In this document: piece by piece, positions 1 through 64,000 of the stretch
Layout: each line of letters opens with the position of its first letter
Position numbering within the stretch: the first letter of the stretch is position 1
Assembly: GCA_016873895.1 (NCBI GenBank)
Contig: VGVV01000002.1
Span: 100,188 to 164,187 of the forward strand
From: Ignavibacteria bacterium
GTDB taxonomy: Bacteria; Bacteroidota; Ignavibacteria; Kapaibacteriales; Kapaibacteriaceae
Length of the DNA stretch: 64,000 nt
Reading direction: 5' to 3'
Notes under the pieces: generated by a model
Told to the model about the DNA's origin: nothing
Database searches by the model: none
The model's input: the letters and a program-made list of their open reading frames with translations, nothing else
Program-made: the position numbers and the translations under genes

Positions 1-335
1 CCGCCGACGGCCTTTGCTGATTCCATGAGAGGCACAGCTAGTCGCGCGATGTCTTCATTGGAGATAAGCTCTGTGCCGATGCGAACACGTTCGTTAAAGC
101 TCCGTATATGAGGCGACGTGTAGAGTCCAACCTTGTACCCGGCCTCGACCAAGATCGAAGCGATCATGGCGCTTGTGGAGCCCTTCCCATTTGTCCCGGC
201 AAGGTGAATGATGGGGAATCGCTGCTGCGGGTTGTCGAGATCTTCACATAGATGTTCGATACGTCCCAGTCCAGGCTTGATGCCGGCATGAAACGTCATG
301 GCAAACAGTTCATCGAGAATGTGGTCGATATTCAT
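1..335 (-). CDS. folC: Folylpolyglutamate synthase/dihydrofolate synthase (Mur-ligase family), N-terminal part; gene continues beyond window start
   Basis: Minus-strand ORF starting at ATG (rc of 333-335): MNIDHILDELF...IIHLAGTNGKGST. The HLAGTNGKGST P-loop is the FolC/Mur ligase signature. The ORF runs off the left edge of the window. Confidence 0.7.
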   Translation of the reverse strand, partial: MNIDHILDELFAMTFHAGIKPGLGRIEHLCEDLDNPQQRFPIIHLAGTNGKGSTSAMIASILVEAGYKVGLYTSPHIRSFNERVRIGTELISNEDIARLAVPLMESAKAVG

Positions 336-348
336 GGTAGCAAGGTAT

Positions 349-380
349 AAAAGAAAAGGGGCGAGTAAAAACTCGCCCCC
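349..380 (-). terminator. Rho-independent terminator downstream of rpsA (minus strand)
   Basis: On the minus strand: GGGGCGAGT-TTTT-ACTCGCCCC followed by TTTTCTTTT. It lies between the rpsA stop (475) and the folC start (335). Confidence 0.65.
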
Positions 381-440
381 TTGCAGAATCTCGTTTGTGG
401 GATCACAGCACCGGACAATCACATGGGGTCGCCCCTACTG

Positions 441-478
441 TGCTCGCTGTTCGCTGCTCGCTGTTCGCTGCTCGCTAC
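441..478 (-). repeat. Heptanucleotide microsatellite (RCAGCGA)n copy A, about 5 units, starting at the first base after the rpsA TAG stop
   Basis: Plus strand reads tgctcgctgttcgctgctcgctgttcgctgctcgctac. The minus-strand sense reads TAG-CGAGCAGCGAACAGCGAGCAGCGAACAGCGAGCA, which has no T on the sense strand. Confidence 0.85.
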
Positions 479-2247
479 TCTCCAACCGGTGTGCTGTCTT
501 CGAGATCCTCGATCGTAGTTACCGTAGATGCCGAACCATCGGCATTGTACTTGTCTGCGTTCGGGACTGGATGGTTGGTGTTGTACGTTGCAATCTCTTC
601 AGCTGAGCGCCCACGGAGGAATTCTACTGCTGAGAGAACGATCTTCTTTTGTTCCTTGTCGAATTCAACAACCTTGAGTGGAAGATTGTCTCCTATGTTG
701 AAGAAATCAGAGATCGTGCGAACAGGTGCAAACGAAAGCTGAGAGACAGGAACGAATCCATCAACGCCTTGTGGCATTTCAACGATAACGCCCTTGTCGA
801 TCAGACGAACGATCTTACCTTCGGTCTCGCTACCAACAGCAAACGCATTCTCGAAGATATCCCATGGGTTTTCTGTGATTTGCTTGTGTCCGAGAGAGAT
901 GCGACGATGCTCATTATCGATAGCAAGCACAACAACTTGAATTTCATCACCCTTCTTCACAAACTCACCAGGGTGACGGATCTTCTTAGTCCACGACAAG
1001 TCTGAGATGTGAACGAGTCCATCAACTCCAGGCTCAAGTTCTATGAACACACCGAAGTTTGTGAGGTTGCGAACGATACCCTTGTGGACAGAATCCATCG
1101 GATACTTCGCCATCAAATCGTTCCATGGATCTGGCTCGAGTTGCTTCATACCGAGAGCAAGCTTGCGCTCATTCTTATCGATATTAAGAACAACAGCTTC
1201 AACTACCTGACCAAGAGATACTACCTGAGATGGGTGCTTAACATGCTGAGTCCAAGACATCTCGCTGATGTGGATGAGACCTTCTACACCCTTCTCGATT
1301 TCAATGAATGCACCATAGTCTGTGAGCGAAACAACCTTACCACGAACCCTAGCGTTTGGCTCGTAGCGCTCGCCAATTTGATCCCATGGGTGAGGTGTGA
1401 GCTGCTTCATGCCAAGCGAAATGCGCTTACGGTTCTCATCAAAGTCGAGAACAACAACCTTGACTTGCTGGTCGAGGGAAACAATTTCGCTCGGATGTGT
1501 AACGCGTCCCCACGACAAATCAGTGATGTGTACCAGACCGTCAACGCCACCGAGGTCTACAAACACACCGAAGTCTGAAATAGCCTTGACGGTGCCTTCG
1601 ACTACAAGCCCCTTCTCGAGAAGATCCAGGATCTTGCCACGCTGCTCTGCAAGTTGCTCTTCGAGAAGCACCTTATGAGAGACAACAACATTTTCACTTG
1701 GGTGGTTAACCTTGACCACGCGCACATCGATGGTTCTGCTTACCCATGAATCGAAATCACGCACAGGGCGCACGTCGATTTGGGAGCCAGGGAGGAACGC
1801 TTCGATACCAAGAAGATCTACAACCATACCGCCCTTGATTCGACGAAGGATGCGAACCTGTGTTACCGTTTGTGTTTCTGCAAGCTTGAGAATCTCTTCC
1901 CATGTCTTCATGAAGTCTGCACGGCGACGGCTGAGCATCAGACGGCCATCGCCATCTTCGATCTTCTCAACAAATACGTCTACAACTTCACCTGGGGCAA
2001 GCAGCTCTGCACCAACGAATTCTGCGCGAGGCACAACGCCAAGCGACTTGAATCCGATGTCTACAAGAATCTCGTCCTTTGTAACGGAAACGACCTTGCC
2101 GTGAACCATGTCATCGGCTTTGAGGGTCGATACTTTTGCTTCGAACAACTGGCGGAAATCGTCGTCACCCATCGCAGAAGGAGCAAGCTCGCCCGAGATG
2201 AGATCGGCAATAGCCGAGTAGTTCTTTGTTTCTACTGAATCTGACAT
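475..2247 (-). CDS. rpsA: 30S ribosomal protein S1
   Basis: Six tandem S1 domains (...GKVVSVTKDEILVDIG..., ...GTVKAISDFGVFVDLGG..., etc.). The likely start is MSDSVETKNY at 2247, which is internal to the listed 623-aa ORF. The stop is TAG at 475-477. Confidence 0.9.
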   Translation of the reverse strand: MSDSVETKNYSAIADLISGELAPSAMGDDDFRQLFEAKVSTLKADDMVHGKVVSVTKDEILVDIGFKSLGVVPRAEFVGAELLAPGEVVDVFVEKIEDGDGRLMLSRRRADFMKTWEEILKLAETQTVTQVRILRRIKGGMVVDLLGIEAFLPGSQIDVRPVRDFDSWVSRTIDVRVVKVNHPSENVVVSHKVLLEEQLAEQRGKILDLLEKGLVVEGTVKAISDFGVFVDLGGVDGLVHITDLSWGRVTHPSEIVSLDQQVKVVVLDFDENRKRISLGMKQLTPHPWDQIGERYEPNARVRGKVVSLTDYGAFIEIEKGVEGLIHISEMSWTQHVKHPSQVVSLGQVVEAVVLNIDKNERKLALGMKQLEPDPWNDLMAKYPMDSVHKGIVRNLTNFGVFIELEPGVDGLVHISDLSWTKKIRHPGEFVKKGDEIQVVVLAIDNEHRRISLGHKQITENPWDIFENAFAVGSETEGKIVRLIDKGVIVEMPQGVDGFVPVSQLSFAPVRTISDFFNIGDNLPLKVVEFDKEQKKIVLSAVEFLRGRSAEEIATYNTNHPVPNADKYNADGSASTVTTIEDLEDSTPVGE

Positions 2248-2427
2248 ACAAATACTAGTTCCACTGCGTACATGCGGCCCTCCATGTATGCTGTGGAGTT
2301 GTGTTATTGTGATACAACCCCAGGGCCCGGGAAAGACTACAAACATACGGAACTGAAGGCAATTTCATGGTGTTTAAGGGGCGAAAACATCAGGCTTATC
2401 TGGCACGAATATTGGTTGGTAGATTGT

Positions 2428-2676
2428 ATGGAATGGTTCGATGCATTCGAAGAGCTCATGACATCCATTGAGCGTTACGTGGATCAGCACGGTGAGCCCC
2501 CTCATGAAGTGGCAGTATCTCCAATGCTTTACGGTTGGCTATCGGACATCCGAAGAGAATCCGAGGCCCTAGCCGGTACGGTTCACTCAGATCCCGGAAT
2601 CATCCCAACCCCCTGGGGCAACGTCCCACTCGTAATCGACGAGGCCCTCTCGGCCCATGAAATCCTGCCGAGCTAA
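2428..2676 (+). CDS. Hypothetical small protein (about 82 aa). The start is uncertain; the listed ORF begins at 2272
   Basis: ORF MEWFDAFEELMTSIERYVDQHGEPPHEV... with no recognisable family. It is divergent from rpsA and its TAA stop directly abuts repeat copy B. Confidence 0.3.
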   Translation: MEWFDAFEELMTSIERYVDQHGEPPHEVAVSPMLYGWLSDIRRESEALAGTVHSDPGIIPTPWGNVPLVIDEALSAHEILPS

Positions 2677-2719
2677 GCAGCGAACAGCGAGCAGAGAGCA
2701 GCGAACAGCGAACAGCGAG
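2677..2719 (+). repeat. Heptanucleotide microsatellite (RCAGCGA)n copy B, 6 units, starting at the first base after the TAA stop of the 2428-2676 ORF
   Basis: GCAGCGA ACAGCGA GCAGAGA GCAGCGA ACAGCGA ACAGCGA. It is the reverse complement of copy A. It is followed by a pyrimidine-rich tract (ccgtaccccgtacctagtacctag) before tRNA-Arg. Confidence 0.85.
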
Positions 2720-2786
2720 TCTATCCTGTAACTCCCGTACCCCGTACCTAGTACCTAGTCCCCAAAATTGGTATTTTGCGCCTCAC

Positions 2787-2860
2787 GCGCCCATAGCTCA
2801 GTTGGATAGAGCAGCAGCCTTCTAAGCTGCGGGCCGCAGGTTCGAATCCTGCTGGGCGCG
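2787..2860 (+). tRNA. tRNA-Arg (anticodon TCT)
   Basis: The 74-nt sequence folds as a cloverleaf: acceptor GCGCCCA/TGGGCGC, D-arm GCTC-AGTTGGATA-GAGC, anticodon stem GCAGC/GCTGC with loop CTTCTAA (anticodon TCT), T-arm GCAGG-TTCGAATC-CTGC. CCA is not encoded. Confidence 0.85.
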
Positions 2861-2881
2861 CTCATAGCTTGAGTGCTGCAC

Positions 2882-4180
2882 ATGAAAGGGACATCAATGG
2901 GCTATATGAGTGGATTTGGCAATGAATTTGCCACCGAAGCTGTCAAGGGTGCTCTGCCTGAAGGGCGAAATTCGCCGCAGAAACCGGCGTTGGGACTCTA
3001 TGCAGAGCAGCTTTCAGGAACCGCATTCACCGCGCCGCGCACTGCAAATAAGCGCACGTGGATGTATCGTATTCGTCCGTCTGTGGTGCACAAGCCATAC
3101 GAGCGTATCGATAATGGGCTGATCCGTTCAACGCCGTTTGCCGAAGTGGAGACAACACCAAATCAGCTTCGTTGGAGCGCCATAGCAATCCCTACAAAGC
3201 CAACAACATTTGTTCAAGGCATCGTGACGTTGGCAGGCAATGGCGATCTAACCACGCATTCGGGCTGTGCCATACATGTGTATGCTGCCAATGCGTCGAT
3301 GACAGACTCGTTCTTCTACAACGCCGACGGGGAAATGCTTATCGTGCCACAGGAGGGCTCGCTCAAGATTCTTACCGAGCTCGGCATCATAGACGTAGAG
3401 ACCTACGAGATCTGTGTGATTCCGCGCGGGATCAAGTTTCGTGTAGAAGTCTCCGGGGGTGTTCGAGGATACATTCTCGAGAATTACGGTGCCTTGTTGA
3501 AGTTGCCAGACCTCGGGCCGATTGGAGCTAATGGACTGGCATATCCACGTGATTTTCTGACGCCCGAAGCATGGTTTGAGAATCGCACTGGTGAGTTCAA
3601 GGTTGTTGCAAAGTTTCAGGGCAACCTATGGCAAGGCACCTATGACCATTCGCCGCTTAACGTGGTGGCATGGCACGGCAATTATGCGCCATACAAGTAC
3701 GACTTGCGCAAGTATCAGTGCATCAACACAGTAACATTCGATCACCCAGATCCCTCGATCTATACGGTACTAACTGCGCCAACCGATACGCCGGGTACGG
3801 CGAACATCGACTTTGTATGTTTCCCGCCGCGTTGGATGGTTGCCGAGGATACATTCCGTCCACCATGGTTCCACCGCAACTTCATGAATGAGTTCATGGG
3901 GCTTATCGATGGCATGTATGACGCCAAGGAGGGCGGAGGATTTGTGCCGGGTGGCTCGTCTCTGCATAACTGTATGAGCGGTCATGGTCCTGATGCCGAT
4001 ACCTACAAGAAAATGTCAGAAGTAGAATTGAAGCCTACGAAGATCGATGGAACTATGGCGTTTATGTTTGAAACGCGCTTTGTGTGCCGTCCGACTGCAT
4101 TTGCAATGCAATGTGCAGAGCTTCAAAACGACTATTGGGAATGTTGGCAAGGCCTAGTGCCTGAATTCACGCAGAAGTAA
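2882..4180 (+). CDS. hmgA: Homogentisate 1,2-dioxygenase
   Basis: The 435-aa ORF contains the [12 protein letters not shown]-terminal motif and HGD-family conservation throughout. The tRNA ends at 2860, so the true start must be one of the in-frame ATGs at 2882, 2897 or 2906, not 2873. Confidence 0.85.
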
Positions 4181-4213
4181 TGTATATTTGCACCCCTCAA
4201 CAATGAAGAATAC

Positions 4214-4312
4214 ACGGCCAAGTCCCGTGCGATTGTGTCAGTCCCAACTCCGCCAGGTCCGGAAGGAAGCAACGGTCAGCTCGTACACAATGCGCCACGG
4301 TCAACTTGGCCT
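4214..4312 (+). ncRNA. ffs: Signal recognition particle RNA (small 4.5S type)
   Basis: Contains the universally conserved domain-IV motif CCAGGUCCGGAAGGAAGCAAC. A terminal helix (GGCCAAGU...ACUUGGCC) closes it and is followed by a CUCUUUUUUU terminator tail. Confidence 0.75.
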
Positions 4313-4322
4313 CTTTTTTTAG

Positions 4323-5918
4323 ATGCTACGCAGAATCCTCATTAACGCCACTTCGTCTCACCTTCGAATTGCAATTACCGAAGATGGCAAGTTGGTTGAG
4401 CTGTTCACCGAATCGCCAGATACTGAGCACCATGTTGGGAATATCTACCTCGGTAGGGTAACGCGCGTTGTTCAGGGTATGAATGCTGCCTTTGTCAATA
4501 TTGGACTTGAGCAGGATGGGTTTTTACATTTCAGCGATGTCGATTCAACAATGGAAGAGGACGCATCAGATGATGATGAAGATGAACGTCCTGGATCTAC
4601 CGAGGTACAATCTGCAAGCATAGCGCTGCGTACCTCAAAGGTTGAATCGCGAAAGAAAAAGCCAACATTCTCTACAAAGCGTAGCGGCGAGATAACGATT
4701 AACATCCATGCAAAGCAGATGGTTGTGGTGCAGGTTACGCGCGATGCCTATCACCAGAAGGGTGTGCGCATCACGACAAAGGTTGGTCTAACGGGACGTA
4801 ACGTTGTCCTACTGCCGTTTGAAAGTAGCATCGGAATCTCTCGAAAAATCTATCAAACAAAAGAGCGCAAACGCCTACGTGCAATTGCTAAGTCAATCAT
4901 ACCAGAAGGTATGGGTTGTATCATCCGAACGGCTGCCGCTGGCTTGCCCGAGGAAGACGTGGCACGTGACTTTCAGACGCTGGTGCGAGACTGGCAAGAG
5001 ATCGAACGTGATGTGCGATCGGCCACAGAACCCATGCTTCTCCATCAAGAAGCAGGCATGACGCACAGCGTGATACGCGATCTGATGAAGGATGATGTGG
5101 CCCAGGTAGTGGTCGATGATCGCAAGGTCTACCGCGATCTCAAGGCATACATGGAGAAGACAGCGCCACACCTGTTAAGCCGACTTGAGTTCTTCGCCGA
5201 TACACGTCCGATGTTTGATGTATACGGGGTCGAGCGTGATGTACATCTGACACATTCACGTAAGGTACCACTGCCAAGTGGCGGACACTTGATACTTGAC
5301 CACACAGAGGCAATGGTGGTCGTGGATGTGAACTCTGGTCGTGCTTCAAACGAACGCACGCAGGAGGCCAACGCTGTTAAGACCAATTTCGAAGCTCTCA
5401 AAGAGGTAGCTCGGCAGATGCGTCTGCGTGATATTGGTGGAATGGTTCTGATCGATTTTATCGATATGCAGCAGGAAGACAACCGCCGAAGACTTATCAC
5501 AGAAATGAAGAAGGAAACTTCGCGAGATCGCGCGAAAGTTGTGGTGTACCCTCTTACCCAGCTCGGCATCCTCCAGGTTACGCGTCAACGAATTCGCCAG
5601 AGTATGGCCGAACGTACGAGCGAAGAATGTCCGTTCTGTCTTGGCACAGGTAAGGTACTCTCTGCAGCCAGTGTTGTAAGCGACATTGACCGCTGGTTGC
5701 GCAAGTTTAGAGCCGGAACCTGGGCCATGCGGGTTACGATTGCTACGCACCCCTACATCGTACATTATATCGAGCGTAACAAGCAACAGACACTACGAAA
5801 GTGGCTTCGGTCGTATTTTCTGCGTGTTCGTCTCAAGGAAGACGATTCCATCGAAGCGGGTGAGTTCCGATGCTTCGTTCCTGGGTCGGCGAAAGACATC
5901 ACACGACAGTATCAGTAA
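4323..5918 (+). CDS. Ribonuclease E/G family endoribonuclease (RNase G-like, 531 aa)
   Basis: N-terminal S1 domain (GNIYLGRVTRVVQGMNAAFVNIG) and the Rne/Rng catalytic core (DFIDM, LTQLG). It contains an acidic low-complexity insert (EEDASDDDEDE). Confidence 0.85.
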   Translation: MLRRILINATSSHLRIAITEDGKLVELFTESPDTEHHVGNIYLGRVTRVVQGMNAAFVNIGLEQDGFLHFSDVDSTMEEDASDDDEDERPGSTEVQSASIALRTSKVESRKKKPTFSTKRSGEITINIHAKQMVVVQVTRDAYHQKGVRITTKVGLTGRNVVLLPFESSIGISRKIYQTKERKRLRAIAKSIIPEGMGCIIRTAAAGLPEEDVARDFQTLVRDWQEIERDVRSATEPMLLHQEAGMTHSVIRDLMKDDVAQVVVDDRKVYRDLKAYMEKTAPHLLSRLEFFADTRPMFDVYGVERDVHLTHSRKVPLPSGGHLILDHTEAMVVVDVNSGRASNERTQEANAVKTNFEALKEVARQMRLRDIGGMVLIDFIDMQQEDNRRRLITEMKKETSRDRAKVVVYPLTQLGILQVTRQRIRQSMAERTSEECPFCLGTGKVLSAASVVSDIDRWLRKFRAGTWAMRVTIATHPYIVHYIERNKQQTLRKWLRSYFLRVRLKEDDSIEAGEFRCFVPGSAKDITRQYQ

Positions 5919-7093
5919 TGACCGATCTTCAGAACGCCTCCGTTACCATCCTCGGCTCTACCGGTTCGATAGGTACCCAAGCACTCGATATTCTCGAGCG
6001 CTCTGGAAAGGGGCAGGCATTACGGTGGATTACATGCAACACGAAGTGGCAGCTGCTTGCTGAGCAGGTAGAAAAGTTCTCGCCAAATGGCGTAGCCATT
6101 CGCGAAGAGCAAGCCTGGCGCGAATTCAAGGACGCAATGCCACGGTATACTGGCAGAGTTCTTTGCGGTGATGATGGAATTTGCGAGGCTGCAGCCGATT
6201 CAGAAAATCGAGTTGTCCTGTCAGCCATGGTGGGTTTCAGCGGCGTGCTTCCAACTTTGGCAGCAATCAAAGCCGGACATACCATTGGCCTTGCGAACAA
6301 GGAATCGCTTGTTAGCGCTGGCTCGATATTGATGCCTGCCGTTGATACCTATGGTGCTAAACTTCTGGCCGTTGACTCAGAACACAGCGCGATTCTGCAG
6401 TGTGTTGTAGGCGAGCGCAGGGATGATCTCGAGAAGGTAATCATCACCGCCTCGGGTGGCCCCTTCCGCACCTATACACACGAACAACTGCAACATGTGA
6501 CTGCCGCACAGGCACTGAAACACCCCAATTGGGACATGGGTGCTAAGATCACGATTGATTCGGCTACGCTGATGAACAAGGGGTTTGAGGTTATCGAGGC
6601 TTTTTGGCTCTTCGGACTTCGTGCAGACCAGATTGACGTTGTGATTCATCCACAATCGATCATCCATTCGATGGTGCAGTTTGTTGACGGATCGGTTAAA
6701 GCGCAAATGGGCGTTCCTACGATGTTGGTTCCAATCCAGTATGCGCTTACGTACCCGCGGAGAACTCCGCTCGACATACCACGCATGGATCTTGCCTCGA
6801 TGGGGCAACTCACGTTTGAGTCGCCAGATACAGAGAGGTTCCCATGTCTTGCCCTCGCGTATGAAGTGATGCGCCAAGGGGGCACGTCAGGAGCTGCTGT
6901 GAACGCTGCAAACGAGATTGCTGTTGAAGCGTTTTTGCAGGGTCGTTTGCGTTTTCGTGATATCCCTGCAACGATTGAGCACGTGCTTCATCACATGGAA
7001 CACGTCACTCATCCGTCATTAGCCGACATCGTGAGCATTGATGCAGAATCACGAAGGATTGCTCACGACTTTGCACATCGACATCAACTCTAA
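5918..7093 (+). CDS. dxr: 1-deoxy-D-xylulose 5-phosphate reductoisomerase
   Basis: ILGSTGSIGTQALDI NADPH-binding motif and full-length DXR similarity. The start at MTDLQ overlaps the RNase G stop as TAATG. Confidence 0.9.
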   Translation: MTDLQNASVTILGSTGSIGTQALDILERSGKGQALRWITCNTKWQLLAEQVEKFSPNGVAIREEQAWREFKDAMPRYTGRVLCGDDGICEAAADSENRVVLSAMVGFSGVLPTLAAIKAGHTIGLANKESLVSAGSILMPAVDTYGAKLLAVDSEHSAILQCVVGERRDDLEKVIITASGGPFRTYTHEQLQHVTAAQALKHPNWDMGAKITIDSATLMNKGFEVIEAFWLFGLRADQIDVVIHPQSIIHSMVQFVDGSVKAQMGVPTMLVPIQYALTYPRRTPLDIPRMDLASMGQLTFESPDTERFPCLALAYEVMRQGGTSGAAVNAANEIAVEAFLQGRLRFRDIPATIEHVLHHMEHVTHPSLADIVSIDAESRRIAHDFAHRHQL

Positions 7094-7099
7094 AGATTT

Positions 7100-8473
7100 A
7101 TGGACATCTTCAATAACATACTCTCCTTCATCATCGTCATCGGCATTCTCGTCTTTGTGCACGAGCTCGGACACTTCTTGGCTGCACTCTGGACGGGTAT
7201 GCGGGCAGATGTGTTTGCCCTTGGCATGGGACCACGTGTACTTGGATGGAATAAGCTCAACGGTTTTACGTTCGGCAAGCTTTCCGAAGATGTGCAATCA
7301 CAGCTCGGTGTCCAAACGGACTACCGACTATGTGCTCTACCGATAGGCGGCTATGTGAAGATTCTCGGAATGGTTGATGAGTCGATGGACAACGAGTTCG
7401 CAACGCAGGCCCCCGAGCCATATGAGTTTCGATCCAAGGGTGCTCTTGCACGGGCATTCGTATTGTCTGCCGGCGTGATCATGAACCTGCTTCTAGCTAT
7501 TGCTTTTTTCTGGACAGTGCTGGTGGTTTACGGACGCGAGGATGTTGCCACAACCACGATTGGCTATGTTGAGCAGGGATCTCTCGCAGATTCACTTGGC
7601 TTCCGCGACGCGGATGTTATCACATCGGTAGACGGCGCAACATTTGGCGAATGGGGTAGCGTTACAGAGGCACTTATTAGTCTCGAGAAGACTGCTCCGA
7701 GGAACGTTATCGTCAGGAGAAATGGTACTCAAGTGCTCATCACGGTGCCATCCGAACGAGTTGTTACAGCAATTGCTGAGCAGCGAGATCTTGGATTCTA
7801 TCCCGAAGGCGTCTCCGTAAAGATTGCAGGCGTGATGAAACATTCACCCGCAGAGCGCGCCAAACTTGCCAATGGAGACATCGTACTAGAGGTAAATGGA
7901 GCACGCCTTGGAGCCGTTACTCAACTGCAGAAGGCCATAAAGGCTCGAGGTGGTTCATTAATCATTCTCACTGTGAAGCGCGGCGCTGAGACTCTGCCAA
8001 TTAGCGTAGATGTTCCGAAGAACGGTCCTATCGGTGTTCAGTTAACTGGAGACTTCGTTGGACGTCGGACAAAGGTGACGTATTCACCTGTGACTGCAAT
8101 CAACATGGCATGGTCGCGAACAGTTGCTACCATTGGTGCGTTTATTTCTTCGGTAGCACATGTTATTGAGGGTACACTCACTGTTAAGCAGACGTTTGGC
8201 GGGCCTATACGTATTGCTCAGATGGCAGGGGAGCAATCCTCCGCCGGACTCGATGCATTCCTGATCTTCATGGCCGGGCTCTCTGTATCTCTCGCGGTAA
8301 TCAATCTCCTGCCGCTGCCGGGTCTTGACGGTGGACACCTCATGTTTGTGCTCATAGAGTCTATCATTCGACGGGAAATCTCAACCGCTATTAAGATTCG
8401 CGTGCAGCAAGTTGGTATGGCGTTGTTGCTCTCACTAATGGCATACATCTTCTATCTCGATCTCACGCGATAA
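7100..8473 (+). CDS. rseP: RIP zinc metalloprotease RseP (site-2 protease) with PDZ domains
   Basis: HELGHFLAA HExxH motif in TM1, two PDZ-like segments, and the C-terminal LPLPGLDGG motif. Confidence 0.9.
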   Translation: MDIFNNILSFIIVIGILVFVHELGHFLAALWTGMRADVFALGMGPRVLGWNKLNGFTFGKLSEDVQSQLGVQTDYRLCALPIGGYVKILGMVDESMDNEFATQAPEPYEFRSKGALARAFVLSAGVIMNLLLAIAFFWTVLVVYGREDVATTTIGYVEQGSLADSLGFRDADVITSVDGATFGEWGSVTEALISLEKTAPRNVIVRRNGTQVLITVPSERVVTAIAEQRDLGFYPEGVSVKIAGVMKHSPAERAKLANGDIVLEVNGARLGAVTQLQKAIKARGGSLIILTVKRGAETLPISVDVPKNGPIGVQLTGDFVGRRTKVTYSPVTAINMAWSRTVATIGAFISSVAHVIEGTLTVKQTFGGPIRIAQMAGEQSSAGLDAFLIFMAGLSVSLAVINLLPLPGLDGGHLMFVLIESIIRREISTAIKIRVQQVGMALLLSLMAYIFYLDLTR

Positions 8474-8478
8474 GGGGC

Positions 8479-9267
8479 TTGCACGTGTATATTCTGGTTA
8501 CCAACGACGATGGTATTGATTCAGCCGGTATTCATGCACTCGTGCATGTAATGCGTAGGCTAGGCGAGGTTGTTGTTGTTGCACCCGACAGACAACAAAG
8601 CGCTGTGGGACATGCATTAACGGTCTCAAGTCCGTTGCGCGCCACGCCCTTTCACCGAGATGGTGAGATGTTCGGATATGCCATCAACGGTACGCCTGCA
8701 GACTGCGTTAAGCTTGGAGTGAGTACGCTACTGGAACGTCGACCTGACATCGTCGTTAGTGGAATCAATCATGGCTCTAATGCCAGCGTAAATGCCATCT
8801 ACTCAGGTACAGTAAGCGCAGCCACGGAAGGTACACTGATGGGTATCCCATCAATGGCTGTTTCGCATACAAGCTTCGATCATCGTGCCGATATGACTCT
8901 TGCCGCTGAAGTTGCCTACACAGTGGCCTCGCGCCTTTTGGATCTGCATCTGCCGGCAGGCACGCTGCTGAATGTGAATGTGCCCGATGTAGACCGTTCC
9001 TCGTTCAAGGGGTACCGCATTGCGCGGCAGGGCTACAGCGAATGGAAAGACGCCTACGATACACGTATGGACCCCCAAGGTAGGCCATACTATTGGCTCT
9101 CTGGTGAGTTCGTTACCATCCAAGAACATGCAGACGCAGATGACCTTCTTGTTGCAGAGGGCTGGGCTGCCATTACCCCAATTCACTACGAGTTAACAAA
9201 CTTCGCATACCTCGAGCGGCTGCAGGCACATCCAGTGGTTGCAGAGATTTGTGCCTCTAATCGGTGA
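8479..9267 (+). CDS. surE: 5'/3'-nucleotidase SurE
   Basis: N-terminal ILVTNDDGIDSAGI motif and SurE-family conservation across 262 aa. Confidence 0.85.
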   Translation: MHVYILVTNDDGIDSAGIHALVHVMRRLGEVVVVAPDRQQSAVGHALTVSSPLRATPFHRDGEMFGYAINGTPADCVKLGVSTLLERRPDIVVSGINHGSNASVNAIYSGTVSAATEGTLMGIPSMAVSHTSFDHRADMTLAAEVAYTVASRLLDLHLPAGTLLNVNVPDVDRSSFKGYRIARQGYSEWKDAYDTRMDPQGRPYYWLSGEFVTIQEHADADDLLVAEGWAAITPIHYELTNFAYLERLQAHPVVAEICASNR

Positions 9268-10121
9268 AAGGTAAAACGCACATGACATCGCACATTAATG
9301 AAACGCTGCTCAGAGATATCGATGCACATGCCAAACGGCTACGTTTTCTCTACCGCATCAAGGGATTTGGCTACGAACGGGCTATTGAGTTGCCTCTTAT
9401 CGCAAGCCATATAACAGATTCGTTTAGTCAGCCCCTTCGCTATCTCGACATTGGTACCGGGCAATCGATTTTTCCATCCTGGGTTGCCAGCAAGTCCAAC
9501 TGGGATGTAACCTGTTTGGATAAGTTTAACTGGGTTGAAAAGCAGCACGAGTATGCCACAAAACTTGGGCTCGATGCGAAGCGCTTTCATGTTGTGCTTC
9601 AGGACTTTCTCGAAGCGGAGCTAGAGCCAGAATCATTTGATGTGATCACAAATATTTCTGTGATTGAACACTTTGAAGGGGGCTTGGATTCTGTTGCAAT
9701 GGAGAAAAGTGCCCGTCTTCTCAAGCCAGGTGGTAAGTACATACTCACGACTCCGCTGAATGAGGGATATGCACGCGACTGGTTCCTGCAGCAGGATGTC
9801 TATGGTGAGAAGTTTACCACCGAGCCTGTGTTCTTTCAGCGCCACTACGATGTTGAATCATTCAAGAAGTGCATCGTTGATGTGTCCGGGCTTGAAGAAG
9901 TTGCACGCACATACTTTGGCGACTATGACGTACCATTCTTCAACGATAAGATCGTTGAACAACATGGTATCAAGAAGATTGCCCGCACGTTGCGCCAAAT
10001 TGGCACCGTAGATCATGCCCTCAAGCATGGAAGTTATCGGGATGTTCCGGTGTCGATGAAGGACATGAAGATCTACACCTCTGCCGGTGTTTGTGTTGTG
10101 CTTACAAAGCCCAAGCGCTGA
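9264..10121 (+). CDS. Class I SAM-dependent methyltransferase
   Basis: SAM-binding motif LDIGTGQS and post-I motifs (DVITNISVIEHF). Overlaps the surE stop. Confidence 0.6.
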   Translation: MKGKTHMTSHINETLLRDIDAHAKRLRFLYRIKGFGYERAIELPLIASHITDSFSQPLRYLDIGTGQSIFPSWVASKSNWDVTCLDKFNWVEKQHEYATKLGLDAKRFHVVLQDFLEAELEPESFDVITNISVIEHFEGGLDSVAMEKSARLLKPGGKYILTTPLNEGYARDWFLQQDVYGEKFTTEPVFFQRHYDVESFKKCIVDVSGLEEVARTYFGDYDVPFFNDKIVEQHGIKKIARTLRQIGTVDHALKHGSYRDVPVSMKDMKIYTSAGVCVVLTKPKR

Positions 10122-11137
10122 TAGAGATGTATAAGCTGAGTAAGTGCTTGTGAGTATGGCTGCGTAGGCTCGGGCATGTTGCCAACGGCAACCTCTTCAA
10201 TGCAGACACTAATTGCACGGGCCAGATCGGAAGCATCCTCGTTGCGAAACGTCTTGCAGCCTGCCGGACGCAACACTGTGTCGGATGCGATCGTCCAGCG
10301 TCCCAGCTCCATGGCCTCTGTTACCGTAAGCGAGGGTCCACCTTCTGTTCGTGTTGGACGTATCACGATATGCGACTCCTTGACCAAAGGGGCCAGAGGT
10401 CCATTGAGATCACTCACCAAACAGACGCGTGCGTCGAGCTTGGCCGCTTTAACAATGCGATGATACAGCGCTTGATCGCGAACCCCGCCGATAGCAATGC
10501 AGACCCCGATTCGTTGATCTGTGACCTGCTGCAGTGCTTCGAGCAACACGTCGATACCATAAAGGTCTTTACCTTCAACAGACGTAACGGCTCCTGCATT
10601 TGCGAGGATTCTGATTGGTGCTGCTCGCCATTGCTCCGGTAGGGATGTGGGTAGCATGCCGTTCGATTCCCAGTTGCTCATTGGTAGGTTGGATGGGATA
10701 ACCTTGAGCCGCTTGTGGACTACACCAAGCTCGTTCTGCAGGTCGCGCGCGGCCTCATCGCTAATGGCAACAATGGCCTCTGCGCGCTCATAGGCCTTCC
10801 GCAAATCCCGAACAATGCCTGAATTCTTGAATTCACTTCTGTGGCGGAACGAATGCACTGTTACGATATACTTGGTGCCTAGCAAACGCCAGAGCTTACT
10901 ATACAAGAGCATCCAACGAAAGTTGCCCTCGTCCGTATGGTAGTGCACCGGAGTGCGAGTGAGAAGATGCCACGGGCGCCACAACGAGACGTGTTGCAGT
11001 CCCTCCGGCATGCCTCCCAGTGAGAGTCCGTGAACACTGATACCACGCCCTCGCAATGCCTCTAACAGTCGAACACAATGGATGGCCACGCCTCCAAAGG
11101 GAGGTGGAAAGGGGCCAAGAATGTGCATCGTTTTCAT
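10073..11137 (-). CDS. Glycosyltransferase family 4/group 1
   Basis: 354-aa protein with a GT-B fold pattern: N-terminal ILGPFPPPFGGVAIH and a C-terminal EGGPSLTVTEAMELG-type motif. Confidence 0.65.
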   Translation of the reverse strand: MKTMHILGPFPPPFGGVAIHCVRLLEALRGRGISVHGLSLGGMPEGLQHVSLWRPWHLLTRTPVHYHTDEGNFRWMLLYSKLWRLLGTKYIVTVHSFRHRSEFKNSGIVRDLRKAYERAEAIVAISDEAARDLQNELGVVHKRLKVIPSNLPMSNWESNGMLPTSLPEQWRAAPIRILANAGAVTSVEGKDLYGIDVLLEALQQVTDQRIGVCIAIGGVRDQALYHRIVKAAKLDARVCLVSDLNGPLAPLVKESHIVIRPTRTEGGPSLTVTEAMELGRWTIASDTVLRPAGCKTFRNEDASDLARAISVCIEEVAVGNMPEPTQPYSQALTQLIHLYQRLGFVSTTQTPAEV

Positions 11138-12015
11138 GGAACGATTGTTGGACGCAGTGACGATGATGGATGCACAAAGACGATGTTGTCGTTCACATGC
11201 GCTGCATCCATAGGGCAGCTGCGCAGTGTGCCATACTCGTTGATGAAGTAGGGGGCATACCCCAATGTTGCCATAGACTGTTTGAACTCGGTGCAGGTTT
11301 GTCCGCGAGCCTGCTGCAAGTGATCACTCAGCTCCATGATCACAATGGGGCGATGGTGCTGCAGCACAGAGCGAGCTCCTTCGATAACGTCGACCTCAGC
11401 CCCCTCTACATCGATCTTGATAAGATCTACGGGTTGCAGAGCATGCTGACGAACAAACGAATCGAGTCGGACAGATGGAATCTCGATGAACTCTGTTGAG
11501 ACGTTTGATTCGATGTAGACAGTGCTGTGTGTACCGGCGTTACGATCACTGGACAAATAAAGCTTTAGCGCTCCATCGACCGTTGACACTGCGGTCTGGT
11601 GCAGCGTAACGTTGCTGAGCGCATTGAGAGCGATGTTCTCGCGAAACCTTGCAGCATTTTGATCTTCCGGTTCAAACGAGTGTACGATCGTCTTACTGCT
11701 GGCCGCTGTTGCCATTGCCAGCGTTAGGGATCCCATCTGCGCGCCTACGTCGAGACATACGGAGCGTGGCTTCAGCACCCGGCGCAGGAAACGTATAGTG
11801 GGCAATTCATAGTCGCCAAACACATACAAGTGAGCCTGAAGATATTCCGTGATATCAAGCCGCATGCGAATCCCGAACCGAAGCGTCGAGGTCACCATCG
11901 TGCTGCTGCGCGGAACCAGATATGGGAAATACACGCGCATCAGGATTGAGTACTTCCCGTGTTCACGAGGGTAGAGCCGGCAAATGCTCTTGAAGAGTGT
12001 GCGGATGAGCGCCAT
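11134..12015 (-). CDS. FkbM-family methyltransferase
   Basis: LDVGAQMGSLTLAMA...HSFEPEDQN...ALNAL pattern typical of FkbM (TIGR01444). Overlaps the GT4 gene by 4 nt. Confidence 0.65.
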   Translation of the reverse strand: MALIRTLFKSICRLYPREHGKYSILMRVYFPYLVPRSSTMVTSTLRFGIRMRLDITEYLQAHLYVFGDYELPTIRFLRRVLKPRSVCLDVGAQMGSLTLAMATAASSKTIVHSFEPEDQNAARFRENIALNALSNVTLHQTAVSTVDGALKLYLSSDRNAGTHSTVYIESNVSTEFIEIPSVRLDSFVRQHALQPVDLIKIDVEGAEVDVIEGARSVLQHHRPIVIMELSDHLQQARGQTCTEFKQSMATLGYAPYFINEYGTLRSCPMDAAHVNDNIVFVHPSSSLRPTIVP

Positions 12016-12062
12016 AGGGAAGCAAAGTTACAGCGCGTTTTGCTGAGACCGTTGCAGGGAAC

Positions 12063-12983
12063 TCACAAGAAACCTAGCAGCAAGGGTAATGTAAAGACCG
12101 ATACGATCGTCGAGGCCAGAATGGCTTGAGCAAGTACGTACGTGTCGAGTCCATACCTCTCGGCAAACACCATCGTAAGCATCATCGTAGGCATTGCTGT
12201 CTCGAGAATGGCACCGGTCTCAACAACTGGATCAGTGATGAGCCAGATAGTGGCCGATAACAGTATGAGTGGGACAATGATTGTGCGAATGGCAACAGCT
12301 GGAAAAACAATGAGAACATGCCGAGGATCTGGTATTCGTAGTGTTAATCCAATGCTGAACAGCATTAGCTGAGGGACAACTTTGCCAGCCGACGTGCAAG
12401 AGGTTGTTATCCACGGCGCAATAGGAATATCGAGGACATTGACGAGCATCGCGATCACGATGGTGATCATGGGCGGTAGAGTTGCAACCTGATAGAGTGC
12501 GTCGGCTATGCTCGAGCGGATGTCTGATGTGCCATAGCGAATGCAGATCATGGTCCCGACGGAGAATAGGAGCGGTGTCATTCCCAGGTAATCATACTCA
12601 ATGGGAATGTGCCGAGCCCCCTCTCCTAGCACAGCCGTTGTAATCGGCAGCCCAAGGTACATGGCATTGCACCAGGTGCCTGCAAGCATAAGAGCGCCTG
12701 CTGTAGGCAGGCCAATACGCCCCTTTAAGATCCAACCGTAGACAATGTAGGACAGGATAAGTCCCACGAGAACCGCACTAATCGAGACAGCAGGAATCGT
12801 CCAGAGATGTTCACCAATATGTACCTGACTCAGAGCACCGAAGGTAAGCAGCGGTATGAAGACGTTCAACACGATTGAGCCGATTACACGGCGAACTTCG
12901 GCGGCCGCAATTGCATCCGGGACGAAGCGATAGAGTACGCCGCATGCAAGTGGTATGCCGAGTTGTAGGAAGGCATCGAACAT
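12063..12983 (-). CDS. AEC (auxin efflux carrier/malate permease) family transporter
   Basis: Polytopic membrane protein about 306 aa with likely start MFDAFLQLGIPL. The AEC-family two-half topology is inferred from hydrophobic segment spacing. Confidence 0.55.
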   Translation of the reverse strand: MFDAFLQLGIPLACGVLYRFVPDAIAAAEVRRVIGSIVLNVFIPLLTFGALSQVHIGEHLWTIPAVSISAVLVGLILSYIVYGWILKGRIGLPTAGALMLAGTWCNAMYLGLPITTAVLGEGARHIPIEYDYLGMTPLLFSVGTMICIRYGTSDIRSSIADALYQVATLPPMITIVIAMLVNVLDIPIAPWITTSCTSAGKVVPQLMLFSIGLTLRIPDPRHVLIVFPAVAIRTIIVPLILLSATIWLITDPVVETGAILETAMPTMMLTMVFAERYGLDTYVLAQAILASTIVSVFTLPLLLGFL

Positions 12984-13079
12984 GGCGCAATCTACGAGCA
13001 ATTCACACTTTGGTGTTGTAAACGCACTGAGAAAGAGAAAGGTGGATGTTTGATGAACTAACTATTTGGAGACGATCTC

Positions 13080-13829
13080 ATGAATATTCGTGTTTGTGTT
13101 GCCATGTCTGCTCAATCAGAGCAGAAATTATTTTCTAAGCTGTTGCCATCATCAACAGATGGCATTCATGTAGTTGCTCGTCTGAGGGAAAACAAGCAAC
13201 TACGTGCAGAGCTTGCCAGCTGTATGGATGCTGTGGATCTGGTTCTGTATGAGCCCAATGCAGACGACGGAGCGAGCCTTGACCTGTGGTGTGATTCTCA
13301 GACCGAGGCTCAGCTGTGTTGCTTGTGTTCCGGGCCCGAGCAGGCTCTCGAGTGCTTGCAAGCAGGAGCGATGTTTGTTCTGTTTGATACTTCTACCGCG
13401 ATAGATGTTGATGTTGCCATACGACGTTGTAAACGCGTGTTGCAATCTCGGTCGCGCCAGATGATAGCCAGATCACCTGAGCCTGCTTATACACCAGAGG
13501 TAATAGCGCTTCCGCATATGCATGGTATTGAAGTTCGCGCATGCGAGTCCATTGTTCACGTTGAAGGCCAGGGTAACTACACATATGTTGTCTTTGCACG
13601 AGAGCCTAGGCTGTTGCTCTCGAGAACAATTGGAGATTACGAGGACGTGCTCGGTGGCGCTGGCTTTCTGCGTGTTCACAGAAGCCACATAGTAAACATG
13701 AAGCATGTTCGCCGAATTGTTCCGGGAAAGACACCAAGGCTGGTGCTCTCTAATGGCGATGTAGTATCTGTATCCGATCGGTATAAGGGGATACTGCTGC
13801 GCAAGCTGAATGTTGTAAAACGCAAGTAG
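13080..13829 (+). CDS. LytTR-family DNA-binding regulator with a degenerate (pseudo-)receiver N-terminal domain
   Basis: C-terminal LytTR motif FLRVHRSHIVNMKHVRRI. The N-terminal region is receiver-like but lacks the acidic pair, and the phosphoacceptor position reads DLVLYEP (Glu in place of Asp). Confidence 0.6.
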   Translation: MNIRVCVAMSAQSEQKLFSKLLPSSTDGIHVVARLRENKQLRAELASCMDAVDLVLYEPNADDGASLDLWCDSQTEAQLCCLCSGPEQALECLQAGAMFVLFDTSTAIDVDVAIRRCKRVLQSRSRQMIARSPEPAYTPEVIALPHMHGIEVRACESIVHVEGQGNYTYVVFAREPRLLLSRTIGDYEDVLGGAGFLRVHRSHIVNMKHVRRIVPGKTPRLVLSNGDVVSVSDRYKGILLRKLNVVKRK

Positions 13830-13832
13830 AGG

Positions 13833-15671
13833 TCAGCAATTCTGTCTAATGAACAAGCGAAGCATTGCAGCACGCCAAATAAAGAGAGCATGTTTGGTGT
13901 CGCCGTTGCGGTATGCTTGCAGCATTTCCTGCAGCTTGGGAACATTCACGAAGCTGTCAATCTCGTTCCATGATCCATCAATCGTGTAAGACAAAGCCCC
14001 CTTCAACCACTTGACATGACCCGGCGTGATAAAGCCTGTTTTATCCTTACGATCAAGGATTTCATTCGGAACGATACCTCGCATTGCTGCACGCAGAACG
14101 CGTTTGGTTTCGCCCCTGAAGATCTTGTCCTCTGTAGGCATGCTAAAGGCTAGATTAACGAGGCGGTGGTCGAGAAACGGCACGCGCGATTCGATACTGA
14201 AGGCCATCGAATTGATATCTTCTGTGTGCAGCAGTGTTGGAAGCAATGTTACACGAAGCAGATTATGCAGAAAGTCGTTTAGTCTGCATGAATGCGGCGT
14301 TGATAGACGAAGCGGATACGAGCCGGCTCCCTGCCGCATGATCCACGGATACGTGTGTTGGAATTCGGTCTCATAGAGGGACTGCTCGCCCCGTGATGCA
14401 GCGAGGATGCTTTTCGCCAGAATATTGAGTTTCTTCGAAGATGTATAGCCTTGTCTGGCAGAATGCGTTTGCAGCTCTTTGTATGCGTCTGCGTATCTGC
14501 CTTCTTTAATGTAGCCTCCAATAACTCGGTAGAGTGAATGCATGTAACCACCCAGCATCTCATCGGATCCTTGGCCATCAAGGACAACCTTGACACCGTG
14601 ACTGGCTGCCAGCCCCATGACAAAGTACTGCGAGATATACGACGACGAAGGCATTGGTGCATTCATCAGTCCAACAATCGTGTCGAGAGCCTGGGCTACA
14701 TCGGTGTCTGTTGGAGATATTTCATGAGAGCGTATTTGTGGATAGCGTGCCAAGAGATGTTGAATGTATGGCCGCTCATCAACGTCTCCTGTGCCAGTGT
14801 AGTATGCAGTGAAGGCGCGAACCTCGTGTTCCGAAGTTGAGGAGGCCAGAACTGCTGAAATAGACGTTGAGTCTAGACCGCCACTTAGGCATACGCCCAT
14901 CGGTACATCTCGACGGGACGTGATGCGTATTGAATCGATAAAGAGATCGCGGAATTGCTCGACGTTCTCTTCGAATGTGTTTGTTGGATTCTCGCTACTA
15001 ACTACATCGGCATACTGCCAAATCCGCAGCGCACCGTTTTTCCATTCAAGATTATGGGACGCCGGGAGCGCTAGGATGTCGTTAAAGTAGGTCTCCTCCC
15101 AGTGATGCATCCAACCAAGGTAGAGTCCACGAGCAACCTGTGCCTCGTTGAAGCCGCCACGAAATAGCGGTGTGGTTTTGAGCGCCTTGATCTCTGAAGC
15201 CAGATACAGCCGCTGATCGCGCATGGAATAATGGAATGGCTTGATTCCAAAGCGGTCACGGGAGCAAAAAAGAGTTCGATTGGCCTCGTCCCAGATGGCA
15301 AATGCCCACATCCCAATAAATCGTTCAACTGCCTGATATCCCCAGTGTGAAATGGCAGTAAGAACAACCTCGGTATCACCACTGGTAGCAAAGGTGTAGC
15401 CGGCCTCCTGCAATTCTTCACGAAGTTCAACGTAGTTATAAATTTCGCCGTTGAACGAAATCGTTAAACTGTCCCTCGTCATTGGTTGATGAGAGGCTGC
15501 TGAGAGATCGAGAATGCTTAGCCTATTGTGTCCAAGAAAGACATTTTTGGATTGCCACGTGCCACGATGGTCGGGTCCGCGGTGTCCCATTGCAGCGAGC
15601 ATAGCCGAGCCTGCTTGCAGCAGATCGTCGGCTGATCGTTGCGCGTCTATAATTCCTGCTATGCCACACAT
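13833..15671 (-). CDS. asnB: Asparagine synthase (glutamine-hydrolysing) family amidotransferase
   Basis: MCGIAGI N-terminal nucleophile Cys2, glutaminase domain, and the SGGLDSS PP-loop. Confidence 0.85.
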   Translation of the reverse strand: MCGIAGIIDAQRSADDLLQAGSAMLAAMGHRGPDHRGTWQSKNVFLGHNRLSILDLSAASHQPMTRDSLTISFNGEIYNYVELREELQEAGYTFATSGDTEVVLTAISHWGYQAVERFIGMWAFAIWDEANRTLFCSRDRFGIKPFHYSMRDQRLYLASEIKALKTTPLFRGGFNEAQVARGLYLGWMHHWEETYFNDILALPASHNLEWKNGALRIWQYADVVSSENPTNTFEENVEQFRDLFIDSIRITSRRDVPMGVCLSGGLDSTSISAVLASSTSEHEVRAFTAYYTGTGDVDERPYIQHLLARYPQIRSHEISPTDTDVAQALDTIVGLMNAPMPSSSYISQYFVMGLAASHGVKVVLDGQGSDEMLGGYMHSLYRVIGGYIKEGRYADAYKELQTHSARQGYTSSKKLNILAKSILAASRGEQSLYETEFQHTYPWIMRQGAGSYPLRLSTPHSCRLNDFLHNLLRVTLLPTLLHTEDINSMAFSIESRVPFLDHRLVNLAFSMPTEDKIFRGETKRVLRAAMRGIVPNEILDRKDKTGFITPGHVKWLKGALSYTIDGSWNEIDSFVNVPKLQEMLQAYRNGDTKHALFIWRAAMLRLFIRQNC

Positions 15672-15701
15672 GAGTGTCGAATCTACGGAATGCGCTAGTT
15701 T

Positions 15702-17438
15702 GTGGTGATGAAGTTGCTCTGGAAACTGCGAATCTTGCTAGGCCCGGTACGTCCATTTCTTGGTCGAAAGATCATAGATGGGATCGTGATTGCTCTAGAT
15801 CGGCTGCGGCTAGGCCGAGGATCAACAATTGCAATACACGAGGGCTTGTCTACCAATGCCGGTGTCTTCCCTCTGCCCTCTGCTGATTGGTTTCAGCGTT
15901 ATTCTGCTGATGTAGTATCATTTGCGCGTCAGATGCGCCAAGGCAAAGTCAATGCCTATGGAATTACGAACTGGAAGGTAGGCGACGACGATCCCCTTGG
16001 TGTTGACGTGCGGTCTACCCATGAACTAAGCAGAATGCATCACTGGTGTGCCTATGCTCTGGCAGTGCATATCGAACCGGAGAGAGCTGATGTTTGGTGT
16101 TCTGCATTCGAACATGAGCTGCGGTTGTTCGCCTCAACCTACACCAAGAGAAGCGTTCATTGGCGTTTTCCAATGGGTACTGCCATTCGTGTGTTCTCCA
16201 TGCTGGTTGCCTGGGATTGGATCAGGCGCAGCGGTTACGAGAATGCAGACACGGATAGATTTGTAGCAGCATGTGCGGCAGAGCATGGCATGCAGGTATA
16301 TCTGCATCGAGAGTCCAAGGGTGGGCTCTCAACATCGCACTTCGTTGCCAATCTTCTTGGGCTTGCGGCTGTAGAGGCGTATGTGCAGGGTAATCGTTCG
16401 TTGGCAAAATTATCTCGATACACACAAAAAGTGCTCGAACGCGAGGCGCAGCGGCAGATTTTACCCGACGGTATGGTGCAGGAAGCAAGCACCGGATACC
16501 ATCGCCAGGTGATAGACTTGTTTGTCATGATCGCAGTCTTGCGTCGTGGCGCAGGTAAGAATCTCTCAGCTTCTTTCCATGATGCTTTATCAAGGGGGCT
16601 TGCAGCACTTGATACGTTAGAGTCTATCGGAATGCCCCTGATAGGCGACAATGACGATGGTATGGCGCTCAAGCTTACGGGGTATGCTCCGCGTACAGAT
16701 ACAACACGCTACTACGCTCGCTACCTTGGGCTGGAAGCTGGTGCCTTGCACAACTGGACTTCCTACCCTGATTTTGGATTGGATATTTGGAGGGGTAGTC
16801 TGGGAGTTACCTTACGCAATGGATCAGTAGGACAATTCGGCAAGGGTGGGCACGCTCATCATGATCAAAATTCGATAACGGTTCGCTGTGATGGGCATCC
16901 GATTATTATCGATCCCGGTACGTCATTGTACACGTTCTCAGCAGCGGTACGAAATACAGAGCGCAGCGTACAGTTCCATAGCACAATGTGGCCAGCTGAC
17001 CAGGATCAGGGATACATGTATCGTGAACAGGATGGTTTGTTCTGGTTACCAGCGTTTGATCTACGAAGCGGTGTTTCGATGCGCAGCGAAACGCGATGGT
17101 ATGGAGAAGTCCATCATCGAAGCTCACTCGTGCATGCACGAGACGTAACAATCCAACCGCATGGCAGCATCATCTCTTGCATCGATACACTCCGCAGGGG
17201 CAGAAAAAATCCCATCAATGGCGAGCTCGTATTTGTGCTTGCCCCAGATATTCAGGTGCGTATGGCACATGATCATGCGGCACTCTCTGTAGGTGATACT
17301 CAGGTAATGCTGGAGTGGCAGGGGGCTTCGGGTTCCAGCCGAAAGCTGGTAACTGCCCCACGGTTCGCTCAAACAAGAGAATCAACAGCAATCGTATTAA
17401 GCGGAAATACCATCTCATGGCGGCTTCGCAGGAGCTAA
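15702..17438 (+). CDS. Heparinase II/III-like family protein (polysaccharide lyase-like)
   Basis: C-terminal GKGGHAHHDQNSITV...IIIDPGTSLYT motif characteristic of the Hepar_II_III domain. 578 aa. Confidence 0.6.
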   Translation: MVMKLLWKLRILLGPVRPFLGRKIIDGIVIALDRLRLGRGSTIAIHEGLSTNAGVFPLPSADWFQRYSADVVSFARQMRQGKVNAYGITNWKVGDDDPLGVDVRSTHELSRMHHWCAYALAVHIEPERADVWCSAFEHELRLFASTYTKRSVHWRFPMGTAIRVFSMLVAWDWIRRSGYENADTDRFVAACAAEHGMQVYLHRESKGGLSTSHFVANLLGLAAVEAYVQGNRSLAKLSRYTQKVLEREAQRQILPDGMVQEASTGYHRQVIDLFVMIAVLRRGAGKNLSASFHDALSRGLAALDTLESIGMPLIGDNDDGMALKLTGYAPRTDTTRYYARYLGLEAGALHNWTSYPDFGLDIWRGSLGVTLRNGSVGQFGKGGHAHHDQNSITVRCDGHPIIIDPGTSLYTFSAAVRNTERSVQFHSTMWPADQDQGYMYREQDGLFWLPAFDLRSGVSMRSETRWYGEVHHRSSLVHARDVTIQPHGSIISCIDTLRRGRKNPINGELVFVLAPDIQVRMAHDHAALSVGDTQVMLEWQGASGSSRKLVTAPRFAQTRESTAIVLSGNTISWRLRRS

Positions 17439-17447
17439 ATTCGTAGC

Positions 17448-18782
17448 ATGAAGCTCTCAGAGCACCTAGGAAAGATATCGTGGTCACTAGCCGACAAACT
17501 TCTTTACGTTGGTTACGGCTTTGTGCAGTTCATGCAAATCAATGCGCTGCATGCAGGTAATGCAGGTAATCTTAAACTGGCCACTACTACATATGGCATC
17601 TTCACGCTTGTGGTTACGCTGAACACATGGATTACCATGGTTGCCGATGGCTCGGCACTAGCTGGAATCATTCAGTTCGGGGTGAGACGTGAGGATCGCA
17701 AACGTGTAAACATGCTGGCGGTAACGATCTACGCCGTCATCGTCCTTTTGAGCAGTGTATTCTTCTACTCCACAGCCAGCATCATCGAGCATTCGTTCGG
17801 CATTCAGGATTTTACTGTTGTTGCCACGTGGCTGCCGATATACCTTGTAGTAACAATGCCTCGAATGGTCTGCATGAAGTTGCTCTTAAGAGATATGGGG
17901 ATGAGTAAGATCTTCTTTGCTGACCTAGTCTGGTTTGGAGTGCGCACACTCATGACCATTATGGCGATGAACGATAATGCACTTGTGAACCTCGAAGACA
18001 TTCTGATGATAGACCTCGTTGGTATGGCGTCTTGCTCGGTTGTGATGATGCTGTTAACGCTAAAGGAGCTGGAGTTTTCATGGACCGGTGGCATGTCACT
18101 TGGTACATACCTTCGATATGGAGTGCCCCTTTCACTTGCAGGCGCACTCAGTACTGCGCCCCGCATGCTTGATGTGTATATCATTGCCGCATTTTTCGGT
18201 GTAGGTGTTGTGGGCATTTACAATCCGGCGAAGAATCTTTACAGAATATTCGAGCAGGCATATGATGCAGTTGTAACGTTGCTCTATCCAGCTGCTGTGC
18301 GGATGTTTAGTCAAAACCGAATGTCGGATCTGCAGATACTTATTACCAAGGTAATCAGCTTCACACTTTTACCAACCGCAGTTGCTGTGGTTGCTCTCGA
18401 ATCAGGCCTAGGGGCATTCTTGATCAATTTTCTGCTCCCGAAGTACAATGCAGTGGTAGGCCATTTTAATGTGCTAACGATCGCAGCTCTCGCGATGCCC
18501 TTTGGCCTGATGGCAGGAATCATCCAGGCTATGGGCCGCAGCAGTGCCTTAGTGCTGTATTCAGCCATTAGCGTTGCGTCGTCATTCCTCGTGCTAACAG
18601 TCATTGGGTATGCCAATAAACTCGAGTGGATTGGACTTGGCCTTGTCACCTACACGGTAGTATCTGGTGCGCTGTACATGAACCATGTCCGGCGGGAGAT
18701 TCATGTGCCGATGAGCGCTATTCTAAGCACACTAGGTGATGTGAAGCGAATGGCTCTTACTCGATTGGGAGGCAGAAGATAA
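17448..18782 (+). CDS. wzx: Oligosaccharide flippase (Wzx/MOP superfamily polysaccharide biosynthesis protein)
   Basis: 444-aa protein with an estimated 12 or more TM segments and polysaccharide-biosynthesis-protein N-terminal conservation (LLYVGYGFVQFMQINAL). Confidence 0.65.
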   Translation: MKLSEHLGKISWSLADKLLYVGYGFVQFMQINALHAGNAGNLKLATTTYGIFTLVVTLNTWITMVADGSALAGIIQFGVRREDRKRVNMLAVTIYAVIVLLSSVFFYSTASIIEHSFGIQDFTVVATWLPIYLVVTMPRMVCMKLLLRDMGMSKIFFADLVWFGVRTLMTIMAMNDNALVNLEDILMIDLVGMASCSVVMMLLTLKELEFSWTGGMSLGTYLRYGVPLSLAGALSTAPRMLDVYIIAAFFGVGVVGIYNPAKNLYRIFEQAYDAVVTLLYPAAVRMFSQNRMSDLQILITKVISFTLLPTAVAVVALESGLGAFLINFLLPKYNAVVGHFNVLTIAALAMPFGLMAGIIQAMGRSSALVLYSAISVASSFLVLTVIGYANKLEWIGLGLVTYTVVSGALYMNHVRREIHVPMSAILSTLGDVKRMALTRLGGRR

Positions 18783-19564
18783 TGTGGCTACATCTACTTC
18801 GCATCAGACGAGCACTTCGGTACCGGCCCATGGAGTGGATACTCAAGGCGCTCTTGCTGGCAGGATGCTTCATCGTGCTTGCTGGATGTTGGTGGTTTGC
18901 CACTTCTGTCTTAATCGATACGGGCGTTCAGGCATCGCAGGTGCGGATTGACGTCTTGATAACACCTAAAGCGGATGTTTCCCAGATGCAGCAGTGTGTA
19001 AGGCTACTGCGAAACAGAGATGATATCTTGGTGGTGCGTCTGCTGGATTCACGTGCCGTGTGGTCCATGTTTCAGCAGGAGCTTGGCATGCAGGCAGGGG
19101 GCTTGTCCGATATCGCATCTATGCCGTCGGTTGTGCAGCTGCAACTTCAACCAGCCCACGCATCACTGGCAACTGCTGAGTTGGTACGCAATACGGTGAA
19201 GTCTAGGTACGCGTCGATTGTTGACCGCGTACTCATTCCTACCGAGGCCTTTGCTGAGTACGATAAAAGTAGGCTTGACGTTTCCTCTGCCCGTATTGCG
19301 GGCTCGGGTGTGCTCTTCCTAGTCGTGCTCATCGTATCCTTCTGGCTCTCGGGTAGTTTTGCTGCTGCAATTCTGGCGCACCATGCAAGTCCGTCGATGG
19401 GGCAGGCCCCACGCTGGGGTATGGTTAGCGTTATAGGGCTCACAGTAGGTGTTTCAATTCTGGCCATTGGATTGGGCCTTGTGTGCCTTGTAGCAATTTC
19501 GGATGCTGTGGGTGACCATGTGGGCTGGTTGGTGCCTTTTCTTGACGTGGTCCGTGTGCAGTGA
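18782..19564 (+). CDS. FtsX-like membrane protein (hypothetical)
   Basis: Basic N-terminus, TM1, about 140-aa extracytoplasmic domain, then 2-3 TM segments. Translationally coupled on both sides (ATAATG with wzx, GTGA with lptF/G). Confidence 0.4.
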   Translation: MWLHLLRIRRALRYRPMEWILKALLLAGCFIVLAGCWWFATSVLIDTGVQASQVRIDVLITPKADVSQMQQCVRLLRNRDDILVVRLLDSRAVWSMFQQELGMQAGGLSDIASMPSVVQLQLQPAHASLATAELVRNTVKSRYASIVDRVLIPTEAFAEYDKSRLDVSSARIAGSGVLFLVVLIVSFWLSGSFAAAILAHHASPSMGQAPRWGMVSVIGLTVGVSILAIGLGLVCLVAISDAVGDHVGWLVPFLDVVRVQ

Positions 19565-20646
19565 TACGAATTATCACACGATATGTGCTGCGGCAATATC
19601 TAGTAACAGTGCTCTTTGCAGTGCTGGCATTAACGGTACTTTTTGTGCTTGTTGATCTTTTCAATCAGCTCGATAAGTTCCTCGACCATAAAACACCAGG
19701 CTCGGCAATCGTTGAATACTACTTCAGCTATGTGCCCCAAATTGTCGAGCTCATCACCCCAATTGCGATCATGCTGTCTGGGCTGTTCTCTATCGGAAGA
19801 CTCAGCAACCTGAATGAGATCACGGCGATGCGTGCTGGCGGGATCAGCACAACGCGGCTATTGTTGCCCATACTCGCTGTGGGACTGCTCTTAAGTGCCG
19901 CCCAGCTATACTTCAACGGTTGGGTTGTTCCAGTTGCAAGTAGAGCGAAGGTCGAAATTGAACGACGTTACCTTGGAAACGATGCTGGTAGAAATGTCCT
20001 GAACGACATGTTCTTTCGTGAGCAGCCAATGCTCAACATCACAATTAGCCGATATGATATCGATGCTCGTCAGGGTAGTGCCGTAACGATCGAGGAGTTC
20101 TCGTCATCCGAAAAGCCCCGTATGGTCAAGCACTGGGACGTTGGCACGATCATGTGGGATAGCACTTCGTCGTCATGGGTTGGTCGTGGTATTGTTCAAC
20201 GCGCGTTTTCATCGGATCCTGTACGAATCGAATCCATTGCTCAGGGCCGGATTCCCTTTACAACCCAGCCAAGTGAGATAATGCGTTTGCAGCAGACGAT
20301 TGATGAGATGACATTTACGGATATCGAGCAGCATATCAGGACACTGCGTAAAGGTGGTAAAGAGACCCGTGGTATCGAGATCGATTTGGCAGGTCAGTGG
20401 GCATTCCCATTTGTGAACGTTATCGTAATCATGCTCACTGCGCCCTTTGCGGCCGTACGTATGCGAGGCGGCGCAGCAGTGAATATCTCGCTCGCCATGA
20501 TTGTATCGATTAGCTACATTGCATTCACAAAAATTGGACAGGCAGTTGGAACGAACTCTGATTTGCCTGTATGGGTGGTTGGGTGGAGTTCGAATATCAT
20601 TTTTGGATGTCTGGGATTGATGGTGGCGTATCGATTTCGCAAGTAA
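19561..20646 (+). CDS. LptF/LptG family LPS export permease
   Basis: YjgP/YjgQ-family N-terminus IITRYVLRQYLVTVLFAVLALTVLFVLVDL. GTG start. 361 aa. Confidence 0.85.
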   Translation: MIRIITRYVLRQYLVTVLFAVLALTVLFVLVDLFNQLDKFLDHKTPGSAIVEYYFSYVPQIVELITPIAIMLSGLFSIGRLSNLNEITAMRAGGISTTRLLLPILAVGLLLSAAQLYFNGWVVPVASRAKVEIERRYLGNDAGRNVLNDMFFREQPMLNITISRYDIDARQGSAVTIEEFSSSEKPRMVKHWDVGTIMWDSTSSSWVGRGIVQRAFSSDPVRIESIAQGRIPFTTQPSEIMRLQQTIDEMTFTDIEQHIRTLRKGGKETRGIEIDLAGQWAFPFVNVIVIMLTAPFAAVRMRGGAAVNISLAMIVSISYIAFTKIGQAVGTNSDLPVWVVGWSSNIIFGCLGLMVAYRFRK

Positions 20647-20661
20647 CGGCTTTTAGCAAGT

Positions 20662-23600
20662 ATGTTTACTGCTTGTATCTTCATCATGATGCTCTTTGTT
20701 GCCTACCGTATGCCCGGCCAGGTCTTTGAGTTTGTGCAACCAAGCTTGTCAGGAATAGATTTTCGTAACGACATACGCGAAACAGACACCGTCAATATTC
20801 TTGTAGACTTCTACATGTTCAACGGTGGAGGAGTTGCCGTAGGTGATCTCGATAATGATGGCCTACAGGATATTGTCTTTACCAGCACGCAGCAGGGCAT
20901 ACGGTACTACAAAAATCTTGGCGGACTTAGATTTCGCGACGAAACAATCAAAGCGAACCTATTGATCTCTGATTCTTTACAGAATACGGGCGTACTCATT
21001 GCAGATCTCAATGGTGATGGACTTCTAGACGTGTACATTAGTCGCCGATACTCGAAGAATCGCGTCTTTATCAATAGGGGGCAGGCACGTTTCGAGGATG
21101 TAACAGAGACGAGTCCGCTTGGAGTTCGTACATTTACAACACAGGCGTCGCAGCTCGATTACGATCGTGATGGCGACCTTGATCTATTGCTTGTAAATAG
21201 CGGTGAGCCCCGTCGCAAAGGGTATATCAATCCTGGGACGTCAGACATCCTCTTCCGTAATGATAGTGCAGGATCGTATACCAACGTATCCTCACAGTCG
21301 AGTATTGCAGATAAAGGTTACGGGCTATCTGCTGGTATTGGTGATATCGATGATGATGGTTGGCCCGATATCTACATCGCCAATGATTTCGAAGAACGTG
21401 ACAAGGTGTGGCTCAACAAACGTGATGGCACATTCGAAGAGGTAGCCTCTGCACGGCTTCCGAATATGTCTTGGGCTTCGATGGGGAGTGATGTTGCAGA
21501 TATCAACTCCGACGGGATGATGGATGTTGTTACAGTGGACATGTTGCCCCGAGACAATTACCGGCGTCAAACCCAGCTTGGGGGTATGTCGATTTATGGA
21601 CCATTCTTCGACTCATTGCAACGAGTCAGCAACACGTTTCAGTTGAACCGTGGTGGTGGTCAGTTCGTGAACATCGGCCATCTATCTGGGATGTCTGCCA
21701 CTGATTGGAGTTGGACAATCCTGGCGCAAGATTTCGACCTTGATGCAGATGTGGATCTGTTTGTTTCAAATGGTACAAAGCGCGACCTGGGTGACCAGGA
21801 CTTTACCTACAACTTTTTGTCGGCGCCCAGTGCATACCGCGCCGACAGTTACCGATCGATGCCATCAACACGCCTGTCCAATTTTCTGTTTATGAATCGT
21901 GGCAACAATGCCGAACATCTTCGTTTTGATGAACGAGGAAAAGATCTTGGATTGCCGGAAACTATCATCTCAAATGGTGCAGCCTACGCAGATCTGGATA
22001 ATGATGGCGATATGGATCTTGTTGTGAACAACACCGATACGGTAGCCTTTGTGTATCGCAACACAACAGTCGAGTCCATTCATCCGATATGGTGTGGCAT
22101 AGTGCTTCGTGGAGACACACGGAATATTCAGGGAATCGGTGCGCGGGTAACGTGGAGCGTATCATCTGGAACGAAGAGTCGGCGCGTTGTGCAAGAATGT
22201 TATGCCGTGCGAGGTTTTCAATCGACGTCCGACGCGCGCTTGGTTGTGGCTCTTCATACTGGCGAGCGCATTGACAGCGTTGTCGTAGACTGGTCAAACG
22301 GCACACGAACGGTCGGTAACAACCTGGCTCTCATGCGCTACAATACCCTTACGATGTCGACTGATGGCCTGCAACATCACGTGTTAGCCACTGGTGCAAA
22401 GCCCCCTCTCAAGACCCTATTCGCGCGCCTTCCAGATAGCTTGCTGCCGTTTCGCCATCGCGAGAATTCCTACGACGATTTCAAGCGTGAGCGCCTTGTG
22501 CCCTATAGATTCTCGAAGGATGGCCCAGCTATGGCCGTGGGCGATGTTAATGGCGACAAGCTGGCCGATGTGATCACCGCCGGAGCAAAGTATCAGCCAA
22601 CACAGTGTTTTATGCAGCGACCAGATGGCTCATTTGAGCCAGCAGACTGCGGCTTGGACGACGCAGTAGAAGCAGAGGACATCGATGTAGCCTTGGTAGA
22701 CGTCGATGGGGACAAAGATTTGGATTTGATAGTCGTGACAGGGGGCTCGGAGTTCGAAACAGATGACGTCGAGTTGAATGACCGTCTCTACCTGAACGAC
22801 GGCAAGGGCAACTTTGTGCGGAAGCCTGAAGAGCTCGCCACTGCAGTTGCCGGCTCTTGCGTAGTTGCGAGCGATTATGACAGCGACGGAGATGTAGATC
22901 TCTTCGTTGGTGGTCGTGTTGTTCCTGGGCGATTCCCAGAACTGGCACCGAGTGTTTTATACGCAAATGTCAAGGGACACTTTGTTGATGTTACCGATAG
23001 CATTGCTCCAGGGCTTCGTTTTGCTGGCATGACAACCTCTGCGCAATGGGTTGATATTGACAATGATAACGATCAAGACCTAGTGGTGGTTGGTGAGTGG
23101 ATGACACCTCGTGTTTGGCGCAATGTAAAGGGTAGGTTTACTGAAGTAACATCGTCACTTGGACTGGATTCTTTGCAAGGATGGTGGTGTGTGGTGCGTG
23201 CTGCCGATGTTGATGGTGATGGCGATCAAGACCTCGTGCTTGGTAACAACGGAGTGAATTGTCTGTACCGCCCCACACCCTCTTGGCCAATCGAGTGCTT
23301 TGCCGCTGATTTTGACGATAATGGTTCGATAGACCCGCTGATCTTTTACTACGTTGACGGCAAATTGGTCCCAACGCGTGGACGCACAACGTTGATCGGC
23401 CACATGCCAACCATGACGCGCAGCTTTACAACATTCTCAGCGTATGCGTCTGCGAGCATAGACAAGTTTCTAACCCCTGCGCAGAGAAACTCTGCAGTAC
23501 ATCTCGTTACACGAACATTTGAGTCCGGTATTCTGCGTAATACACCACAGGGTTTCGTCTTCGAGGCATTCCCCAACATCGCCCAAGTTGCCCCGATAAA

Positions 23601-23889
23601 AGATATGCTGCTGATTGACGTTGATAACGACAACGACCTGGACATTCTTGCAGTGGGCAATTCAAAAACAGCGGATGGCGACAACATCGGCTACGATGCT
23701 GGTATGGGGCTTGTAATGCGCAATGATGGAAGCGGCAGATACGCCCCGCTTCTTGCCACCGAGAGTGGCGTTGTGATCAGACGGGAATGCCGGCGAATTG
23801 TTCGCATACCTCGCCTGGGTAAACCTTCGCTGATTGGTGTTACCACAAATTCTTCTTCACCAATTCTCTTCACTGACCCGTCACGGTAA
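20662..23889 (+). CDS. CRTAC1-family protein (FG-GAP/VCBS beta-propeller repeats with an ASPIC/UnbV domain)
   Basis: Repeated DxDGDGxxD Ca-binding/FG-GAP motifs (DLDNDGLQDIVF, DLNGDGLLDVY, DYDRDGDLD ...). ASPIC/UnbV-like segment IQGIGARVTWSVSSGTKSRRVVQE. 1075 aa. Confidence 0.75.
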   Translation: MFTACIFIMMLFVAYRMPGQVFEFVQPSLSGIDFRNDIRETDTVNILVDFYMFNGGGVAVGDLDNDGLQDIVFTSTQQGIRYYKNLGGLRFRDETIKANLLISDSLQNTGVLIADLNGDGLLDVYISRRYSKNRVFINRGQARFEDVTETSPLGVRTFTTQASQLDYDRDGDLDLLLVNSGEPRRKGYINPGTSDILFRNDSAGSYTNVSSQSSIADKGYGLSAGIGDIDDDGWPDIYIANDFEERDKVWLNKRDGTFEEVASARLPNMSWASMGSDVADINSDGMMDVVTVDMLPRDNYRRQTQLGGMSIYGPFFDSLQRVSNTFQLNRGGGQFVNIGHLSGMSATDWSWTILAQDFDLDADVDLFVSNGTKRDLGDQDFTYNFLSAPSAYRADSYRSMPSTRLSNFLFMNRGNNAEHLRFDERGKDLGLPETIISNGAAYADLDNDGDMDLVVNNTDTVAFVYRNTTVESIHPIWCGIVLRGDTRNIQGIGARVTWSVSSGTKSRRVVQECYAVRGFQSTSDARLVVALHTGERIDSVVVDWSNGTRTVGNNLALMRYNTLTMSTDGLQHHVLATGAKPPLKTLFARLPDSLLPFRHRENSYDDFKRERLVPYRFSKDGPAMAVGDVNGDKLADVITAGAKYQPTQCFMQRPDGSFEPADCGLDDAVEAEDIDVALVDVDGDKDLDLIVVTGGSEFETDDVELNDRLYLNDGKGNFVRKPEELATAVAGSCVVASDYDSDGDVDLFVGGRVVPGRFPELAPSVLYANVKGHFVDVTDSIAPGLRFAGMTTSAQWVDIDNDNDQDLVVVGEWMTPRVWRNVKGRFTEVTSSLGLDSLQGWWCVVRAADVDGDGDQDLVLGNNGVNCLYRPTPSWPIECFAADFDDNGSIDPLIFYYVDGKLVPTRGRTTLIGHMPTMTRSFTTFSAYASASIDKFLTPAQRNSAVHLVTRTFESGILRNTPQGFVFEAFPNIAQVAPIKDMLLIDVDNDNDLDILAVGNSKTADGDNIGYDAGMGLVMRNDGSGRYAPLLATESGVVIRRECRRIVRIPRLGKPSLIGVTTNSSSPILFTDPSR

Positions 23890-23913
23890 GGGGCTGGGCA
23901 GTATTTTTGATGT

Positions 23914-25218
23914 ATGAAAACTATTCTACGCACAGTACTCTGTGCCCTAAGTGTATCTGTACTCAGCGCACGTGTGTCGTCTCTTACAGGTGAAGAGATT
24001 GTGCACCAATGGAATCGGCTGGTTATCGAGGTGATTATGGAGGATGGGTTTGGTCCGCCGGTAGCGGCCCGTATCCATTCGTATGCGAATCTCGCTGGGT
24101 ATCAGGCTGCCTATCATGCAGACAAATCATATACAAGCATGGTGGGACAGCTGAACGGGTTTGCCTCTTGTCCGAGCCCTTCTGCCGATTCGGTGTATGA
24201 TTGGAGAGTATCTGCCGCAGCCGCCTACCAGATTGCCTGTAGCAAACTGCTGTATCGAATCGTGTATTCCGATAGTCTGGCCAAGGTGCACTTTGACGTT
24301 CTCGCAAAGGAAGTTCCAGAGGATGTTTTCCGCAGGTCGAAGGATTTTGGTGTAGCTGTTGGGAAAGCGATAAATGCCTATGCCAAGGCCGACGGATATA
24401 CTCGTACCCAAGGGCTACCTGAGTTTGAATGGCCCCGTTGCGACTCTTGCTGGATTCCAACGCCACCAAACTTTGCACGCCCCCTGTCTCCATACTGTGG
24501 GCAGGTCCGTACGATTGTGCTCAAGAGTGCTAGCGAGTTTCCTGTTCCACCGAGCATCAAGTATAGTACAGAAAAGGGATCTGAATTTTACAAGGCAGCG
24601 GTCGAGGTAATGACCATCAAGAACACCCTAACTGCGGAACAAAAAGCAATTGCGGATTTCTGGAACGACAATCCAGTGCTCACGAACTACCACGGACACT
24701 TTATCTACAACTCACGTCAGATATCACCTGGTGGCCACTGGATGAACATCGCCGAGCAGGTGATGATCCAAGAAAAGACGCCTATGGTTCGCTCGATGGA
24801 GGTATACTCGATGCTGGCTTTTGCCTTGTTTGATGGATTTACGGCGTGTTGGCAGGAGAAGTTCCGCGGCAACCTGATTCGTCCAGTGAGCTATATAAAT
24901 TCCTACATCGACAAAACCTGGGAACCTTTACTACAGACTCCACCGTTTCCGGAGCATGCCAGTGGTCACTCGACCATCACAGCGGCTGCGGCAGAAGTGT
25001 TAACGCATCATTTCGGGGATGTGGCTTTTGTTGATAGCACTGAAGTTCCATTTGGGTGGCCAGCCCGATCGTTTGCAAATTTTCGTGTTGCAGCAATGGA
25101 AGCTTCAGTCAGTAGACTCTATGGTGGTATTCACTACCGAAGGGGATGTGATGCAGGGAATGAACACGGCAAACTCATAGGACAAGCCGTAATAAATCGG
25201 GTTAATCTAAAGCGATGA
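23914..25218 (+). CDS. Vanadate-binding haloperoxidase/PAP2-superfamily protein (secreted)
   Basis: Signal peptide. All three active-site motifs are present: KFRGNLIRP (KxxxxxxRP), ASGHS (SGH), and RLYGGIH (RxxxGxH). Confidence 0.7.
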   Translation: MKTILRTVLCALSVSVLSARVSSLTGEEIVHQWNRLVIEVIMEDGFGPPVAARIHSYANLAGYQAAYHADKSYTSMVGQLNGFASCPSPSADSVYDWRVSAAAAYQIACSKLLYRIVYSDSLAKVHFDVLAKEVPEDVFRRSKDFGVAVGKAINAYAKADGYTRTQGLPEFEWPRCDSCWIPTPPNFARPLSPYCGQVRTIVLKSASEFPVPPSIKYSTEKGSEFYKAAVEVMTIKNTLTAEQKAIADFWNDNPVLTNYHGHFIYNSRQISPGGHWMNIAEQVMIQEKTPMVRSMEVYSMLAFALFDGFTACWQEKFRGNLIRPVSYINSYIDKTWEPLLQTPPFPEHASGHSTITAAAAEVLTHHFGDVAFVDSTEVPFGWPARSFANFRVAAMEASVSRLYGGIHYRRGCDAGNEHGKLIGQAVINRVNLKR

Positions 25219-25817
25219 ACAAACTAGCGATTGCGCTACTGACGGTGTTTGCTATTGGGGGGTGCGAAACGTCAACGCCACCCTCTTCGCCACCACCTGT
25301 CGATACCACGGTTGTAAGCTTTCAAGACGTGCGTGCAGACAGCGCAGCGGGATGGCTGTATTACTCCTGTGAAAGAGGAGCTCTGGTTCCTGCCGGTGAT
25401 TCGGCAACAACATCATGGGATGTTCGACTGCCGTACATACAGTGCTGTGGTAAGACCAAGTTTATACCGGTCCAGCTGAATTCGGGTCCGAACGGCCCTG
25501 GATCAGTTGCGGGCGCGATTGCCACTGGGCGATTCGACAATGTCGCAAGCCTGCCAGATGGCGTGGTGCTTCGCTCGGACGATGCAACAAATCCTGTTGT
25601 GCCTCTACCCGTGTTGGGGCCGAATATTTACTTTGTCTACGACATCGCCACACACACACTGCGTCCTGTGCCAGACAAGGTTCTGATCATTAAATCGTCG
25701 TCGGGCAAAGTCTATAAGTTCCAGATCACAAGTATCTACAAAAACGCGGAGTCTAATCCGACGCAAGAAACTCCGATCGGATTTTACCATTTTCGCAGTG
25801 CACAAATCGCCAATTAG
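25215..25817 (+). CDS. HmuY-like lipoprotein
   Basis: Lipobox AIGGC. Matches to the HmuY pattern: SWDVRLPY...NSGPNGPG...FDNV and the C-terminal [17 protein letters not shown]...GFYHF. Confidence 0.45.
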
Positions 25818-25825
25818 GAGAATTC

Positions 25826-26812
25826 ATGTACGGAAATATTACAGTGGTTGATGCAACACCGAATCAGGATGGACATCAAGACGATCCAGTGAAGCTTGCT
25901 GAGTTTGAAGCCAGGATCGCTCGTGGAGAAAAGATCGAGCCGCATGATTGGATGCCAACTGAGTATCGACGTCAGCTCATCCGTATGATTGAACAGCATG
26001 CGCACTCCGAGGTTATTGGAGCATTGCCGGAGGGTACATGGATTACTCGAGCTCCGGGATTTAAGCGCAAGATTGCGCTCATGGCAAAGGTGCAGGACGA
26101 GATTGGGCACGCCCAATTACTCTACTCTGCTGCTGAAACGCTTGGTAAGCCCCGCGAACACATGATTGATGACCTTCTTACTGGGAAGTCGAAATATTCA
26201 AATGTGTTCAATTACCCTGCTTTTACATGGGCAGATACTGCGGTTATTGCCTGGCTGATCGATGCGTCGGCTATCATTAACCAGGTTGCAAACTCGAAGG
26301 GGTCGTATGCTCCGTATGCACGCGCACTCGAACGGATTTGCATGGAGGAGTCGTTTCATCTCAAGTATGGCTACGATAACGTTGTAGCGCTGGCAACAGG
26401 CACAGCAAGGCAGCGCGAAATGCTGCAGGAGGCCTTTAATCGCTGGTGGCGCCCTATCATGCACTTTTTTGGTCCACCGGATGTTGCAAGTCAACACACA
26501 GAAAAGCTGATGAAGTGGAAAGTGAAGATGGCCACAAACGACGATATGCGTCAGCAGTTCTTTAACCAGTACGTTCCTAAGATTCTTGAGCTTGGGCTTG
26601 AGATACCAGACAATGAGCTCAAGAAGGATCCGGTAACTGGCAGGTGGTCGTATGGTGATCCTGACTGGAGTGAGTTTAAACGGGTTATCAATGGCGATGG
26701 CCCATGTAACAAGGAACGTCTGGCTGTTCGCCGAATGGCTGAAGAGCAGGGCCGATGGGTGCGCCAGGCCTTGGCGCGTCCGTCCGAGAAGTATATGGCC
26801 CCGCACGCCTAA
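25826..26812 (+). CDS. paaA: 1,2-phenylacetyl-CoA epoxidase subunit A-like di-iron protein
   Basis: [21 protein letters not shown] and [13 protein letters not shown] di-iron ligand motifs. 328 aa. No paaBCDE genes are adjacent. Confidence 0.75.
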
Positions 26813-26833
26813 CAATAGACGAAGCATTTTTTA

Positions 26834-26873
26834 ACGCCCAACCCGCATCAAACGGGCTGGGCGTTGTATTTTT
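26834..26873 (+). terminator. Rho-independent terminator after paaA
   Basis: ACGCCCAACCCG-CATCAAA-CGGGCUGGGCGU hairpin (11/12 bp) followed by UGUAUUUUU. Confidence 0.7.
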
Positions 26874-26946
26874 GGGGTTCCCCTTTTACCCATATAGGGC
26901 AAGGCCTGTGCCAACACCTGTACCGTACCCCGCAGATCATAATGGC

Positions 26947-27705
26947 GTGCTCTCCCAGTTTGAAGCCTTTGTAAGGCTCGTGACCATACTACGGGAGCAA
27001 TGTCCGTGGGACATGAAGCAAACGCATGAGTCGATATCACACCTGTTGCTCGAGGAGGCTTATGAAACCATCGAAGCAATCGAGAAGGCTGATGACCAGG
27101 AGTTTTCGAAGGAACTGGGAGACTTGCTACTCCATGTGGTGATGCATGGCGTTATTGCACAGCAACGGGGCGCGTTCACACTCAGGGATGTTATTGAGCA
27201 GGAGTTCAACAAGCTTGTGAACAGGCATCCACACATCTTTGCCGATGAAACGGTCGCAGATGAAAAGGCTGTACTGCAAAATTGGGAACGCCTCAAAATG
27301 AATGAAGGCAGAACATCAATCCTCGACGGCGTACCAAAGGCACTACCTGCAGCGCTGCGTGCGCAGCGCGTTCAAGAGAAGGCGGCGAATGTTGGGTTTG
27401 ATTGGCACGACCGACGAGATGTTTGGGCCAAGGTGAATGAAGAATTGGCTGAGCTGCAGGTCGAAATTGCGGATGGTCATGCAGATGGTGTGGAGAGGGA
27501 ATTTGGCGACGTCCTCTTTGCGCTGGTCAATGCCGCACGACATGAAGGAGTAATCGCCGAGCATGCGTTGCATCGCACGATTGAGACGTTTAAGGCACGA
27601 TTCCAGCATATCGAAGGCCGCGCTGCCGAACATGGCCGGGAGCTTCGGTCGATGACGCTCGAAGAGATGGATAGATATTGGGATGAAGCAAAGGAACAAC
27701 TATGA
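26947..27705 (+). CDS. mazG: Nucleoside triphosphate pyrophosphohydrolase MazG
   Basis: LREQCPWDMKQTHESISHLLLEEAYE and tandem MazG EExxE motifs. The listed ATG at 26755 lies inside paaA and upstream of a terminator, so the start is more likely GTG at 26947. Confidence 0.7.
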   Translation: MLSQFEAFVRLVTILREQCPWDMKQTHESISHLLLEEAYETIEAIEKADDQEFSKELGDLLLHVVMHGVIAQQRGAFTLRDVIEQEFNKLVNRHPHIFADETVADEKAVLQNWERLKMNEGRTSILDGVPKALPAALRAQRVQEKAANVGFDWHDRRDVWAKVNEELAELQVEIADGHADGVEREFGDVLFALVNAARHEGVIAEHALHRTIETFKARFQHIEGRAAEHGRELRSMTLEEMDRYWDEAKEQL

Positions 27706-28916
27706 GAGACATCGCATCGCTCGTTATTGCATGTACAATTGTAGCGTCATGTACGAGGTCCTCAGATACCGAGGAGGCAGAGTTTCAGAGCAAGCAAGAC
27801 TCGGTTTCCCGCATCACGGACTCTGCTTCCTTGGCAGCCATGAAGGTAGAAGAGGAGAACGTTGACACAACATCTTTTACGATTACAGATTCAACGATAC
27901 AAATCAAGAGAGACATCTACCCAACCGTAACAGGCCGCATCGTTAGTCTGCTCGTTACCGGAATAGACGCAAGATTGGGTGAAGGGTCTGGCAGGGCTGA
28001 TGCTAATCACATCATCCGCTTCATTCTAGATTCTGGCTATATCGAGATTATTTCAATTCCTCGTGGCACGTACGCAAATGCAGGCTTCGACGACACGACA
28101 AACTTGAATATGATCGCGAACGTTCGCACTGCACGTGGCAAGCAAGCATATCTGCGGGAAGTTGCACGCATTGCCGGAATCCCTAAAGTAGACTACTGGG
28201 TTGAGTTTGGCTTCTCCCAAGCAATTGGTCTGCTCGAACTCATGGGATACAAGGAGAATGCGAACTCGACGCTACGCGTTTTGCGCTCGAGAAAAGCGTA
28301 TGCCTCCGGAGATTTTCAGCGCTCATACAACCAGGGGCAATTCATTCGTCAGGCGGTTTTGCGCACGTTCGATAAAACGGACGATGTAATGGGGCAGCTT
28401 GCAATGCGGGCAGCATTGATGCTGGTGGAAACCAATTTGACTTATGACATCACGCAATATCTTTTGAATGAGGTGCGAGGGAAGGGATTCTCCTCGGCAT
28501 CACAAGATCGTATCTGGGTGCGTATGAGGCCGGCAACTGTATCTCGATTCCAAGTATTCAGCTTTGACTCCTCGAATGTTGGCCGACTCAATGAGCAGAT
28601 CTCAAAGCGTGTTGACCCAATGATACCAGATAGTGCTGCCGAGCGCTCTGCAGATTATGAACGGCGTCTTGTCAGGATTGTCGAGCGCGCTGGGGCCGAT
28701 AGTGCTTCTGCCCCCAAGCGGGTGATATCAGCTCTTTCTCGTCCCTTTTTGCAAAGAGCTTGGCTGCAGATTCAAGACAAGCAGAAGCGACTTGTGACCC
28801 GTGATCGCATTTGTGGATTGCTCATGAGCGCACATACGCGCGCGGGCGATACAGCTGCCGTTAGCTCAATTCAGCAGTACCTTGAGATTGATAACAAAGC
28901 TACCGCAGGTAGGTAA
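27702..28916 (+). CDS. LytR-CpsA-Psr (LCP) family protein, lipoprotein
   Basis: Lipobox VASC. LCP core motifs: RADANHIIRF (like RSDTIMLV) and IISIPRGTYANAG (like SIPRDT). Confidence 0.5.
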   Translation: MRDIASLVIACTIVASCTRSSDTEEAEFQSKQDSVSRITDSASLAAMKVEEENVDTTSFTITDSTIQIKRDIYPTVTGRIVSLLVTGIDARLGEGSGRADANHIIRFILDSGYIEIISIPRGTYANAGFDDTTNLNMIANVRTARGKQAYLREVARIAGIPKVDYWVEFGFSQAIGLLELMGYKENANSTLRVLRSRKAYASGDFQRSYNQGQFIRQAVLRTFDKTDDVMGQLAMRAALMLVETNLTYDITQYLLNEVRGKGFSSASQDRIWVRMRPATVSRFQVFSFDSSNVGRLNEQISKRVDPMIPDSAAERSADYERRLVRIVERAGADSASAPKRVISALSRPFLQRAWLQIQDKQKRLVTRDRICGLLMSAHTRAGDTAAVSSIQQYLEIDNKATAGR

Positions 28917-30102
28917 GCGGATTGATGCGCTTTCCGTCGATCCAAATCTCAAAGTGAACGAGATTGCCATCAAGGTTGCTTCCGCTCGACCCTATGCGGC
29001 TGCCCTGGCCAACACTTGAGCCGCGCTGTACACTAACACGTGATAGGTTGGCATATACAGTGCGGAAACCATTTTGGTGGTCTATGATTACCAAGGATCC
29101 GAATCCTGGCAGCCACGTAACAGTCGATACTAAGCCTTTGGCTACGCATGAAACGCCAGTGCCAACGGAAGCCTTGATATCGATTCCTGGATTTTCGTGT
29201 GTGGTGCCTGTGGCTGAATTGGTATAGGTTCCGTAGCTGTGCAGAATCGACTGACTAGGGGTAGGCCACGGTAGAGATTTAGACTGAAACGATCCACGCT
29301 TTGGGGCATTTGTCGCAACTGTTGATTCATGCTTCTGCTGTTTACCGCCCTTTGCAGGGGGCTTTGAGGCTTTAGCATTCTTCTTGGTTGATGTGCTCTG
29401 CTGCTTTCGCTCTTTTGCTACAAGCTGTTCGATCATCGATCGGATTTTTGTTGCACTTTGTTGCTTCTTGCGCAACTCCTCTAGCAGTTCTTGCTTGCTG
29501 TTACGCACGGACTGAATCTCTTTGCTTTGTCTAGATAGTGCAAGACTAAGCTGTGCATTCTTCTGTTGTTGCTGCCGCAATGCGACAGCTTGAGATTGAG
29601 ACACATCGCCGAGGTATGCAAGCTGATTCGAGAGCGAATCAGCAGTATCCGAAAGCGCACTTCGATAACGAACTGCAGACAGTGTTGCCTGCGTATACAG
29701 GTACGAGGGAAGATGTGATTGTCGCTGACGTCCACGATTGATAACAAGGTGCTCGTACATGCCGCGTGTGAGCAAGCGCCATCGATCATCGGTGTTAGAA
29801 ATCGAAGCTTTTGTCTGGGAAAACTTCGTTTCGATCGTATGCAGTGAGTCCACCAATACAGCAAGTGTCCGCGATAAACTAGCAACCATCTTGTTGATGT
29901 TTTTCTGCTGACGCTGCGTAGCAGAAAGGCTTCGCAGGGCCTTGCTTTCGCGTTGTTCAAGGCTCTTGATACGCTGCCGTGTGGACTCGATAGACTGACG
30001 CAAGCGCTGGAGTTCCTGTTGGGGCGTAGACACCGGCTTCTGCGCTGAAGCGGTAGCAAGCGCAAGCATGCCAGCGATCAGATACAGCAGAGCAGGCATC
30101 AA
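28900..30102 (-). CDS. Murein hydrolase activator/M23 peptidase (EnvC-like)
   Basis: Signal peptide, long coiled-coil region, and a C-terminal M23 domain (GIDIKASVGTGV...HFEIWIDGKRINPLTYL). Confidence 0.75.
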   Translation of the reverse strand: MMPALLYLIAGMLALATASAQKPVSTPQQELQRLRQSIESTRQRIKSLEQRESKALRSLSATQRQQKNINKMVASLSRTLAVLVDSLHTIETKFSQTKASISNTDDRWRLLTRGMYEHLVINRGRQRQSHLPSYLYTQATLSAVRYRSALSDTADSLSNQLAYLGDVSQSQAVALRQQQQKNAQLSLALSRQSKEIQSVRNSKQELLEELRKKQQSATKIRSMIEQLVAKERKQQSTSTKKNAKASKPPAKGGKQQKHESTVATNAPKRGSFQSKSLPWPTPSQSILHSYGTYTNSATGTTHENPGIDIKASVGTGVSCVAKGLVSTVTWLPGFGSLVIIDHQNGFRTVYANLSRVSVQRGSSVGQGSRIGSSGSNLDGNLVHFEIWIDGKRINPLTYLR

Positions 30103-31361
30103 TAGTCTTCGGTAGGATGGCGTTCAATAACGGCTCCGAGAGCTCCGAGCTTAGACTCTAATTTTTCGTAGCCTCGATCCAAATGATAGACCCGTAAGAT
30201 CTCTGTTGTACCCTGAGCAACTAGTCCAGCCATGACTAAGCTTGCACTGGCACGCAGATCACTCGACATAACTGTTGCGCCAGTTAGTTTGTTATTGCCC
30301 TTGACCACGCAGTATCCTTCTCCTGTTTCGATATGCGCACCAAGTCGCTGAAGTTCTGGAACATATCCAAAGCGAGTAGGGTAGATAGTGTCTCGAATAC
30401 GCGAAGCCCCCTGAGCTGTGAGCATGTATGCAGCCCACTGGGCCTGTGTATCAGTAGGGAATCCAGGATAAATTGAGGCCGTTATGTCCACCGCCTCTGG
30501 TGTTTCCAACATGCGGACACGAATTGTATCATCAGACACATCCACGAGTGCGCCGGTATCAATCAGTTTTTGTGTTACCGCATCCAGATGTTCCGGTATA
30601 ACATGCGTGAGTGTTACGTCGCCACGCGTCATTGCTGCAACAAGCATAAACGTTGCAGCCTCTATCCGGTCGGGGATTGTTGATGCTACCACAGGATTGA
30701 GAGAATCTACACCTTCGATTTCTAATGTTGTCGTGCCTATGCCGGAAATCTTTGCACCCATCTGCTCAAGCATCAGCGCTAGGTTGGTAACCTCTGGTTC
30801 AATGGCAACGTTTGTAAGAGTTGTTTGCCCCCTGGCTAAAACCGCAGCTGATAAAATATTGACCGATGCGCCAACCGAGGATATGTCGAAGTGAAAGTGT
30901 GCGCCCTGTAATCGCGGACACTTGGCAATGATGTAGCCTCCTGTAACGTCGATCTCGGCACCAAGTTTTTCTAGCCCCTTGAGGTGCAGATCAACAGGAC
31001 GCGGACCAAAGTTGCAGCCTCCAGGCAGTGATACTCGTGCCTCTCCGTAGCGGGCAATCAGTGGCCCTAGAACGTAGATCGAAGCACGCATCTGCTTGAC
31101 GTGTTCGTACGGGGCTTCGTAACTCGTAATACTCGTTGAATCCAGCGTTAACATGTCACCTTCGAGAGACATCCCAACCCCCATGCTGCCGAGCAGACGA
31201 CTCATCGTTCCGAGATCTCGGTTGTTGGGTGTGTTCTTGAGTGTAAGTGCACCATTGGTAAGAAGGCATGCAGGCATAAGCGCGAGCGATGCATTCTTCG
31301 CGCCTGAAATGGCAACACTGCCGGTGAGGCGAACGCCTCCGTGTACGATAAACTTATCCAT
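30099..31361 (-). CDS. murA: UDP-N-acetylglucosamine 1-carboxyvinyltransferase
   Basis: MDKFIVHGGVRLTGSVAISGAKNASL N-terminus and full-length EPT-fold conservation. Confidence 0.9.
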   Translation of the reverse strand: MDKFIVHGGVRLTGSVAISGAKNASLALMPACLLTNGALTLKNTPNNRDLGTMSRLLGSMGVGMSLEGDMLTLDSTSITSYEAPYEHVKQMRASIYVLGPLIARYGEARVSLPGGCNFGPRPVDLHLKGLEKLGAEIDVTGGYIIAKCPRLQGAHFHFDISSVGASVNILSAAVLARGQTTLTNVAIEPEVTNLALMLEQMGAKISGIGTTTLEIEGVDSLNPVVASTIPDRIEAATFMLVAAMTRGDVTLTHVIPEHLDAVTQKLIDTGALVDVSDDTIRVRMLETPEAVDITASIYPGFPTDTQAQWAAYMLTAQGASRIRDTIYPTRFGYVPELQRLGAHIETGEGYCVVKGNNKLTGATVMSSDLRASASLVMAGLVAQGTTEILRVYHLDRGYEKLESKLGALGAVIERHPTEDY

Positions 31362-31411
31362 ACGCAAAGATAGGGGGCGGAAGTGCGGATTCGCGGCATC
31401 TTGTATATTCG

Positions 31412-31500
31412 TACACCGTTAGAGGTGCCTCGATAACAGAGGCTGAGATCACACTCTTGGAACCTGATACAGATAATGCTGGCGAAGGAAAACGGATCTA
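31412..31500 (+). promoter_or_regulatory. TPP (THI-box) riboswitch in the 5' leader of the TonB-dependent receptor gene
   Basis: GGTGCC...GCTGAGA...ACTCTTGGAACCTGATACAGATAATGCTGGCGAAGGAA matches the THI-element consensus (GGGGUGCC / GCUGAGA / GAACCUGAUC..GAUAAUGCCAGCG.AGGGA). Confidence 0.75.
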
Positions 31501-31548
31501 CCTTTCTAACGGACGTTTACAGCATGTTTCATTACAGAAGGTACGTCC

Positions 31549-33642
31549 ATGCACAAAGTTCTATTCTTCGTTTGCCAGACGCTTGTAGCAAGCTCCATCA
31601 CGTTGTATGCGGAATGCTTGAATGATAAAGACACGGCGTCCGTTCTACTGCCTAACATTGATGTTCGCCTGGTACGTGCAGACGATCATGCGCCAGTAAC
31701 TCATACCACAATCACGCCAGCTAAGCTGCGGATGCTTCATGTGGGACAAGACCCTCAGTACATCGTTGAAAGGGCGGTTCCGTCGATAGTGGCATTCTCG
31801 GAGTCGGGAACGGGGATGACGAATTATGGATCATTCCGATTGCGCGGAATGGACCAAACTCGGATAAACGTAACGATAGATGGTGCGCCCATAAACGACA
31901 TGATAGACCAAGGGGTGTTTTTTTCAAACATGACTGACCTATCCAGTGGTATGGCATCAATACAAGTGCAGCGTGGTGTGGGAATGAGCATGAATGGCAC
32001 TGCCTCTTATGCTGGATCTGTAAACTTCGAAACCAATTCCGGAGTGGGATTGCCATCAGCACACCTAGAGTTGGCGGCCGGTTCGTTTGATATGCGTAGG
32101 GCCAGCGCTATTGTGTCTACTGGTACATTACCAAGCGGTATACATGCGTTTGCACGGTTCACAAGCCTGGCCTCTGACGGCTATCGATTGAATACAGGTA
32201 CAGAAACGAATTCTTTGCTGTTCTCAGGTGGCTGGGCAGGCGGATCGGATGTGATTCGCGTAGTAGGAGTCTGGGGCAGATCTGCAAACCAACTGGGCTA
32301 TCTACCGGTGCCTGCCTCGATTGCTCGGAGTAGACCACCTACTAACCTAAACGACATAACCGACAATGACAACTTTGGCCAGCATCTGCTACAACTTCGC
32401 TATCAACGATCTCTAACGTCGGCTTCGGACATATCAGTGGCAGTATACTATGGTGGAGCAGGTGGGGACTACTTCGCTGGATTTCGTGACAGTTCGCAGA
32501 CGCTAACCCAGATCAATTACCCATTGCAGAATCGTCATCTTGGTGCAACAGCAAGCTTTGCTACATCGGGCCTAGTAGACAACGTCCGCCTCGAAGCCAA
32601 CATGCATGCCTACAGGTTCAGCAGGCGTAACTGGGAAACTGTGAGTCCTGAGAACAGAAGTCCGTATTACGACGATCAAACAACGAAGGACGAGCTCTCC
32701 CTGTCTGTTCGTGGAACCTATGATCTCGGCAACTGGCAATTGTATGTAGACCTTCAGGCCCGGGGAGTTGGAATGAACTTCGTTCAGGATGTGCCAAACA
32801 TGCTGTCTGCTCGCAGTCTTCCAGAACATTCGTGGCTCTTTATCAATCCACGTGTTGGTGCGCGCTACGCCCTTGACAATGCCTCGGAGCTCTACCTATC
32901 GTTTGGTCAGACTGGACGTGAGCCAACGCGGTTTGACCTGCTCGGTTCAACGCAGATCAATGATGCCAATGTGAGTGTACTTCAACGTCCGGGCACGGTA
33001 CGGGCAGAGTACGCAATGGATCTCGAGGCGGGCTACCGTGTTCGTAGTGAGAAGGGGCGTCTAGCTGCGAACTTCTTCCTGATGCGATTTCAAGACGAGA
33101 TAGCTCCTATCGGACCCTACATAGAGCAGCAGTTTGTGCAGTTGCGAAAGAATGTTGCCCGCAGCCGCCGCATTGGGGTTGAGATCGAAGGCGCATACAA
33201 CCTACTCTCGAACCTGAGCATCGAAGGAAATGTTACGTGGATGTCGGCACGTGTTGATGAATATGTTCCCGAGAATATCATACCTGCCGTCGTATACACC
33301 AATGTCTTTCCAGTTCTTACACCTAACATCCTGGGCAATGTTGTGATGCGTTACTCACCTGTGCGATTAGTGAGTCTAGATCTCGTAGCCCGCGGTATAA
33401 CGAGATCCTTCACAGATATATCCAACGATGCATCACTTACTCTACCGGGATTTGTGCAGGTTGATGCACGCCTGTGGGTAAACATCTCCAGTGCTCTCCG
33501 AATAGGTATGCATGGCAACAACATGACCAATGCCTTCGTTGTTACCAATGGGGCTTCGGCCTTTGTTGACGGACGGGCAGAGTCTACATATTTCGTTCAG
33601 GCAGGACGCAATTTTATGGTTACTGCAACCGTGGATTTTTGA
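31549..33642 (+). CDS. TonB-dependent outer-membrane receptor
   Basis: Signal peptide, plug domain (FRLRGMDQTRINVTIDGAPINDM), and a long beta-barrel ending in a terminal aromatic residue (...TVDF). Confidence 0.85.
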   Translation: MHKVLFFVCQTLVASSITLYAECLNDKDTASVLLPNIDVRLVRADDHAPVTHTTITPAKLRMLHVGQDPQYIVERAVPSIVAFSESGTGMTNYGSFRLRGMDQTRINVTIDGAPINDMIDQGVFFSNMTDLSSGMASIQVQRGVGMSMNGTASYAGSVNFETNSGVGLPSAHLELAAGSFDMRRASAIVSTGTLPSGIHAFARFTSLASDGYRLNTGTETNSLLFSGGWAGGSDVIRVVGVWGRSANQLGYLPVPASIARSRPPTNLNDITDNDNFGQHLLQLRYQRSLTSASDISVAVYYGGAGGDYFAGFRDSSQTLTQINYPLQNRHLGATASFATSGLVDNVRLEANMHAYRFSRRNWETVSPENRSPYYDDQTTKDELSLSVRGTYDLGNWQLYVDLQARGVGMNFVQDVPNMLSARSLPEHSWLFINPRVGARYALDNASELYLSFGQTGREPTRFDLLGSTQINDANVSVLQRPGTVRAEYAMDLEAGYRVRSEKGRLAANFFLMRFQDEIAPIGPYIEQQFVQLRKNVARSRRIGVEIEGAYNLLSNLSIEGNVTWMSARVDEYVPENIIPAVVYTNVFPVLTPNILGNVVMRYSPVRLVSLDLVARGITRSFTDISNDASLTLPGFVQVDARLWVNISSALRIGMHGNNMTNAFVVTNGASAFVDGRAESTYFVQAGRNFMVTATVDF

Positions 33643-33684
33643 CGTAGTATCACCTGACCGCATGCATGCCATATATTCGCAGCC

Positions 33685-34185
33685 ATGAACAAACACGTTA
33701 TCAAAGTCACAAAACAATGTGCGCACATTGGTGACAATGGAAGATGCAAGAAGCTAACAATGTATTCACATCCATTCTGTGGTGCTCACACCAAGGTGCA
33801 CTTTGGTGTATCAGTTCGAAAGAGCACGATAGAGCTGGCAGGGAAGGGGCTTTTTGCTGAACGCGTGTTCGACAAAGACGAACGAATCGTAGAGTACTAT
33901 GGCGAGAAGCTGACTACGGACCAATATGAACGTAGATACCGCAAAGACCCACTCGGTTCATATGGTATACAGCTATCGGTGAGACATGTGATTGACGCGT
34001 GCCGCACAGATGCAGGTGTAGCGCGATATGCCTGTGACTACCATGGTTCGGGCAAGAAGGCTAATGCGGAGTACATCAATTTTGGCGGACGTATTTGGAT
34101 CGTTGCTAAAAAACGTATCCGTGCTGGTGAAGAGATCTTCACTGATTACGGCGATGATATGCATCGCGCGCTCGGATTACTCTAA
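33685..34185 (+). CDS. SET-domain protein (putative lysine methyltransferase) with a Cys/His-rich N-terminal segment
   Basis: GKGLFAERVF (GxG), RYACDYHGS (NHSC-like) and EEIFTDYG (ELxxDYG) SET motifs. N-terminal CAHIGDNGRCKKLTMYSHPFCGAH. Confidence 0.5.
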   Translation: MNKHVIKVTKQCAHIGDNGRCKKLTMYSHPFCGAHTKVHFGVSVRKSTIELAGKGLFAERVFDKDERIVEYYGEKLTTDQYERRYRKDPLGSYGIQLSVRHVIDACRTDAGVARYACDYHGSGKKANAEYINFGGRIWIVAKKRIRAGEEIFTDYGDDMHRALGLL

Positions 34186-34224
34186 AAGCAGAACTCCATC
34201 GATTCTTTCCAATCTACTCGAATC

Positions 34225-34957
34225 GTGCGGTTTGCAATTGGCAAGCATATCGTGTCGGGGAAGGACGAGACTGTCCGGCTGTTCCAAAACCTGATCCTTG
34301 AGTACTTCTCGCATATACATCCCGCTACACCTGTGATTGTGTATCTGCCGATCATAAGCGTGGTTGGATGGCGATCAGCAGAGGTATTGGCACCTTCCTC
34401 GTTTATCATTGCGGCTTGTGCCGGTATTGTGCTCTGGACGCTAGCCGAGTATGTGATTCACAGGGTGGTCTTTCATGCTCAGCCCCGGTCACGCCTGGGT
34501 AGAAAGGTTCATTTTCTCGTCCATGGGATCCACCATGCCTACCCACGTGATTCTACGCGTCTTGTTATGCCCCCTCTGGTAAGCCTCCCGTTAGCGGCAG
34601 CCTTCTTTGTGCTATTCAAGCTGGCATTTGGAAATTTCTACCAACCTATGTGGATTGGTTTTATACTTTTTGTATTTGGCCTATGATGGCATTTATTATG
34701 TTGTCCATCATGTAAACCTAACATCGCCGCTCGGTCGGTACCTGAAGATGCACCATATGCATCATCACTTTGTGAGCCCCGACCGTGCATTTGGAGTAAG
34801 TAAGCCGTTCTGGGACCGTATTTTTGCCTCGCTACCCGAGCCCACCACTCGTGTGTCGGTTAGACGCCGTAAATTAAAGCAGTTCATACAAAGGCAAACG
34901 TCGAATGGCACTCAGCAAAACCGATATCCTAAACGCCGCTCAGGCAGTTACAAGTGA
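34225..34957 (+). pseudogene. Fatty acid hydroxylase/sterol desaturase superfamily membrane protein, disrupted by a frameshift near 34665-34683
   Basis: Two overlapping ORFs (34225-34686 and 34607-34957). The first carries the His box HGIHHAYP and the second HHVN...HHMHHHF. They switch frame at a TTTTT run (ttttatactttttgtatttggcctatga). Confidence 0.6.
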
Positions 34958-35411
34958 ACTCGAGTGTGTAGAACACCACGGTGATCTTACCCTTGTTGTA
35001 AAACTCGCTGACCTGATTGAGGTGCTCTCGGAGCTCAAAGAAAATCCTAACACACAGTTCAATCAGCTTGTTGACATGACTGTGATCGATTGGGCTAAGC
35101 CAGGCGAAAGATTTGATGTTGTGTACTTCCTTTACTCGATAGCGCATGCGACCCATGTGCGAGTAAAAGCACACGTCCGTGAAGACAGGCCGCATGTTCC
35201 CACATCGGTAGATGTTTGGGAATCAGCTAACTGGTATGAGCGCGAAGCATACGACATGTATGGAATCATCTTTGATGGGCACCCAGACCTGCGTCGCTTC
35301 TTTATGCCGGAAGATTTCATGGATACCGACGGAACCCCGCTATATCCACTGCGTAAGGATTTCCCTCTCATGGGAATTCCAGGATCTCTGCCGCTGCCAT
35401 TGAAAGACTAA
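34905..35411 (+). CDS. nuoC: NADH-quinone oxidoreductase subunit C-like (30-kDa subunit), not adjacent to other nuo genes
   Basis: DVWESANWYEREAYDMYGIIFDGHPDLRRFFMPEDF...YPLRKDFPL is the conserved NuoC core. 168 aa. Confidence 0.7.
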   Translation: MALSKTDILNAAQAVTSELECVEHHGDLTLVVKLADLIEVLSELKENPNTQFNQLVDMTVIDWAKPGERFDVVYFLYSIAHATHVRVKAHVREDRPHVPTSVDVWESANWYEREAYDMYGIIFDGHPDLRRFFMPEDFMDTDGTPLYPLRKDFPLMGIPGSLPLPLKD

Positions 35412-35437
35412 CGAGCAGCGAGCAGCGAACAGCGAGC
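35412..35437 (+). repeat. Heptanucleotide microsatellite (RCAGCGA)n copy C, about 3.5 units, starting at the first base after the nuoC TAA stop
   Basis: TAA-CGAGCAGCGAGCAGCGAACAGCGAGC, in the same orientation as copy B. Confidence 0.8.
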
Positions 35438-35446
35438 TGATGCTAT

Positions 35447-35788
35447 CTAGCTCTGCAGCCAAGCAATTGCATCGTTCACGGTGGGCTGGAATTCAAACAG
35501 ATATTCAATCTGTGAGATGCGGAACATCTGGCGTACAGTTTCCTGTGTACCCACGAGAATAACGAAGCCTTCGTTGTCTTTCATTTGCCGATTAGCCAGA
35601 AGCAGGGCAGACAGGCCTTGTGAATCGCAGAGCTGAACTGCGGATAAATCTACGACCAGTGCCTTGGCAGAGGGCTGGCACAATATGAGAATCTCACTCT
35701 TAACCTCGGGTGCGAGCAGTGAATCCAGTGCTGGTTCTTTGAGTGTAAAAACTACCAACTCGTCATCTTGTTCAACAGAAAATCGCAT
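35447..35788 (-). CDS. STAS-domain anti-sigma factor antagonist
   Basis: 113-aa SpoIIAA-like protein (LVVDLSAVQLCDSQGLSALLLA). Confidence 0.7.
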   Translation of the reverse strand: MRFSVEQDDELVVFTLKEPALDSLLAPEVKSEILILCQPSAKALVVDLSAVQLCDSQGLSALLLANRQMKDNEGFVILVGTQETVRQMFRISQIEYLFEFQPTVNDAIAWLQS

Positions 35789-35842
35789 ACTTGCGCTAGC
35801 CGGATAAATGAATATTGAAACAAAGATCGTAAAACCGACAGA

Positions 35843-36850
35843 ATGAAATCAATTCTTGTGATACGACTAACATCGCTTGGCGATGTTGTGCTAGCAACAC
35901 CGATTGTTCGGATGCTGCGAAGCGCGTATCCCGAAGCAAAAATTGATGTTGCAGTCGACGAACGGTTTTCGGAAGTATGGAACAACAATCCTTATGTCTC
36001 TGCAGTATATGCATTGCCCAAAGGACGTGAGCACACAATTAAGGCACAAGCTTACGATCTCATTATAGATCTTCAGAGAAATCGGCGCTCAGGGCGCATC
36101 ATTCAACGATTGCAAAAGGTTGGTTCGCCGCGTGTGCTGAAGTATGCGAAACATCTCCTCGAAAAGTTAGGGCTAGTCTATTTCAAACGCAAACCCAAGC
36201 ATGTAACACATGTGGTGCACCGCTATGCCGAACCATTGCGAGAGCTGGGTGTTACTATCGACGTTGGTGCACTCGAGCTTTGGCCCCAAGCCAACAGGCC
36301 TGGGGAACACGTTGAGCAACCATTGCGGGAGCGCAAGCTCCGAATTGGGATTGCACCAGGTGCTCAGCATTACACAAAGCGATACCCCGTAGAATTGATA
36401 GCACATATAGTGCGAGATCTCGTTACAAACCATGCTGCAGAGGTGGTGCTTCTCGGCGGCCCAGCTGATGTTGAGTTGTGCAATGCAGTAGTGGATTTGG
36501 CGAATGTTTCAGTGGCTCGAGGCGACGGGGCTACAACCCTTGCTGCAACTGTGGGCTTGCTTGATACGCTGGATGCTGTTGTGTCATGTGATTCGGCAAT
36601 CGTGCACATGGCCGCCGCGCGCCAGGTTCCAGTTGCTGTGGTGTACGGCTCTACCGCCCCGGAATTTGGGTTTACACCCTATGGCGTTTCACACGCGAAT
36701 GTGCAGGCTCATGATGTTCCGTGCAGACCGTGCACGCATATTGGCAGGTCCAGCTGCCCTAAGGGGCACTTCCGATGTATGCATGCCATCAGCCCCCTGA
36801 CACTTGTTAACGAGGCGGTGAGACTGGCAATACAACATGCAGGAGCGTGA
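35843..36850 (+). CDS. Glycosyltransferase family 9 (LPS heptosyltransferase-like)
   Basis: MKSILVIRLTSLGDVVLATPIVRMLR N-terminus typical of GT9. C-terminal GGPADVE...SCDSAIVHMAAA. Confidence 0.8.
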   Translation: MKSILVIRLTSLGDVVLATPIVRMLRSAYPEAKIDVAVDERFSEVWNNNPYVSAVYALPKGREHTIKAQAYDLIIDLQRNRRSGRIIQRLQKVGSPRVLKYAKHLLEKLGLVYFKRKPKHVTHVVHRYAEPLRELGVTIDVGALELWPQANRPGEHVEQPLRERKLRIGIAPGAQHYTKRYPVELIAHIVRDLVTNHAAEVVLLGGPADVELCNAVVDLANVSVARGDGATTLAATVGLLDTLDAVVSCDSAIVHMAAARQVPVAVVYGSTAPEFGFTPYGVSHANVQAHDVPCRPCTHIGRSSCPKGHFRCMHAISPLTLVNEAVRLAIQHAGA

Positions 36851-36865
36851 CGGCACGATTGTTGC

Positions 36866-37876
36866 TTGGCAGAGGATATGGTTGGACTCATTATTGTTGG
36901 CGCGGGCAACATCGCGCAAAGCGTGCATCTGCCAACATTGGCAGCTATGTCTGGTGTGAAACTGTTGGCTATTTGCGACAAGCAGATCGCTAAGGCACGG
37001 ATTCTTGCCGAAAAGTACAAGGTTCCTCACGCATTTCGATCTCTTGAAGAGGCACTCCACTTGCCCGGAGTAGATGCGGTGCTTGTGACTACGAGCACTG
37101 ATGCTCATGCTTCTGTTGCGAAGATTGCCATAGCTGCGGGCAAACATGTGTTTGTTGAGCGGCCCGCTACACGTACTCTCGAAGAGGTGATGGAGATCCG
37201 CACGTTATCCCAAGAACACGGTGTTAGCGTGATGGTTGGTATGAATCATCGATTCCGGCCCGATGTGGTGAACATGAAAAACGCAGTTGATCGCGGCGAA
37301 ATTGGTCCTGTGTATTACGTGAAGGCAGGATGGGTTAAGCAGCGTTCAACCGATGCTCGCTGGATGGCCAATGCTGAGAAGTCTGGTGGTGGCGTGCTTG
37401 TTGATCTGGGCATCGCTGTAATTGATATGATTATGCACGTTATGGATTTTGGGCGCGTCCGCTCTGTCACAGGATCAGTGTTTCATCAAGCCACGAAATC
37501 AGTGGAAGATGGCGCAGTTGCTATCCTGAACTTTGAAAGTGGCGCTGTTGCTACTGTGGAGACAAGTTGGTCCATTATTCGTGCAGAGGACCTCTATTAC
37601 TGCAATGCTTTTGGAAGAAAAGGTAGCGCTTACATCAACCCCTACAGGCTGGTACGTAGAACAGGTAATTCGATACAAAGCTCCTCTACCCCAGAGCGTC
37701 GGTCTCAACTTGATATATATATGAAGTCTTACGCAACAGAGCTGAAGCACTTTGTAAATGCCGTTAGAGGGGTGGTCCCAATGGTAAGCACCATTGATGA
37801 AGCCATCGAACGAATGCGCATCGTAGAGGCGATTTATGCCAGTGCCGAGCACAAGCGAGAGATCGTTATACCGTAG
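36866..37876 (+). CDS. Gfo/Idh/MocA family oxidoreductase
   Basis: N-terminal Rossmann fold GLIIVGAGNIAQSVHLP and the EKP motif (VFVERPAT). Confidence 0.8.
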   Translation: MAEDMVGLIIVGAGNIAQSVHLPTLAAMSGVKLLAICDKQIAKARILAEKYKVPHAFRSLEEALHLPGVDAVLVTTSTDAHASVAKIAIAAGKHVFVERPATRTLEEVMEIRTLSQEHGVSVMVGMNHRFRPDVVNMKNAVDRGEIGPVYYVKAGWVKQRSTDARWMANAEKSGGGVLVDLGIAVIDMIMHVMDFGRVRSVTGSVFHQATKSVEDGAVAILNFESGAVATVETSWSIIRAEDLYYCNAFGRKGSAYINPYRLVRRTGNSIQSSSTPERRSQLDIYMKSYATELKHFVNAVRGVVPMVSTIDEAIERMRIVEAIYASAEHKREIVIP

Positions 37877-37973
37877 AAAGCCAGATCGTCCATTCCTGCT
37901 TTTCCCATCCTCTGTGCAAAACGTTGGCATAACTCCGGTAAAAGTGGAAACTGAGAATCCATAGATTTCTGCC

Positions 37974-39413
37974 ATGCCGATTTCCGCTTCTCCAAGGGTT
38001 TCATCCCTTCAATCAGACGATCCTATTGGAAATGTTCCGCCGCATTCAACCGATGCAGAAGTAGCTGTTCTTGGTGCCATGCTGCTCGACAAAGAGGCTG
38101 TGCCTAAGGTTGTCGAGATTCTCGATGCTGAGTGCTTTTACCATGACAAGCACGTGCGCATCTACAATGCCATGATGGCGATGTTCGAGCGTGGTGTTAC
38201 TATTGATCTTGTCTCGTTGACTGATCAGTTACAGCGTGATGGTACACTTGAATTGGTAGGGGGCATGTATGCTCTTACAGAGCTTACCGTTCGAACAGTC
38301 TCTGCCGCAAATGTTGAGAATCATGCGCGCATCGTACTTGAACGTTTCCTGAAGCGACAGTTGATTCGTGTAGCAAGCGAAATCGTGCGTGACTGTTATG
38401 ATGAAACCACGGATGCCCTCGACGAGGTTGACCGTGCGGAGCAGCGCATTTTTGATGTGGCCGAAAAGAGACTTCGCCGGTCGTATTCGGGCATGAAGAA
38501 GCTAACCAAAGATGCGATCGAGCGAATCTTCTCAATGGCTTCAAAAGAAAACGATGGTATTACGGGCGTGCCAACGGGCTTTACGCAGCTTGACCAACTG
38601 CTGAGCGGACTCCAGCCAGCAGACCTTGTTATTGTTGCGGCTCGTCCGTCGATGGGTAAAACGGCGTTTGCGCTGTCCATTGCCAGAGAGGCTTCGCGTA
38701 AAGGAAAATCCGTTGGTGTCTTCTCATTGGAAATGTCGGCTCAGCAGCTTGTCTTGCGCCTGATCTCTGCTGATGCGCAGATTGGACTACAGGCGCTGCG
38801 AAGCGGCAGATTATCGCAAACGGAGATGCATGGGCTAGTAACGCGTATCGATAATCTCATGAATGCGAATATCTATATCGACGATTCGGCCGGTTTATCT
38901 CCTGTTGAATTCCGTGCCAAGTGCCGTCGAATGAAGATTGAGCATAAGATAGACTTGATCATCGTTGACTACTTGCAGCTTATGCATGCCCCGAGGGCGG
39001 AGAGCCGCGAGCGAGAGATCTCGATGATCTCTCATGCACTTAAAGCCGTAGCAAAGGAACTTCAGGTACCAGTTATGGCCCTGTCGCAGCTTAATCGAAC
39101 GCTCGAATCGCGTGCAGATAAGCGTCCAATGCTCTCAGACTTGCGCGAATCGGGTTCTATCGAGCAAGATGCAGACGTAGTAATGTTTATACATCGCCCC
39201 GAGTATTACAAGATTGCAACGTTTGAAGACGGACGGTCTACTGAGAACATTGCTGAGGTAATCGTTGGCAAACAACGGAATGGTCCTACAGGAGATATTC
39301 GACTTTTTTATCAAAAAGAGTTGGCCGCTTTCCATGATATGACCTACCATCGGGATGCATTCGATGTAGCTCCTGAAGTGGGTGCGATAGGGGATGGTTT
39401 AGCCCCACTCTAA
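37974..39413 (+). CDS. dnaB: Replicative DNA helicase DnaB
   Basis: Walker A ARPSMGKTAF, DnaB N-terminal domain (AEVAVLGAMLLD), H4 motif. 479 aa, no intein. Confidence 0.9.
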   Translation: MPISASPRVSSLQSDDPIGNVPPHSTDAEVAVLGAMLLDKEAVPKVVEILDAECFYHDKHVRIYNAMMAMFERGVTIDLVSLTDQLQRDGTLELVGGMYALTELTVRTVSAANVENHARIVLERFLKRQLIRVASEIVRDCYDETTDALDEVDRAEQRIFDVAEKRLRRSYSGMKKLTKDAIERIFSMASKENDGITGVPTGFTQLDQLLSGLQPADLVIVAARPSMGKTAFALSIAREASRKGKSVGVFSLEMSAQQLVLRLISADAQIGLQALRSGRLSQTEMHGLVTRIDNLMNANIYIDDSAGLSPVEFRAKCRRMKIEHKIDLIIVDYLQLMHAPRAESREREISMISHALKAVAKELQVPVMALSQLNRTLESRADKRPMLSDLRESGSIEQDADVVMFIHRPEYYKIATFEDGRSTENIAEVIVGKQRNGPTGDIRLFYQKELAAFHDMTYHRDAFDVAPEVGAIGDGLAPL

Positions 39414-39457
39414 TTCCTTGTCCTACGTGTTCTTTCGTCGTAGTTTATTGCTACGTT

Positions 39458-41554
39458 ATGTTCAGTGGAGTATATCAAATGCGGATTTGTTGCGCGTTTT
39501 GCGTTTTTGTTTTGGCGGTATGTAGTATTCACGCCCAAACTACTGTGCTTGCACTCGAAGCACCCGTCGGTGGAATTACATATTATACCTCACGTGATAC
39601 AATTATCCAGATAAGATGGTCTGGTGTAGAGGATACTATTGCTGTGCAGCTTGATTATAGTCCCGACGATGGCCGCAACTGGATTGTGATTGCAGACAGC
39701 GCAAAGGGCCTAACCTACAGTTGGAACGTTAAGGGGCTTGCCCCCTCTACAAACTACCGTGTACGGGTAGTGCAGCTGCGTCTGCCAGGTGCAAATGATA
39801 ACGTGATCTATAGCGGACATTCAAGTCCGGTTGAGGATGCGTATTGGGCACCAGACAACGACCGTGTTGTTAGTGTTGCTGGCGAGGCACACGTATGGAG
39901 CTCAAAGGCCAGTGCGAACTCACCGCTGTTAGCATTGCCTACTGGTAGGGCATCGTACTCTGGAGTGCGCTGGTCTGCAGATTCATCAAAGATTATCACG
40001 TGCTCCGATGATAACGCAGCGAAGATTGTTGATGCTGTTTCGAACACGATCGTAAGCTCGATCACACATCCTGATGTGGTTACAAAAGTTGAGTTAGACC
40101 CCACGGGGTCGTGGCTATTCACAAAATGCGACGACAACCGCACCCGCGTCTACAACCTGCCTGGTGCGGTACCGCAGGCTGTGCATAATGCGGGTTCCAG
40201 CATGGATGACATGGTGATCAATGCTGATGGTACGCGCGTAGTGCTCTGTGCGGGAGATGCGCGTGTGTTTGGGCGCAGAACAGGTCTGCCGAATACGTTT
40301 AACAAGCATGCAATATGCGCTTTGAGCGCAGCCTTTTCTCCCGATGGAACGTTGATCTGTTCGATTGGTGGAGACGCCACGATACGTCTGTGGAATCAGT
40401 CAACCGCGGTGGAATCATGGAGTGTTTCCGATGTGGCCAACCGTGAGGGAGTTCGCTGCGTAACGTTTGCCCCAGATGGTGCATCGGTCGCTGTTGGAAT
40501 GTCTGATTCAACAGTAACGATATGGGACGTTGCAACCGGCGTTCTCAAAGGAAAGCTCAGCGGATATAACGGCGCAGTTCGCATGGTTACATACTCGCCC
40601 GATGGTACGATGATTGCTGGTGCTTCGGACGACAACTTTGCCCGTCTTCATAGAGCAGATGACTTCTCTCCAATTGCAAGTTTTCAGCATGGAAATGATG
40701 TCAACGTTGTACGTTGGTCGGAACGTGGCGATCGCCTACTCACGACGTCAAGAGACGGCACCGCGCGCATTTGGCAGGTTCTACCAGTAATCCTCCTGGC
40801 CGACACGAGTGATCTGTTTGCCATTGCTCCGCCACCACCGTCTTTTGTGCGGTTCACGGCGTCCGGAGATACGCTTGAAATCGGCGAAACAACGACAATC
40901 AACTTCAGAACAGAGGGTAGCCAGTTTCTTGGTCTTGCAGACATAGACAGCGTAGAGCTGCGAATCTCCTATGACGCATCTGCGCTACGCTGGGTCTCGA
41001 GCTCAAAGGAGCCGTTTGCATCATTAGATGAAACTATCACCGATTCGGCGGGCGTGCGTCGCATGCGTGATGTCGTGTTTTTCCGCATTCCACTAGACAC
41101 CACAGATGCAGAGCTCTTTACGGCCACTCTTCAGGCTACACTTGGTCAAGACAGCATCACAGCGATGACCTACGATCGTATTACTCAGATCGGTAGGGGG
41201 CCGGGAACACGCATTGAAAAGCGGAGCGAACCAATCCTCATCCGTGGAATTTGTAGAGTGGGCGGGGGGCCGAGGATGTTTAATCCACTTGGAGAGCCCC
41301 TTACGGCGCGTGGCATCGTAAAGCCCTACGGGATTGTTCTCGAGGGTACACTGGCAGAGAATGCGCCAGCAACGATCGATGTTTATGATCTAGGTGGAAG
41401 ATTGTTGTGGTCTGACTGCACAACACCTTCGGAAGAAACCCAGCGAGCATATGTTCGTACACTCCCCTCCGAGATCATCAGCGGTGTGGCCGTTGTGGTT
41501 GTGCGAACGGAGCATCAGCAAGCATCAACAGTTATCTCGGAGGCATCACGCTGA
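39458..41554 (+). CDS. WD40 beta-propeller repeat protein with an Fn3-like N-domain and a T9SS-type C-terminal sorting domain
   Basis: Signal peptide and multiple WD40 repeats (IRLWNQ..., VTIWDV..., ARIWQV). C-terminal ...IDVYDLGGRLLWS...GVAVVVVRTEHQ resembles a T9SS CTD. Confidence 0.6.
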   Translation: MFSGVYQMRICCAFCVFVLAVCSIHAQTTVLALEAPVGGITYYTSRDTIIQIRWSGVEDTIAVQLDYSPDDGRNWIVIADSAKGLTYSWNVKGLAPSTNYRVRVVQLRLPGANDNVIYSGHSSPVEDAYWAPDNDRVVSVAGEAHVWSSKASANSPLLALPTGRASYSGVRWSADSSKIITCSDDNAAKIVDAVSNTIVSSITHPDVVTKVELDPTGSWLFTKCDDNRTRVYNLPGAVPQAVHNAGSSMDDMVINADGTRVVLCAGDARVFGRRTGLPNTFNKHAICALSAAFSPDGTLICSIGGDATIRLWNQSTAVESWSVSDVANREGVRCVTFAPDGASVAVGMSDSTVTIWDVATGVLKGKLSGYNGAVRMVTYSPDGTMIAGASDDNFARLHRADDFSPIASFQHGNDVNVVRWSERGDRLLTTSRDGTARIWQVLPVILLADTSDLFAIAPPPPSFVRFTASGDTLEIGETTTINFRTEGSQFLGLADIDSVELRISYDASALRWVSSSKEPFASLDETITDSAGVRRMRDVVFFRIPLDTTDAELFTATLQATLGQDSITAMTYDRITQIGRGPGTRIEKRSEPILIRGICRVGGGPRMFNPLGEPLTARGIVKPYGIVLEGTLAENAPATIDVYDLGGRLLWSDCTTPSEETQRAYVRTLPSEIISGVAVVVVRTEHQQASTVISEASR

Positions 41555-43683
41555 TGCACCGCTTGATTCTACTCGCTCTTTGCATTCCACTGATTGGCCA
41601 GTCGTTGCAAGCTCAATGGTGGAAGGTGACCCTTCCCGAGGATGTGTGGTTGTCCCAGATAGGCTTTAGTGCAAATTTTGGGTTGTTGCAGCATACAGGT
41701 GTCTTTACGCTACCAGAGGCGCCAGTTTGCTGTGCTCCATATGAAGGGGCAAGAGGTACAACGTTCTCCTTGTCGACTTTTGCGCGTCACGAAATCACGA
41801 AGCATATGCGACTTGCACTTCGTGGTACGTTTGTTCCTGTAAACGGATTGTTTGTCCAGGAACAATCCGTTCTCGTAAGTGGTGGACAGCAGGCTCTTAC
41901 ACGCACGTTTCTCGACACGAAGGCCAACTGGATAGGCGGAGAATTTCTCATTGATCTTCGGGTTGTGAATCCCCTGCGATTTATGGGTGGCGTAGCATTC
42001 GGAAGTTACCTAAGCCCCACGTTCACGCAACGGGAAGTTCTGGTTGAGCCTTCGATAGGTACCTTTGAAAACGGACGTCGCGAGCGGAATGAAGTTCTCA
42101 ATAAAGACCTGCAGAACATGGTCTCGCCCGCACTAGGTGCTGTTGTTGGCATCGGCTACGACCTGCCCATGACAGAAAATCATTCTGTGGTGTTAACCCC
42201 CGAGGTGCTCTACACGATACCACTCTCGAAGAATCGCAGCGATGTTGATTGGACAACGAACCTCTTGCGCGCAGGTGTATCTGTTGCCTTTACCATGAAT
42301 GCACCAGAGCCCCCTACTCCGGTAGAGCGTCGTAGAGAAGAGTTCGTTGATTCACTTCTGGTAGAGATCGCCCCAGATGGTCAGGAGTCTCGTGTGCGTG
42401 GTATTGGTCGCATTGAGTTAGACACGGTTGTTGAAACGGATCTTGTAACAATTACCGAGCGAGCTTACCGCACAGATACGGTGTTCTACCCAAGACCTCC
42501 CGAATTGCTTGCAAAGATCAAGGCTCGTGCAGTTGAAGCATCTGGTGCACTGAAAGACGTGTTTACGATACACGTATCTACGCAATATGTAACCGAGGCT
42601 CTTCCTGTTCTGCCAGCTGTGTTCTTTGAATCTCAGACAATTACTATCTCGCCGCGCTATCACCAAGTTGGTAGTGGCTCAGAATTCAAGCTTGCAGACG
42701 TAGCCCCACGAACAACGGCTGTGCACCGAGATATTCTCAATATTCTCGGTGAGCGGATGAAAAATAATGCAGGCGCTACTGTGCGCCTTAAGGGTACGGC
42801 CGACCCAACAACCGAGAGCTCGAATTGCGAGCTTGCAAAAAAGCGTGCAACTGCTGTGAAAGATTATTTGATTCGTGTCTGGGGTATTGAAGATTCTCGG
42901 ATTGCCATTCAAGATGCGGGTGGATCTTGTGCGCCTGATAAGCCAACAAGAAGACAATCCGAGGAAGGATTTGCAGAGAACCGCCGAGTTGAAATCTATT
43001 CAGATAATCTTGATGTGCTTGGATCAGTAGCCAAGCGCAGGTTTAATGAGGCACGCACCATCGATCCACCGAGGCTTCAGTTTGATCCTACCGGTTCCAG
43101 TACTCAGTATGTAACGGATTGGGAGTTAGAGGCTATAACAGGTCAGCAGCAATTGTTCTCGCAAAGTGGTAAGGGGCTACCAACCGTTACGATGCAGGAT
43201 CTTTCAATAGCCGTGGCCGACAAAATGCGATCGGGCGAGCCAGTGAATGTGCGTTTAAAGATCAATGGACTTCGTAGAGCAACAGCGTCGGATAATGCTT
43301 CGCTGACTGTTAAAAAGGACACGATGAACATAGAGCTGGAGCGTCTCACGCTCACACTCTTTGAAGTTGCTTCAGATGAAATATCTGTAATTGCCGAAGA
43401 GCAGATCAAGTCGTTTGTTGAGAACGTACCAGCCGGCTCAACTGTTATCGTGCGCGGCTTTGCTGATATGCTTGGCAATGCCGAGTTTAACAAGAAGCTC
43501 TCACAAAAACGTGCGGATGCTGTTTGCGAAACGATTCAGAAGCACCTTCGCAAGAAGGTTAATATTCAGTGCAACGACATCACGACCGACAAGTTTCCTC
43601 CGGGTATTGAATCGTACAACACGCCAGAGGAGCGGTTCCTAAGCCGTACGGTGCAGATTGAGGTTAAGAAGACACGCAAGTAA
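41554..43683 (+). CDS. OmpA-family protein with two OmpA-like peptidoglycan-binding domains
   Basis: Signal peptide. Two OmpA_C-like segments (LKGTADPTTESSNCELAKKRATAVKDYL...NRRVEI and VRGFADMLGNAEFNKKLSQKRADAV...SRTVQIEV). Start overlaps the previous stop as ATGA. Confidence 0.7.
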   Translation: MHRLILLALCIPLIGQSLQAQWWKVTLPEDVWLSQIGFSANFGLLQHTGVFTLPEAPVCCAPYEGARGTTFSLSTFARHEITKHMRLALRGTFVPVNGLFVQEQSVLVSGGQQALTRTFLDTKANWIGGEFLIDLRVVNPLRFMGGVAFGSYLSPTFTQREVLVEPSIGTFENGRRERNEVLNKDLQNMVSPALGAVVGIGYDLPMTENHSVVLTPEVLYTIPLSKNRSDVDWTTNLLRAGVSVAFTMNAPEPPTPVERRREEFVDSLLVEIAPDGQESRVRGIGRIELDTVVETDLVTITERAYRTDTVFYPRPPELLAKIKARAVEASGALKDVFTIHVSTQYVTEALPVLPAVFFESQTITISPRYHQVGSGSEFKLADVAPRTTAVHRDILNILGERMKNNAGATVRLKGTADPTTESSNCELAKKRATAVKDYLIRVWGIEDSRIAIQDAGGSCAPDKPTRRQSEEGFAENRRVEIYSDNLDVLGSVAKRRFNEARTIDPPRLQFDPTGSSTQYVTDWELEAITGQQQLFSQSGKGLPTVTMQDLSIAVADKMRSGEPVNVRLKINGLRRATASDNASLTVKKDTMNIELERLTLTLFEVASDEISVIAEEQIKSFVENVPAGSTVIVRGFADMLGNAEFNKKLSQKRADAVCETIQKHLRKKVNIQCNDITTDKFPPGIESYNTPEERFLSRTVQIEVKKTRK

Positions 43684-43699
43684 GCTGTGTTGCCTATCG

Positions 43700-44635
43700 T
43701 TATCTAACTACGAGCTCGGACCCACATGGTTGTCCGAGCTCGTTGCGTTTGCACACAAGCACAGCGCCAGGTAATCCCTCAAGTATGCTCATGCGTTGCT
43801 CTACTGGCCCCTTGGCTAAGAGCTTGCCGCGCAGGTCAAAGATCTCGATTGTTGTGATAGTGCACTTCTGCTGATCGATATCCTGAACGGAAGTTGTACC
43901 AGTAGTGACGAATGTTGCACCGGTGCTCCAGAAGCCGTTGCCGTTCCAGTCAACAACACTCAGTTGGTCGGACTTGAGAGCTGCGCTGCCTGATGGCAAG
44001 CCCGCATCAAACGTAACATCCACCCATGTAGGGGGCTTGCGGTAGGCGGGCGTATCGTCAATAATGAGGCGCACCATGTAATCACCCTTGGCTAGATAGT
44101 ATATGCCAGGGATGTTGTAGAAGTTTGGGTTCGGTGTTACGGGGTCGTATACATAGGAAGTTGTTGGATTCTGGGCGTTGTTGTCTTGTCCCCAGCGCGG
44201 ACCATTGGCCGACATAACATGTTGCACAACGATGCGCTCGTTGCCGTCGATGCGGATACCTTGGACTGTGAACATGATGGTCTTCCAGCCCGACGCAGTA
44301 ACGTCTGCCGTGGCCGAACCCAATGTGTTGTAGGGGAAACAATACTGTGTTGGCGGGATCGTTCCTTCGGACGCATCGCCGGTAATGCGAACTTCATCTT
44401 TGCCTGTGCCAGCCCCATAGTAGATCATTACGCCAATAATGGCGCACGGCCTATTCGGGGAGATGATGACCGATTCTTCCCAGCCCTCGCGTGCGGGATT
44501 GGTCGATCCAAACACCCCGTTGTCGATGCGAATTGTATCCGGTGCTGATCTGGCTGTTAGCGATGCCAGCATGAGCATCAGCACAATGAACCATGAGCGA
44601 AAAGACATAGTAGGCCGCCACAATGATGAGGCCAA
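43700..44635 (-). CDS. Secreted hypothetical protein, possible T9SS cargo
   Basis: Signal peptide (FIVLMLMLASLTA). C-terminal IEIFDLRGKLLAKG...GAVLVCK weakly resembles a T9SS CTD. Confidence 0.4.
   Translation of the reverse strand: MASSLWRPTMSFRSWFIVLMLMLASLTARSAPDTIRIDNGVFGSTNPAREGWEESVIISPNRPCAIIGVMIYYGAGTGKDEVRITGDASEGTIPPTQYCFPYNTLGSATADVTASGWKTIMFTVQGIRIDGNERIVVQHVMSANGPRWGQDNNAQNPTTSYVYDPVTPNPNFYNIPGIYYLAKGDYMVRLIIDDTPAYRKPPTWVDVTFDAGLPSGSAALKSDQLSVVDWNGNGFWSTGATFVTTGTTSVQDIDQQKCTITTIEIFDLRGKLLAKGPVEQRMSILEGLPGAVLVCKRNELGQPCGSELVVR
43710..43743. terminator. 12-bp perfect inverted repeat between convergent genes, overlapping the 3' coding end of the minus-strand gene
   Basis: ACGAGCTCGGAC-N10-GTCCGAGCTCGT. 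Confidence 0.4.
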
Positions 44636-44664
44636 AATACGAGCTGACTGTATGTTCTAGATAC

Positions 44665-45108
44665 TCAGATCGCGCTAAATGCAGCGAAGTATCTCATGCC
44701 GATCAGATATCCTGCGAGTACGAGGCCGCCAATGTTCACTGCCGTAAAGACGTATGCGGCTGCTGTGGGTTCTACAGGACGAAGCACTGTGAACAGCGCT
44801 CCTGGCGCGGGAATCTGTGAAAACGTAACGTCGTGAACCTGACAACCGGACGCATCGGCTATGACTATCAGTTTTTTGAGGCGCTTCGATTCGCGCATGT
44901 ACTCCATACCCCAGAGTGTAAGCAGCACGAAATAGATCATGGTTTGTCCACCTCGCAGACTTCTTAGCGTTTCGTGATCAATCCATTGCATCAACTGGAA
45001 GCCATAGATCAGGATCCAATAACTACCAGCACAAGTAAACAGCCATTTAATACGCTGCGAGAACATCTGCTGTTGCTTGATGTAGGGTGCAAATGATGCG
45101 TGAAGCAT
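44665..45108 (-). CDS. Hypothetical membrane protein
   Basis: 147-aa ORF with 3-4 predicted hydrophobic helices and no recognisable family. Confidence 0.35.
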   Translation of the reverse strand: MLHASFAPYIKQQQMFSQRIKWLFTCAGSYWILIYGFQLMQWIDHETLRSLRGGQTMIYFVLLTLWGMEYMRESKRLKKLIVIADASGCQVHDVTFSQIPAPGALFTVLRPVEPTAAAYVFTAVNIGGLVLAGYLIGMRYFAAFSAI

Positions 45109-45135
45109 AGAACTCAGAAGGAATGGACCGGATGT

Positions 45136-45180
45136 GGCGAAAAAGACAACAGCGCGATCATAACACTATGACCGCGCTGT
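45136..45180 (-). terminator. Rho-independent terminator downstream of rpsP
   Basis: 13-bp stem ACAGCGCG(A/G)TCAT with loop AACACT. The minus strand is followed by a U-run (rc of gcgaaaaagaca). Confidence 0.6.
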
Positions 45181-45214
45181 TTGTTTCATGCGTATTGTTT
45201 GGTTGGTGGCAAAC

Positions 45215-45697
45215 TTATTCTGCCGCTGCCTCAGGAGCGGCCTCTTCTGCTGGTGCTGCTTCTTCTGCAGGAGCTTCAGGGGCTACTTCAGCAACTTCTT
45301 CAACAACTGGGGCCTTGGCTGCTTCGGCCTTTGCACGTGCGCGGTCCGAACGGCGTTGCTTCAAGCGTGAGTAGCGAGCAGCTGCAACTTCGCGATGCTT
45401 TGCAACAGCGGCTTCGATCTCTTCATCTGTTGCACCCTTGAAACCAAGGTGACGGCGTAGTAGAACGCCTTCACGACTCAGGATCTCACGTACTACCTCT
45501 GTTGGCTGTGCGCCAACATTAAGCCAGTACAGTGCACGATCTGCATTGAGTGTGACTGCTTTTGGGGTTGTCATTGGGTCGATGAACCCAACGCGTTCAA
45601 TAGAAGCGCCGTCGCGACGGTCGCGTCCGTCGATCGCAATGATGTCGTAGAACGGATGTTTCTTACGACCTCTGCGACGCAAGCGGAGTTTTACCAT
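45215..45697 (-). CDS. rpsP: 30S ribosomal protein S16 with an Ala/Glu/Pro-rich C-terminal extension
   Basis: MVKLRLRRRGRKKHPFYDIIAIDGRDRRDG S16 core. The tail is AKAEAAKAPVVEEVAEVAPEAPAEEAAPAEEAAPEAAAE. Confidence 0.9.
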   Translation of the reverse strand: MVKLRLRRRGRKKHPFYDIIAIDGRDRRDGASIERVGFIDPMTTPKAVTLNADRALYWLNVGAQPTEVVREILSREGVLLRRHLGFKGATDEEIEAAVAKHREVAAARYSRLKQRRSDRARAKAEAAKAPVVEEVAEVAPEAPAEEAAPAEEAAPEAAAE

Positions 45698-45736
45698 GAT
45701 GTTCTCCTAGAACTTGGTAAGTGAATAAAAAATCGA

Positions 45737-47080
45737 TCAGCGCTTCATCCCAAACGGCATCTGTGGAAGGCGTCTACCCATCATGTTCGCCATCTTGCCT
45801 TTTGTCATGTTACGCATCATCTTTTGCATGTCTTCAAACTGTTTGATAAGGCGATTCACGTCTTGGATCGATGTGCCACTACCGCTTGCGATTCGCTTGC
45901 GGCGGCTACCATTGAGTAGACGCGGATTGCCTCGTTCTTCTTTTGTCATTGAGTGTATGATCGCTTCTACACGACCAAACGCTTTATCGTCAATTTCTAC
46001 GCCACGCAGGGCTTTGTCAACTCCCGGAATCATCCCAAGAAGGTCGCGCAGTGAACCCATCTTTTTGATAAGCTTCATCTGGTCGAGAAAGTCCTCAAAT
46101 GTGAACTCATTCTTCTTGAGTTTTTCTTCGAGACGCTCTGCCTCTTTTTCGTCGATCTGCGCCTGTGCTTTCTCGACAAGGGTAACGATGTCTCCCATGC
46201 CAAGAATACGTGAGGCGATACGCTCTGGGTAAAATGGCTCCAGTGCATCGATCTTCTCGCCAACACCTACAAACTTGATGGGCTTACCAACAACTGCACG
46301 AATCGAGAGGGCTGCACCGCCACGGGTGTCGCCGTCAAGCTTTGTAAGCACAACACCGGTTAGCTCGAGCTTGTCGTGAAAGGCCTGTGCTGTGTTTACG
46401 GCGTCTTGGCCAGTCATGGAGTCGCAAACGAACAAAATTTCATGGGGCTTAAGTTGATTCCGTAAGTCTTCGACTTCCTTCATCATCTCTTCGTCGATTG
46501 TCAGGCGTCCAGCCGTATCAACAATCACTGTGTCGCGGCCGAACTTCCTTGCGTATGACATTGCTTCGTCTGCGATCTCCGAAGGTTTAGCTCCCTCCTT
46601 TGAGAACACAGGAAGGGCAATGCTTTGTCCTAGAGTCTTGAGCTGGTCAACAGCCGCCGGACGGTAGATATCACACGCCACTAGGAGTGGCAGACGTCCC
46701 TGCTTCTTCAGTGAGTTTGCCAGTTTGCCACAGAACGTTGTTTTACCAGAGCCCTGAAGACCAGCAACCATGATAACCGTTGGTGCTTGCTGAGCTTTGA
46801 TAAGGTCGGACTTGGAGGAACCCATGAGTGAAACAAGTTCGTCATGGATGAGCTTGATCATAAACTGACCAGGCAGAACGTTACCCTTTACCTCCATGCC
46901 AAGGGATTTTTCCTTGACATCCTCGATAAACTTCTTGACGACGTTGAAATTCACGTCGGCGTCGAGAAGCGCACGACGAACCTCCGTCAACGCTTCGTCG
47001 ACGTTTTGTTCGGTGAGCTTGTTTTGACCCCGAATCGCCCGGAGGGCAGAATCGAGTTTGTCGCTTAGTGATTCGAACAT
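45737..47080 (-). CDS. ffh: Signal recognition particle protein Ffh
   Basis: MFESLSDKL N-terminus, NG-domain GTPase motifs (GLQGSGKTT, DTAGR, TKLDG), and the Met-rich M domain. Confidence 0.95.
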   Translation of the reverse strand: MFESLSDKLDSALRAIRGQNKLTEQNVDEALTEVRRALLDADVNFNVVKKFIEDVKEKSLGMEVKGNVLPGQFMIKLIHDELVSLMGSSKSDLIKAQQAPTVIMVAGLQGSGKTTFCGKLANSLKKQGRLPLLVACDIYRPAAVDQLKTLGQSIALPVFSKEGAKPSEIADEAMSYARKFGRDTVIVDTAGRLTIDEEMMKEVEDLRNQLKPHEILFVCDSMTGQDAVNTAQAFHDKLELTGVVLTKLDGDTRGGAALSIRAVVGKPIKFVGVGEKIDALEPFYPERIASRILGMGDIVTLVEKAQAQIDEKEAERLEEKLKKNEFTFEDFLDQMKLIKKMGSLRDLLGMIPGVDKALRGVEIDDKAFGRVEAIIHSMTKEERGNPRLLNGSRRKRIASGSGTSIQDVNRLIKQFEDMQKMMRNMTKGKMANMMGRRLPQMPFGMKR

Positions 47081-47116
47081 TGTGGTCCCAAAAAGGACCG
47101 CAAAGATAGGAAAATG

Positions 47117-48886
47117 TTAGCGTGTAATTGTTATGCTCCAGCTTCCGATTGCAGACCCATTCTTGGATGTAAATCCGAGGCTGTATGCGCCTTGAGGTAC
47201 TGCACTCACGCTAAGGTTAAGTTCATACAAGCCATTGACTTGCGAGATAATGCCGGATGCAACCTGCTCTCCAGCCGTGTTAGTCAGCCAATACGAGAGA
47301 TCGCCAACTAGGTTGCCAGCAGGAATACGTGCAGCAAGTGTGTTGGTTGCAGGGTTAGGTCCAACCGACCACCCACGTGTTATGAGAGCGTCTTCTTGTA
47401 CGGAAGTATTACCGCCTGGTTCAACTTCTTCTGCTGATGCATTTACGTTGCCGTTTGCATCGATGAGGATGAGCTTAAGGGCTGGACCATTGTTATTAGC
47501 TGACGGGGTGATAAATCCTGTAGCCAAGGCAACAGTAGCTCTGTTAGAGCCGCGCAGGTCGCAGACATATCCTTTGATCTTGGCTCCTTCGCTGTCGGTA
47601 ATCCAGAGGGTGTCTATACCTGGTTCAACTTCGGCATACGACGGCGTTAGGTCTGTGTACTTTGCCTTCGAGACATACGTTGTTTTGCTGCTCACAATAG
47701 AAACCACTGGACCATCTGTAACGGAATGTCCGGCACGAACAGAAGTCTTGCCGGGGCTAGACTGCTCGAGGGCACCGTCTAGCACCGACAACCGAACACC
47801 TGTGTATACGCCCGAGGGGTTCTTAGCAAACTTTGATGTGTCCGCAACACCCGATGCAACAATGGTGTAGAGTCGTGACGGACGCAGCGGGTCGAGTGTG
47901 ATGGTAAGGAGCGTGTCTTTGTATCCCGTTGAGGTTGCTGGAGCAAAACCAATAACGATCGGTGAATTTGCTATTACAGGAGTAAAACCTGTTGCTTTGC
48001 GAAACGCAAGATTATCTGCGGCTTTTGTACCGTTAATGTACACGTCTACCTGGGTTAGGGCTGGATCTGCAGCCGCATGAACGAGCTGCACCCGACACGT
48101 TTGTGAGCCAGCCATGAGTGGTGAGCGCACCACGCGACCATCTTCGAGCACTGACAGCAATGCTAGTGTGTCCGTGCTCTTGTTGTTGTCTTCGAGCGTC
48201 TTAAAGCCGCTTACGGCACATACAACCACGGTATTGGCGAGTGAGGCAAAGTCTACGCTGAATGATGCGAGTACTTTGGACTTATCTCCTGGTTTTGTGC
48301 AATCAATTGTAAAAACCTTGCGGTCAACAACAGTGGCTGTTGTATTGCGTTCCGAGAATGCAATATTGGCCGCTGCAACCTTGGCTCCTCCGCGAATCCA
48401 GAAGTCGCATTTCTCAAGATCCGTAGCCCCTTGAAAAAAGAAGACTGCAGTTTTGTTCGGATCGTTGTTGGTGTTCTCAACCGCATAGGAGGTAATCTGC
48501 AGTTTCGTGGCCTTGCCGTCGGGATTTGCAGCATAGTTCGTTGGGGTTTTCACTCCATGCATAGTGGCCATATATCCCATGTCGGGAGTAGGCGTAAATG
48601 CATGCTCTGCAATCACATCGCCCATGCTTACGCTGTTGGAAGGAGCAACGCCAATAATAAGTTCAAGATCTCCAAAAATTGCTACGGAGTTTAGGTTGTC
48701 GGCTGCCTGAAATGCTACATCCTCTACCTTCGATGTTATACCCGCTTGCGTGATGTACAAGTCTACGGCTCTCAGATCAGGGTCTGGGCTGTTGTGGAGG
48801 AAGGTCACAAAACTGGTTTGCGCTTGCAAGCTCAAACCGGCGACGCAGACAAAGAATAGTAGCGATAGGAAGCGAGACATGTACAA
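47117..48886 (-). CDS. Secreted protein with two DUF4397-like repeats and a possible T9SS C-terminal domain
   Basis: Signal peptide. Two segments matching the DUF4397 pattern (FLHNSPDPDLRAVDLYITQAG..., VQLVHAAADPALTQVDVYINGTKA...). C-terminal beta-rich tail. Confidence 0.45.
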   Translation of the reverse strand: MYMSRFLSLLFFVCVAGLSLQAQTSFVTFLHNSPDPDLRAVDLYITQAGITSKVEDVAFQAADNLNSVAIFGDLELIIGVAPSNSVSMGDVIAEHAFTPTPDMGYMATMHGVKTPTNYAANPDGKATKLQITSYAVENTNNDPNKTAVFFFQGATDLEKCDFWIRGGAKVAAANIAFSERNTTATVVDRKVFTIDCTKPGDKSKVLASFSVDFASLANTVVVCAVSGFKTLEDNNKSTDTLALLSVLEDGRVVRSPLMAGSQTCRVQLVHAAADPALTQVDVYINGTKAADNLAFRKATGFTPVIANSPIVIGFAPATSTGYKDTLLTITLDPLRPSRLYTIVASGVADTSKFAKNPSGVYTGVRLSVLDGALEQSSPGKTSVRAGHSVTDGPVVSIVSSKTTYVSKAKYTDLTPSYAEVEPGIDTLWITDSEGAKIKGYVCDLRGSNRATVALATGFITPSANNNGPALKLILIDANGNVNASAEEVEPGGNTSVQEDALITRGWSVGPNPATNTLAARIPAGNLVGDLSYWLTNTAGEQVASGIISQVNGLYELNLSVSAVPQGAYSLGFTSKNGSAIGSWSITITR

Positions 48887-48953
48887 CTCCGAGAAGGAAA
48901 ATCTTGACAGGAACTTGGTGACTAGTGAAGAAGCATCGCAATTTAAGAAAGTT

Positions 48954-51482
48954 TCATTCTTGATGAGGATAGTGGCTAAGTCCAGGTTCGATGGGGCTTA
49001 CAAATCCGGAGTGACTCGGCAATACTCTCACGGTGCAGCCGTGGAATCCGCTTGAATTGCACGCTACTGTACCGCGATAGATGCCTGAGTGCTCAGAACT
49101 ACCAATGAGCGTCATGGGAACACTGGATTCAGGCTCGATTTCGTCCTTTGCATTAACCGGACCACTGATCAGTTGAACAAGCAGTTCATCGTGTGAAAAG
49201 GGGCCATGAAAAACGGTAGCTTCAACATGGATGGGATCCCCAACATGCGAGCCGCTATCTGCACTGGACGTAACAGCGGTTACGCAAACCTTGTTCCATG
49301 AGTTGTGAAGTTTGTGCTCATACGCTACGATCTCCCGTGCGAGCTGTGCATGATCGGCAGTAAACAATCTACCACGTGCATCTGCCGGTGCGTATGCCGT
49401 GCTGTGATAATCGCCCACCATCCGCTCGGCAGCATAGCGCCAAGCATTTGTACGGATGTTCTCTTTCATCATAGAGGTCCAGGCCCTCGGCACTCCATCA
49501 TCATCTCGCTTGTAGAAACGGGGCACAACATCATACTCAAGAATGTCATACAGCGTAGCACTATCAGCATTGTCTTGCTCTTCATCATCCATCATCTCGC
49601 CACGCCCAATTGCCCAGCCATTTTTTCCATTGTAGGCCTCGGCCCACCATCCATCGAGAATCGAACAGTGTAACACTCCGTTCAAGGCTGCCTTCATCCC
49701 AGAGGTGCCGGAAGCTTCGTGCGGCCTGCGTGGGGTATTGAGCCAAACATCACACCCCCTGACAAGTAGTCGTGCAACATCCATTTCGTAGTCTTCAAGA
49801 AACACAATATGTTTTTCAAGATCATGCTCGCGTATCATCTGATGAACGCGTTGGATAAGCTCTTTGCCCTGCACGTCGCGAGGGTGGGCCTTGCCCGCTA
49901 GAATAAACTGAACCGGACGCTCGGAATGATGCACAATACGTGTTAGGCGGTCCATATCACGCACGAGCAGGTCTGCTCGCTTGTATGTGGCAAACCTGCG
50001 TGCAAAGCCAATCGTGAGAGCAGTTGGATCCAGACACTCATGAATTGTGAGGGCCTGTTTTTGCGATAATGAGGCATGGTGCTTTTCAAGTATATGGGTG
50101 CGGACACCATCGATAAGTCTGGATCTTCTTTTTTCATGGACTTGCCATAGCTCGTGATCAGGTATGGCTTTAATCAACTCCCACGTAGACTCTAACCAAG
50201 GTTTCTCACGCCAGTTGTTGCCGATGTAACGATCGTAGATCGAGGCAATTTCTGGTGCAACCCATGACTTTGTGTGAATGCCATTTACAAGTCCTGTTAT
50301 CGGCGCATCGTTAGCTGGGAACGCGGGCCAGATGCCATGCCACATCTCTCGGGCAACCTGGCCGTGCAGGCTACTTACGCCGTTGCGGTACGACGAGCCG
50401 CGGATACCAAGAATCGTCATGGAAAACTTCTCTGGCGAACTTCCTGCGGCTTGTCCCAATTGGAGAAAGGTATCCCAGGTAAGCCCCATGGACTCTGCAT
50501 ACGATCTGAAGTATGGGTCGAGAGTAGCGGCATCAAAAACTTCGTTTCCTGCAGGCACTGGAGTGTGGGTAGTAAACACGCTCGAAGACTGCATCGCCTT
50601 GAATGCCTCGGCAAAGGTCAGATGATGCGAAGCCATAAGTTGTCGAGAGCGCTCGAGCATCGAGAAGGCTGCATGCCCTTCGTTGATGTGGGTTACTGAA
50701 GGGGTAATTCCGAGAGCGTCGAGCGCTCGCATGCCTCCAATACCTAGCAGCATCTCCTGCATGATCCGTGTATCGGTAGTGCCACCATAGAGACGATCGG
50801 TAACATCTCGCAGGGTGGGGTTGTGATTCTCTTCAACGTTTGAGTCCAGCAGATACAGTGTGATACGTCCAACTGCAACTCTCCAAACGGCAGCGTAGCA
50901 CCTGCCCAGAGGCATGTCTACGTGAACACGAAGAGGCTGTCCATCTTGACCATGCACTTGCTCAATTGGCAGGGCATGAAAGTCCATTTCGTGATAATGT
51001 TCATTCTGCCACCCGTTTTCTGTGAGATACTGTCGGAAGTACCCCTCCTGATACAACAACCCTATGCCAATCAGGGGAAGTCTCAGGTCGCTAGCGCTTT
51101 TTAGATGATCTCCAGCCAATACGCCTAGTCCACCAGAATACATTTGAAAACTCTCATGCAAACCGAACTCGGCACAGAAGTAGGCTATGGATTCTCCGCA
51201 GGGCTGCTGGATGTATTCACGAAAGCTGTCGCATACCAAACGCATGCGCGTCTGGAATTCTTCATCGTTGGCAAGTTCCTGAAGCCTTGCATGTGATATC
51301 TGCTGCAACAGCAACACTGGGTTGTGGTGAGTCTGGTTCCAGAGAAGTGGGTCCATTGAAGACCACAGGGCCACGGCCTCGCTATTCCAGCACCACCAAA
51401 AATTGCGTGAAAGTGCAACGAGCGGTTGAAGCGATTGTGGGATAGCGGTAGAAACGAGAAAGCGCGATACAGGACGAATCAT
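48954..51482 (-). CDS. glgP: Alpha-glucan (glycogen/maltodextrin) phosphorylase, alpha-glucan family
   Basis: 842-aa protein with an N-terminus typical of alpha-glucan family phosphorylases (...RNFWWCWNSEA...) and the GT35 core (MEASGTSGMK-type motif EASGTSGMKAALNG). Confidence 0.9.
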   Translation of the reverse strand: MIRPVSRFLVSTAIPQSLQPLVALSRNFWWCWNSEAVALWSSMDPLLWNQTHHNPVLLLQQISHARLQELANDEEFQTRMRLVCDSFREYIQQPCGESIAYFCAEFGLHESFQMYSGGLGVLAGDHLKSASDLRLPLIGIGLLYQEGYFRQYLTENGWQNEHYHEMDFHALPIEQVHGQDGQPLRVHVDMPLGRCYAAVWRVAVGRITLYLLDSNVEENHNPTLRDVTDRLYGGTTDTRIMQEMLLGIGGMRALDALGITPSVTHINEGHAAFSMLERSRQLMASHHLTFAEAFKAMQSSSVFTTHTPVPAGNEVFDAATLDPYFRSYAESMGLTWDTFLQLGQAAGSSPEKFSMTILGIRGSSYRNGVSSLHGQVAREMWHGIWPAFPANDAPITGLVNGIHTKSWVAPEIASIYDRYIGNNWREKPWLESTWELIKAIPDHELWQVHEKRRSRLIDGVRTHILEKHHASLSQKQALTIHECLDPTALTIGFARRFATYKRADLLVRDMDRLTRIVHHSERPVQFILAGKAHPRDVQGKELIQRVHQMIREHDLEKHIVFLEDYEMDVARLLVRGCDVWLNTPRRPHEASGTSGMKAALNGVLHCSILDGWWAEAYNGKNGWAIGRGEMMDDEEQDNADSATLYDILEYDVVPRFYKRDDDGVPRAWTSMMKENIRTNAWRYAAERMVGDYHSTAYAPADARGRLFTADHAQLAREIVAYEHKLHNSWNKVCVTAVTSSADSGSHVGDPIHVEATVFHGPFSHDELLVQLISGPVNAKDEIEPESSVPMTLIGSSEHSGIYRGTVACNSSGFHGCTVRVLPSHSGFVSPIEPGLSHYPHQE

Positions 51483-51536
51483 GGGGCAAAACTACACACG
51501 GTATCTGGCATGGTCTCAGGGAGTTATACTTGTCGT

Positions 51537-52508
51537 ATGATTCTGCAGCCAACACACGAAAACATTCAGCGTGCCGCCGAGGTGCTGCGCAACGGTGGGG
51601 TAGTGGCTGTGCCTACAGAAACAGTCTATGGACTTGCCGCTCGAATCGACCAGCCAGCGGCCATCGAAGAGATTTTTCGCAGAAAGGGGCGTCCGCGCGA
51701 TAATCCTCTGATCGTTCACGTTGCCGCAGTAGAGCAGGCTTACGACCTTACCAATGAGCATGGAAAACAGCTCATCAACGCATTCGCAGCAAGGTTTTGG
51801 CCGGGACCGCTAACGTTAGTCCTACAAGCAAGTCGGCTTGTAACATCGTACGTAACTGCCGGACTCGATACGGTCGCAGTCCGGATGCCTCGGCATCCAG
51901 TATTTCTGGAACTGATCAACGCTGTTGGGTGCCCCGTTGCCGCACCAAGTGCTAACATATCTGGTAAGCCAAGCCCAACGATAGCAGAACACGTAGAAAC
52001 AGATTTCGGCAATAATGTGCTGGTTTTGGACGGTGGACCCTGTGAGATTGGTCTGGAGAGTACGGTTGTGCATGTGTCGAACGGGATTGTACATGTCCTT
52101 CGTCCAGGGGTAGTAACTGCCGAGGAGCTCGCCACGCTTGCATTAGACGTTGTTGAGCAGGCTGATAGCCCCATCGTGGTAGACGTAGCCCGGTCTCCGG
52201 GTATGAAGTACCGACATTACGCACCCCAGGCACATGTTGTGCTTTGCAAGACCGCCGATGAACTCCGAGCGGCATGCCAGCACGACATTGCACATACAGT
52301 TGCACTCGTGCCTGCATACATGCTTGAACAATTCTCGGGACTGCAAGTCAGAGCACTTCAGCAACAGACATTCTATGAGGAATTACGGCGTGCCGATGCC
52401 TTGCAAACACGATTGATTGTAGTACTTTGTGATCAGTCTATTACGGCTCAGAATGCTCTGTATAACAGAATTCAGCGGGCGTCGGGGATAGAGGGAAAGG
52501 GGCAGTAA
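51537..52508 (+). CDS. tsaC: L-threonylcarbamoyladenylate synthase (Sua5/YrdC with C-terminal Sua5 domain)
   Basis: NIQRAAEVLRNGGVVAVPTETVYGLAA YrdC motif. About 323 aa from the internal ATG at 51537; the listed 51426 start would overlap divergent glgP. Confidence 0.8.
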   Translation: MILQPTHENIQRAAEVLRNGGVVAVPTETVYGLAARIDQPAAIEEIFRRKGRPRDNPLIVHVAAVEQAYDLTNEHGKQLINAFAARFWPGPLTLVLQASRLVTSYVTAGLDTVAVRMPRHPVFLELINAVGCPVAAPSANISGKPSPTIAEHVETDFGNNVLVLDGGPCEIGLESTVVHVSNGIVHVLRPGVVTAEELATLALDVVEQADSPIVVDVARSPGMKYRHYAPQAHVVLCKTADELRAACQHDIAHTVALVPAYMLEQFSGLQVRALQQQTFYEELRRADALQTRLIVVLCDQSITAQNALYNRIQRASGIEGKGQ

Positions 52509-52511
52509 ACC

Positions 52512-52778
52512 ATGATAGAGCGGACACTTACAACCGTCAATAGAGCGGGCCTACATACGCGGCCGGCAGCAATGTTGGTGAAGGCGGCTTCAACCTTTTC
52601 CAGCGATATCTATTTCGTAAAAGATGGGTTCCACATCAATGCCAAGAGCATCATTGGTGTGATGACGCTTGCCGCCGAATGTGGCAGCACGATCCTGCTT
52701 CGAGCAGAAGGTTCTGATGAGCAGGCAGCTGCGGATGCAATCTCGACATTGTTTTCATCCGGCTTCGGTGAAGAATAA
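52512..52778 (+). CDS. ptsH: Phosphocarrier protein HPr
   Basis: 88 aa. The active-site His region NRAGLHTRPAA and the Ser46-region KSIIGVM are conserved. Confidence 0.85.
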   Translation: MIERTLTTVNRAGLHTRPAAMLVKAASTFSSDIYFVKDGFHINAKSIIGVMTLAAECGSTILLRAEGSDEQAAADAISTLFSSGFGEE

Positions 52779-52781
52779 CAG

Positions 52782-54509
52782 ATGCAAGAGCTCCGTGGAA
52801 TAGGATCTTCTCTCGGAATTGCCATTGGGCCAGTTTTTATAGCTCGCTCTCAGCATGCAATGATAGATGCCATGAGATCAACAAATGTTGATCACGAGAT
52901 TACAACCTATCGCGATGCTAAGGGGCGTATAGAGCGTGAGCTTGCCGAGGTTGTGCAGCGTGCCCAACTGCACTCTCCAACGCTGGCCTCAATTGTTGAA
53001 ACACATGGGCTGATTGTCGGCGATCCAATTGTCTCACAAGATATCGAGTCGATGATTCGCTCTGGTGATTCTGCAGCACACGCTGTTGCTACAGAGTTCT
53101 CCAAGCAAGCTCGGATCATGCTGCTGTCCACAAATTCATTGATTCGTGATCGTGCAGCAGATATCCAGCAGGTTCAGCACAGATTGCTTGCAGAGCTGCA
53201 AGCCGGGGATTCTCTCGAAGTACCTACTCAGCCTTCTATCATTGTGGCACACTCGTTGTCTCCATCGCAAATGTTCACATATGCTGAAGATGGAGCGTTA
53301 GGTTTTATCTGTGAAGACGGGGGGATAGACTCACATATCTCGATCATTGCACGAGACCTGGGTTTACCAGCGTTGGTATCTGTGCATGGTGCAACTACAT
53401 GCCTTGATCAAGGTGCAATGGTGATCCTTGATGCAACGGCAAACATGTGTTTGATTGATCCATCACAGGCGCAGCTTGTTCAGTATCAGGACCTGATCGA
53501 GCGCGAGGCTGTTCGCATCCAGAGGCAGCGAGCTCCAGTGCAGGGCGCAATTACAATGCGAGACGGGCAAGAAGTTTTTGTGCTGGCAAACGTAGACAAT
53601 GCATCATCAGCAATTCATGCCAATGCCTACAACGCTCACGGAATTGGTCTTGTTCGCACCGAGATGATGTTGTCTGGTGATGGAACTTTTCCAAGCATCG
53701 AAGAGCAGACGGCCTGGTACGCTAAGATTCTTCGAACATATCAGCATGGCCCCGTTACATTTCGTGTGTTCGATATTGGCGGAGATAAGTTTGGGAGTTA
53801 CTCACCGTACAAAGAGGAAAATCCAGCTCTTGGTTTACGTGGTATTAGGTTTCTGTTGGCACAGCCCAAGATATTCGAAGATCAGATCATAGCTCTGCTG
53901 CGGGCTTCTGAGCAACGACGAATCCGTATCATGTTGCCAATGATAACGTCGTATGCCGAGGTGATGTCTGCACGCGAGATTATCGATGCATGCAGAGTTC
54001 ACGTAGAAAGTACACTTGGCAATGTGATCGATGTGCAGATTGGAATTATGATCGAGACACCAGCTTCAGCTGTGATGGCAGATGTTTTGGCGAAAAATGT
54101 AGACTTCATTTCAATCGGTACAAATGATCTCACACAATACACACTAGCCGCTGACAGAACCAATGAACTTGTGTCGAACATGTACGATTGCATTCATCCT
54201 TCCGTTATCAGATTGATGTTAGGTGTTGTACAGGCTGCACGCGAATCCCAAATTGACGTAAATATATGTGGCGAAATGGCAGCTCAACTCATGGCCACAG
54301 AGGTGCTATTGGGCATCGGAGTAAAACACTTTAGTGTTACTCCGCACGTTATCCCTGAGCTGCAACGCCGCATACAAACTCTCACCACCAGTGAGTGTTG
54401 TGAACTCGTAGAACATGTTGTAGCATGCAGAACATCAGATGAAGTACGCGCGGTAATTCATGAGCATCAAAAGCAAAGGAACAATGGACTTAGTCATGAA
54501 GATCGTTAG
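52782..54509 (+). CDS. ptsI: Phosphoenolpyruvate-protein phosphotransferase (PTS enzyme I)
   Basis: 575 aa. PEP-utilising enzyme motifs (GGIDSHISIIARDLGLPALV; NDLTQYTLAADR). Confidence 0.9.
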   Translation: MQELRGIGSSLGIAIGPVFIARSQHAMIDAMRSTNVDHEITTYRDAKGRIERELAEVVQRAQLHSPTLASIVETHGLIVGDPIVSQDIESMIRSGDSAAHAVATEFSKQARIMLLSTNSLIRDRAADIQQVQHRLLAELQAGDSLEVPTQPSIIVAHSLSPSQMFTYAEDGALGFICEDGGIDSHISIIARDLGLPALVSVHGATTCLDQGAMVILDATANMCLIDPSQAQLVQYQDLIEREAVRIQRQRAPVQGAITMRDGQEVFVLANVDNASSAIHANAYNAHGIGLVRTEMMLSGDGTFPSIEEQTAWYAKILRTYQHGPVTFRVFDIGGDKFGSYSPYKEENPALGLRGIRFLLAQPKIFEDQIIALLRASEQRRIRIMLPMITSYAEVMSAREIIDACRVHVESTLGNVIDVQIGIMIETPASAVMADVLAKNVDFISIGTNDLTQYTLAADRTNELVSNMYDCIHPSVIRLMLGVVQAARESQIDVNICGEMAAQLMATEVLLGIGVKHFSVTPHVIPELQRRIQTLTTSECCELVEHVVACRTSDEVRAVIHEHQKQRNNGLSHEDR

Positions 54510-56124
54510 CCTTGCTATACTGTTTGTTGTCGTGAATGTCGGTTCGCTGCTTGCACAAAGAGAAGAAAGTGACTTTCCGATCATCCGATCGATAAAAATC
54601 AAGCGCATTGAGATCTGGGATTCTACGCAAGGAGATTGGTTCTTTGCTGCAGACCTCATGAATGCCTTGCATGTGAAGACACGTGAATATGTGATTAACG
54701 ACGAACTACTCTTTGACATTGGTGATGAGCTCGATACAGTTGATCTGCTCGAGACAGAACGTGTTCTGCGTCGAATTGGGATCTTTAGTAACGTCCGCGT
54801 TGAGCACACTGTAGCCAACGGACAAGCAGATGTAAACATTACCACGCAAGACAGAGCGTCGTTGTCTCCAGCCGTCATTTTCTCTACAGGTGGCGGCATC
54901 TTCACATATGGAGGCCAAGTAGAGGAGTTTAATCTGCTCGGTACAGGTTCGATGCTCGCTCTTAAGGGGCTCTATAGAACAGAGAACGACATAGGCTTCG
55001 AGGGCACATTGGATGGTCAGTGGAGACGCGTTCTTCGCTCTTTGGTAGACGTCGGTGTATCTGTTCAGTCCAACAGATATCGCACACGACAAGAGATCTC
55101 GATCTCCCAGCCCTTTCGGTGGTTTACAACACCCTATGCATTCAACGTACAGACGCTGAATGAATACGGTAGCGATTTCAAATATTCAAATGAAGGTAAG
55201 AATGTAACCCTGTTACCATTCCACTCGCGAGAACTATTCGGCTGGATCTCACAATCCTATGGAGTGCGCGACCAGTTATATTCAAGTCTCAGCGTTCGGC
55301 TTTCTGATGTTTCACGCGTCCTTCCAACATCTGTGCAGGCATTCGACAACACTGGACATGTTCTCATTGGATTTTCTTCGATACGACAACAGTATTCACG
55401 TGCACAGTTCCTTAATGGCTATGAGACCGAAGACATCATGCAAGGGGCGTGGGGCAGCGCAACAATGGGACGCGTCTTTTCGATGGGTCAGGGAGCACCA
55501 TCAATGTGGTATCTCGGCGCCGAGGGTGAAGAATCTGCGCGGCTGTCGGACAACTTTTACCTGTTTGGTCGCATTGCTGCTGGATCGGGTTTTCAGACAG
55601 GTGCACGTGCAGTCAATACATACCTCGAGATTTATGGTACTACGCACTGGCGCGTAAATGAGAACTTTGTGATTGCTTCGCAGGTAAAGACCCAGTCGAT
55701 CTGGAATTGGACCGGATTTCGTCAGCTGGTTCTTGATTTGCAATCTGGTCTGCGCGGCTACGAAGCCAATTGGCTTGTGGGAGAGCGCCGTCTTGTTGGT
55801 AATACCGAACTGCGGTGGTTCCCCAAGATCAACCTGTGGATCTATGGCTTGAGTGCAGTGCTTTTCCACGATATCGGAACGGCATTTAATCAGTCGTCGA
55901 ATTACCTCAATGCACGCTACTACAACTCGGTAGGTGCCGGATTGCGCATCCACAATCTCAAGGTATCCGGTAAAGACGCTATCTATCGTTTTGATTTTGC
56001 ATACAACTGTACAACGCAAAAAATGGCAGGAATCATCTTTTCTGTGAGCCAACATTTTTCTGCATTCTCACAACATCGGTATCGTGCTCCGGATGTTTAC
56101 GGACGTGATATGGATAGGCAATAG
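54496..56124 (+). CDS. Omp85/BamA-TamA family outer-membrane beta-barrel protein (single POTRA)
   Basis: Signal peptide, a POTRA-like segment, and a beta-barrel ending in a C-terminal Phe (..HFSAF). Family assignment is by overall architecture. Confidence 0.5.
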   Translation: MKIVSLAILFVVVNVGSLLAQREESDFPIIRSIKIKRIEIWDSTQGDWFFAADLMNALHVKTREYVINDELLFDIGDELDTVDLLETERVLRRIGIFSNVRVEHTVANGQADVNITTQDRASLSPAVIFSTGGGIFTYGGQVEEFNLLGTGSMLALKGLYRTENDIGFEGTLDGQWRRVLRSLVDVGVSVQSNRYRTRQEISISQPFRWFTTPYAFNVQTLNEYGSDFKYSNEGKNVTLLPFHSRELFGWISQSYGVRDQLYSSLSVRLSDVSRVLPTSVQAFDNTGHVLIGFSSIRQQYSRAQFLNGYETEDIMQGAWGSATMGRVFSMGQGAPSMWYLGAEGEESARLSDNFYLFGRIAAGSGFQTGARAVNTYLEIYGTTHWRVNENFVIASQVKTQSIWNWTGFRQLVLDLQSGLRGYEANWLVGERRLVGNTELRWFPKINLWIYGLSAVLFHDIGTAFNQSSNYLNARYYNSVGAGLRIHNLKVSGKDAIYRFDFAYNCTTQKMAGIIFSVSQHFSAFSQHRYRAPDVYGRDMDRQ

Positions 56125-56132
56125 AGGACATC

Positions 56133-56798
56133 ATGAATATCGCTGCTACAATTGATCATACTGTGCTGAAACCAACATCAACTCTTGCTGATGTTGAGAC
56201 AATCTGCTCGGAGGCCATCACGCATAGATTCGCCAGCGTGTGTATTCTGCCATGGCACGTGGAGCGTGCGCATGAGCTCCTTGTTGCCAGCAGTATACCG
56301 GTCTGCACGGTGGTGGGATTCCCATTGGGAGCATCGACCACAGTGAGCAAGGTTGCAGAGAGCGAAATTGCACTTCGTCAGGGGGCTCGTGAAATCGATA
56401 TGGTAGCATCGATAACAGCTCTTAAAAGTGGTCTTTTTAGTGAGGTCTATGATGATGTTCGCGAGGTTACTCAGGCAGTGCATGGCCTTCATGGCATTGT
56501 TAAGGTTATCATCGAGACATGCTTGCTAACAGACGATGAAAAGAAGCATATGTGCGCTATCGTTACGCAAGCAGGGGCTGACTTTATCAAAACCTCGACG
56601 GGATTTTCTACCGGTGGTGCTACCCTTGATGATGTTCGCTTGATGAGAGCGCACGTAGGCCCTTCAGTAAAAGTGAAAGCCAGCGGCGGCATTCGAGACA
56701 GGGAAACAGCACTTGCAATGTTAGATGCTGGTGCAGAACGTCTGGGTACATCAAGCGGTGTTGTGATCGTGAGTGGTCTTGATGAACCCAAGCCATGA
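56133..56798 (+). CDS. deoC: Deoxyribose-phosphate aldolase
   Basis: Conserved Schiff-base lysine context (FIKTSTGF) and N-terminal IDHTVLKP. 221 aa. Confidence 0.9.
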   Translation: MNIAATIDHTVLKPTSTLADVETICSEAITHRFASVCILPWHVERAHELLVASSIPVCTVVGFPLGASTTVSKVAESEIALRQGAREIDMVASITALKSGLFSEVYDDVREVTQAVHGLHGIVKVIIETCLLTDDEKKHMCAIVTQAGADFIKTSTGFSTGGATLDDVRLMRAHVGPSVKVKASGGIRDRETALAMLDAGAERLGTSSGVVIVSGLDEPKP

Positions 56799-56814
56799 CT
56801 TCCTCATGCGTGCA

Positions 56815-56860
56815 ATGTGTCATAACACACATCGTTTTGGTATATTTGTGTTGCAACACA
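56815..56860. promoter_or_regulatory. Two adjacent palindromic operator-like sites upstream of the yceI-pirin pair
   Basis: ATGTGT-cataac-ACACAT (56815-56832; TGTGT-N6-ACACA) and the perfect 14-bp palindrome TGTGTTGCAACACA (56847-56860). Confidence 0.4.
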
Positions 56861-56886
56861 TACTATCACTTTGAAAAGAATAAGTT

Positions 56887-57411
56887 ATGGCCACGTGGAT
56901 TGCGGATCCAGCACATTAAGAGGTGCAGTTTAAAGTCAAGCACCTTATGATCAATACGGTTACAGGTGAGTTTACATCGTAGCGCGCCGAAGTAGTCTCC
57001 GATGCATCCGATTGGTCCGAGGCAACGTTTACCTTCGAAACGGATATCAACAGCATCAACACACGCATTGAAATGCGTGACGGCCACCTAAAGAGCGACG
57101 AATTTTTTGGTGCAGAGAACTTTCCTACAATGAACTTCGTATCAACACGGTTTGATTCCAAGGGAGATGGCGCATTTGAGTTAGGCGGCAACCTCACAAT
57201 TCGTGATGTAACGAAGGAAGTTGTACTCGATGTTGTGTATGGTGGTCAAATGGTGGACTTCTACGGAAATACCAAAGCTGGATTTGAAATCTCCGGTGCG
57301 ATCAATCGCAAAGAGTTTGGTCTAACATGGGATGCTGTTACTGAAGCTGGAGGTATTGTCGTATCCGACACAGTAAAACTTGCAATGAATCTTCAACTAC
57401 AGAAGCAGTAA
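56887..57411 (+). pseudogene. YceI-family protein gene with two in-frame nonsense codons (TAA at 56917-56919, TAG at 56977-56979)
   Basis: The single-frame translation reads MATWIADPAH*EVQFKVKHLMINTVTGEFTS*RAEVVSDASDW...RDGHLKSDEFFGAENFPTMNFVSTRF...GNLTIRDVTKEVVLDV. It follows YceI conservation (DPAHS, GxF..F.G) across both stops. Confidence 0.7.
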
Positions 57412-57413
57412 TC

Positions 57414-58274
57414 ATGTTTCGTTCGGTCCGCATCATCACATCGTCTCTTCTCACGGGTGTAGGCCCTTTGCGGGTTGCTCAGCCAATGCCTGTGCATGCA
57501 CTGCGTAATCTGGATCCATTTATCCTGTTGCATCATGCTGGACCACAACGATTCGATGCAAGTGGTGGTGTTCACAGGATTGATCCCCACCCACATCGCG
57601 GATTCGAACCAGTAACGTTTGTCTACCGAGGGAGTGTTCACCACAAGGACTCCCTCGGTAACAGCGGTATAATCCATGGCGGAGAAGTACAGTGGATTAC
57701 AGGCGGATCCGGTATCATTCATAGCGAAGGTCCAACCGAGGAGCTGCAACAATCAGGTGGAGAAATCGAACTTATTCAGCTGTGGGTTAATCTGCCTGCA
57801 AGCGATAAGATGTGTGTTCCTTCATATCAGGAGCTGCACAACTCTACGATTCCTGTAGTGCGTATCAATGATAATCAACTCACCTTGCGCGTGATATCCG
57901 GTGAGGTTATGTCGCACAAAGGCCCTGCCAAGACGCGTTCTTCCGTTACAACGGCTATGGGTTCGTTTACTTCAGAACTTGATGCAGAATTAGTCCTACC
58001 TGGTAACGAAACACTTGCCCTGTATGTGCTAAACGGCGCTCTCATTGTAAATGGAGAGCACAGGGTAGAGCGGCATCAACTTGTGGTGTTTAACAATGAT
58101 GGGACTAGAATACATCTAGCTTCTGAATCATCCGGCGATCTCTTGTTGTTGGGCGGAGAGCCCCTTCGCGAACCAATAGCGCAGTATGGTCCCTTTGTTA
58201 TGAACACCGATGACGAAATTCAGCAAGCTCTGGTTGATTACAGAGATGGAAAAATGGGAACGCTTGAGGACTAG
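57414..58274 (+). CDS. Pirin-family protein
   Basis: HPHRGFEPVTFVYRGSVHHKDSLGN...GGSGIIHSE cupin motifs. Starts 3 nt after the yceI pseudogene. Confidence 0.85.
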   Translation: MFRSVRIITSSLLTGVGPLRVAQPMPVHALRNLDPFILLHHAGPQRFDASGGVHRIDPHPHRGFEPVTFVYRGSVHHKDSLGNSGIIHGGEVQWITGGSGIIHSEGPTEELQQSGGEIELIQLWVNLPASDKMCVPSYQELHNSTIPVVRINDNQLTLRVISGEVMSHKGPAKTRSSVTTAMGSFTSELDAELVLPGNETLALYVLNGALIVNGEHRVERHQLVVFNNDGTRIHLASESSGDLLLLGGEPLREPIAQYGPFVMNTDDEIQQALVDYRDGKMGTLED

Positions 58275-61200
58275 CGTTTGATAAGCGGTTGATAAACCGT
58301 TCTGAACTTATCGCCGACACAAACAAAGTACAATCCAGATGGCACCGAGGACAGATCAATAGAGTTGCTGCCCTGCGCTACAGCGGTCTGCACAACATTG
58401 CCTATCCCATCAACCACGACCACCGTGTAACCATTCTTGAACATGTCTTTGCTGACATCTACTATTGCAACATCATCTGTTGGGTTCGGATAAACAACAA
58501 TCGGACGCGTCTGTCCAATACGCACAAGGCGTATAACACGACCCGTGCAAACATCACCGAGAAGAACCTCGCCGTCGCGGTAGACAACGTCGCACTGCTG
58601 ATTGATCCATGCAAATCCCGGCTGACGGTCGAACGTTAATGGTGTTGATGACGAAGTTGAGAGTAATGTTTGCATTGGAAGAATAGCGAGAGTATCACCA
58701 CCAAGCCACTCACCAGTGATGCTTATCGTCGTTAGCGAGTCGTGGCTGTCGCATTCCCATGCAGCGTAGCTGTTGGATCCTGTCTGCACTGCTAGATCTG
58801 ACGATTGAACATGTATCTGTACTGCGAACGAATCGAGTAATGATGAATCAATTGCCGGACGCCCATCCAGTAGCACCGGTACAAGCACCGTGGCACCAAT
58901 CTCTGATTCTATGCGAGGCATATAGAGCGTATTGGTTGCATATGCCTCGGACACCAACAAAACAACTTCGCGCTGTTTGCATGGGTTACTCGTGATGATT
59001 GCATACGAATCGATACTCATCCCGTACTGCTGGGTTAGCTGAATGTCGCAGGACAAGGTATCGCCCGGACCGAGTGAGCACGGAATTGTTGGTTCGGATG
59101 AAATGAGCACAAATGGTTTTGGTGAAAGGGGCTCCACAGTAAGCACATCGATTGGAATGTCCCCTCTATTCACGAAATAGGCAGTCCGTAGTTCCTTTCG
59201 GCCTATGATCGGTTCGGTGTAGCGAAGAGTATCTACGTGGGCAATACCAGCATCAATTGCCTTACCAACGAGAGTTAGGCGAATAGTAGTGTCGCACGGA
59301 GATAGTGTGATGCTGACCGTATATGCAAACTTGCCAAGAACTGTTGGGCTAATGCCTACACGAACGACTCTTGTTGCTCGCACCGAATCACCATTTTGCA
59401 GATCGAGAGAAACTTCAGCAGGCGCTGACACATCACTTACGAACCAGGTAGTTGAGTCAAGCGATGTGATCGGAACGTCTACAGTAATTGGTTGATTCTG
59501 GCAAAGCAACACATCAGGAACTTGCACCGTATCTGGTAGCTGTACGCGCGGCATGAATACCGGACCATCAATGTCTACCCACAACGTATCGTAGCAGCCT
59601 TCAAATTGGAGAACTAGTCCAACTCTGCCTTTAGATTTGCCCGGACTCGGCGACCATTGCAGGTTAATTGGGAAAACTGTTCCGTCTTGAACCGCAATTG
59701 GTAAGGCGGTTGTAGATGTGGCACTGCCGCTCGTGATAATATTCGTTAGTATACCGTCGCTCCCGCGCAGTACACACAGCACAGTTGTATCGCGCACCTC
59801 ACCCTTGCATGAGTAGAGAAGTGGCATGGTTATCGTCGAGGGAAACAGCGAATTGAGTCTGTTCTGTCTGTTCCAAACAATGGTAGATGTTATCGTCGAG
59901 TCACAAGGCGAGAGCGTTGTTGCAACAGTTACAAAATTCGGTCCGCTTGCTGCTCCTGTGGATACTCTTACGCGTATGCGGACCGAATCATTCTGGAGTA
60001 ATCTGGTCGGTAATGTGTCGAGCAACTGAACATTGGCAGAGGTAAAAGTAACTTTCGAAACGAATCCTGATACCGAACCTGCATTCACAACTGTGAAAGA
60101 AGTGTCGATGACCTTGTCGCAGAACACGTCTCCAAGGTCGAGCGGGCGTGCAAGCCCCTTCCATTGATCCAGAACGGTAACAGTTGCTGTATCGAGTGCA
60201 GAGCATCCAGTGGGGTCTGAGATTGCAACCACATATGATGTGGTTCGTGTGGGTTTAACATCGAGAACACTCGACCTGCTGAGAACCTTGCCGCCAAGTT
60301 CACTCCATTCAATACCTGCTACGGAACCTATGGTACGCAGTCTAAGTGTTGCTGATTGTCCGGGACAGATTGTTGTGTCCTGGAGAATTGTAACCTTGAG
60401 TATCGGTTTGGGTGTTGAATTCTCAGGAATAACTGCGCGAAAGGCTATCGATCCAGGCTCTCCAGGCTTAGCAAGGTGAGCCGCTACAACCGCATCTGTA
60501 AAGGCTGTGCAGCGCCCGGAAATGCCACCTTCAGCGGTAAACGTAACGCCCGAGGGCAGTGCAGTTCCTGATAACAATACACCACCACCACCGCCACCGC
60601 CACCAGGGCCATGAAGACCGCCAGAAGACATGTCTCCACCCTTGCCACCGTTTACGTTGATATTCAGGGGGCCTACCAGAAGTGCACTCGAAATCAAGAC
60701 ACATCCGCCGGCACCTGCTCCACCTGCGCCGTCGTTACCAGATGTCTGCGCATTGCCTCCAAGAGACTGGATTACGTTCTGGTTGCCGTAGATCGTATCA
60801 GCTTTGATGATGATAATACCGCCGCCATTGCCACCGGGAGTTCCGGTGTTGTTGTTCGTATGGCCAGCACCACCGCCGCCGCCAAAGCGCATGTATGGAA
60901 GCCCATTGAACTGAATTGCCAGGCTGGCACCACCGCGACCGCCGTTGTCGAAGGGGGCACCACACCCTTGCCATTGACTTCCGCCGTTGCCTCCACGTCC
61001 GCCATTACCACCACCACCACCGCCAGAGTTGTGCCCTACGCCACCGCCACCTGCGCTTAATAACTCTGCATTACCCGCAACATTGTCTACCCGAGGATAG
61101 ACAAACGTACCACCCTTCATCGCGGCATCAGGACTAGCGATGGTTGTATTGGCAATTGTTGTGGAGCATTGTCCGTTATTGCTGTTGCGGATGGCTCCGC

Positions 61201-61735
61201 CTTGATAGCCAATCGACGAGGCGTCGATCGTGTTGCGCAGGTTCAACACCCCGCGCACTTCCAGTGCAATGATTCCACCACCCTTACCATCCCATGGTTT
61301 ACCCCGAAGAGGTGTAGTTACGGTAGTAGCGCCAATGTATGATGGGACGCGAACGAGCTGTACGAAGTTGCACCTCTGATAGCTGTGCACAAGTGTTCGC
61401 TTAAGCTCAATAATCTTGTTCGGACGGATTCGTTCAATTGTTGCGAACTCGAAGAGGCCAACTGCGTCTACTGTATAATCTGAAGCGCCTGTGCATCCCA
61501 TTGTTTGGTGCAGTAAAACGCGGTCGCCGGCACGAAATCCTGTGGTGTCTTCCACTTCCAGCAGAGCAGCACATGCATCCGTAGTAATCTGCAACACGGG
61601 CGTGTATATGTTGATGATGCCGCCAATGTTTGATTGAGCACGGGTAAGATCAGGGCAAAGCGCGGACGCGATGATGAAGAGCATCGCACATGCAAGTTGT
61701 TGTCCGTGTGCCTTGAATGTATCCATGTTTACCAC
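58271..61735 (-). CDS. Giant secreted glycine-rich repeat protein with Ig-like domains and a T9SS type-A C-terminal sorting domain
   Basis: Signal peptide. About 250-aa region of GGGxG/GGNGG repeats (GGGGGNGGRGGNGG..., GPGGGGGGGG). C-terminal ...VDGIGNVVQTAVAQGSNSIDLSSVPSGLYFVCVGDKFRTVYQPLIKR matches the T9SS CTD pattern. Confidence 0.65.
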   Translation of the reverse strand: MVNMDTFKAHGQQLACAMLFIIASALCPDLTRAQSNIGGIINIYTPVLQITTDACAALLEVEDTTGFRAGDRVLLHQTMGCTGASDYTVDAVGLFEFATIERIRPNKIIELKRTLVHSYQRCNFVQLVRVPSYIGATTVTTPLRGKPWDGKGGGIIALEVRGVLNLRNTIDASSIGYQGGAIRNSNNGQCSTTIANTTIASPDAAMKGGTFVYPRVDNVAGNAELLSAGGGGVGHNSGGGGGGNGGRGGNGGSQWQGCGAPFDNGGRGGASLAIQFNGLPYMRFGGGGGAGHTNNNTGTPGGNGGGIIIIKADTIYGNQNVIQSLGGNAQTSGNDGAGGAGAGGCVLISSALLVGPLNINVNGGKGGDMSSGGLHGPGGGGGGGGVLLSGTALPSGVTFTAEGGISGRCTAFTDAVVAAHLAKPGEPGSIAFRAVIPENSTPKPILKVTILQDTTICPGQSATLRLRTIGSVAGIEWSELGGKVLSRSSVLDVKPTRTTSYVVAISDPTGCSALDTATVTVLDQWKGLARPLDLGDVFCDKVIDTSFTVVNAGSVSGFVSKVTFTSANVQLLDTLPTRLLQNDSVRIRVRVSTGAASGPNFVTVATTLSPCDSTITSTIVWNRQNRLNSLFPSTITMPLLYSCKGEVRDTTVLCVLRGSDGILTNIITSGSATSTTALPIAVQDGTVFPINLQWSPSPGKSKGRVGLVLQFEGCYDTLWVDIDGPVFMPRVQLPDTVQVPDVLLCQNQPITVDVPITSLDSTTWFVSDVSAPAEVSLDLQNGDSVRATRVVRVGISPTVLGKFAYTVSITLSPCDTTIRLTLVGKAIDAGIAHVDTLRYTEPIIGRKELRTAYFVNRGDIPIDVLTVEPLSPKPFVLISSEPTIPCSLGPGDTLSCDIQLTQQYGMSIDSYAIITSNPCKQREVVLLVSEAYATNTLYMPRIESEIGATVLVPVLLDGRPAIDSSLLDSFAVQIHVQSSDLAVQTGSNSYAAWECDSHDSLTTISITGEWLGGDTLAILPMQTLLSTSSSTPLTFDRQPGFAWINQQCDVVYRDGEVLLGDVCTGRVIRLVRIGQTRPIVVYPNPTDDVAIVDVSKDMFKNGYTVVVVDGIGNVVQTAVAQGSNSIDLSSVPSGLYFVCVGDKFRTVYQPLIKR

Positions 61736-61773
61736 AATACGGAATTCAATCGACGTATCCGCCTAGGAAAAAA

Positions 61774-63354
61774 CTATGCTGGAGCCACCGGAGGCTTATC
61801 CAATAGTTCAAGACCCTCGGTACGTTGGATTGTGTAGTCAATTTCCCAGTCGCTCTTAAACAACACGGCCATTCGCCCCTTATCATCAACAACAACTGGT
61901 GCCGAGGTAGCGGGCCGAACATCCGATCCCATCCAGCGTGTGCGGGTAAACGGCAAGCGTTCAAGTTTGATCTTTTCGTTGTACTCATTCTCCATACGCC
62001 ATGCGAAGAGCTCGAGTTGCAATTCACCCACAACACCAACCAATGGTACGGGACTTCCGTCAGATTCGGTGAAGATCTGGATTACGCCTTCTTCGCGTAA
62101 CTGCTCAATGCCCTTACGGAACGACTTCGAAAACGAGCCAGTTGCTGACCAAACTTTTGCGAAGATCTCAGGTGCAAAGCGCGGGAAGTCTGGCAGTTCT
62201 GCCTTGGTGCCTTCGGTGATGGTGTCGCCTACTTGAAACAAGCCCGGATTTGTTAGACCGATTACATCGCCAGGAAAAGCCTCGTCGATAATCTTGCGAT
62301 CACGTCCGAAGATTTCGAATGGGTAGGTAAGCTTTGTCTCTTTGCCCGTCCGTGGGTGATATGCCGTCATGCCACGTTCAAACGTACCACTCACAATGCG
62401 GACGAAGGAAATGCGATCTCTGTGAGCCTTGTTCATGTTGGCCTGTACTTTGTAGACAAAGCCAACGAACTCCTGATCGGAAGGGGCTATAGATCCCGTC
62501 GATGTTTGGTAGGGCTGTGGGGTAGGTGCTAGGTCAAGTAGGAACTGCAGGAAATGCTCAATCCCAAAGTTTGTAATTGCAGAACCCCAGTATACCGGTG
62601 TGCACTCCTCCTTCAGGTATGCATCACGATTAAAGTCTGGAATAACGTGGTCTACAAACTCAAGATCTTCGAGAAGTTTGTTGTGCGAGAGTTCGCCAAT
62701 TGCAGCACGGAGTTCGGCACCTCGAATGTCGCCGGTGGATACAGGGGCCTTGTAGCGGTTGCCAACTGTGCGCTCAAATTCAAAAAACTGCCCCGTAGCA
62801 CGATCAAAAATTCCACGGAAATCAGGTCCATTGCCAATGGGCCACGTGCGGGGTATCGCTGTGATGCCAAGCGTCTGTTCAACTTCATCGAGTAGTTCAA
62901 GTGGATCACGTGACGGACGATCCATCTTGTTCATGAACGTGATGATTGGAATGCCGCGGTCGCGACACACTTTGAAAAGCTTGAGTGTTTGCTCCTGCAC
63001 ACCACGACCAGCATCCAACAACATGATGGCCGAATCAACCGCCATCAGGGTTCGATACGTGTCTTCTGAGAAATCTTGGTGCCCGGGTGTGTCGAGGATG
63101 TTAAGCAGAAGATCTCCGTACTCAACGCGCATTGCACTAGATGAAACGGAGATCCCGCGTTGTTGTTCGATTTCCATCCAGTCAGACGTTGTCGAGCTGT
63201 GCTTGCCCCCTGTAACTGCTCCAGCTGCATGAATAGCGCCAGAATAGAGGAGAAGCTTTTCGGTCATTGTGGTCTTGCCAGCATCTGGGTGTGAGATGAT
63301 AGCAACCGTCCGACGACGTTGTATTTCGGTTGTCCTGTTGGGCATAGCCAACAA
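61774..63354 (-). CDS. prfC: Peptide chain release factor 3
   Basis: RRTVAIISHPDAGKTT G1 motif, the DTPGHQDF switch, and full-length RF3 similarity. 526 aa. Confidence 0.9.
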   Translation of the reverse strand: MLAMPNRTTEIQRRRTVAIISHPDAGKTTMTEKLLLYSGAIHAAGAVTGGKHSSTTSDWMEIEQQRGISVSSSAMRVEYGDLLLNILDTPGHQDFSEDTYRTLMAVDSAIMLLDAGRGVQEQTLKLFKVCRDRGIPIITFMNKMDRPSRDPLELLDEVEQTLGITAIPRTWPIGNGPDFRGIFDRATGQFFEFERTVGNRYKAPVSTGDIRGAELRAAIGELSHNKLLEDLEFVDHVIPDFNRDAYLKEECTPVYWGSAITNFGIEHFLQFLLDLAPTPQPYQTSTGSIAPSDQEFVGFVYKVQANMNKAHRDRISFVRIVSGTFERGMTAYHPRTGKETKLTYPFEIFGRDRKIIDEAFPGDVIGLTNPGLFQVGDTITEGTKAELPDFPRFAPEIFAKVWSATGSFSKSFRKGIEQLREEGVIQIFTESDGSPVPLVGVVGELQLELFAWRMENEYNEKIKLERLPFTRTRWMGSDVRPATSAPVVVDDKGRMAVLFKSDWEIDYTIQRTEGLELLDKPPVAPA

Positions 63355-63356
63355 AC

Positions 63357-64000
63357 TTACGGCGCAATTGGCGTAGAAACGGTCTCAAGCTTTGTGACGT
63401 TCAGGAGAATACTCGCACCAATGCGCAGTGGAGATGCCGTCCAGCTTGCATCCGAGACAATACTTGTGAACATCGGAGCATAGGAAATCTCCGGCATTAC
63501 ACTCAAGCTCGGTCCAAGCTCGATCAGCGTTCGCAGGCCAATAACTGCACCAAGCTGGAATCCACTGAGAAATGGAATCTCCTGGTCTTTAGCATTCCTG
63601 TTCGTCTCGAAGTCGTATGGAATTGATGCATCAGTAAACTTCTCTACTTGATCATACATCCCGCCAGTAATTGTCCCGAGACGGAGTCCACCACTAAGAT
63701 AGATCCCCCTTGTAAGCAGATAGTTGAGTGTGGGCTCGAGGAACAGGGAAGACACATTGGTGGACAGAGAATGATCTATGGTTGTTTTTACCGCACTGTT
63801 GCCCACGCGGACTGTTGTAGGCTCTACAGCCGAAAACGTAGCACTCGAGGTTTGATACGCAATTCGAGCTCCTAACTCTAGTGCGTCGGAAAGCGGCAGC
63901 ATTAGTTCCGCTCCGATTGCTATGCCGGATCCTGATGTGCCCTCGTAGCCGGGACAACATGAGCTAACAGTGGGCAGCTTAAAGCCAGTCTCAACATCGT
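63357..64000 (-). CDS. Outer-membrane beta-barrel-like hypothetical protein, partial (N-terminus beyond window end)
   Basis: The frame stays open upstream of the listed Met to the window edge (...FKLPTVSSCCPGYEGTSGSGIAIGAELMLPLS...). Alternating beta-strand pattern, C-terminal ...VSTPIAP. Confidence 0.35.
   Translation of the reverse strand, partial: DVETGFKLPTVSSCCPGYEGTSGSGIAIGAELMLPLSDALELGARIAYQTSSATFSAVEPTTVRVGNSAVKTTIDHSLSTNVSSLFLEPTLNYLLTRGIYLSGGLRLGTITGGMYDQVEKFTDASIPYDFETNRNAKDQEIPFLSGFQLGAVIGLRTLIELGPSLSVMPEISYAPMFTSIVSDASWTASPLRIGASILLNVTKLETVSTPIAP

Follow-up and report, generated by a model that had tools for sequence, protein, structure and literature searches.

The window analysed here, i.e., the whole stretch of 64,000 nucleotides, is 91% coding, and at three places within it a tandemly repeated seven-nucleotide unit begins at the first base behind the stop codon of a gene. 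This raises the question of what kind of repeat is present, and why it should be found precisely where translation ends. The following features are needed for an answer:

355–382, minus strand: intrinsic terminator of rpsA, a 12-bp stem followed by a T-run, approximately 60 nt downstream of tract 1
441–474, minus strand: tract 1, 4.9 units of alternating CGAGCAG and CGAACAG, directly 3′ of the rpsA stop
475–477, minus strand: rpsA stop codon TAG
478–2247, minus strand: rpsA, encoding ribosomal protein S1 (590 amino acids) with S1 domains; an alternative upstream start would give 623 amino acids
2428–2676, plus strand: conserved 82-aa ORF without assigned function, stop TAA at 2674–2676
2677–2718, plus strand: tract 2, six units directly 3′ of the stop TAA at 2674–2676
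2734–2759, plus strand: (CCCGTAC)2 and (GTACCTA)2.3, two further short heptamer arrays, located 3′ of tract 2 and ahead of the tRNA promoter region
2787–2861, plus strand: tRNA-Arg(TCT), the functional element that comes next after tract 2
34905–35411, plus strand: nuoC (168 amino acids, PF00329), stop TAA at 35409–35411
35412–35437, plus strand: tract 3, 3.7 units directly 3′ of the nuoC stop
35447–35788, minus strand: gene for a STAS-domain protein, convergent to nuoC, its stop reading CTA on the plus strand at 35447–35449

The tracts belong to one family with the unit RCAGCGA, of which GTAGCGA and GTGCCGA are common variants. All three have a period of 7 with 3.7–5.9 copies and 84–100% matches according to TRF, and their units follow each other head-to-tail without spacers. 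Tract 1, read from 474 to 441 on the minus strand, consists of CGAGCAG CGAACAG CGAGCAG CGAACAG CGAGCA and has a perfect 14-nt period (100% match); tract 2 is composed of GCAGCGA ACAGCGA GCAGAGA GCAGCGA ACAGCGA ACAGCGA; and tract 3 (CGAGCAG CGAGCAG CGAACAG CGAGC) takes up 26 of the 35 nt that separate two convergent stop codons, the STAS gene stop lying 9 nt beyond its end. With up to two mismatches allowed, the two-unit pattern RCAGCGARCAGCGA matched 14 times in the window compared to 2.3 matches expected, and none of 100 shuffles reached 14. Identical tracts are present in independent JGI, ENA, and Logan assemblies, which rules out an assembly artefact. A preceding sequence-only reading had described contiguous heptanucleotide microsatellites that start right after the stop codon in sense orientation and are not CRISPR arrays. 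TRF and direct inspection of the sequence at rpsA, the 82-aa ORF, and nuoC agree with this description; a CRISPR array would need repeats of approximately 24–48 nt with unique spacers of similar length, and was rejected in view of the contiguous 7-mers. The three loci were also placed correctly, except that the range 441–478 given for the first also takes in the rpsA stop and, before it, the third base of the terminal Glu codon. For the same reason the statement that the sense strand contains no T holds for the tracts themselves, but not for the T of the rpsA TAG inside that range.

The intrinsic terminator downstream of tract 1 places this tract within the 3′ UTR of rpsA. That the repeat lies between the stop codon and the real terminator of rpsA had been proposed from the sequence alone, and the stem of 12 bp and the U-run at 382–355 are indeed genuine. 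A terminator also follows the tract at one locus of the related genomes described below (L037). Homologues of the 82-aa ORF, which had no match in a Pfam search, occur in 15 loci of other organisms (43–89% identical), and in most of those with readable downstream sequence the ORF is again located just upstream of tRNA-Arg. In the nuoC/STAS spacer, no hairpin terminator was detected. The closest NuoC homologues derive from sources named Candidatus Kapabacteria or Kapaibacterium, Ignavibacteria, or Bacteroidota. After the other approximately 50 stops of the window neither a single-copy RCAGCGA-like motif nor a common post-stop signal was found, and a shared post-stop motif was thus rejected.

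In the REP and BIME elements of enterobacteria, imperfect palindromes fold into hairpins, and RAYT transposases mobilise the REPs. Like them, the tracts are short dispersed repeats in transcribed 3′ flanks, often few nucleotides from a stop and patchily distributed between strains, but they are direct repeats without a hairpin and no linked transposase was seen. Shuffled sequences fold at least as well as tract RNA (z of the tracts = +0.54, +0.58, and +0.74), and the earlier view of direct repeats that form no hairpins and represent neither terminator nor REP is consistent with these values of +0.5 to +0.7. A REP, BIME, or MITE, which would require a palindrome or terminal inverted repeats with a stable hairpin, was rejected on these grounds. 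The same applies to a function of the tract as intrinsic terminator, since it contains neither a stem nor U and a separate terminator is present at rpsA. An Rfam scan of window positions 1–3000 yielded only tRNA-Arg above threshold, with no overlap with a tract even at E-values up to 1. Sites of Rho utilisation (rut) are C-rich, G-poor, and unstructured, and rely on YC dimers. Unstructured, untranslated RNA right behind a stop could be expected to serve as a rut site that ends transcription after the gene, above all in the nuoC/STAS spacer with its lack of a hairpin terminator. However, the tracts contain no YC dinucleotides at all and fewer C (8–11 per tract) than G (10–15), some are as short as 18–26 nt, and at rpsA an intrinsic terminator already follows. 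The sequence-only suggestion of a Rho binding site thus does not survive, and we regard it as extremely improbable.

In the sense direction a tract has neither a start nor a stop codon in any frame, and all three frames encode one hydrophilic heptapeptide, AASSEQR or TANSEQR; the antisense strand would give a pyrimidine-rich RNA encoding SLLAARC. Because T is lacking on one strand and A on the other, no stop codon interrupts a tract in any of the six frames, which inflates ORF predictions and makes ORF-based assignments to the inside of a gene unreliable. Such assignments were replaced by greedy longest-ORF maps combined with array masking and Pfam checks. The same openness could mean that stop read-through or frameshifting adds a frame-independent (AASSEQR)n tail to some protein. 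One ORF in a related genome (L007) does enter its array by 2.5 units and ends at a TAG within a GTAGCGA unit, and the base directly after the stops is C or G, never U. The read-through products, however, would extend the proteins by just 12–24 residues that end in unrelated sequence, insertions or deletions of 7 nt alter the downstream frame, orthologues exist that have no tract, and a recoding signal is missing. Programmed read-through was therefore rejected, as no conserved in-frame extension exists, and a translated tail of any kind appears very improbable.

Counting one genome per species, three consecutive RCAGCGA units occur at at least 119 loci in many phyla. In viral contigs, unit triplets were found at 7 loci compared to 13, 7, 3, and 17 loci for four control heptamers of the same composition. 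Because the controls are about as frequent, RCAGCGA is not universally special, and the candidate explanation of a universally favoured heptamer was discarded. Heptamer arrays with many different units are common, and the lineage-specific feature here is the multiplication of RCAGCGA at many gene ends in a small clade. To this clade belong the window, two or three metagenome-assembled genomes (MAGs) of Ignavibacteria, one each of Kapaibacterium and Bacteroidota, and one that was deposited as “Patescibacteria group.” The “Patescibacteria group” MAG encodes a C-terminal S1 fragment with 94% identity to S1 of the window. According to Pfam, tracts in the clade follow purH, gcvH, SDR, SBF-family transporter, TM2-domain, glmS-type SIS, and DUF5670 genes, among others, which are real genes unrelated to each other, and in one convergent gene pair (L008) each gene possesses its own sense-oriented tract.

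Is the contact with stop codons more than coincidence? For the clade, each orthologous site was counted once and compared with random placement and orientation within the same spacer. Twelve of the 19 independent arrays lie at most 8 nt from a sense-strand stop, compared to 1.8 expected (Poisson-binomial P = 4e-11), and these 12 sense contacts stand against at most one antisense-only contact (P = 0.002). The pattern of arrays flush with the stop on the sense strand is thus real and statistically solid, and the consistent adjacency to stop codons noticed in the window extends beyond it. In the sample from all phyla, the upstream sense stop was located at −2 to +9 nt in 14 of 38 cases and next at 29 nt, which is a bimodal distribution among the matches listed; a convergent stop on the other side is adjoined by 6 of 30, again among the matches listed. 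Contact with stops is widespread across phyla, and a clear strand bias is limited to the clade: the stop-abutting tracts of the all-phyla sample comprise 14 sense and 6 antisense cases among the matches listed (P = 0.12), a weaker difference that does not favour the explanation preferred below. Arrays of other units also begin at stops, such as AGGGACC (L054), GTTTTGG (L125), and TGTGCTAA (L127), so that adjacency is a property of arrays and not of the RCAGCGA sequence. The idea that stop-abutting arrays generally have a purine-rich sense strand was rejected, as GTTTTGG and TGTGCTAA are exceptions.

The arrays also tend to keep a register with the stop codon. Aligned with the repeat unit, the T of the stop occupies the place of a C in CAG or CGA or of the G in GAR in 22 of 30 stop-abutting arrays, where a share of 3/7 would be expected (P = 7e-4; with the two stops inside arrays left out, P = 0.002), and in these in-register cases the stop codon is the sole departure from the repeat register. 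At rpsA, the window reads GAG-TAG-CGA compared to GAG-CAG-CGA in the unit, and the TAG together with G478 and positions 472–474 forms GTAGCGA with one mismatch to the repeat unit. The commonest variant units within arrays, GTAGCGA and ACAGTGA, are likewise C-to-T changes that give stops. On their 5′ side the stop-abutting arrays are flush with the stop, with a recurrent border TAA-(R)AGAGTGCCGA in several MAGs, and on their 3′ side 9–130 nt are often left.

Tract length changes in steps of one unit, as the sequence-only reading had predicted. At the small-ORF locus a population variant from a lake metagenome (L121) has five units instead of the six in the window. The nuoC locus of a species with 89% identical NuoC contains 2.6, 4.6, and 5.6 units on three contigs whose encoded NuoC proteins are identical, and its array occupies the entire spacer between both convergent stops; the short nuoC tract of the window itself has the same length in two other assemblies. 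Within the clade, array lengths range from 2.6 to 16.6 units.

Presence and absence of whole tracts at the rpsA, nuoC, and small-ORF sites of relatives, predicted earlier as insertion polymorphism, was observed as well. For rpsA, a metagenome scan with S1 retrieved 80 orthologous loci with 96% to 48% identity, and the tract was found in none of the 75 in which the stop was readable, including one at 96% protein identity. In this closest relative two perfect hairpins take the place of the tract, and in an alignment of its 3′ UTR with that of the window only the terminator aligned, without insertion boundaries. The rpsA stop, TAG in the window, is TAA in the relatives with at least 84% identity except for TGA in L129 and L130. 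One apparent tract-bearing rpsA orthologue (L085) was rejected, as its upstream gene is glmS-like. The nuoC tract exists only in the window and in the 89% relative and is absent from relatives with 80, 77, and 76% identity, whose spacers of 23, 9, and 26 nt are unrelated in sequence; these array-less nuoC spacers neither resemble the tract nor contain a seed sequence. The small-ORF tract and the nuoC tract are each common to two species with 88–89% identical proteins.

Turnover is most varied between the small ORF and tRNA-Arg, where the spacer ranges from 18 nt to approximately 250 nt across relatives. In the window it combines RCAGCGA with CCCGTAC/GTACCTA, in L074 it contains 16.6 RCAGCGA units and thirteen TTGGTMA units, in L127 TGTGCTAA and GTAACYCY octamers, and in L126, L153, and L180 no array was detected. 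L125 has GTTTTGG after the small-ORF stop and CCCAAAA upstream of the tRNA gene, approximately 480 nt apart and rearranged. Where relatives lack an array at this site, the stop is followed by a T-free GCCGCCAGAGAAAACGCAG that is vaguely tract-like. Heptamer arrays near those of RCAGCGA are built from GTACCTA, TTGGTMA, and ATTACGG. At tract-bearing loci the C-termini of the proteins are unchanged compared to their orthologues; the arrays therefore extend up to the ancestral stop and do not redefine it.

Such patchiness, which differs even between sister genomes, could point to a mobile element, or to the footprint of an insertion mechanism, aimed at stop codons. An identical unit at many loci, the recurrent 5′ border mentioned above, and the exchange of entire spacers instead of growth from a local seed, as at nuoC, would all fit this idea. 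On the other hand, neither terminal repeats nor target-site duplications or hairpins were seen, nor any linked gene for a transposase or reverse transcriptase, the copy number changes in situ in 7-nt steps, and the arrays halt at the ancestral C-terminal position. Moreover, an enzyme acting on DNA would be blind to the difference between a translated stop and any other TAA, TAG, or TGA. The earlier proposal of an element that targets stops for insertion is not supported by any ends, target duplications, or associated genes, and we consider it improbable. Since a real stop is defined only by translation, a DNA-level insertion process is unable to target it, and the flush contact must then stem from selection on a spreading repeat. 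The register data in turn argue for spreading at the DNA level, by slipped-strand homogenisation or microhomology-mediated joining.

How the arrays might spread, how new loci might be seeded, and why the tracts are biased in orientation is what we infer from these observations. In the explanation we prefer, to which we assign about an even chance, the RCAGCGA tracts are slippage-driven repeat DNA in 3′ UTRs that spreads until a stop blocks it, and selection keeps them mainly in sense orientation. The arrays would occupy the transcribed but untranslated strip that reaches from the stop codon to a terminator, a promoter, or a convergent stop. Units of 7 nt would be gained and lost by strand slippage, and tracts would come and go between close relatives. 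An array may spread unit by unit, or may join the stop through microhomology, and purifying selection on the stop codon and the coding sequence would end its spread. The sense bias would reflect a filter on the transcript, which in sense orientation has no U, no structure, no start or stop codon, and no YC, and encodes a presumably benign read-through peptide. Except for a possible change in the spacing between stop and terminator, the tracts would have no dedicated function.

For the orientation bias, only the transcript itself or the process of transcription can be responsible; an explanation by replication strand was rejected, as tracts on opposite strands are only 2.2 kb apart. We favour the filter on the transcript, and expansion driven by transcription is the alternative. 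Here, ribosome-free purine-rich RNA would form R-loops with the pyrimidine-rich template and cause replication stalling and slippage, only in sense orientation and only in untranslated DNA. Orientation-dependent and transcription-stimulated instability is established for purine-rich GAA and CAG repeats. Expansion by R-loops would account for both the sense orientation and the boundary at the stop without invoking a function. In the window, tracts follow genes on both strands within 2.2 kb, so orientation follows transcription and not replication, and several hosts (rpsA, nuoC, glmS, purH, gcvH) are likely highly expressed. Nevertheless, the footprint of the ribosome should smear the boundary by approximately 12–15 nt, other stop-abutting arrays of the clade (GTTTTGG, TGTGCTAA, AATTACC) are not purine-rich on the sense strand, and the seeding of the same unit at new loci is left unaccounted for. 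We therefore judge R-loop expansion to be rather unlikely.

Several observations are difficult to reconcile with slippage and a transcript filter as well. The same unit is present at at least 15 gene ends in a handful of related genomes, for which independent local slippage is insufficient and either copying between loci or selection on the sequence would be needed. A neutral process confined to DNA would not be expected to yield the orientation bias of 12 versus at most 1, nor would a plain filter for tolerated sites lead one to expect arrays that are flush with the stop at their 5′ end but often have 9–130 nt left at the 3′ end. The occurrence of the nuoC and small-ORF tracts in two species each also indicates some persistence. 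Because seeding and the tighter contact at the 5′ than at the 3′ end are not accounted for, a function at the RNA level stays a rival, albeit an unlikely one.

Such a function could be that of a 3′-UTR cis element, either as a multivalent platform for an RNA-binding protein or as a tunable spacer for the interplay of ribosome, terminator, and nuclease, with the copy number acting as a knob for expression. Sense specificity and anchoring at stops are properties of translation or RNA, one unit serves many gene ends, the convergent genes of L008 each have their own sense tract, the tracts sit between stop and terminator, and at nuoC and the small ORF they are shared by species at 88–89% protein identity. 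Regulatory roles have also been suggested for other heptamer arrays (PMC4679880; bioRxiv 10.1101/2022.06.06.494920). A cis element would not, however, be expected to be missing from rpsA of the 96% relative and from 74 more orthologous loci, or to be replaced at the same site by unrelated arrays or nothing. Its length is not conserved, it has no structure and no Rfam family (window positions 1–3000), no candidate binding protein was identified, and the register of stop and unit is a signature of processes at the DNA level that an RNA function would not lead one to expect. We hold a functional cis element, including the binding site for an RNA-binding protein suggested from the sequence alone, to be unlikely. 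The more specific proposal of a stop-anchored, sense-strand system acting at the RNA level, which would spread among gene ends of Kapabacteria/Ignavibacteria and be retuned by slippage, appears rather doubtful to us.

Regardless of their origin, the RCAGCGA tracts are a lineage-specific family of heptanucleotide simple-sequence repeats of the STRR-like class, in which non-coding copies of one unit are dispersed over three intergenic loci in 64 kb and over the gene ends of relatives. STRR heptanucleotides were reportedly described by Mazel and coworkers (Mazel et al. 1990) in heterocystous cyanobacteria. The TTGGTMA array beside the RCAGCGA array in L019 and L074 presumably corresponds to the STRR2 consensus. 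We know of no report of STRRs being associated with stop codons flush, in register, and on the sense strand. In common with STRRs, to which no function is assigned, the tracts have 7-nt head-to-tail units, dispersed intergenic copies, and several unit families per spacer, but RCAGCGA is a different unit in a different phylum (Kapabacteria/Ignavibacteria-like). PMC4692102 cites STRRs as three tandem heptanucleotides of Calothrix PCC 7601, as well as a general excess of heptameric simple-sequence repeats in bacterial intergenic DNA. Heptanucleotide families are also present in Geobacter (PMC2700814).

Two further families allow a closer comparison. Direct TAACTGA repeats occur in Beggiatoaceae, Cyanobacteria, and Bacteroidetes (MacGregor, 2015, PMC4679880) in arrays of 2 to >40 copies, for which a role at the RNA level has been proposed but not demonstrated. 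They share with RCAGCGA the intergenic location, a strand bias relative to genes, 7-nt indels, absence from the spacers of close relatives, and mixed heptamers. In BOGUAY, forward-oriented TAACTGA arrays closely precede start codons, and their unit contains stop codons (PMC4679880), whereas RCAGCGA is found just downstream of stops and its unit contains neither start nor stop codons. The G-rich heptamers GGGAATC and GGGGAYT of Xanthomonas and Nostoc (Rehm et al., 2015, PMC4692102) are likewise over-represented in intergenic DNA and vary in length and sequence among close relatives, and an origin by slippage has been proposed for them. Whereas these are able to form G-quadruplexes, RCAGCGA lacks runs of G and shows less structure than its shuffled counterparts. 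Contingency loci are a third point of reference, an example being the 7-bp repeats upstream of hmw1A in Haemophilus influenzae (PMC8262952). There, too, the heptamer copy number varies by slippage within a population, but such repeats switch the expression of surface or restriction-modification genes from within the promoter or the 5′ coding region. A phase-variable contingency locus was rejected here, as all three tracts are 3′ of the stops of housekeeping or conserved genes. Heptamer arrays of this kind have already been described, as STRRs, TAACTGA, and GGGAATC (PMC4679880; PMC4692102), a precedent that the sequence-only reading had overlooked. What appears new is the rule that arrays lie flush with the stop, on the sense strand, and in register, of which no description was found for the published heptamer families.

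Heptanucleotide arrays are abundant in several bacterial phyla. The positional rule described here is testable and separates spreading at the DNA level from selection at the RNA level, and the copy number of the tracts is variable enough for use as a strain marker. If functional, the tracts would constitute a new class of tunable 3′-UTR elements, and a true RNA-level system would provide the first defined molecular function for heptamer repeats, whose role has been unexplained since 1990. If they are not functional, they would offer a good opportunity to study in nature how the little free space of a compact genome is taken up by selfish or neutral repeats, and how coding constraint shapes the borders of these repeats.

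In place of the RCAGCGA tract that follows rpsA in the window, the relative L124, whose ribosomal protein S1 is 96% identical, carries two perfect hairpins, GGGTGTGCCgctGGCACACCC and GGTCACGAtatatCGTGACC (L124 2205-2290, set beside L008 and window 383-474), which precede a terminator common to L124 and the window. Between the window and L124 the rpsA 3' UTR has undergone wholesale remodelling, despite the near-identical protein. Short arrays related to the RCAGCGA family are also found at other rpsA loci:

L133, 1916-1931, antisense orientation: (TCGCTAC)2.3, 3' of the rpsA terminator.
L131, 122-153, complement of ATAGCGA: (ATTCGCT)4.6, 5' of rpsA.

L008 (JBIICY010000003.1), together with L007, L037, L048 and L054, belongs to a MAG deposited as "Patescibacteria group bacterium". 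This MAG encodes part of ribosomal protein S1, a C-terminal fragment with 94% identity to that of the window, and its 3' UTR after rpsA hardly differs from the one in L124. The MAG is therefore a close relative of the Kapabacteria-like organism of the window; one of two errors, a wrong label or wrong binning, accounts for its deposited name.

Between the 82-aa ORF and tRNA-Arg(TCT) lies a spacer (window 2719-2786) that is a hotspot of tandem arrays. Its length ranges from 18 nt to ~250 nt (window, L074, L125, L127, L126, L153, and L180), and the array units, 7 or 8 nt long, differ among the relatives. A conserved GGTATTTTG-like box lies 10-12 nt 5' of the tRNA gene and resembles the Bacteroidetes-type -7 promoter element, whose consensus is TAnnTTTG.

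The third gene with an adjoining tract in the window, nuoC, lies outside any nuo operon, flanked by a fatty-acid hydroxylase-like gene on one side and a convergent STAS gene on the other. This gene order is kept in relatives down to 76% identity (window 34905-35788 versus L204-L212), and in the same set the convergent nuoC/STAS spacer shrinks to a minimum of 9 nt, without a terminator.

At some loci the sense tract is followed by an inverted partial tract (L081, reverse complement, ~6970-7090; L008, 3488-3626; L060, 580-731). The inverted pair of L008 arises because two convergent genes each carry their own sense tract. At L081 a T-rich run follows the inverted partial tract, so pairing between both arrays could give a long terminator-like hairpin.

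Only one period-7 repeat in the window is not intergenic:

Window 15865-15883: (TCTGCCC)2.7, a small heptamer repeat within the long ORF 15702-17438.

In L007 (reverse complement, ~923-974) an ORF of ~313 aa enters the array by ~2.5 units and stops at the TAG within a GTAGCGA variant unit; at this locus the array provides both the stop of the ORF and a short C-terminal tail encoded by repeat units.

Two Limisphaerales chromosomes (Verrucomicrobia; L052 and L080) contain pure (ACAGCGA) arrays of great length, with 20 and 37 units, which look as if they occupy one shared locus in the two genomes. In each case TGA/TAG stands before the array, and a gene starts 28 nt after it. Another heptamer array, (TTGGTCA/TTGGTAA)n, adjoins RCAGCGA arrays in Ignavibacteria MAGs:

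L019, 2029-2059.
L074, 443-518.
L098, 938-1007.

This unit agrees with the consensus of STRR2, one of the heptanucleotide repeats of cyanobacteria; one heptamer therefore recurs in distant phyla.

Follow-up and report, generated by a model that had tools for sequence, protein, structure and literature searches.

The 64,000-nucleotide stretch of contig VGVV01000002.1 analyzed here (the window) carries, inside a polysaccharide locus, a gene for a LytTR regulator whose N-terminal domain resembles a receiver but reads Glu where the phosphoacceptor Asp is expected. The first-pass annotation took this Asp-to-Glu replacement for a phosphomimetic one and proposed a phosphorylation-independent, constitutively active regulator of the AgrA/AlgR type. 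The locus raises the question of whether the N-terminal domain is a receiver at all and, if so, whether its Glu is a device that holds the protein in an active state or a mark left at a site that no longer works.

Domain organization of the regulator

The open reading frame of the regulator is intact and begins with an ATG codon that has GGAG 8 nt upstream; its coordinates, with those of its domains and neighbors, are collected in Table 1. The C-terminal domain has the LytTR β-fold. The Pfam LytTR model (PF04397), which has a cutoff of 22.6 bits, matches it at 52 bits with E=8.3e-14, and likewise matches 25 of 25 aligned relatives; the LytTR motif FxRxHRSxxVN is kept in the family. This match upholds the original assignment of a canonical C-terminal LytTR domain. 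Among 5.8 billion proteins searched, 38 full-length homologues of ~250 residues were found, all annotated with LytTR alone, which were aligned together (alignment A1). With NCBIfam models, the single sequence gave only sub-threshold matches to BtsR/LytR equivalogs, confined to the C-terminal part.

Table 1. Features of the regulator and its surroundings, in positions of the window
Feature	Position	Strand	Basis and remarks
GT4 glycosyltransferase and FkbM-type methyltransferase genes	10073..12015	-	Pfam; upstream of the permease
AEC-family (Mem_trans) permease gene	12063..12983	-	PF03547; divergent from the regulator
Divergent promoter region, permease/regulator	12984..13079	.	Comparison of orthologous regions: conserved sequence blocks
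Pseudo-receiver/LytTR regulator gene	13080..13829	+	ORF, 249 aa; range includes the stop codon
Pseudo-receiver (degenerate REC) domain	13080..13454	+	Residues 1-125, (βα)5 fold
M9/S10, position of the Mg2+-binding acidic pair (CheY D12/D13)	codons 13104..13109	+	MAFFT with CheY/BtsR, HHalign
Glu58, phosphoacceptor position (CheY D57)	GAG, 13251..13253	+	Three alignments and the end of β3 in the model
Cys83, conserved Thr/Ser position (CheY T87)	TGT, 13326..13328	+	HHalign, opposite the T of BtsR 'FLTA'
Asp103, conserved Lys position (CheY K109)	GAT, 13386..13388	+	MAFFT, HHalign
Inter-domain linker	13455..13499	+	Residues 126-140; AF2 pLDDT <50 at 127-135
LytTR DNA-binding domain	13500..13814	+	Residues 141-245; Pfam match 154-237
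AsnB-like glutamine amidotransferase gene	13833..15671	-	Pfam Asn_synthase/GATase_7; convergent with the regulator
Heparinase II/III-like, Wzx-like flippase, 260-aa protein and LptF/G permease block	15702..20646	+	Pfam

The N-terminal domain is a degenerate receiver

The Pfam receiver model (PF00072) does not match the single regulator sequence even at E<=1, and among 25 relatives it gives weak matches in nine (best 2.2e-4). Because neither Pfam nor NCBIfam found a receiver in the single sequence, profile methods were needed. Used as an HMMER profile, alignment A1 matches many solved receivers, among them MrkE (2qv0; 3.1e-5), VraR (4.7e-5) and CheY (1.6e-4). Aligned by HHalign to a second alignment (A3) of 31 canonical LytTR response regulators, which include Escherichia coli BtsR from NC_000913, A1 gives a probability of 100% and E=2e-54 over 246 columns, with the receiver part included. 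The family profile against canonical regulators reaches ~1e-35 across positions 3–244.

The AF2 model obtained from A1 has a mean pLDDT of 86. It displays a complete (βα)5 fold at residues 3–125, with pLDDT values of ~82–93 in this domain, followed by a disordered linker (residues 127–135) and a β-rich C-terminal domain. The top Foldseek match of the model is full-length ComE (4cbv); the target TM scores are 0.65–0.75 for receiver domains and ~0.8 for LytTR domains. The N-terminal domain is a genuine homologue of receiver (REC) domains in degenerate form, and the receiver-like character that had been read from its length and hydrophobic pattern is borne out by both the profile homology and the predicted fold. 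In length and in its succession of REC domain, linker and LytTR domain, the protein is organized as are the canonical LytTR regulators (AgrA, ComE, AlgR, LytR, BtsR/YpdB, MrkE), to which its homology extends from end to end.

Replacement of the catalytic residues

The segment DLVLYEP, in which the acceptor site had been placed, spans residues 53–59. Four independent methods put E58 at the position of the phosphoacceptor. The HMMER family profile sets it opposite the phosphoacceptor Asp of MrkE and VraR, MAFFT opposite that of E. coli CheY and BtsR, and HHalign in the acceptor column of the 31 canonical LytTR regulators; in the AF2 model, E58 lies at the C-terminal end of β3 (strand 54–57). The remaining catalytic positions are occupied by M9 and S10, C83 and D103, which brings the replacements to five out of five, and the Tyr switch (CheY Y106) is occupied by V100 in the HHalign alignment. 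In addition, the β3-α3 loop is two residues shorter than in canonical LytTR regulators. These replacements, and the failure of PF00072 to detect the domain, set the protein apart from the canonical members with which it otherwise shares its architecture.

The acceptor Asp, the acidic pair, and the Thr/Ser and Lys that characterize a phospho-accepting response regulator are all missing, and what is left corresponds to a pseudo-receiver, that is, a receiver homologue that keeps fold and homology without the key residues of phosphotransfer. The first-pass annotation had recognized part of this. Its Glu at the acceptor site stands, since the alignment with receivers has E58 and no conventional Asp in the acceptor column, and so does the absence of the acidic pair, for which M9 and S10 are found; the losses of the Thr (C83), the Lys (D103) and the Tyr switch (V100) had gone unmentioned.

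Neighboring acidic residues were considered as alternative acceptors and rejected. The invariant D53 aligns with the 'PD' that opens β3 in canonical LytTR regulators (BtsR D48), and D62 and D63 are located in the β3-α3 loop, where D63-G64 constitutes the usual 'DG'. A sequencing error at codon 58 was likewise rejected, as the same Glu is present in two relatives from other samples (P0001 and P0002).

A discrete family in Kapabacteria

The family was delimited by an exhaustive HMMER search with A1 over 1.84 billion cluster representatives. It comprises ~56 representatives that score between 351 and 186 bits, every one of them with a degenerate site. The next 125 matches lie below a score gap, at ~150–128 bits, and 116 of them read DDDTK or EDDTK. 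The degenerate regulators are a discrete family, sharply set apart from canonical regulators, rather than a one-off. The acceptor position is Asp in 40 members, Gly in nine and Glu in six, and the Thr/Ser position is Cys in 19, Ser in 13, Thr in ten and Gly in nine. The Lys is kept in only two of the 56, the basal P0053 and P0055, and two acidic residues at the position of the acidic pair are found only in the basal P0059. No member of the family combines the acidic pair with the Lys, and none of 39 close relatives has either.

The family comes from metagenome-assembled genomes (MAGs) of Kapabacteria/"Ignavibacteria" (Bacteroidota). The GTDB-representative genomes that contain true orthologs (loci L005–L009) are designated Candidatus Kapaibacterium, "Ignavibacteria bacterium" or "bacterium", and the NCBI taxonomy places Kapaibacterium in the family Kapaibacteriaceae of the Bacteroidota.

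The family is monophyletic in a neighbor-joining tree with canonical regulators at the root. In this tree, the Glu of the window clade is a terminal change inside a clade of the Cys83/Asp type, and is common only to P0001, which differs by 2 nt, and P0002, with 73% identity. These three sequences, in which Glu58 is fixed, originate from three different samples. Glu occurs separately in P0054, P0058 and P0059, and arose about four times in the family, once in the lineage of the window and independently on about three other branches.

The two domains diverge at different rates. Mean pairwise identity across the family is 24% in the N-domain versus 52% in the LytTR domain, and between the window protein and P0002 the pN values are 0.26 and 0.07, respectively. 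Because synonymous sites have reached saturation even in the comparison with the nearest relative that is divergent (pS 0.77–0.78), only the argument that pN is far below pS can be used, and not a dN/dS ratio. The N-domain is under purifying selection. Its length and (βα)5 fold are kept throughout the family, with no truncations or frameshifts, and the scaffold residues R4, D53, G64, A113 and R116 are conserved in 75–96% of members. Together with L67, they are the best-conserved positions of the domain, which are mostly scaffold positions common to canonical LytTR regulators. The conservation of P59, D62, C81 and C117 is specific to the family; P59 and D62, which lie beside the acceptor, are conserved at 86–89%.

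Genomic context and search for a kinase

The regulator occupies a constant place in eight of eight orthologous loci, between an AEC permease and an AsnB-like amidotransferase. The permease adjoins it in all seven loci in which the upstream side is present, and the amidotransferase in seven of eight, with one inserted gene separating the two in L088. The shared order runs from the GT4 glycosyltransferase, the FkbM-type methyltransferase and the AEC permease (minus strand) through the regulator (plus) and the AsnB-like gene (minus) to the heparinase-like protein, the flippase, a protein of no recognized family and LptF/G (plus). The GT4 and FkbM genes are conserved in the orthologous loci, the downstream envelope block has the same gene order in L001–L004, L088 and L089, and the genes beyond AsnB differ in L087. 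This order is the same around orthologs with Asp, with Glu and with Gly as the acceptor residue. The GT4, FkbM, AsnB-like, heparinase-like, Wzx-like and LptF/G genes on the two flanks agree with the placement among polysaccharide genes that had been noted at the outset.

The neighborhood of ~20 kb is collinear as a whole, including the upstream housekeeping genes rng, dxr, rseP and surE. Adjacency to the regulator is weak evidence for a regulon because the housekeeping genes are equally collinear, and synteny was rejected as strong proof of one.

No histidine kinase (HisKA/HATPase_c) was found among the 56 scanned ORFs of at least 150 aa in the 64-kb window, nor in the available sequence around the eight orthologous loci, five of which were covered over the full ±10 kb and three of which (L087, L089 and L091) are limited by their contigs. 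The statement that no kinase lies nearby holds for the window and extends to seven orthologous loci for which flanking DNA was available. In this respect the regulator differs from E. coli btsR, which adjoins btsS.

Other features of the window and its orthologs were recorded along the way. The 260-aa ORF between the flippase and LptF/G (18782–19564, plus strand) has no Pfam match, and a protein of like length and without a Pfam family is located at the same position in L001–L004, L088 and L089; it may represent an unrecognized envelope-glycan enzyme. A methyltransferase ORF (9264–10121, plus strand) and the GT4 ORF (10073–11137, minus strand) are convergent, with 49 nt shared between their 3' ends, and the gene calls of L001 and L002 show the same overlap. 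More distant loci contain an extra gene of ~700 codons between the methyltransferase and the permease (L003 6032–8143; L004 6060–8174; L088 6945–9002), whose product is a Kelch/lectin protein bearing a T9SS sorting tail; the window lacks this gene. Elsewhere in the window, the gene for a 698-aa WD40 β-propeller protein overlaps by 1 nt with the next one, for a 709-aa protein with OmpA-like domains (39458–43683, plus strand), which is an unusual pairing. No Pfam family was matched at E<=0.001 by the ORFs at 43700–44635 (minus strand, 311 aa) and 54460–56124 (plus strand, 554 aa), or at E<=0.01 by the 181-aa ORF at 63357–63902 (minus strand).

The divergent promoter region

The gene calls of homologs and a conserved promoter box indicate that the AEC permease probably starts at the ATG at 12983 (MFDAFLQ...) and not at the TTG at 13001. 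The permease and AsnB-like genes, both on the minus strand, have a TAGATTGC or TAGATTCG box 3–6 nt upstream of their ATG codons. In the window these boxes are located at 12987–12994 and 15678–15685 (minus strand), and they are found at the same places in L001–L004. The -7 promoter element of Bacteroidota is TAnnTTTG, which both boxes resemble. This arrangement suggests that the transcripts of the two genes may be leaderless or near-leaderless.

Between the divergent promoters, inspection by eye showed that several orthologs contain ATGTAA[AC] and [TC]GTAA[AT] blocks that are 19–20 bp apart (window 13000–13055; L003 9900–9960; L004 9895–9950; L006 3130–3190), and in the subclade of the window the pair reads GCAAT / TGTAAA. 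In distant orthologs, a palindrome of the type CTATGAC-N7-GTCATAG overlaps the putative -7 box of the regulator. A search of the regions preceding the regulator in 11 orthologous loci for LytTR-type operators, 9-mer direct repeats with a spacing of 18–23 bp, gave none that were significant (shuffle p>=0.28), and a repeat search that covered both intergenic regions beside the gene and four orthologous ones gave no direct repeats. The sites that the regulator binds may be located elsewhere. The pattern GTAA-N17-21-GTAA occurs seven times in the window versus 4.15 expected, with none at the locus; the true spacing of the conserved pair is 19–20 bp. The conserved blocks constitute a candidate operator without statistical support, and are presented as a lead.

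Discussion

The regulator is probably an orphan atypical LytTR response regulator derived from a canonical REC-LytTR ancestor and kept at one vertically inherited locus of Kapabacteria, a lineage that has been little studied. Its receiver has lost every residue for Mg2+ binding and for phosphotransfer catalysis, and retains the fold. That histidine kinases do not switch the protein is well supported by the sequences and by the predicted model as a property of the whole family, and its N-terminal domain is almost certainly incapable of being phosphorylated. The phosphorylation independence first suggested for this one protein is in this form sustained, given the degenerate sites in all ~56 members and the lack of a nearby kinase.

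In ComE, dimers mediated by the REC domains position the LytTR domains in tandem (PMC4005675). Because of this precedent, we propose that the pseudo-receiver most likely survives as a scaffold for dimerization and orientation that would place two LytTR domains on the DNA. The activity of the protein would depend on how much of it is present, or on some input that does not involve phosphorylation of Asp. Glu58 would represent a lineage-specific substitution at a defunct site, limited to the window sequence and to relatives with at least 73% identity. The flanking and invariably linked AEC permease and the AsnB-like and other envelope-glycan genes are putative targets, weakly inferred from their position. 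Three observations sit less easily with this account. No LytTR-type direct repeat turned up beside the gene. The dimer of ComE D58E (PMC4005675) leaves room for Glu58 to contribute to the conformational equilibrium, and the old pocket may still be somewhat constrained, as suggested by the Asp kept in 40 of the 56 members and by the conservation of P59 and D62.

A different function for the domain would be that of a sensor, re-purposed most concretely as a thiol redox or metal switch of the kind found in RitR and HP1021, or as a binding site for a ligand related to the permease substrate, which would gate dimerization and DNA binding. The domain is rich in cysteine: eight of its 125 residues are Cys (6.4%), whereas the figure for 26 other window proteins is 0.93%. 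At the position of C81, canonical LytTR regulators have an invariant Phe, and 77% of the family have Cys; C117 is kept in 68%, and C83, next to E58, occupies what used to be the Thr site. Redox-controlled dimerization is documented for atypical regulators that bear cysteines (PMC12632262, PMC5965902), and the divergent pair of regulator and permease is kept wherever the upstream side is present. However, C80 and C81 are inside β4, where any receiver has small, hydrophobic residues, and their role may be structural only; in several members of the family the domain contains just one or two cysteines; and the regulator displays no metal-binding motif or family match. We consider a sensor unlikely. 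The fuller proposal, in which the cysteine-rich pseudo-receiver of Kapabacteria is a new thiol/redox, metal or metabolite input module that gates LytTR dimerization and controls the AEC permease together with glycan genes of the LPS/O-antigen type, is decidedly unlikely; if it were true, the protein would be the first mechanistically defined LytTR-type pseudo-receiver regulator.

The phosphomimetic proposal holds that orthologs with Asp58 are switched by an unlinked kinase, and that the Glu of the window protein imitates the phosphorylated state and locks the regulator in its active form. Glu at the acceptor site does activate some canonical regulators, and within the LytTR family itself the D58E substitution of ComE yields a stable REC dimer (PMC4005675). 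Receivers without the Asp, moreover, have Glu in its place more often than any other residue (26%; PMC4395418), and the fixation of Glu58 in sequences from three samples also speaks for the proposal. The orthologs with Asp, however, are as devoid of the acidic pair and the Lys as the window protein, and are unlikely substrates for a kinase. The proposed action of a phosphomimetic Glu runs through contacts with the conserved Thr and Lys (PMC12632262), and presupposes a pocket in which both are intact. Since Cys83 and Asp103 take their places here, this mode of action is unavailable. Even in intact receivers Glu alone is often insufficient, and in ChxR replacement of the acceptor-site Glu does not abolish activity (PMC4395418). 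Nine orthologs have Gly at the same site and in the same genomic context, and the acceptor residue looks freely exchangeable because Asp, Gly and Glu occur in one conserved context. An activating Glu58 is for these reasons improbable, and the functional part of the first-pass annotation does not carry over; Glu58 probably reflects drift at an already defunct site and not an activating device.

That the N-domain is a functionless, decaying remnant, on a stand-alone LytTR protein or an incipient pseudogene, might be read from its roughly fourfold faster evolution relative to the LytTR domain and from its having slipped below recognition by Pfam, but is highly improbable in view of a pN far below the saturated pS, of the length, fold and scaffold residues kept across the family, and of the confident AF2 model.

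The preferred reading, an orphan pseudo-receiver regulator, finds counterparts among known proteins. Streptococcal HdrRM and BrsRM are kinase-independent LytTR factors encoded beside a gene for a membrane protein; their regulators contain nothing like a receiver, and each shares a transcript with the gene for a small membrane inhibitor. The regulator described here differs from this type in that it has a full pseudo-receiver, and its neighbor is a divergent AEC permease of the 10-TM type. The atypical regulators ChxR, HP1043/HsrA, RitR, GlnR and FrzS, and the plant PRRs, have likewise kept the receiver fold, lost catalytic residues and are orphans, with outputs other than the LytTR domain found here. 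A Glu at the acceptor position is shared with ChxR, the plant PRRs and the quarter or so of Asp-less receivers mentioned above (PMC4395418, PMC12632262). By contrast, Asp-less receivers usually keep the first acidic residue and the Lys (PMC4395418), both of which are absent here, and the degeneration of this pseudo-receiver is unusually complete. The engineered variants ComE D58E, a member of the same regulator family whose Glu even has the same residue number (PMC4005675), and NtrC D54E have otherwise intact pockets, with acidic pair, Thr and Lys, whereas the window regulator has none of these.

Pseudo-receivers are common and mostly orphans (PMC12632262, PMC4395418). They make up several percent of receiver domains, and atypical orphan regulators that contain them occur in all major regulator families; the way in which those of bacteria are switched is for the most part unexplained (PMC12632262). 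LytTR proteins are unmentioned in the 2025 review of pseudo-receivers (PMC12632262), and no characterized LytTR-type pseudo-receiver was found in the literature searched.

An acceptor-site Glu in orphan atypical regulators is already well documented, and in that respect the finding is ordinary. What it adds is, in the first place, a set of orthologs with Asp, Glu or Gly in the same context, which represents a natural series for the role of the acceptor residue once the pocket has been lost. Furthermore, the family lies below the threshold of PF00072 and would be missed by surveys that rely on this model, such as PMC4395418. Finally, the pairing of the regulator with its permease and envelope-glycan neighborhood is one of the few links between a regulator and a locus for which a proposal can be made in Kapabacteria, which are uncultured.

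Follow-up and report, generated by a model that had tools for sequence, protein, structure and literature searches.

The closest described relative of the locus analysed here is OMthi (BT2390; Omr1 in comparative genomics) of Bacteroides thetaiotaomicron, a stand-alone TonB-dependent outer-membrane receptor (TBDR) that supports growth on thiamine and whose TPP riboswitch abuts the start codon (PMC5613172). The OMthi riboswitch acts on translation and leaves the mRNA level unchanged; TPP riboswitches of B. uniformis transport operons reduce mRNA levels, and short aptamer-to-start distances tend to accompany translational control (bioRxiv 10.1101/867226). A TPP-TBDR locus has been reported for Caldithrix abyssi (PMC5317091), and an omr1 receptor gene with a nearby TPP riboswitch for Flavobacteriales and SAR86, with ThiY and YkoF listed as pyrimidine-vitamer transport components (PMC10881298).

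The window, a stretch of 64,000 nt from an Ignavibacteria bacterium (GCA_016873895.1, contig VGVV01000002.1, positions 100,188-164,187, forward strand), carries a locus of the same arrangement. As in OMthi, a TPP aptamer lies in the leader of a stand-alone TBDR gene that is split from pnuT-tnr3, a precedent (PMC5613172) that bears out the preliminary description in calling the arrangement known from Bacteroidota. In both, the riboswitch adjoins the start codon; translational control was shown in B. thetaiotaomicron and is predicted for the window. OMthi is a relative by arrangement, its host being a gut Bacteroides and that of the window an uncultured Kapaibacterium on the Ignavibacteria/Chlorobi side of FCB; the window TBDR is also shorter (697 aa), without the N-terminal CarboxypepD_reg-like domain of many Bacteroidota orthologues. 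In Caldithrix abyssi, from an FCB lineage outside Bacteroidota, the locus Cabys_3975-3977 likewise has a TPP aptamer ahead of its TBDR, but neither partner of that locus is present in the window, where the spacer is 41 nt. The known pairing of TPP riboswitch and outer-membrane receptor is hereby extended to Kapaibacteria, with the current understanding of thiamine regulation unchanged. As a whole, the locus is in our judgement quite probably a translational TPP switch acting on the receptor of thiamine or a thiamine vitamer alone, followed by genes for a SET-domain protein, a fatty-acid-hydroxylase-family (FAH) protein and NuoC as a separate leaderless unit.

Aptamer and receptor

The THI-box claimed earlier in the leader of the TBDR gene was confirmed by covariance scoring, with a match to Rfam RF00059 at 71.9 bits (E 3.5e-12; gathering cut-off 54.3 bits) that fully covers model positions 1-105 and is the single TPP match in the whole 64 kb. 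A covariance model built in this analysis (R1) gave 91 bits for the same aptamer. In the cmscan alignment CUGAGA (J3-2), ACCUGAU and the P4/P5 helix are present and the shortening is confined to the variable P3 tip; these columns are invariant across 20 aptamers. The P1 closing helix and the pyrophosphate helix of GCUGGCG/AGGGA type are present as well. Judged by its sequence, the element is a genuine TPP riboswitch, for which TPP binding and switching are predicted. Its coordinates are given in Table 1, together with those of the neighbouring features.

Table 1. Features of the riboswitch-receptor locus and adjoining genes (window positions)
Feature	Position	Strand	Basis or remark
Start of divergent MurA (EPSP_synthase family)	31359..31372	-	-7 box TATCTTTG 31365-31372, then CGT, ATG 31361-31359
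Predicted sigma-A -7 promoter box TATATTCG of riboswitch-TBDR transcript	31404..31411	+	motif, position, conservation
TPP riboswitch aptamer (THI element)	31411..31507	+	RF00059 match; P1 = 31416-31420 paired with 31491-31495
Expression platform	31500..31548	+	alignment of 24 leaders, constrained folds
Anti-SD ACCUUUCU	31500-31507	+	platform element
Repeat of P1 3' strand, CUAACGG	31506-31512	+	can pair with P1/P2 5' bases 31416-31423
Hairpin GGACGU / ACGUCC adjoining AUG	31511-31516 / 31543-31548	+
SD AGAAGG	31537-31542	+
TBDR, 697 aa, signal peptide	31549..33642	+	Pfam; Plug + 22-strand barrel family
Predicted -7 promoter box TATATTCG of SET	33672..33679	+	5 nt before ATG
SET-domain protein, 166 aa, predicted first gene of separate SET-FAH-NuoC unit	33685..34185	+	Pfam SET, 50 bits
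FAH membrane protein gene, broken	34225..34957	+	two Pfam half-matches, different frames
NuoC (complex I 30-kDa subunit family), isolated from other nuo genes	34905..35411	+	Complex1_30kDa 152 bits; TIGR01961 132 bits, above cut-off

The receptor combines the signal peptide, plug and barrel of TonB-dependent receptors, with a hydrophobic N-terminus (MHKVLFFVCQTLVASSITLYA), a Plug domain (PF07715, residues 48-156, 37 bits) and a TonB_dep_Rec_b-barrel domain (PF00593, residues 237-658, 73 bits). Matches to PDB sequences were remote and weak and solely to TBDRs, e.g. YncD and the PQQ transporter, and comparison with NCBIfam returned no specific family, every match lying far under cut-off. Homologues numbered 1835, the named ones being Kapabacteria and Ignavibacteria; the best 120 of the 1835 include no Bacteroides entries. 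Orthologous loci were compared in 80 cases, from Kapaibacteria/Ignavibacteria, Cytophagales, Flavobacteriales, Balneolaceae and Saprospiraceae, and in 79 of these the aptamer lies upstream of the TBDR on the same strand, so that the riboswitch in the 5' leader is conserved over the orthologous loci. In Bacteroidota the orthologous TBDR is associated with thiamine transport and salvage genes (PnuT-family with AAA_28, NMT1/THI5/ThiY-like, YkoF). This association does not extend to the window itself, where the ORFs of 150 aa or more include no other thiamine gene and neither pnuT nor tnr3 lies within the 64 kb; the Pfam content of the downstream ORFs likewise upholds the earlier statement that PnuT and thiamine pyrophosphokinase are missing behind the receptor. 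From regulation and context, the TBDR is predicted to be an Omr1/OMthi-like receptor for thiamine or a vitamer. As one TBDR orthogroup retains the aptamer in at least five FCB lineages, it should serve as a reliable metagenome marker for B1/vitamer scavenging.

Promoter and expression platform

Given the position of the -7 box preceding the riboswitch, transcription should begin at about 31416, where P1 has its first base. Both window boxes agree with the published position of the Bacteroidota -7 box (-12 to -5; PMC9723704), and no -33 TTTG element is evident at either. A TAnnTT[TC]G box stands at a fixed distance from CCGTTAG in all 35 Kapaibacteria-type loci with the window-type platform. 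Scanning the window for sigma-70 promoters yielded 8 sites against 6.7 expected, the Bacteroidota -7 box being the informative motif instead: TAnnTT[TC]G occurs 4-8 nt before seven gene starts of the window other than SET, against about 0.08 expected by chance, an enrichment of about 100-fold at leaderless spacing. Exact copies of TATATTCG in the 64 kb are limited to two, before the riboswitch and before SET. A special operator shared by these two was considered and rejected in favour of a general promoter box, because the degenerate form precedes the seven unrelated genes and the box in front of the riboswitch varies among relatives.

The order of repeat, anti-SD, hairpin and SD is common to 24 aligned leaders. 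In the alternative helix between the repeat and the 5' strand of P1/P2, five of the eight pairs are paired in 24/24 leaders and a sixth in 23/24, the changes being A-to-G (G.U) only. The hairpin before the AUG is 94% paired, with an invariant core (GGACG:CGUCC) and hence no covariation support; both-side changes in the anti-SD:SD helix were seen in 13 cells of the alignment. The leaders further contain a conserved loop motif, (A/G)UGUUUCA, and purine-rich boxes (GGAG, GAGG or GAAGG) 6-9 nt before the AUG. Folding under constraint gave near-equal energies for the two states (P1 imposed, -31.4 kcal/mol; alternative helix imposed, -33.3 kcal/mol), and the probability that bases 31543-31548 are unpaired was 0.01-0.05 in the former and 0.26-0.98 in the latter. 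The SD core is unpaired in the predicted nested fold, and its pairing with the anti-SD would require a pseudoknot. In seven other Kapaibacteria-type loci (L008, L018, L019, L021, L023, L034, L047) the aptamer match runs at its 3' end into the first in-frame AUG; the L018 group represents a second platform type, with a GAGG Shine-Dalgarno inside the P1 3' strand, which is the simplest translational design.

These elements suggest the following course of events. A sigma-A promoter with a Bacteroidota-type -7 box would start a transcript whose first bases belong to P1. At high intracellular TPP, the aptamer would lock P1 and thereby free the downstream CUAACGG/anti-SD segment; the bases immediately before the start codon would be shut in the GGACG:CGUCC hairpin, probably also by anti-SD:SD pairing, and translation of the TBDR would be blocked. 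At low TPP, the 5' strand of P1/P2 (CCGUUAGA) would pair with the downstream repeat (UCUAACGG), the hairpin would open, and the receptor, the product of a single-gene unit, would be made and take up thiamine, or one of its vitamers, through the outer membrane. We infer that control is translational and concerns the TBDR alone, as such a platform points to an action on the TBDR start codon only.

The predicted design resembles the thiM type of E. coli, in which an anti-SD just 3' of the aptamer pairs either with the SD region (off) or with 5' sequences of the aptamer (on) and the ligand-stabilised P1 decides between the two. Unlike there, the switching element in the window repeats the P1 3' strand to the letter (AACGG, positions 31491-31495 and 31508-31512), and an extra hairpin abuts the AUG with its 3' arm. 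The combination of P1 3' strand repeat and AUG-adjacent hairpin offers a concrete, testable design.

Extent of the regulated unit and receptor substrate

Directly before the SET ATG, TAnnTT[TC]G was found in 30 of the 31 loci listed, L027 alone being without it, and in 27 of them, the window included, exactly as TATATTCG. Where 491 nt are inserted upstream of SET (L018), the box stays with SET. Its distance of only 5 nt from the ATG implies a leaderless or 1-nt-leader mRNA, and the SET protein is full-length from residue 1 in relatives. At motif level, a putative promoter is thus conserved within the row of genes, and SET, FAH and NuoC probably constitute a separate leaderless transcription unit. 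With a promoter of their own they would be neighbours, and not part of the thiamine switch. In the 42-nt gap between TBDR and SET no convincing terminator was found (-2.1 kcal/mol vs -3.5 +/- 2.1 for shuffles), and on folding the gap in 25 loci hairpins clearly above shuffles appeared in few (L001, L042). A conserved terminator at this place is rejected on these grounds, and insulation is likewise unproven; as the window gap has no significant hairpin or terminator, some read-through from TBDR into SET is possible. Of the two features that the preliminary description expected of decoupled genes, an independent promoter is supported for SET, while a terminator was not found in the gap.

The synteny comparison of TPP-riboswitch-TBDR loci, proposed earlier, speaks against a fixed linkage with the downstream genes. 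Two loci, L031 and L032, have the whole SET-FAH-NuoC block turned round, so that it converges with the TBDR and is joined to a STAS gene, the stop of which overlaps the SET ATG as ATGA; in L018, L027 and L033 insertions part the block from the TBDR or break it up internally; and four Kapaibacterium loci (L024, L025, L028, L030) and all Bacteroidota loci have the TPP-TBDR pair without these neighbours. Linkage and orientation are therefore not conserved wherever the genes occur. The surroundings consist of conserved housekeeping genes (MurA, DnaB, Ffh, S16 and others), and SET-FAH-NuoC stands behind the TBDR because this core-genome stretch keeps its gene order across Kapaibacteria. The SET -7 box, the rearrangements of the block, the translational platform and the housekeeping synteny together disfavour a riboswitch-regulated downstream set, so that of the two options left standing by the preliminary description, this set and a stand-alone importer of thiamine or a vitamer, the evidence favours the importer. 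Where leaderless promoters are common, tight and conserved adjacency to a riboswitch does not imply co-regulation.

Two other readings of the regulation were weighed. That the riboswitch acts mainly on transcription, through premature termination or Rho, and not on translation initiation, appears unlikely. FCB bacteria often do without classical SD use, so the SD-based model may be over-read; against this, the purine-rich boxes do occur 6-9 nt before the AUG in the leaders. The lowered mRNA in B. uniformis transport operons would be a parallel, but the trend for short aptamer-to-start distances favours translational control (both bioRxiv 10.1101/867226). The 41 nt from the 3' end of the aptamer to the TBDR start, moreover, contain no stem with a U-run, and no intrinsic terminator was found in the leader (3 weak sites in the window scan vs 5.0 expected); conserved complementary segments bracket SD and AUG, and the second platform type has its SD inside P1 and its AUG a few nt from the aptamer. 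Very unlikely, in our view, is a four-gene operon, in which the transcript from 31416 would read through the TBDR into SET, FAH and nuoC and make them thiamine-regulated, either directly or by Rho-dependent polarity while the TBDR is left untranslated. To our knowledge, none of these three genes has a link to thiamine, which counts against such an operon, as do the conserved, leaderless-type SET promoter box, the inverted and STAS-fused block of L031/L032 and the 491 nt of L018. It would draw on the short gap without convincing terminator and on the same orientation and tight spacing in about 30 loci, but the orthologous TBDR of Bacteroidota is never accompanied by SET, FAH or NuoC. Riboswitches that act on translation can also provoke mRNA decay or Rho-dependent termination, yet that of OMthi leaves mRNA levels unchanged (bioRxiv 10.1101/867226).

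As to the substrate, import of a precursor or breakdown product of thiamine (pyrimidines of the HMP, AmMP or FAMP type) in place of intact thiamine is a possibility that we regard as doubtful. The gene directly after the TBDR in Bacteroidota orthologous loci is NMT1/THI5/ThiY-like, and in L048 and L050 (Owenweeksia, Cryomorphaceae) the NMT1-like protein bears a lipoprotein signal peptide, which would suit a pyrimidine-binding protein of the periplasm or cell surface; that of Cytophagales, however, lacks a signal peptide and could be an HMP-P synthase of THI5 type in the cytoplasm, so that its adjacency to the TBDR may merely reflect regulon clustering. The Balneolaceae locus has YkoF, an HMP/thiamine-binding protein, and YkoF and ThiY count among the pyrimidine-vitamer transport components (PMC10881298), but genes for PnuT (thiamine) also occur in Bacteroidota orthologous loci, OMthi supports growth on thiamine (PMC5613172), and the Kapaibacterium locus itself holds no hint of the substrate. 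A more speculative proposal, to which we give little credence, is that thiamine status modulates the SET methyltransferase and the isolated NuoC by read-through or Rho polarity atop the SET promoter; a second is that the TBDR orthogroup is a receptor of pyrimidine vitamers (HMP/AmMP/FAMP) and not of thiamine. If thiamine did modulate SET and NuoC, Kapaibacteria would tie protein methylation, or the assembly of a respiratory complex, to their vitamin B1 supply. A stand-alone receptor for thiamine or a vitamer remains the preferred reading.

Hydroxylase frameshift and flanking genes

The genes behind the receptor are those named earlier, a SET-domain protein, a frameshifted membrane hydroxylase and an orphan NuoC, as seen from their Pfam domains and the shared insertion in FAH. 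The single FA_hydroxylase domain is distributed over two frames, with its N-half in ORF 34225-34686 and its C-half in ORF 34607-34957, the frame being broken by a 1-nt insertion at CTTTTTG (34666-34672). Programmed +1 frameshifting at CUU-UUU-G was considered but not adopted, since neither a slow A-site codon nor a stimulator is present and the gene is absent in L029 and degraded in L011. Misassembly does not account for the frameshift, which is real: the same insertion is shared by four other independent assemblies of the species (99.2-99.3% nt identity, about 30 SNPs over 4.2 kb). FAH is one continuous frame in more distant relatives and likely a pseudogene in the window species. No other complex I genes were found among the window ORFs of at least 150 aa; in relatives NuoC overlaps the end of FAH and always travels with SET-FAH. 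On the other side of the riboswitch, public gene calls for the divergent MurA give 420 aa, consistent with an ATG at 31361-31359.

The TPP aptamer and its receptor gene

The whole window was scanned with Rfam, and the TPP family RF00059 matched at full length (71.9 bits against a gathering cut-off of 54.3, E 3.5e-12), confirming the THI-box that the preliminary description had placed in the leader of the TonB-dependent receptor (TBDR) gene. The aptamer, shortened only at the variable tip of helix P3, is one of three matches above gathering score. ORF and domain annotation likewise matched the three downstream genes named there, for a SET-domain protein, a frameshifted FA-hydroxylase (FAH) and a NuoC-like protein; the usual thiamine partners are missing as described, and neither a thiamine gene nor a second nuo gene was found among the ORFs of at least 150 aa in the 64-kb window. 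The remainder encodes housekeeping functions (S1, RNase G, Dxr, RseP, SurE, LptF/G, Ffh, S16, RF3, Sua5) and a T9SS-sorted protein, consistent with a genome of the FCB group.

Features of the window and of loci with several TPP aptamers (L061, L072, L079; Cytophagales)
Feature	Position	Strand	Remarks
tRNA	2787-2860		Rfam 73.4 bits; upstream of RNase G gene
Small bacterial SRP RNA	4216-4314		Rfam 62.2 bits; upstream of RNase G gene
MurA-type enolpyruvyl transferase	upstream of TPP aptamer-TBDR	divergent	
TPP aptamer	31411-31507	+	
TBDR	31549-33642	+	697 aa; Plug and TonB_dep_Rec_b-barrel domains; start 41 nt 3' of aptamer
SET-domain protein	33685-34185	+	166 aa
FAH halves	34225-34686 and 34607-34957	+	overlapping ORFs, half of FA_hydroxylase domain each
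NuoC	34905-35411	+	168 aa
STAS protein	3' of NuoC	-	
GT9 heptosyltransferase, GFO/IDH oxidoreductase, DnaB	3' of NuoC		
-7 boxes 4-8 nt before start codons	12023-12030, 15678-15685, 31365-31372, 51487-51494	-	
-7 boxes 4-8 nt before start codons	17436-17443, 23902-23909, 33672-33679	+	
L061 aptamers	6464-6558, 7579-7678		
L072 aptamers	1346-1440, 6837-6932, 7525-7622		
L079 aptamers	5239-5334, 6484-6578, 7515-7611		

A homologue search with the TBDR returned 1835 sequences, the named close ones being from Candidatus Kapabacteria/Kapaibacterium and Ignavibacteria MAGs (50-54% identity) and others reaching 71-99%. Orthologous loci were collected by a profile scan with one genome per species, yielding 80 loci (76-39% identity) from Kapaibacterium/Ignavibacteria-type MAGs, Cytophagales (Catalinimonas, Marivirga, Mongoliitalea, Cyclobacteriaceae), Flavobacteriales (Owenweeksia, Cryomorphaceae, Schleiferiaceae, Crocinitomicaceae), Balneolaceae and Saprospiraceae. 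Of 16 loci tested at the Rfam gathering threshold, 14 have a TPP aptamer ahead of the TBDR, the aptamers of L048 and L050 scoring below it; with covariance models A2 and R1, built from the aptamers of orthologous loci, an aptamer was found upstream on the TBDR strand in 79 of the 80, the exception being L004, whose contig starts inside the TBDR gene. Because of this upstream placement, the orthogroup is, as judged from genomic context, tied to the thiamine regulon across its whole range.

Expression platform and reach of the riboswitch

No terminator, defined as a stem followed by a U-run, was found in the 41-nt spacer between aptamer and TBDR. Alignment of 24 Kapaibacteria-type leaders gave one common layout: the aptamer with invariant CCGUUAGAGGUGC, then the P1 3' strand AACGG, a pyrimidine-rich anti-Shine-Dalgarno (anti-SD; CCUUUCU, CCCUCAU or CUCCU), a repeat of that P1 strand (UAACGG, or UAGCGG/UGGCGG), GGACG, a loop of about 20 nt, a purine-rich SD (AGAAGG, AUGAGG or AGGAG), CGUCC and the AUG. 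An alternative helix, 31416-31423:31505-31512, has its inner five pairs in all 24 leaders and the sixth in 23, with substitutions from A to G opposite U only, so that pairing is kept. The GGACG:CGUCC hairpin, 94% paired, lacks covariation support because it is nearly invariant; the anti-SD:SD helix has two positions altered on both sides (13 cells in total), with a covariation score equalled or exceeded in just 4 of 500 shuffles. In predicted folds, positions 31543-31548 are closed when P1 is enforced (P(unpaired) 0.01-0.05) and open when the alternative helix is enforced, at energies of -31.4 and -33.3 kcal/mol, respectively, a gap of only about 2 kcal/mol. Within the platform hairpin, the loop motif (A/G)UGUUUCA(U/C), window 31524-31532, is conserved in most of the 24 leaders.

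A second, simpler design is present in seven other Kapaibacteria-type loci (L008, L018, L019, L021, L023, L034, L047), where the aptamer match shares its 3'-terminal bases with the AUG; L047 and the L018 group (L018, L019, L021, L023, L034) have a GAGG Shine-Dalgarno within the P1 3' strand. Both designs most likely act on initiation of TBDR translation. This agrees with Bacteroides thetaiotaomicron, where the riboswitches of the stand-alone OMthi (BT2390) and of pnuT directly adjoin the start codon and repress translation with mRNA levels unchanged (PMC5613172; bioRxiv 10.1101/867226); transport genes typically have a short distance between aptamer and start codon (bioRxiv 10.1101/867226).

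The preliminary description had left two options, a stand-alone thiamine importer or a riboswitch regulating an unusual downstream gene set. A TBDR-SET-FAH-NuoC operon could be suggested by the gene order, kept from divergent MurA through TBDR, SET, FAH, NuoC, opposed STAS and GT9 to DnaB in about 35 Kapaibacteria-type loci, and by the 42-nt TBDR-SET gap of the window, in which no convincing terminator was found. However, SET has its own conserved predicted -7 box (the Bacteroidota sigma-A promoter element); the SET-FAH-NuoC block as a whole lies inverted, convergent with TBDR, in L031 and L032, is interrupted by about 2.9 kb between SET and FAH in L027 and L033, and is without FAH in L029; the TPP-TBDR pair occurs with none of these genes in L024, L025, L028 and L030 (Kapaibacterium) and in all Bacteroidota loci; and a translational riboswitch as such leaves downstream cistrons untouched. 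Of the terminator and independent promoter proposed as signs of decoupling, a promoter is predicted and no convincing terminator was found, so that read-through into SET, or Rho-type polarity with an untranslated TBDR, may occur. The preliminary interpretation is partly supported: the stand-alone importer is upheld, and the riboswitch-regulated gene set is not.

Substrate and relation to known systems

Thiamine is the default inference for the TBDR substrate. Import of a pyrimidine vitamer by the orthogroup is a live alternative, favoured by the gene neighbourhoods: an NMT1/THI5/ThiY-like gene lies immediately 3' of the TBDR in Bacteroidota loci, encoding a lipoprotein in Owenweeksia and Cryomorphaceae, and YkoF is among the neighbours in Balneolaceae. 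The lipoprotein signal peptides of these gene products (genes at L048 10000-11070 and L050 10101-11162) hint that this TBDR group has a pyrimidine-binding partner at the surface or in the periplasm; the Cytophagales counterpart has none (L038, L039, L041). Further neighbours in Bacteroidota are a PnuT-family transporter and an AAA_28 kinase-like gene, and in Marivirga a DUF6687 gene grouped with the thiamine-related flanks. In Cytophagales loci, two or three distinct TPP aptamers lie a few kb apart at most, each ahead of a different thiamine gene (pnuT with AAA_28, NMT1/THI5-like, or TBDR); multiple aptamers also occur at L051, L064, L066, L070, L074 and L077.

Predictions of TPP-riboswitch-controlled TBDRs go back to the comparative genomics of Rodionov et al. 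2002, cited in PMC5317091, which also notes one in Caldithrix; there is genetic work in B. thetaiotaomicron (PMC5613172) and mechanistic work (bioRxiv 10.1101/867226), and omr1 is such a TBDR in marine Flavobacteriales and SAR86 (PMC10881298). In arrangement, the window receptor resembles B. thetaiotaomicron OMthi with its split locus. NCBIfam has no specific model for it, and a PDB sequence search returned only remote TBDRs. The pairing itself being known, what the window adds is a case from Kapaibacterium in which the receptor stands alone. In use, the by-products (leaderless -7-box promoters, FAH frameshift, isolated nuoC, tandem Cytophagales aptamers) may outweigh this main finding.

Predicted leaderless promoters, FAH and nuoC

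In the TBDR-SET gap, a strongly conserved TATATTCG(C) lies exactly 5 nt 5' of the SET ATG. A TAnnTT[TC]G box precedes SET in 30 of the 31 loci listed, exactly as TATATTCG in 27, and is kept in L018, one MAG, despite a 491-nt insertion (10070-10562) that separates it from the TBDR stop. By its sequence, this predicted promoter motif is a form of TAnnTTTG, the sigma-A -7 box of Bacteroidota. As this box occupies -12 to -5 in Flavobacterium psychrophilum (PMC9723704), the predicted TSS would be 1 nt 5' of the ATG and the SET mRNA essentially leaderless. The public gene call of SET (141 aa; L081 8212-8637, window 33760-34185) starts at an internal ATG, whereas all relatives conserve the 25 N-terminal residues encoded from 33685; it appears to be a mis-call of the kind typical for leaderless genes. 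In L031 and L032, SET has lost the box, and the stop codon of STAS and the start codon of SET share the sequence ATGA, in a co-directional STAS-SET-FAH-NuoC unit formed by inversion (L031 11247-12079, L032 11307-12139).

A box of the same class precedes the riboswitch (31404-31411, 5 nt before the first P1 base) and recurs in 35 loci with varying nn positions; MurA is likewise preceded by one. TAnnTT[TC]G occurs 44 times in the window, 8 times at 4-8 nt 5' of a gene start against about 0.08 by chance, an enrichment of about 100-fold. By this spacing, about one in six genes of the window looks leaderless; the share reported for Flavobacterium is about 5.5% (PMC9723704).

The FAH gene (34225-34957) carries a 1-nt insertion at CTTTTTG, 34666-34672. 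Since four other same-species assemblies from different samples also carry it (L081-L084, 99.2-99.3% identity), the frameshift is real and common to all five assemblies examined. In L011 the FAH gene is degraded as well, and in L029 it is absent. The nuoC gene, the only complex I gene in the 64 kb, overlaps the hydroxylase gene end, and this isolated position is kept across Kapaibacteria-type genomes.

Follow-up and report, generated by a model that had tools for sequence, protein, structure and literature searches.

A yceI gene with two nonsense codons upstream of pirin in freshwater Ignavibacteria is very probably a young pseudogene

Introduction

Proteins of the YceI family are β-barrels that bind lipids or polyisoprenoids. 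Solved structures of YceI-like (PF04264) proteins include those of Thermus thermophilus TT1927b (PDB 1WUB), E. coli YceI (1Y0G) and Helicobacter HP1286 (3HPE). Nonsense pseudogenes that segregate within a bacterial species are commonplace. Reassignment and suppression systems (alternative genetic codes, suppressor tRNAs, Sec/Pyl recoding) are the other natural comparison for the locus described here, in which TAA and TAG occur inside an otherwise conserved frame.

The locus is a YceI-family gene directly upstream of a pirin gene, in a 64-kb stretch of DNA from an Ignavibacteria bacterium, which we refer to as the window. An original prediction from the letters of the window had offered three explanations for the two stops: a very recent pseudogene, a sequencing or assembly artefact, or a gene that depends on readthrough or suppression. 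We compared the locus with its orthologues and with nearly identical contigs in public assemblies, and weigh these explanations below together with a fourth, that a truncated product is still of use.

Results

The yceI frame of the window (Table 1) consists of 174 codons and a terminal TAA (57409-57411), contains two in-frame stops and is free of frameshifts. Its conceptual translation from 56887 onward reads MATWIADPAH, stop, EVQFKVKHLMINTVTGEFTS, stop, RAEV...LQKQ, stop. With both stops replaced by Ser and Tyr, the 174-residue protein matches the Pfam YceI profile (PF04264) over positions 1-149 of 150, with an E-value of 1.4e-44 and a score of 152.5 bits (cut-off, 23.7), and the same restored protein shows sequence similarity to TT1927b over residues 3-169 (E-value, 1e-30). 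The frame is collinear with that of an intact 174-residue relative, P0127, and aligns to it without gaps. Translation and Pfam match thus agree with the prediction of a single, unshifted frame for a full-length YceI-like protein. Of the two mutated positions that had been predicted, 56918 is exact, but 56978 is off by four bases, the true site being 56982.

An AlphaFold model of the intact orthologue P0002, which at 174 residues has the same length as the window frame and aligns to it without gaps, is a predicted β-barrel with a mean pLDDT of 88.5. The model begins with five strands (residues 2-6, 12-19, 23-29, 32-38, and 47-53), followed by a helix (62-69) and five further strands (81-93, 96-105, 108-123, 129-140, and 158-173). 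In this model the TAA at codon 11 falls between strands 1 and 2, and the TAG at codon 32 falls at the start of strand 4. A whole YceI barrel requires an open frame throughout, and the frame of the window is closed at both of these codons. The remainder of the sequence is well preserved: 49 columns stay invariant when the window is added to an alignment of 48 intact homologues.

Table 1. Features of the yceI-pirin region, in window coordinates.
Feature	Coordinates	Strand	Description
deoC-yceI spacer	56799..56886	+	presumed promoter/operator region; contains palindromes; putative function
Palindrome TGTGTCATAACACA	56816-56829		TGTGT-N4-ACACA form, upstream of yceI
TATATTTG motif	56841-56848		adjoins palindrome TGTGTTGCAACACA
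Palindrome TGTGTTGCAACACA	56847-56860		TGTGT-N4-ACACA form, 31 bp from TGTGTCATAACACA
yceI pseudogene	56887..57411	+	full-length YceI-family frame with two premature stops (translation, Pfam)
First (older) nonsense codon, TAA, codon 11	56917..56919	+	from TCA (Ser), C>A at 56918
Second (younger) nonsense codon, TAG, codon 32	56980..56982	+	from TAT (Tyr), T>G at 56982
Residual 112-aa ORF, Met63 start	57073..57411	+	longest remaining ORF; annotated by gene callers as a short 'YceI'
pirin, intact in window	57414..58274	+	Pfam Pirin + Pirin_C; starts 2 nt past the yceI stop

Fourteen orthologues with 61-79% identity to the window protein all have an intact yceI. Codon 11 encodes Ser in 13 of them (mostly TCN) and Thr in one (L012), and codon 32 encodes Tyr (TAY) in all but one, which has Phe (TTT). 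A scan of genome_contigs likewise returned other species only, at 79% identity or less, and the species of the window was absent among the representatives found. Closer relatives came from metagenomes. A protein search yielded P0001, a 154-residue protein with 98% identity to the YceI of the window, and no intact protein of more than 82% identity among the cluster representatives; the intact 174-residue P0127 was found inside the 90%-identity cluster of P0001.

The contigs with these sequences can be assigned to three lineages. Lineage A is that of the window and includes L001/L082 and L083; lineage B consists of ten contigs that carry P0001, from JGI, ENA and Logan samples; and lineage C consists of two ENA contigs (L094 and L095) that carry P0127. 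Between lineage B and the window, 46 differences occur in 8465 aligned positions (approximately 0.5%). In lineage B, codon 11 is TAA but codon 32 is TAT (Tyr), which is why gene callers start its protein at Met21 and predict 154 residues. Lineage C has TCA (Ser) and TAT (Tyr) at the two codons and is approximately 97% identical to the window, from which it differs at 16 of 525 bases in yceI and at 17 of 666 in deoC. TAG at codon 32 was seen in the window lineage only; in lineages B and C, as in the orthologue L002, this codon is TAT. Since lineage B combines TAA with TAT and lineage C combines TCA with TAT, these alleles place the change of TCA to TAA first, in the common ancestor of A and B, and that of TAT to TAG later, in lineage A only. 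The Ser and Tyr expected at the two stops are therefore the residues that orthologues and the 97% identical relative actually carry, and each stop is, as had been supposed, one nucleotide away from the codon of that relative.

Both stops are reproduced in assemblies from Logan and JGI, and TAA also in ENA assemblies. Across 6.9 kb, L001/L082 (Logan, SRR7990527) shows no difference from the window, and L083, from a Lake Tanganyika metagenome (JGI 3300020603), has both stops and only two SNPs relative to the window in 3.3 kb. The exact pirin protein of the window, deposited as MBM4178236.1 ('MAG: pirin family protein [Ignavibacteria bacterium]'), is encoded on at least 23 contigs of public assemblies. 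The 112-residue protein predicted from the remnant of yceI and this pirin are each on record for 22 contigs, and the longest contig, of 917,806 bp, is the same for both; the broken yceI allele thus appears to travel with the pirin of the window lineage, as verified directly on a few contigs. A megablast search of 56100-58300 against plasmids gave no match. A DNA pattern scan of metagenome_contigs with the first stop left free (NNN) gave no matches either, and this result is uninformative about allele frequencies, because that collection evidently lacks the JGI contigs that carry the sequence.

An error of sequencing or assembly, with TCA and TAT in the real genome, would be simple in that both changes are single-base substitutions. 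It would, however, have had to produce identical stops across different pipelines and samples, to place the same TAA in two lineages separated by 46 further differences over 8.5 kb, and to make TAG follow one lineage consistently; neither stop site lies within a homopolymer. We regard the chance of this as negligible, and in practice the artefact proposed in the original prediction is excluded. That prediction had also held that relatives sharing the stops would speak for a pseudogene, and TAA is indeed shared by two sublineages, each represented in independent assemblies.

We then compared the changes in yceI with those in the adjacent deoC, polarising the yceI changes with lineage C and L002. 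On the stem of A and B, yceI acquired Ser11 to stop, D45E, I48F, A52T, N61I, and D72E; the branch of lineage A added Tyr32 to stop, V100G and one synonymous change; and the branch of lineage B added E72K and T87I. Asp72, which is invariant in the 48 intact homologues, has thus been replaced by Glu in the window and by Lys in lineage B. The broken clade has eight non-synonymous changes (ten with the stops) against about three synonymous ones in yceI, compared with five non-synonymous and 12 synonymous changes in deoC; for these small counts, Fisher's test gives p = 0.051, or p = 0.025 when the stops are included. Pairwise ω values, which are based on few substitutions, are 0.37 (A-C), 0.51 (B-C), and 0.86 (A-B) for yceI and 0.13, 0.11, and 0.32, respectively, for deoC. 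When only A and B are compared, the ratio of 4 to 1 in yceI does not differ significantly from that of 17 to 23 in the neighbouring genes (p = 0.17). Together these comparisons suggest relaxed constraint on yceI in the broken lineages, as supportive rather than decisive evidence. The good preservation of the remaining frame, Asp72 apart, is to be expected of a young pseudogene and also of a gene that is still in use.

The genetic code of the window is the standard one. Of the 49 non-overlapping long ORFs, 20 are terminated by TAA, 17 by TGA, and 12 by TAG, and the reassignment of a stop codon is therefore rejected, as it had been from the start. The only coding gap that stems from a broken gene is that at 56799-57072, with no other visibly broken gene in the 64 kb, and the only tRNA is a tRNA-Arg(TCT). 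From this stop usage, the single gap and the lone tRNA-Arg it follows that the lesion in yceI is isolated within the window and that genome-wide decay is not its setting. The window is otherwise densely coding and contains genes of Bacteroidota/Ignavibacteria type, including one for a 1154-residue protein with a type IX secretion sorting domain.

Could full-length functional YceI nevertheless still be made, with the stops decoded through a suppressor tRNA, by programmed readthrough or by local recoding? The intact downstream frame and the retention of nearly all conserved residues would fit such a mechanism, and an ochre suppressor encoded beyond the 64 kb covered by our tRNA search could in principle decode UAA as well as UAG. 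However, no suppressor tRNA was found within the window and an Rfam scan of 56500-57600 gave no match at E-values up to 1. All three stop codons terminate the long ORFs of the window, none of its other genes has an in-frame stop, and a single suppressor would place one and the same residue at the Ser and the Tyr site. No orthologue has the stops, nor has the 97% identical relative; they are thus new mutations rather than a conserved recoding site. Finally, the broken lineages show an excess of amino-acid replacements, including that of Asp72, and a second disabling change followed the first, which also argues against the readthrough suggested originally. We therefore consider decoding of the stops extremely unlikely.

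The genes upstream of pirin in the window encode, in order, a hypothetical protein of 542 residues, a deoC-like aldolase and YceI. More than ten related Ignavibacteria/Kapabacteria genomes have the same gene order with an intact yceI, and the yceI-pirin pair, which had been proposed from the window alone, is real and is kept in L002-L013 and L022. A literature search found no description of this pair as an operon. The ORF for the hypothetical protein (542-554 residues; 54460/54496-56124, plus strand) has no Pfam match and encodes a conserved protein without an assigned function, which is found in synteny with deoC-yceI-pirin, at 46-78% identity, in more than ten related genomes; in its longest form, it overlaps the end of a ptsI-like gene by 50 nt.

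The pirin gene of the window differs from that of lineage B by three synonymous changes and one non-synonymous change. Four contigs of lineage B (L085, L086, L089, and L091) have an extra A next to the position that corresponds to 57825/57826 of the window. The +1 insertion creates TCA-TAA and cuts pirin at 137 residues, with gene calls of 137 and of 105/153 residues. Judged from this frameshift, pirin too is becoming a pseudogene in part of lineage B. In addition, the stops in yceI may lower the expression of pirin, by a polar effect or by the loss of translational coupling.

The spacer between deoC and yceI contains two palindromes of the same form (Table 1). The core of TGTGTCATAACACA is invariant in the corresponding spacers of eight related Ignavibacteria/Kapabacteria loci, and the palindromes probably represent a putative operator for a regulator of the yceI-pirin pair. 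A sigma-70-like match at 56817-56846 is no better than expected by chance. Several orthologues have a GGAG motif before the ATG of yceI (equivalent to 56869-56886 of the window). At this site, the intact lineage C has GAAAGGAAT (L094, 827-844) and the broken lineages have GAAAAGAAT, a change that may reflect erosion of the ribosome-binding site. The spacer as a whole differs between lineage C and the broken lineages at 5 of 88 positions, which is near the synonymous rate, so that the change to GAAAAGAAT may equally mean nothing.

What remains of yceI could be translated from internal starts, at Met63 in the window (112 residues) and at Met21 in lineage B (154 residues). The 112-residue ORF (P0068) has been called as a gene on at least 22 contigs (45 index blocks of the collection). 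Compared with the P0002 model, it lacks all five N-terminal strands (residues 2-53), which lie upstream of Met63, and without these strands the remnant should be unable to close a lipid-binding barrel. Most likely, the predicted 112-residue product is non-functional. For dozens of public contigs, P0068 and P0001 have been deposited as short proteins with a YceI domain; we consider these entries to be annotation artefacts. Two minus-strand ORFs, at 56866-57087 and 56916-57197, are antisense to the conserved coding frame and were taken to be incidental.

A truncated product might still be useful, either as a protein or because its translation is coupled to that of pirin. Gene callers predict both ORFs, only 2 nt separate the stop of yceI from the ATG of pirin, and the pirin of the window lineage is intact, with three of its four differences from lineage B being synonymous. 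Against this, a 112-residue fragment without the strands at 2-53 is unlikely to fold independently, there is no Shine-Dalgarno-like motif ahead of the ATG at 57073, replacements have occurred within the remnant itself (E72K, T87I, and V100G), and pirin, the presumed beneficiary of any coupling, has been lost in part of lineage B. A useful truncated product is thus very improbable.

Discussion

We conclude, with a probability of roughly 90%, that yceI of the window is a genuine pseudogene of recent origin, which is polymorphic in a species-level group of uncultured freshwater Ignavibacteria, and that it yields no functional product. Of the explanations offered originally, the very recent pseudogene is the one that is upheld, by the shared TAA, the later TAG and the intact allele in a relative of approximately 97% identity. 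The history of the locus may be reconstructed as follows. The ancestor had an intact yceI of 174 codons directly upstream of pirin. A change of C to A then turned Ser11 (TCA) into TAA in the common ancestor of two sublineages, so that translation would end after 10 residues. From then on yceI is likely to have drifted, in neutral decay. The sublineage of the window gained the change of TAT to TAG at Tyr32, together with V100G, and its sister gained E72K and T87I, followed in some members by the +1 frameshift in pirin. Under this scheme no full-length YceI protein would be made, and its function would be lost.

Two variants of this history deserve mention, although we think both very unlikely: the stops may be suppressed in part, leaving some full-length YceI, or positive selection in the tropical-lake population may have favoured the loss first of yceI and then of pirin.

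The significance of the young yceI pseudogene lies chiefly in the annotation of short 'YceI' entries, in that the 112-residue P0068 and the 154-residue P0001 would be remnants of a pseudogene and not short variants of YceI. The locus also offers a view, through metagenomes, of what appears to be the stepwise decay of an operon, with a first stop, a second stop and then a frameshifted partner gene. A conserved yceI-pirin pair appears to be dispensable in this population, and the locus provides no evidence of unusual decoding.

Compared with the YceI family (PF04264), the frame of the window has everything that sequence can offer: a full-length match to the profile, similarity to 1WUB and an intact orthologue that is predicted to form a barrel. 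It differs from a working member in that it ends after 10 codons and meets a second stop at codon 32, and in that an Asp that is invariant in close homologues has been replaced. Lacking an open reading frame as well as this Asp, the window copy of yceI is very probably a dead member of the family. It also differs from the systems of reassignment and suppression: TAA and TAG terminate the surrounding genes normally, the two stops are lineage-specific new mutations, no suppressor tRNA was found in the window, and no recoding element in the yceI region. The closest likeness is to ordinary nonsense pseudogenes that segregate within a species. As in those, the disabling changes are single-base changes with an intact allele in relatives, further disabling changes have followed the first, constraint appears to be relaxed, and the operon partner is decaying in one sublineage. 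The case of yceI needs no new mechanism and differs from these pseudogenes only in that the order of events is unusually clean to read from public metagenomes.
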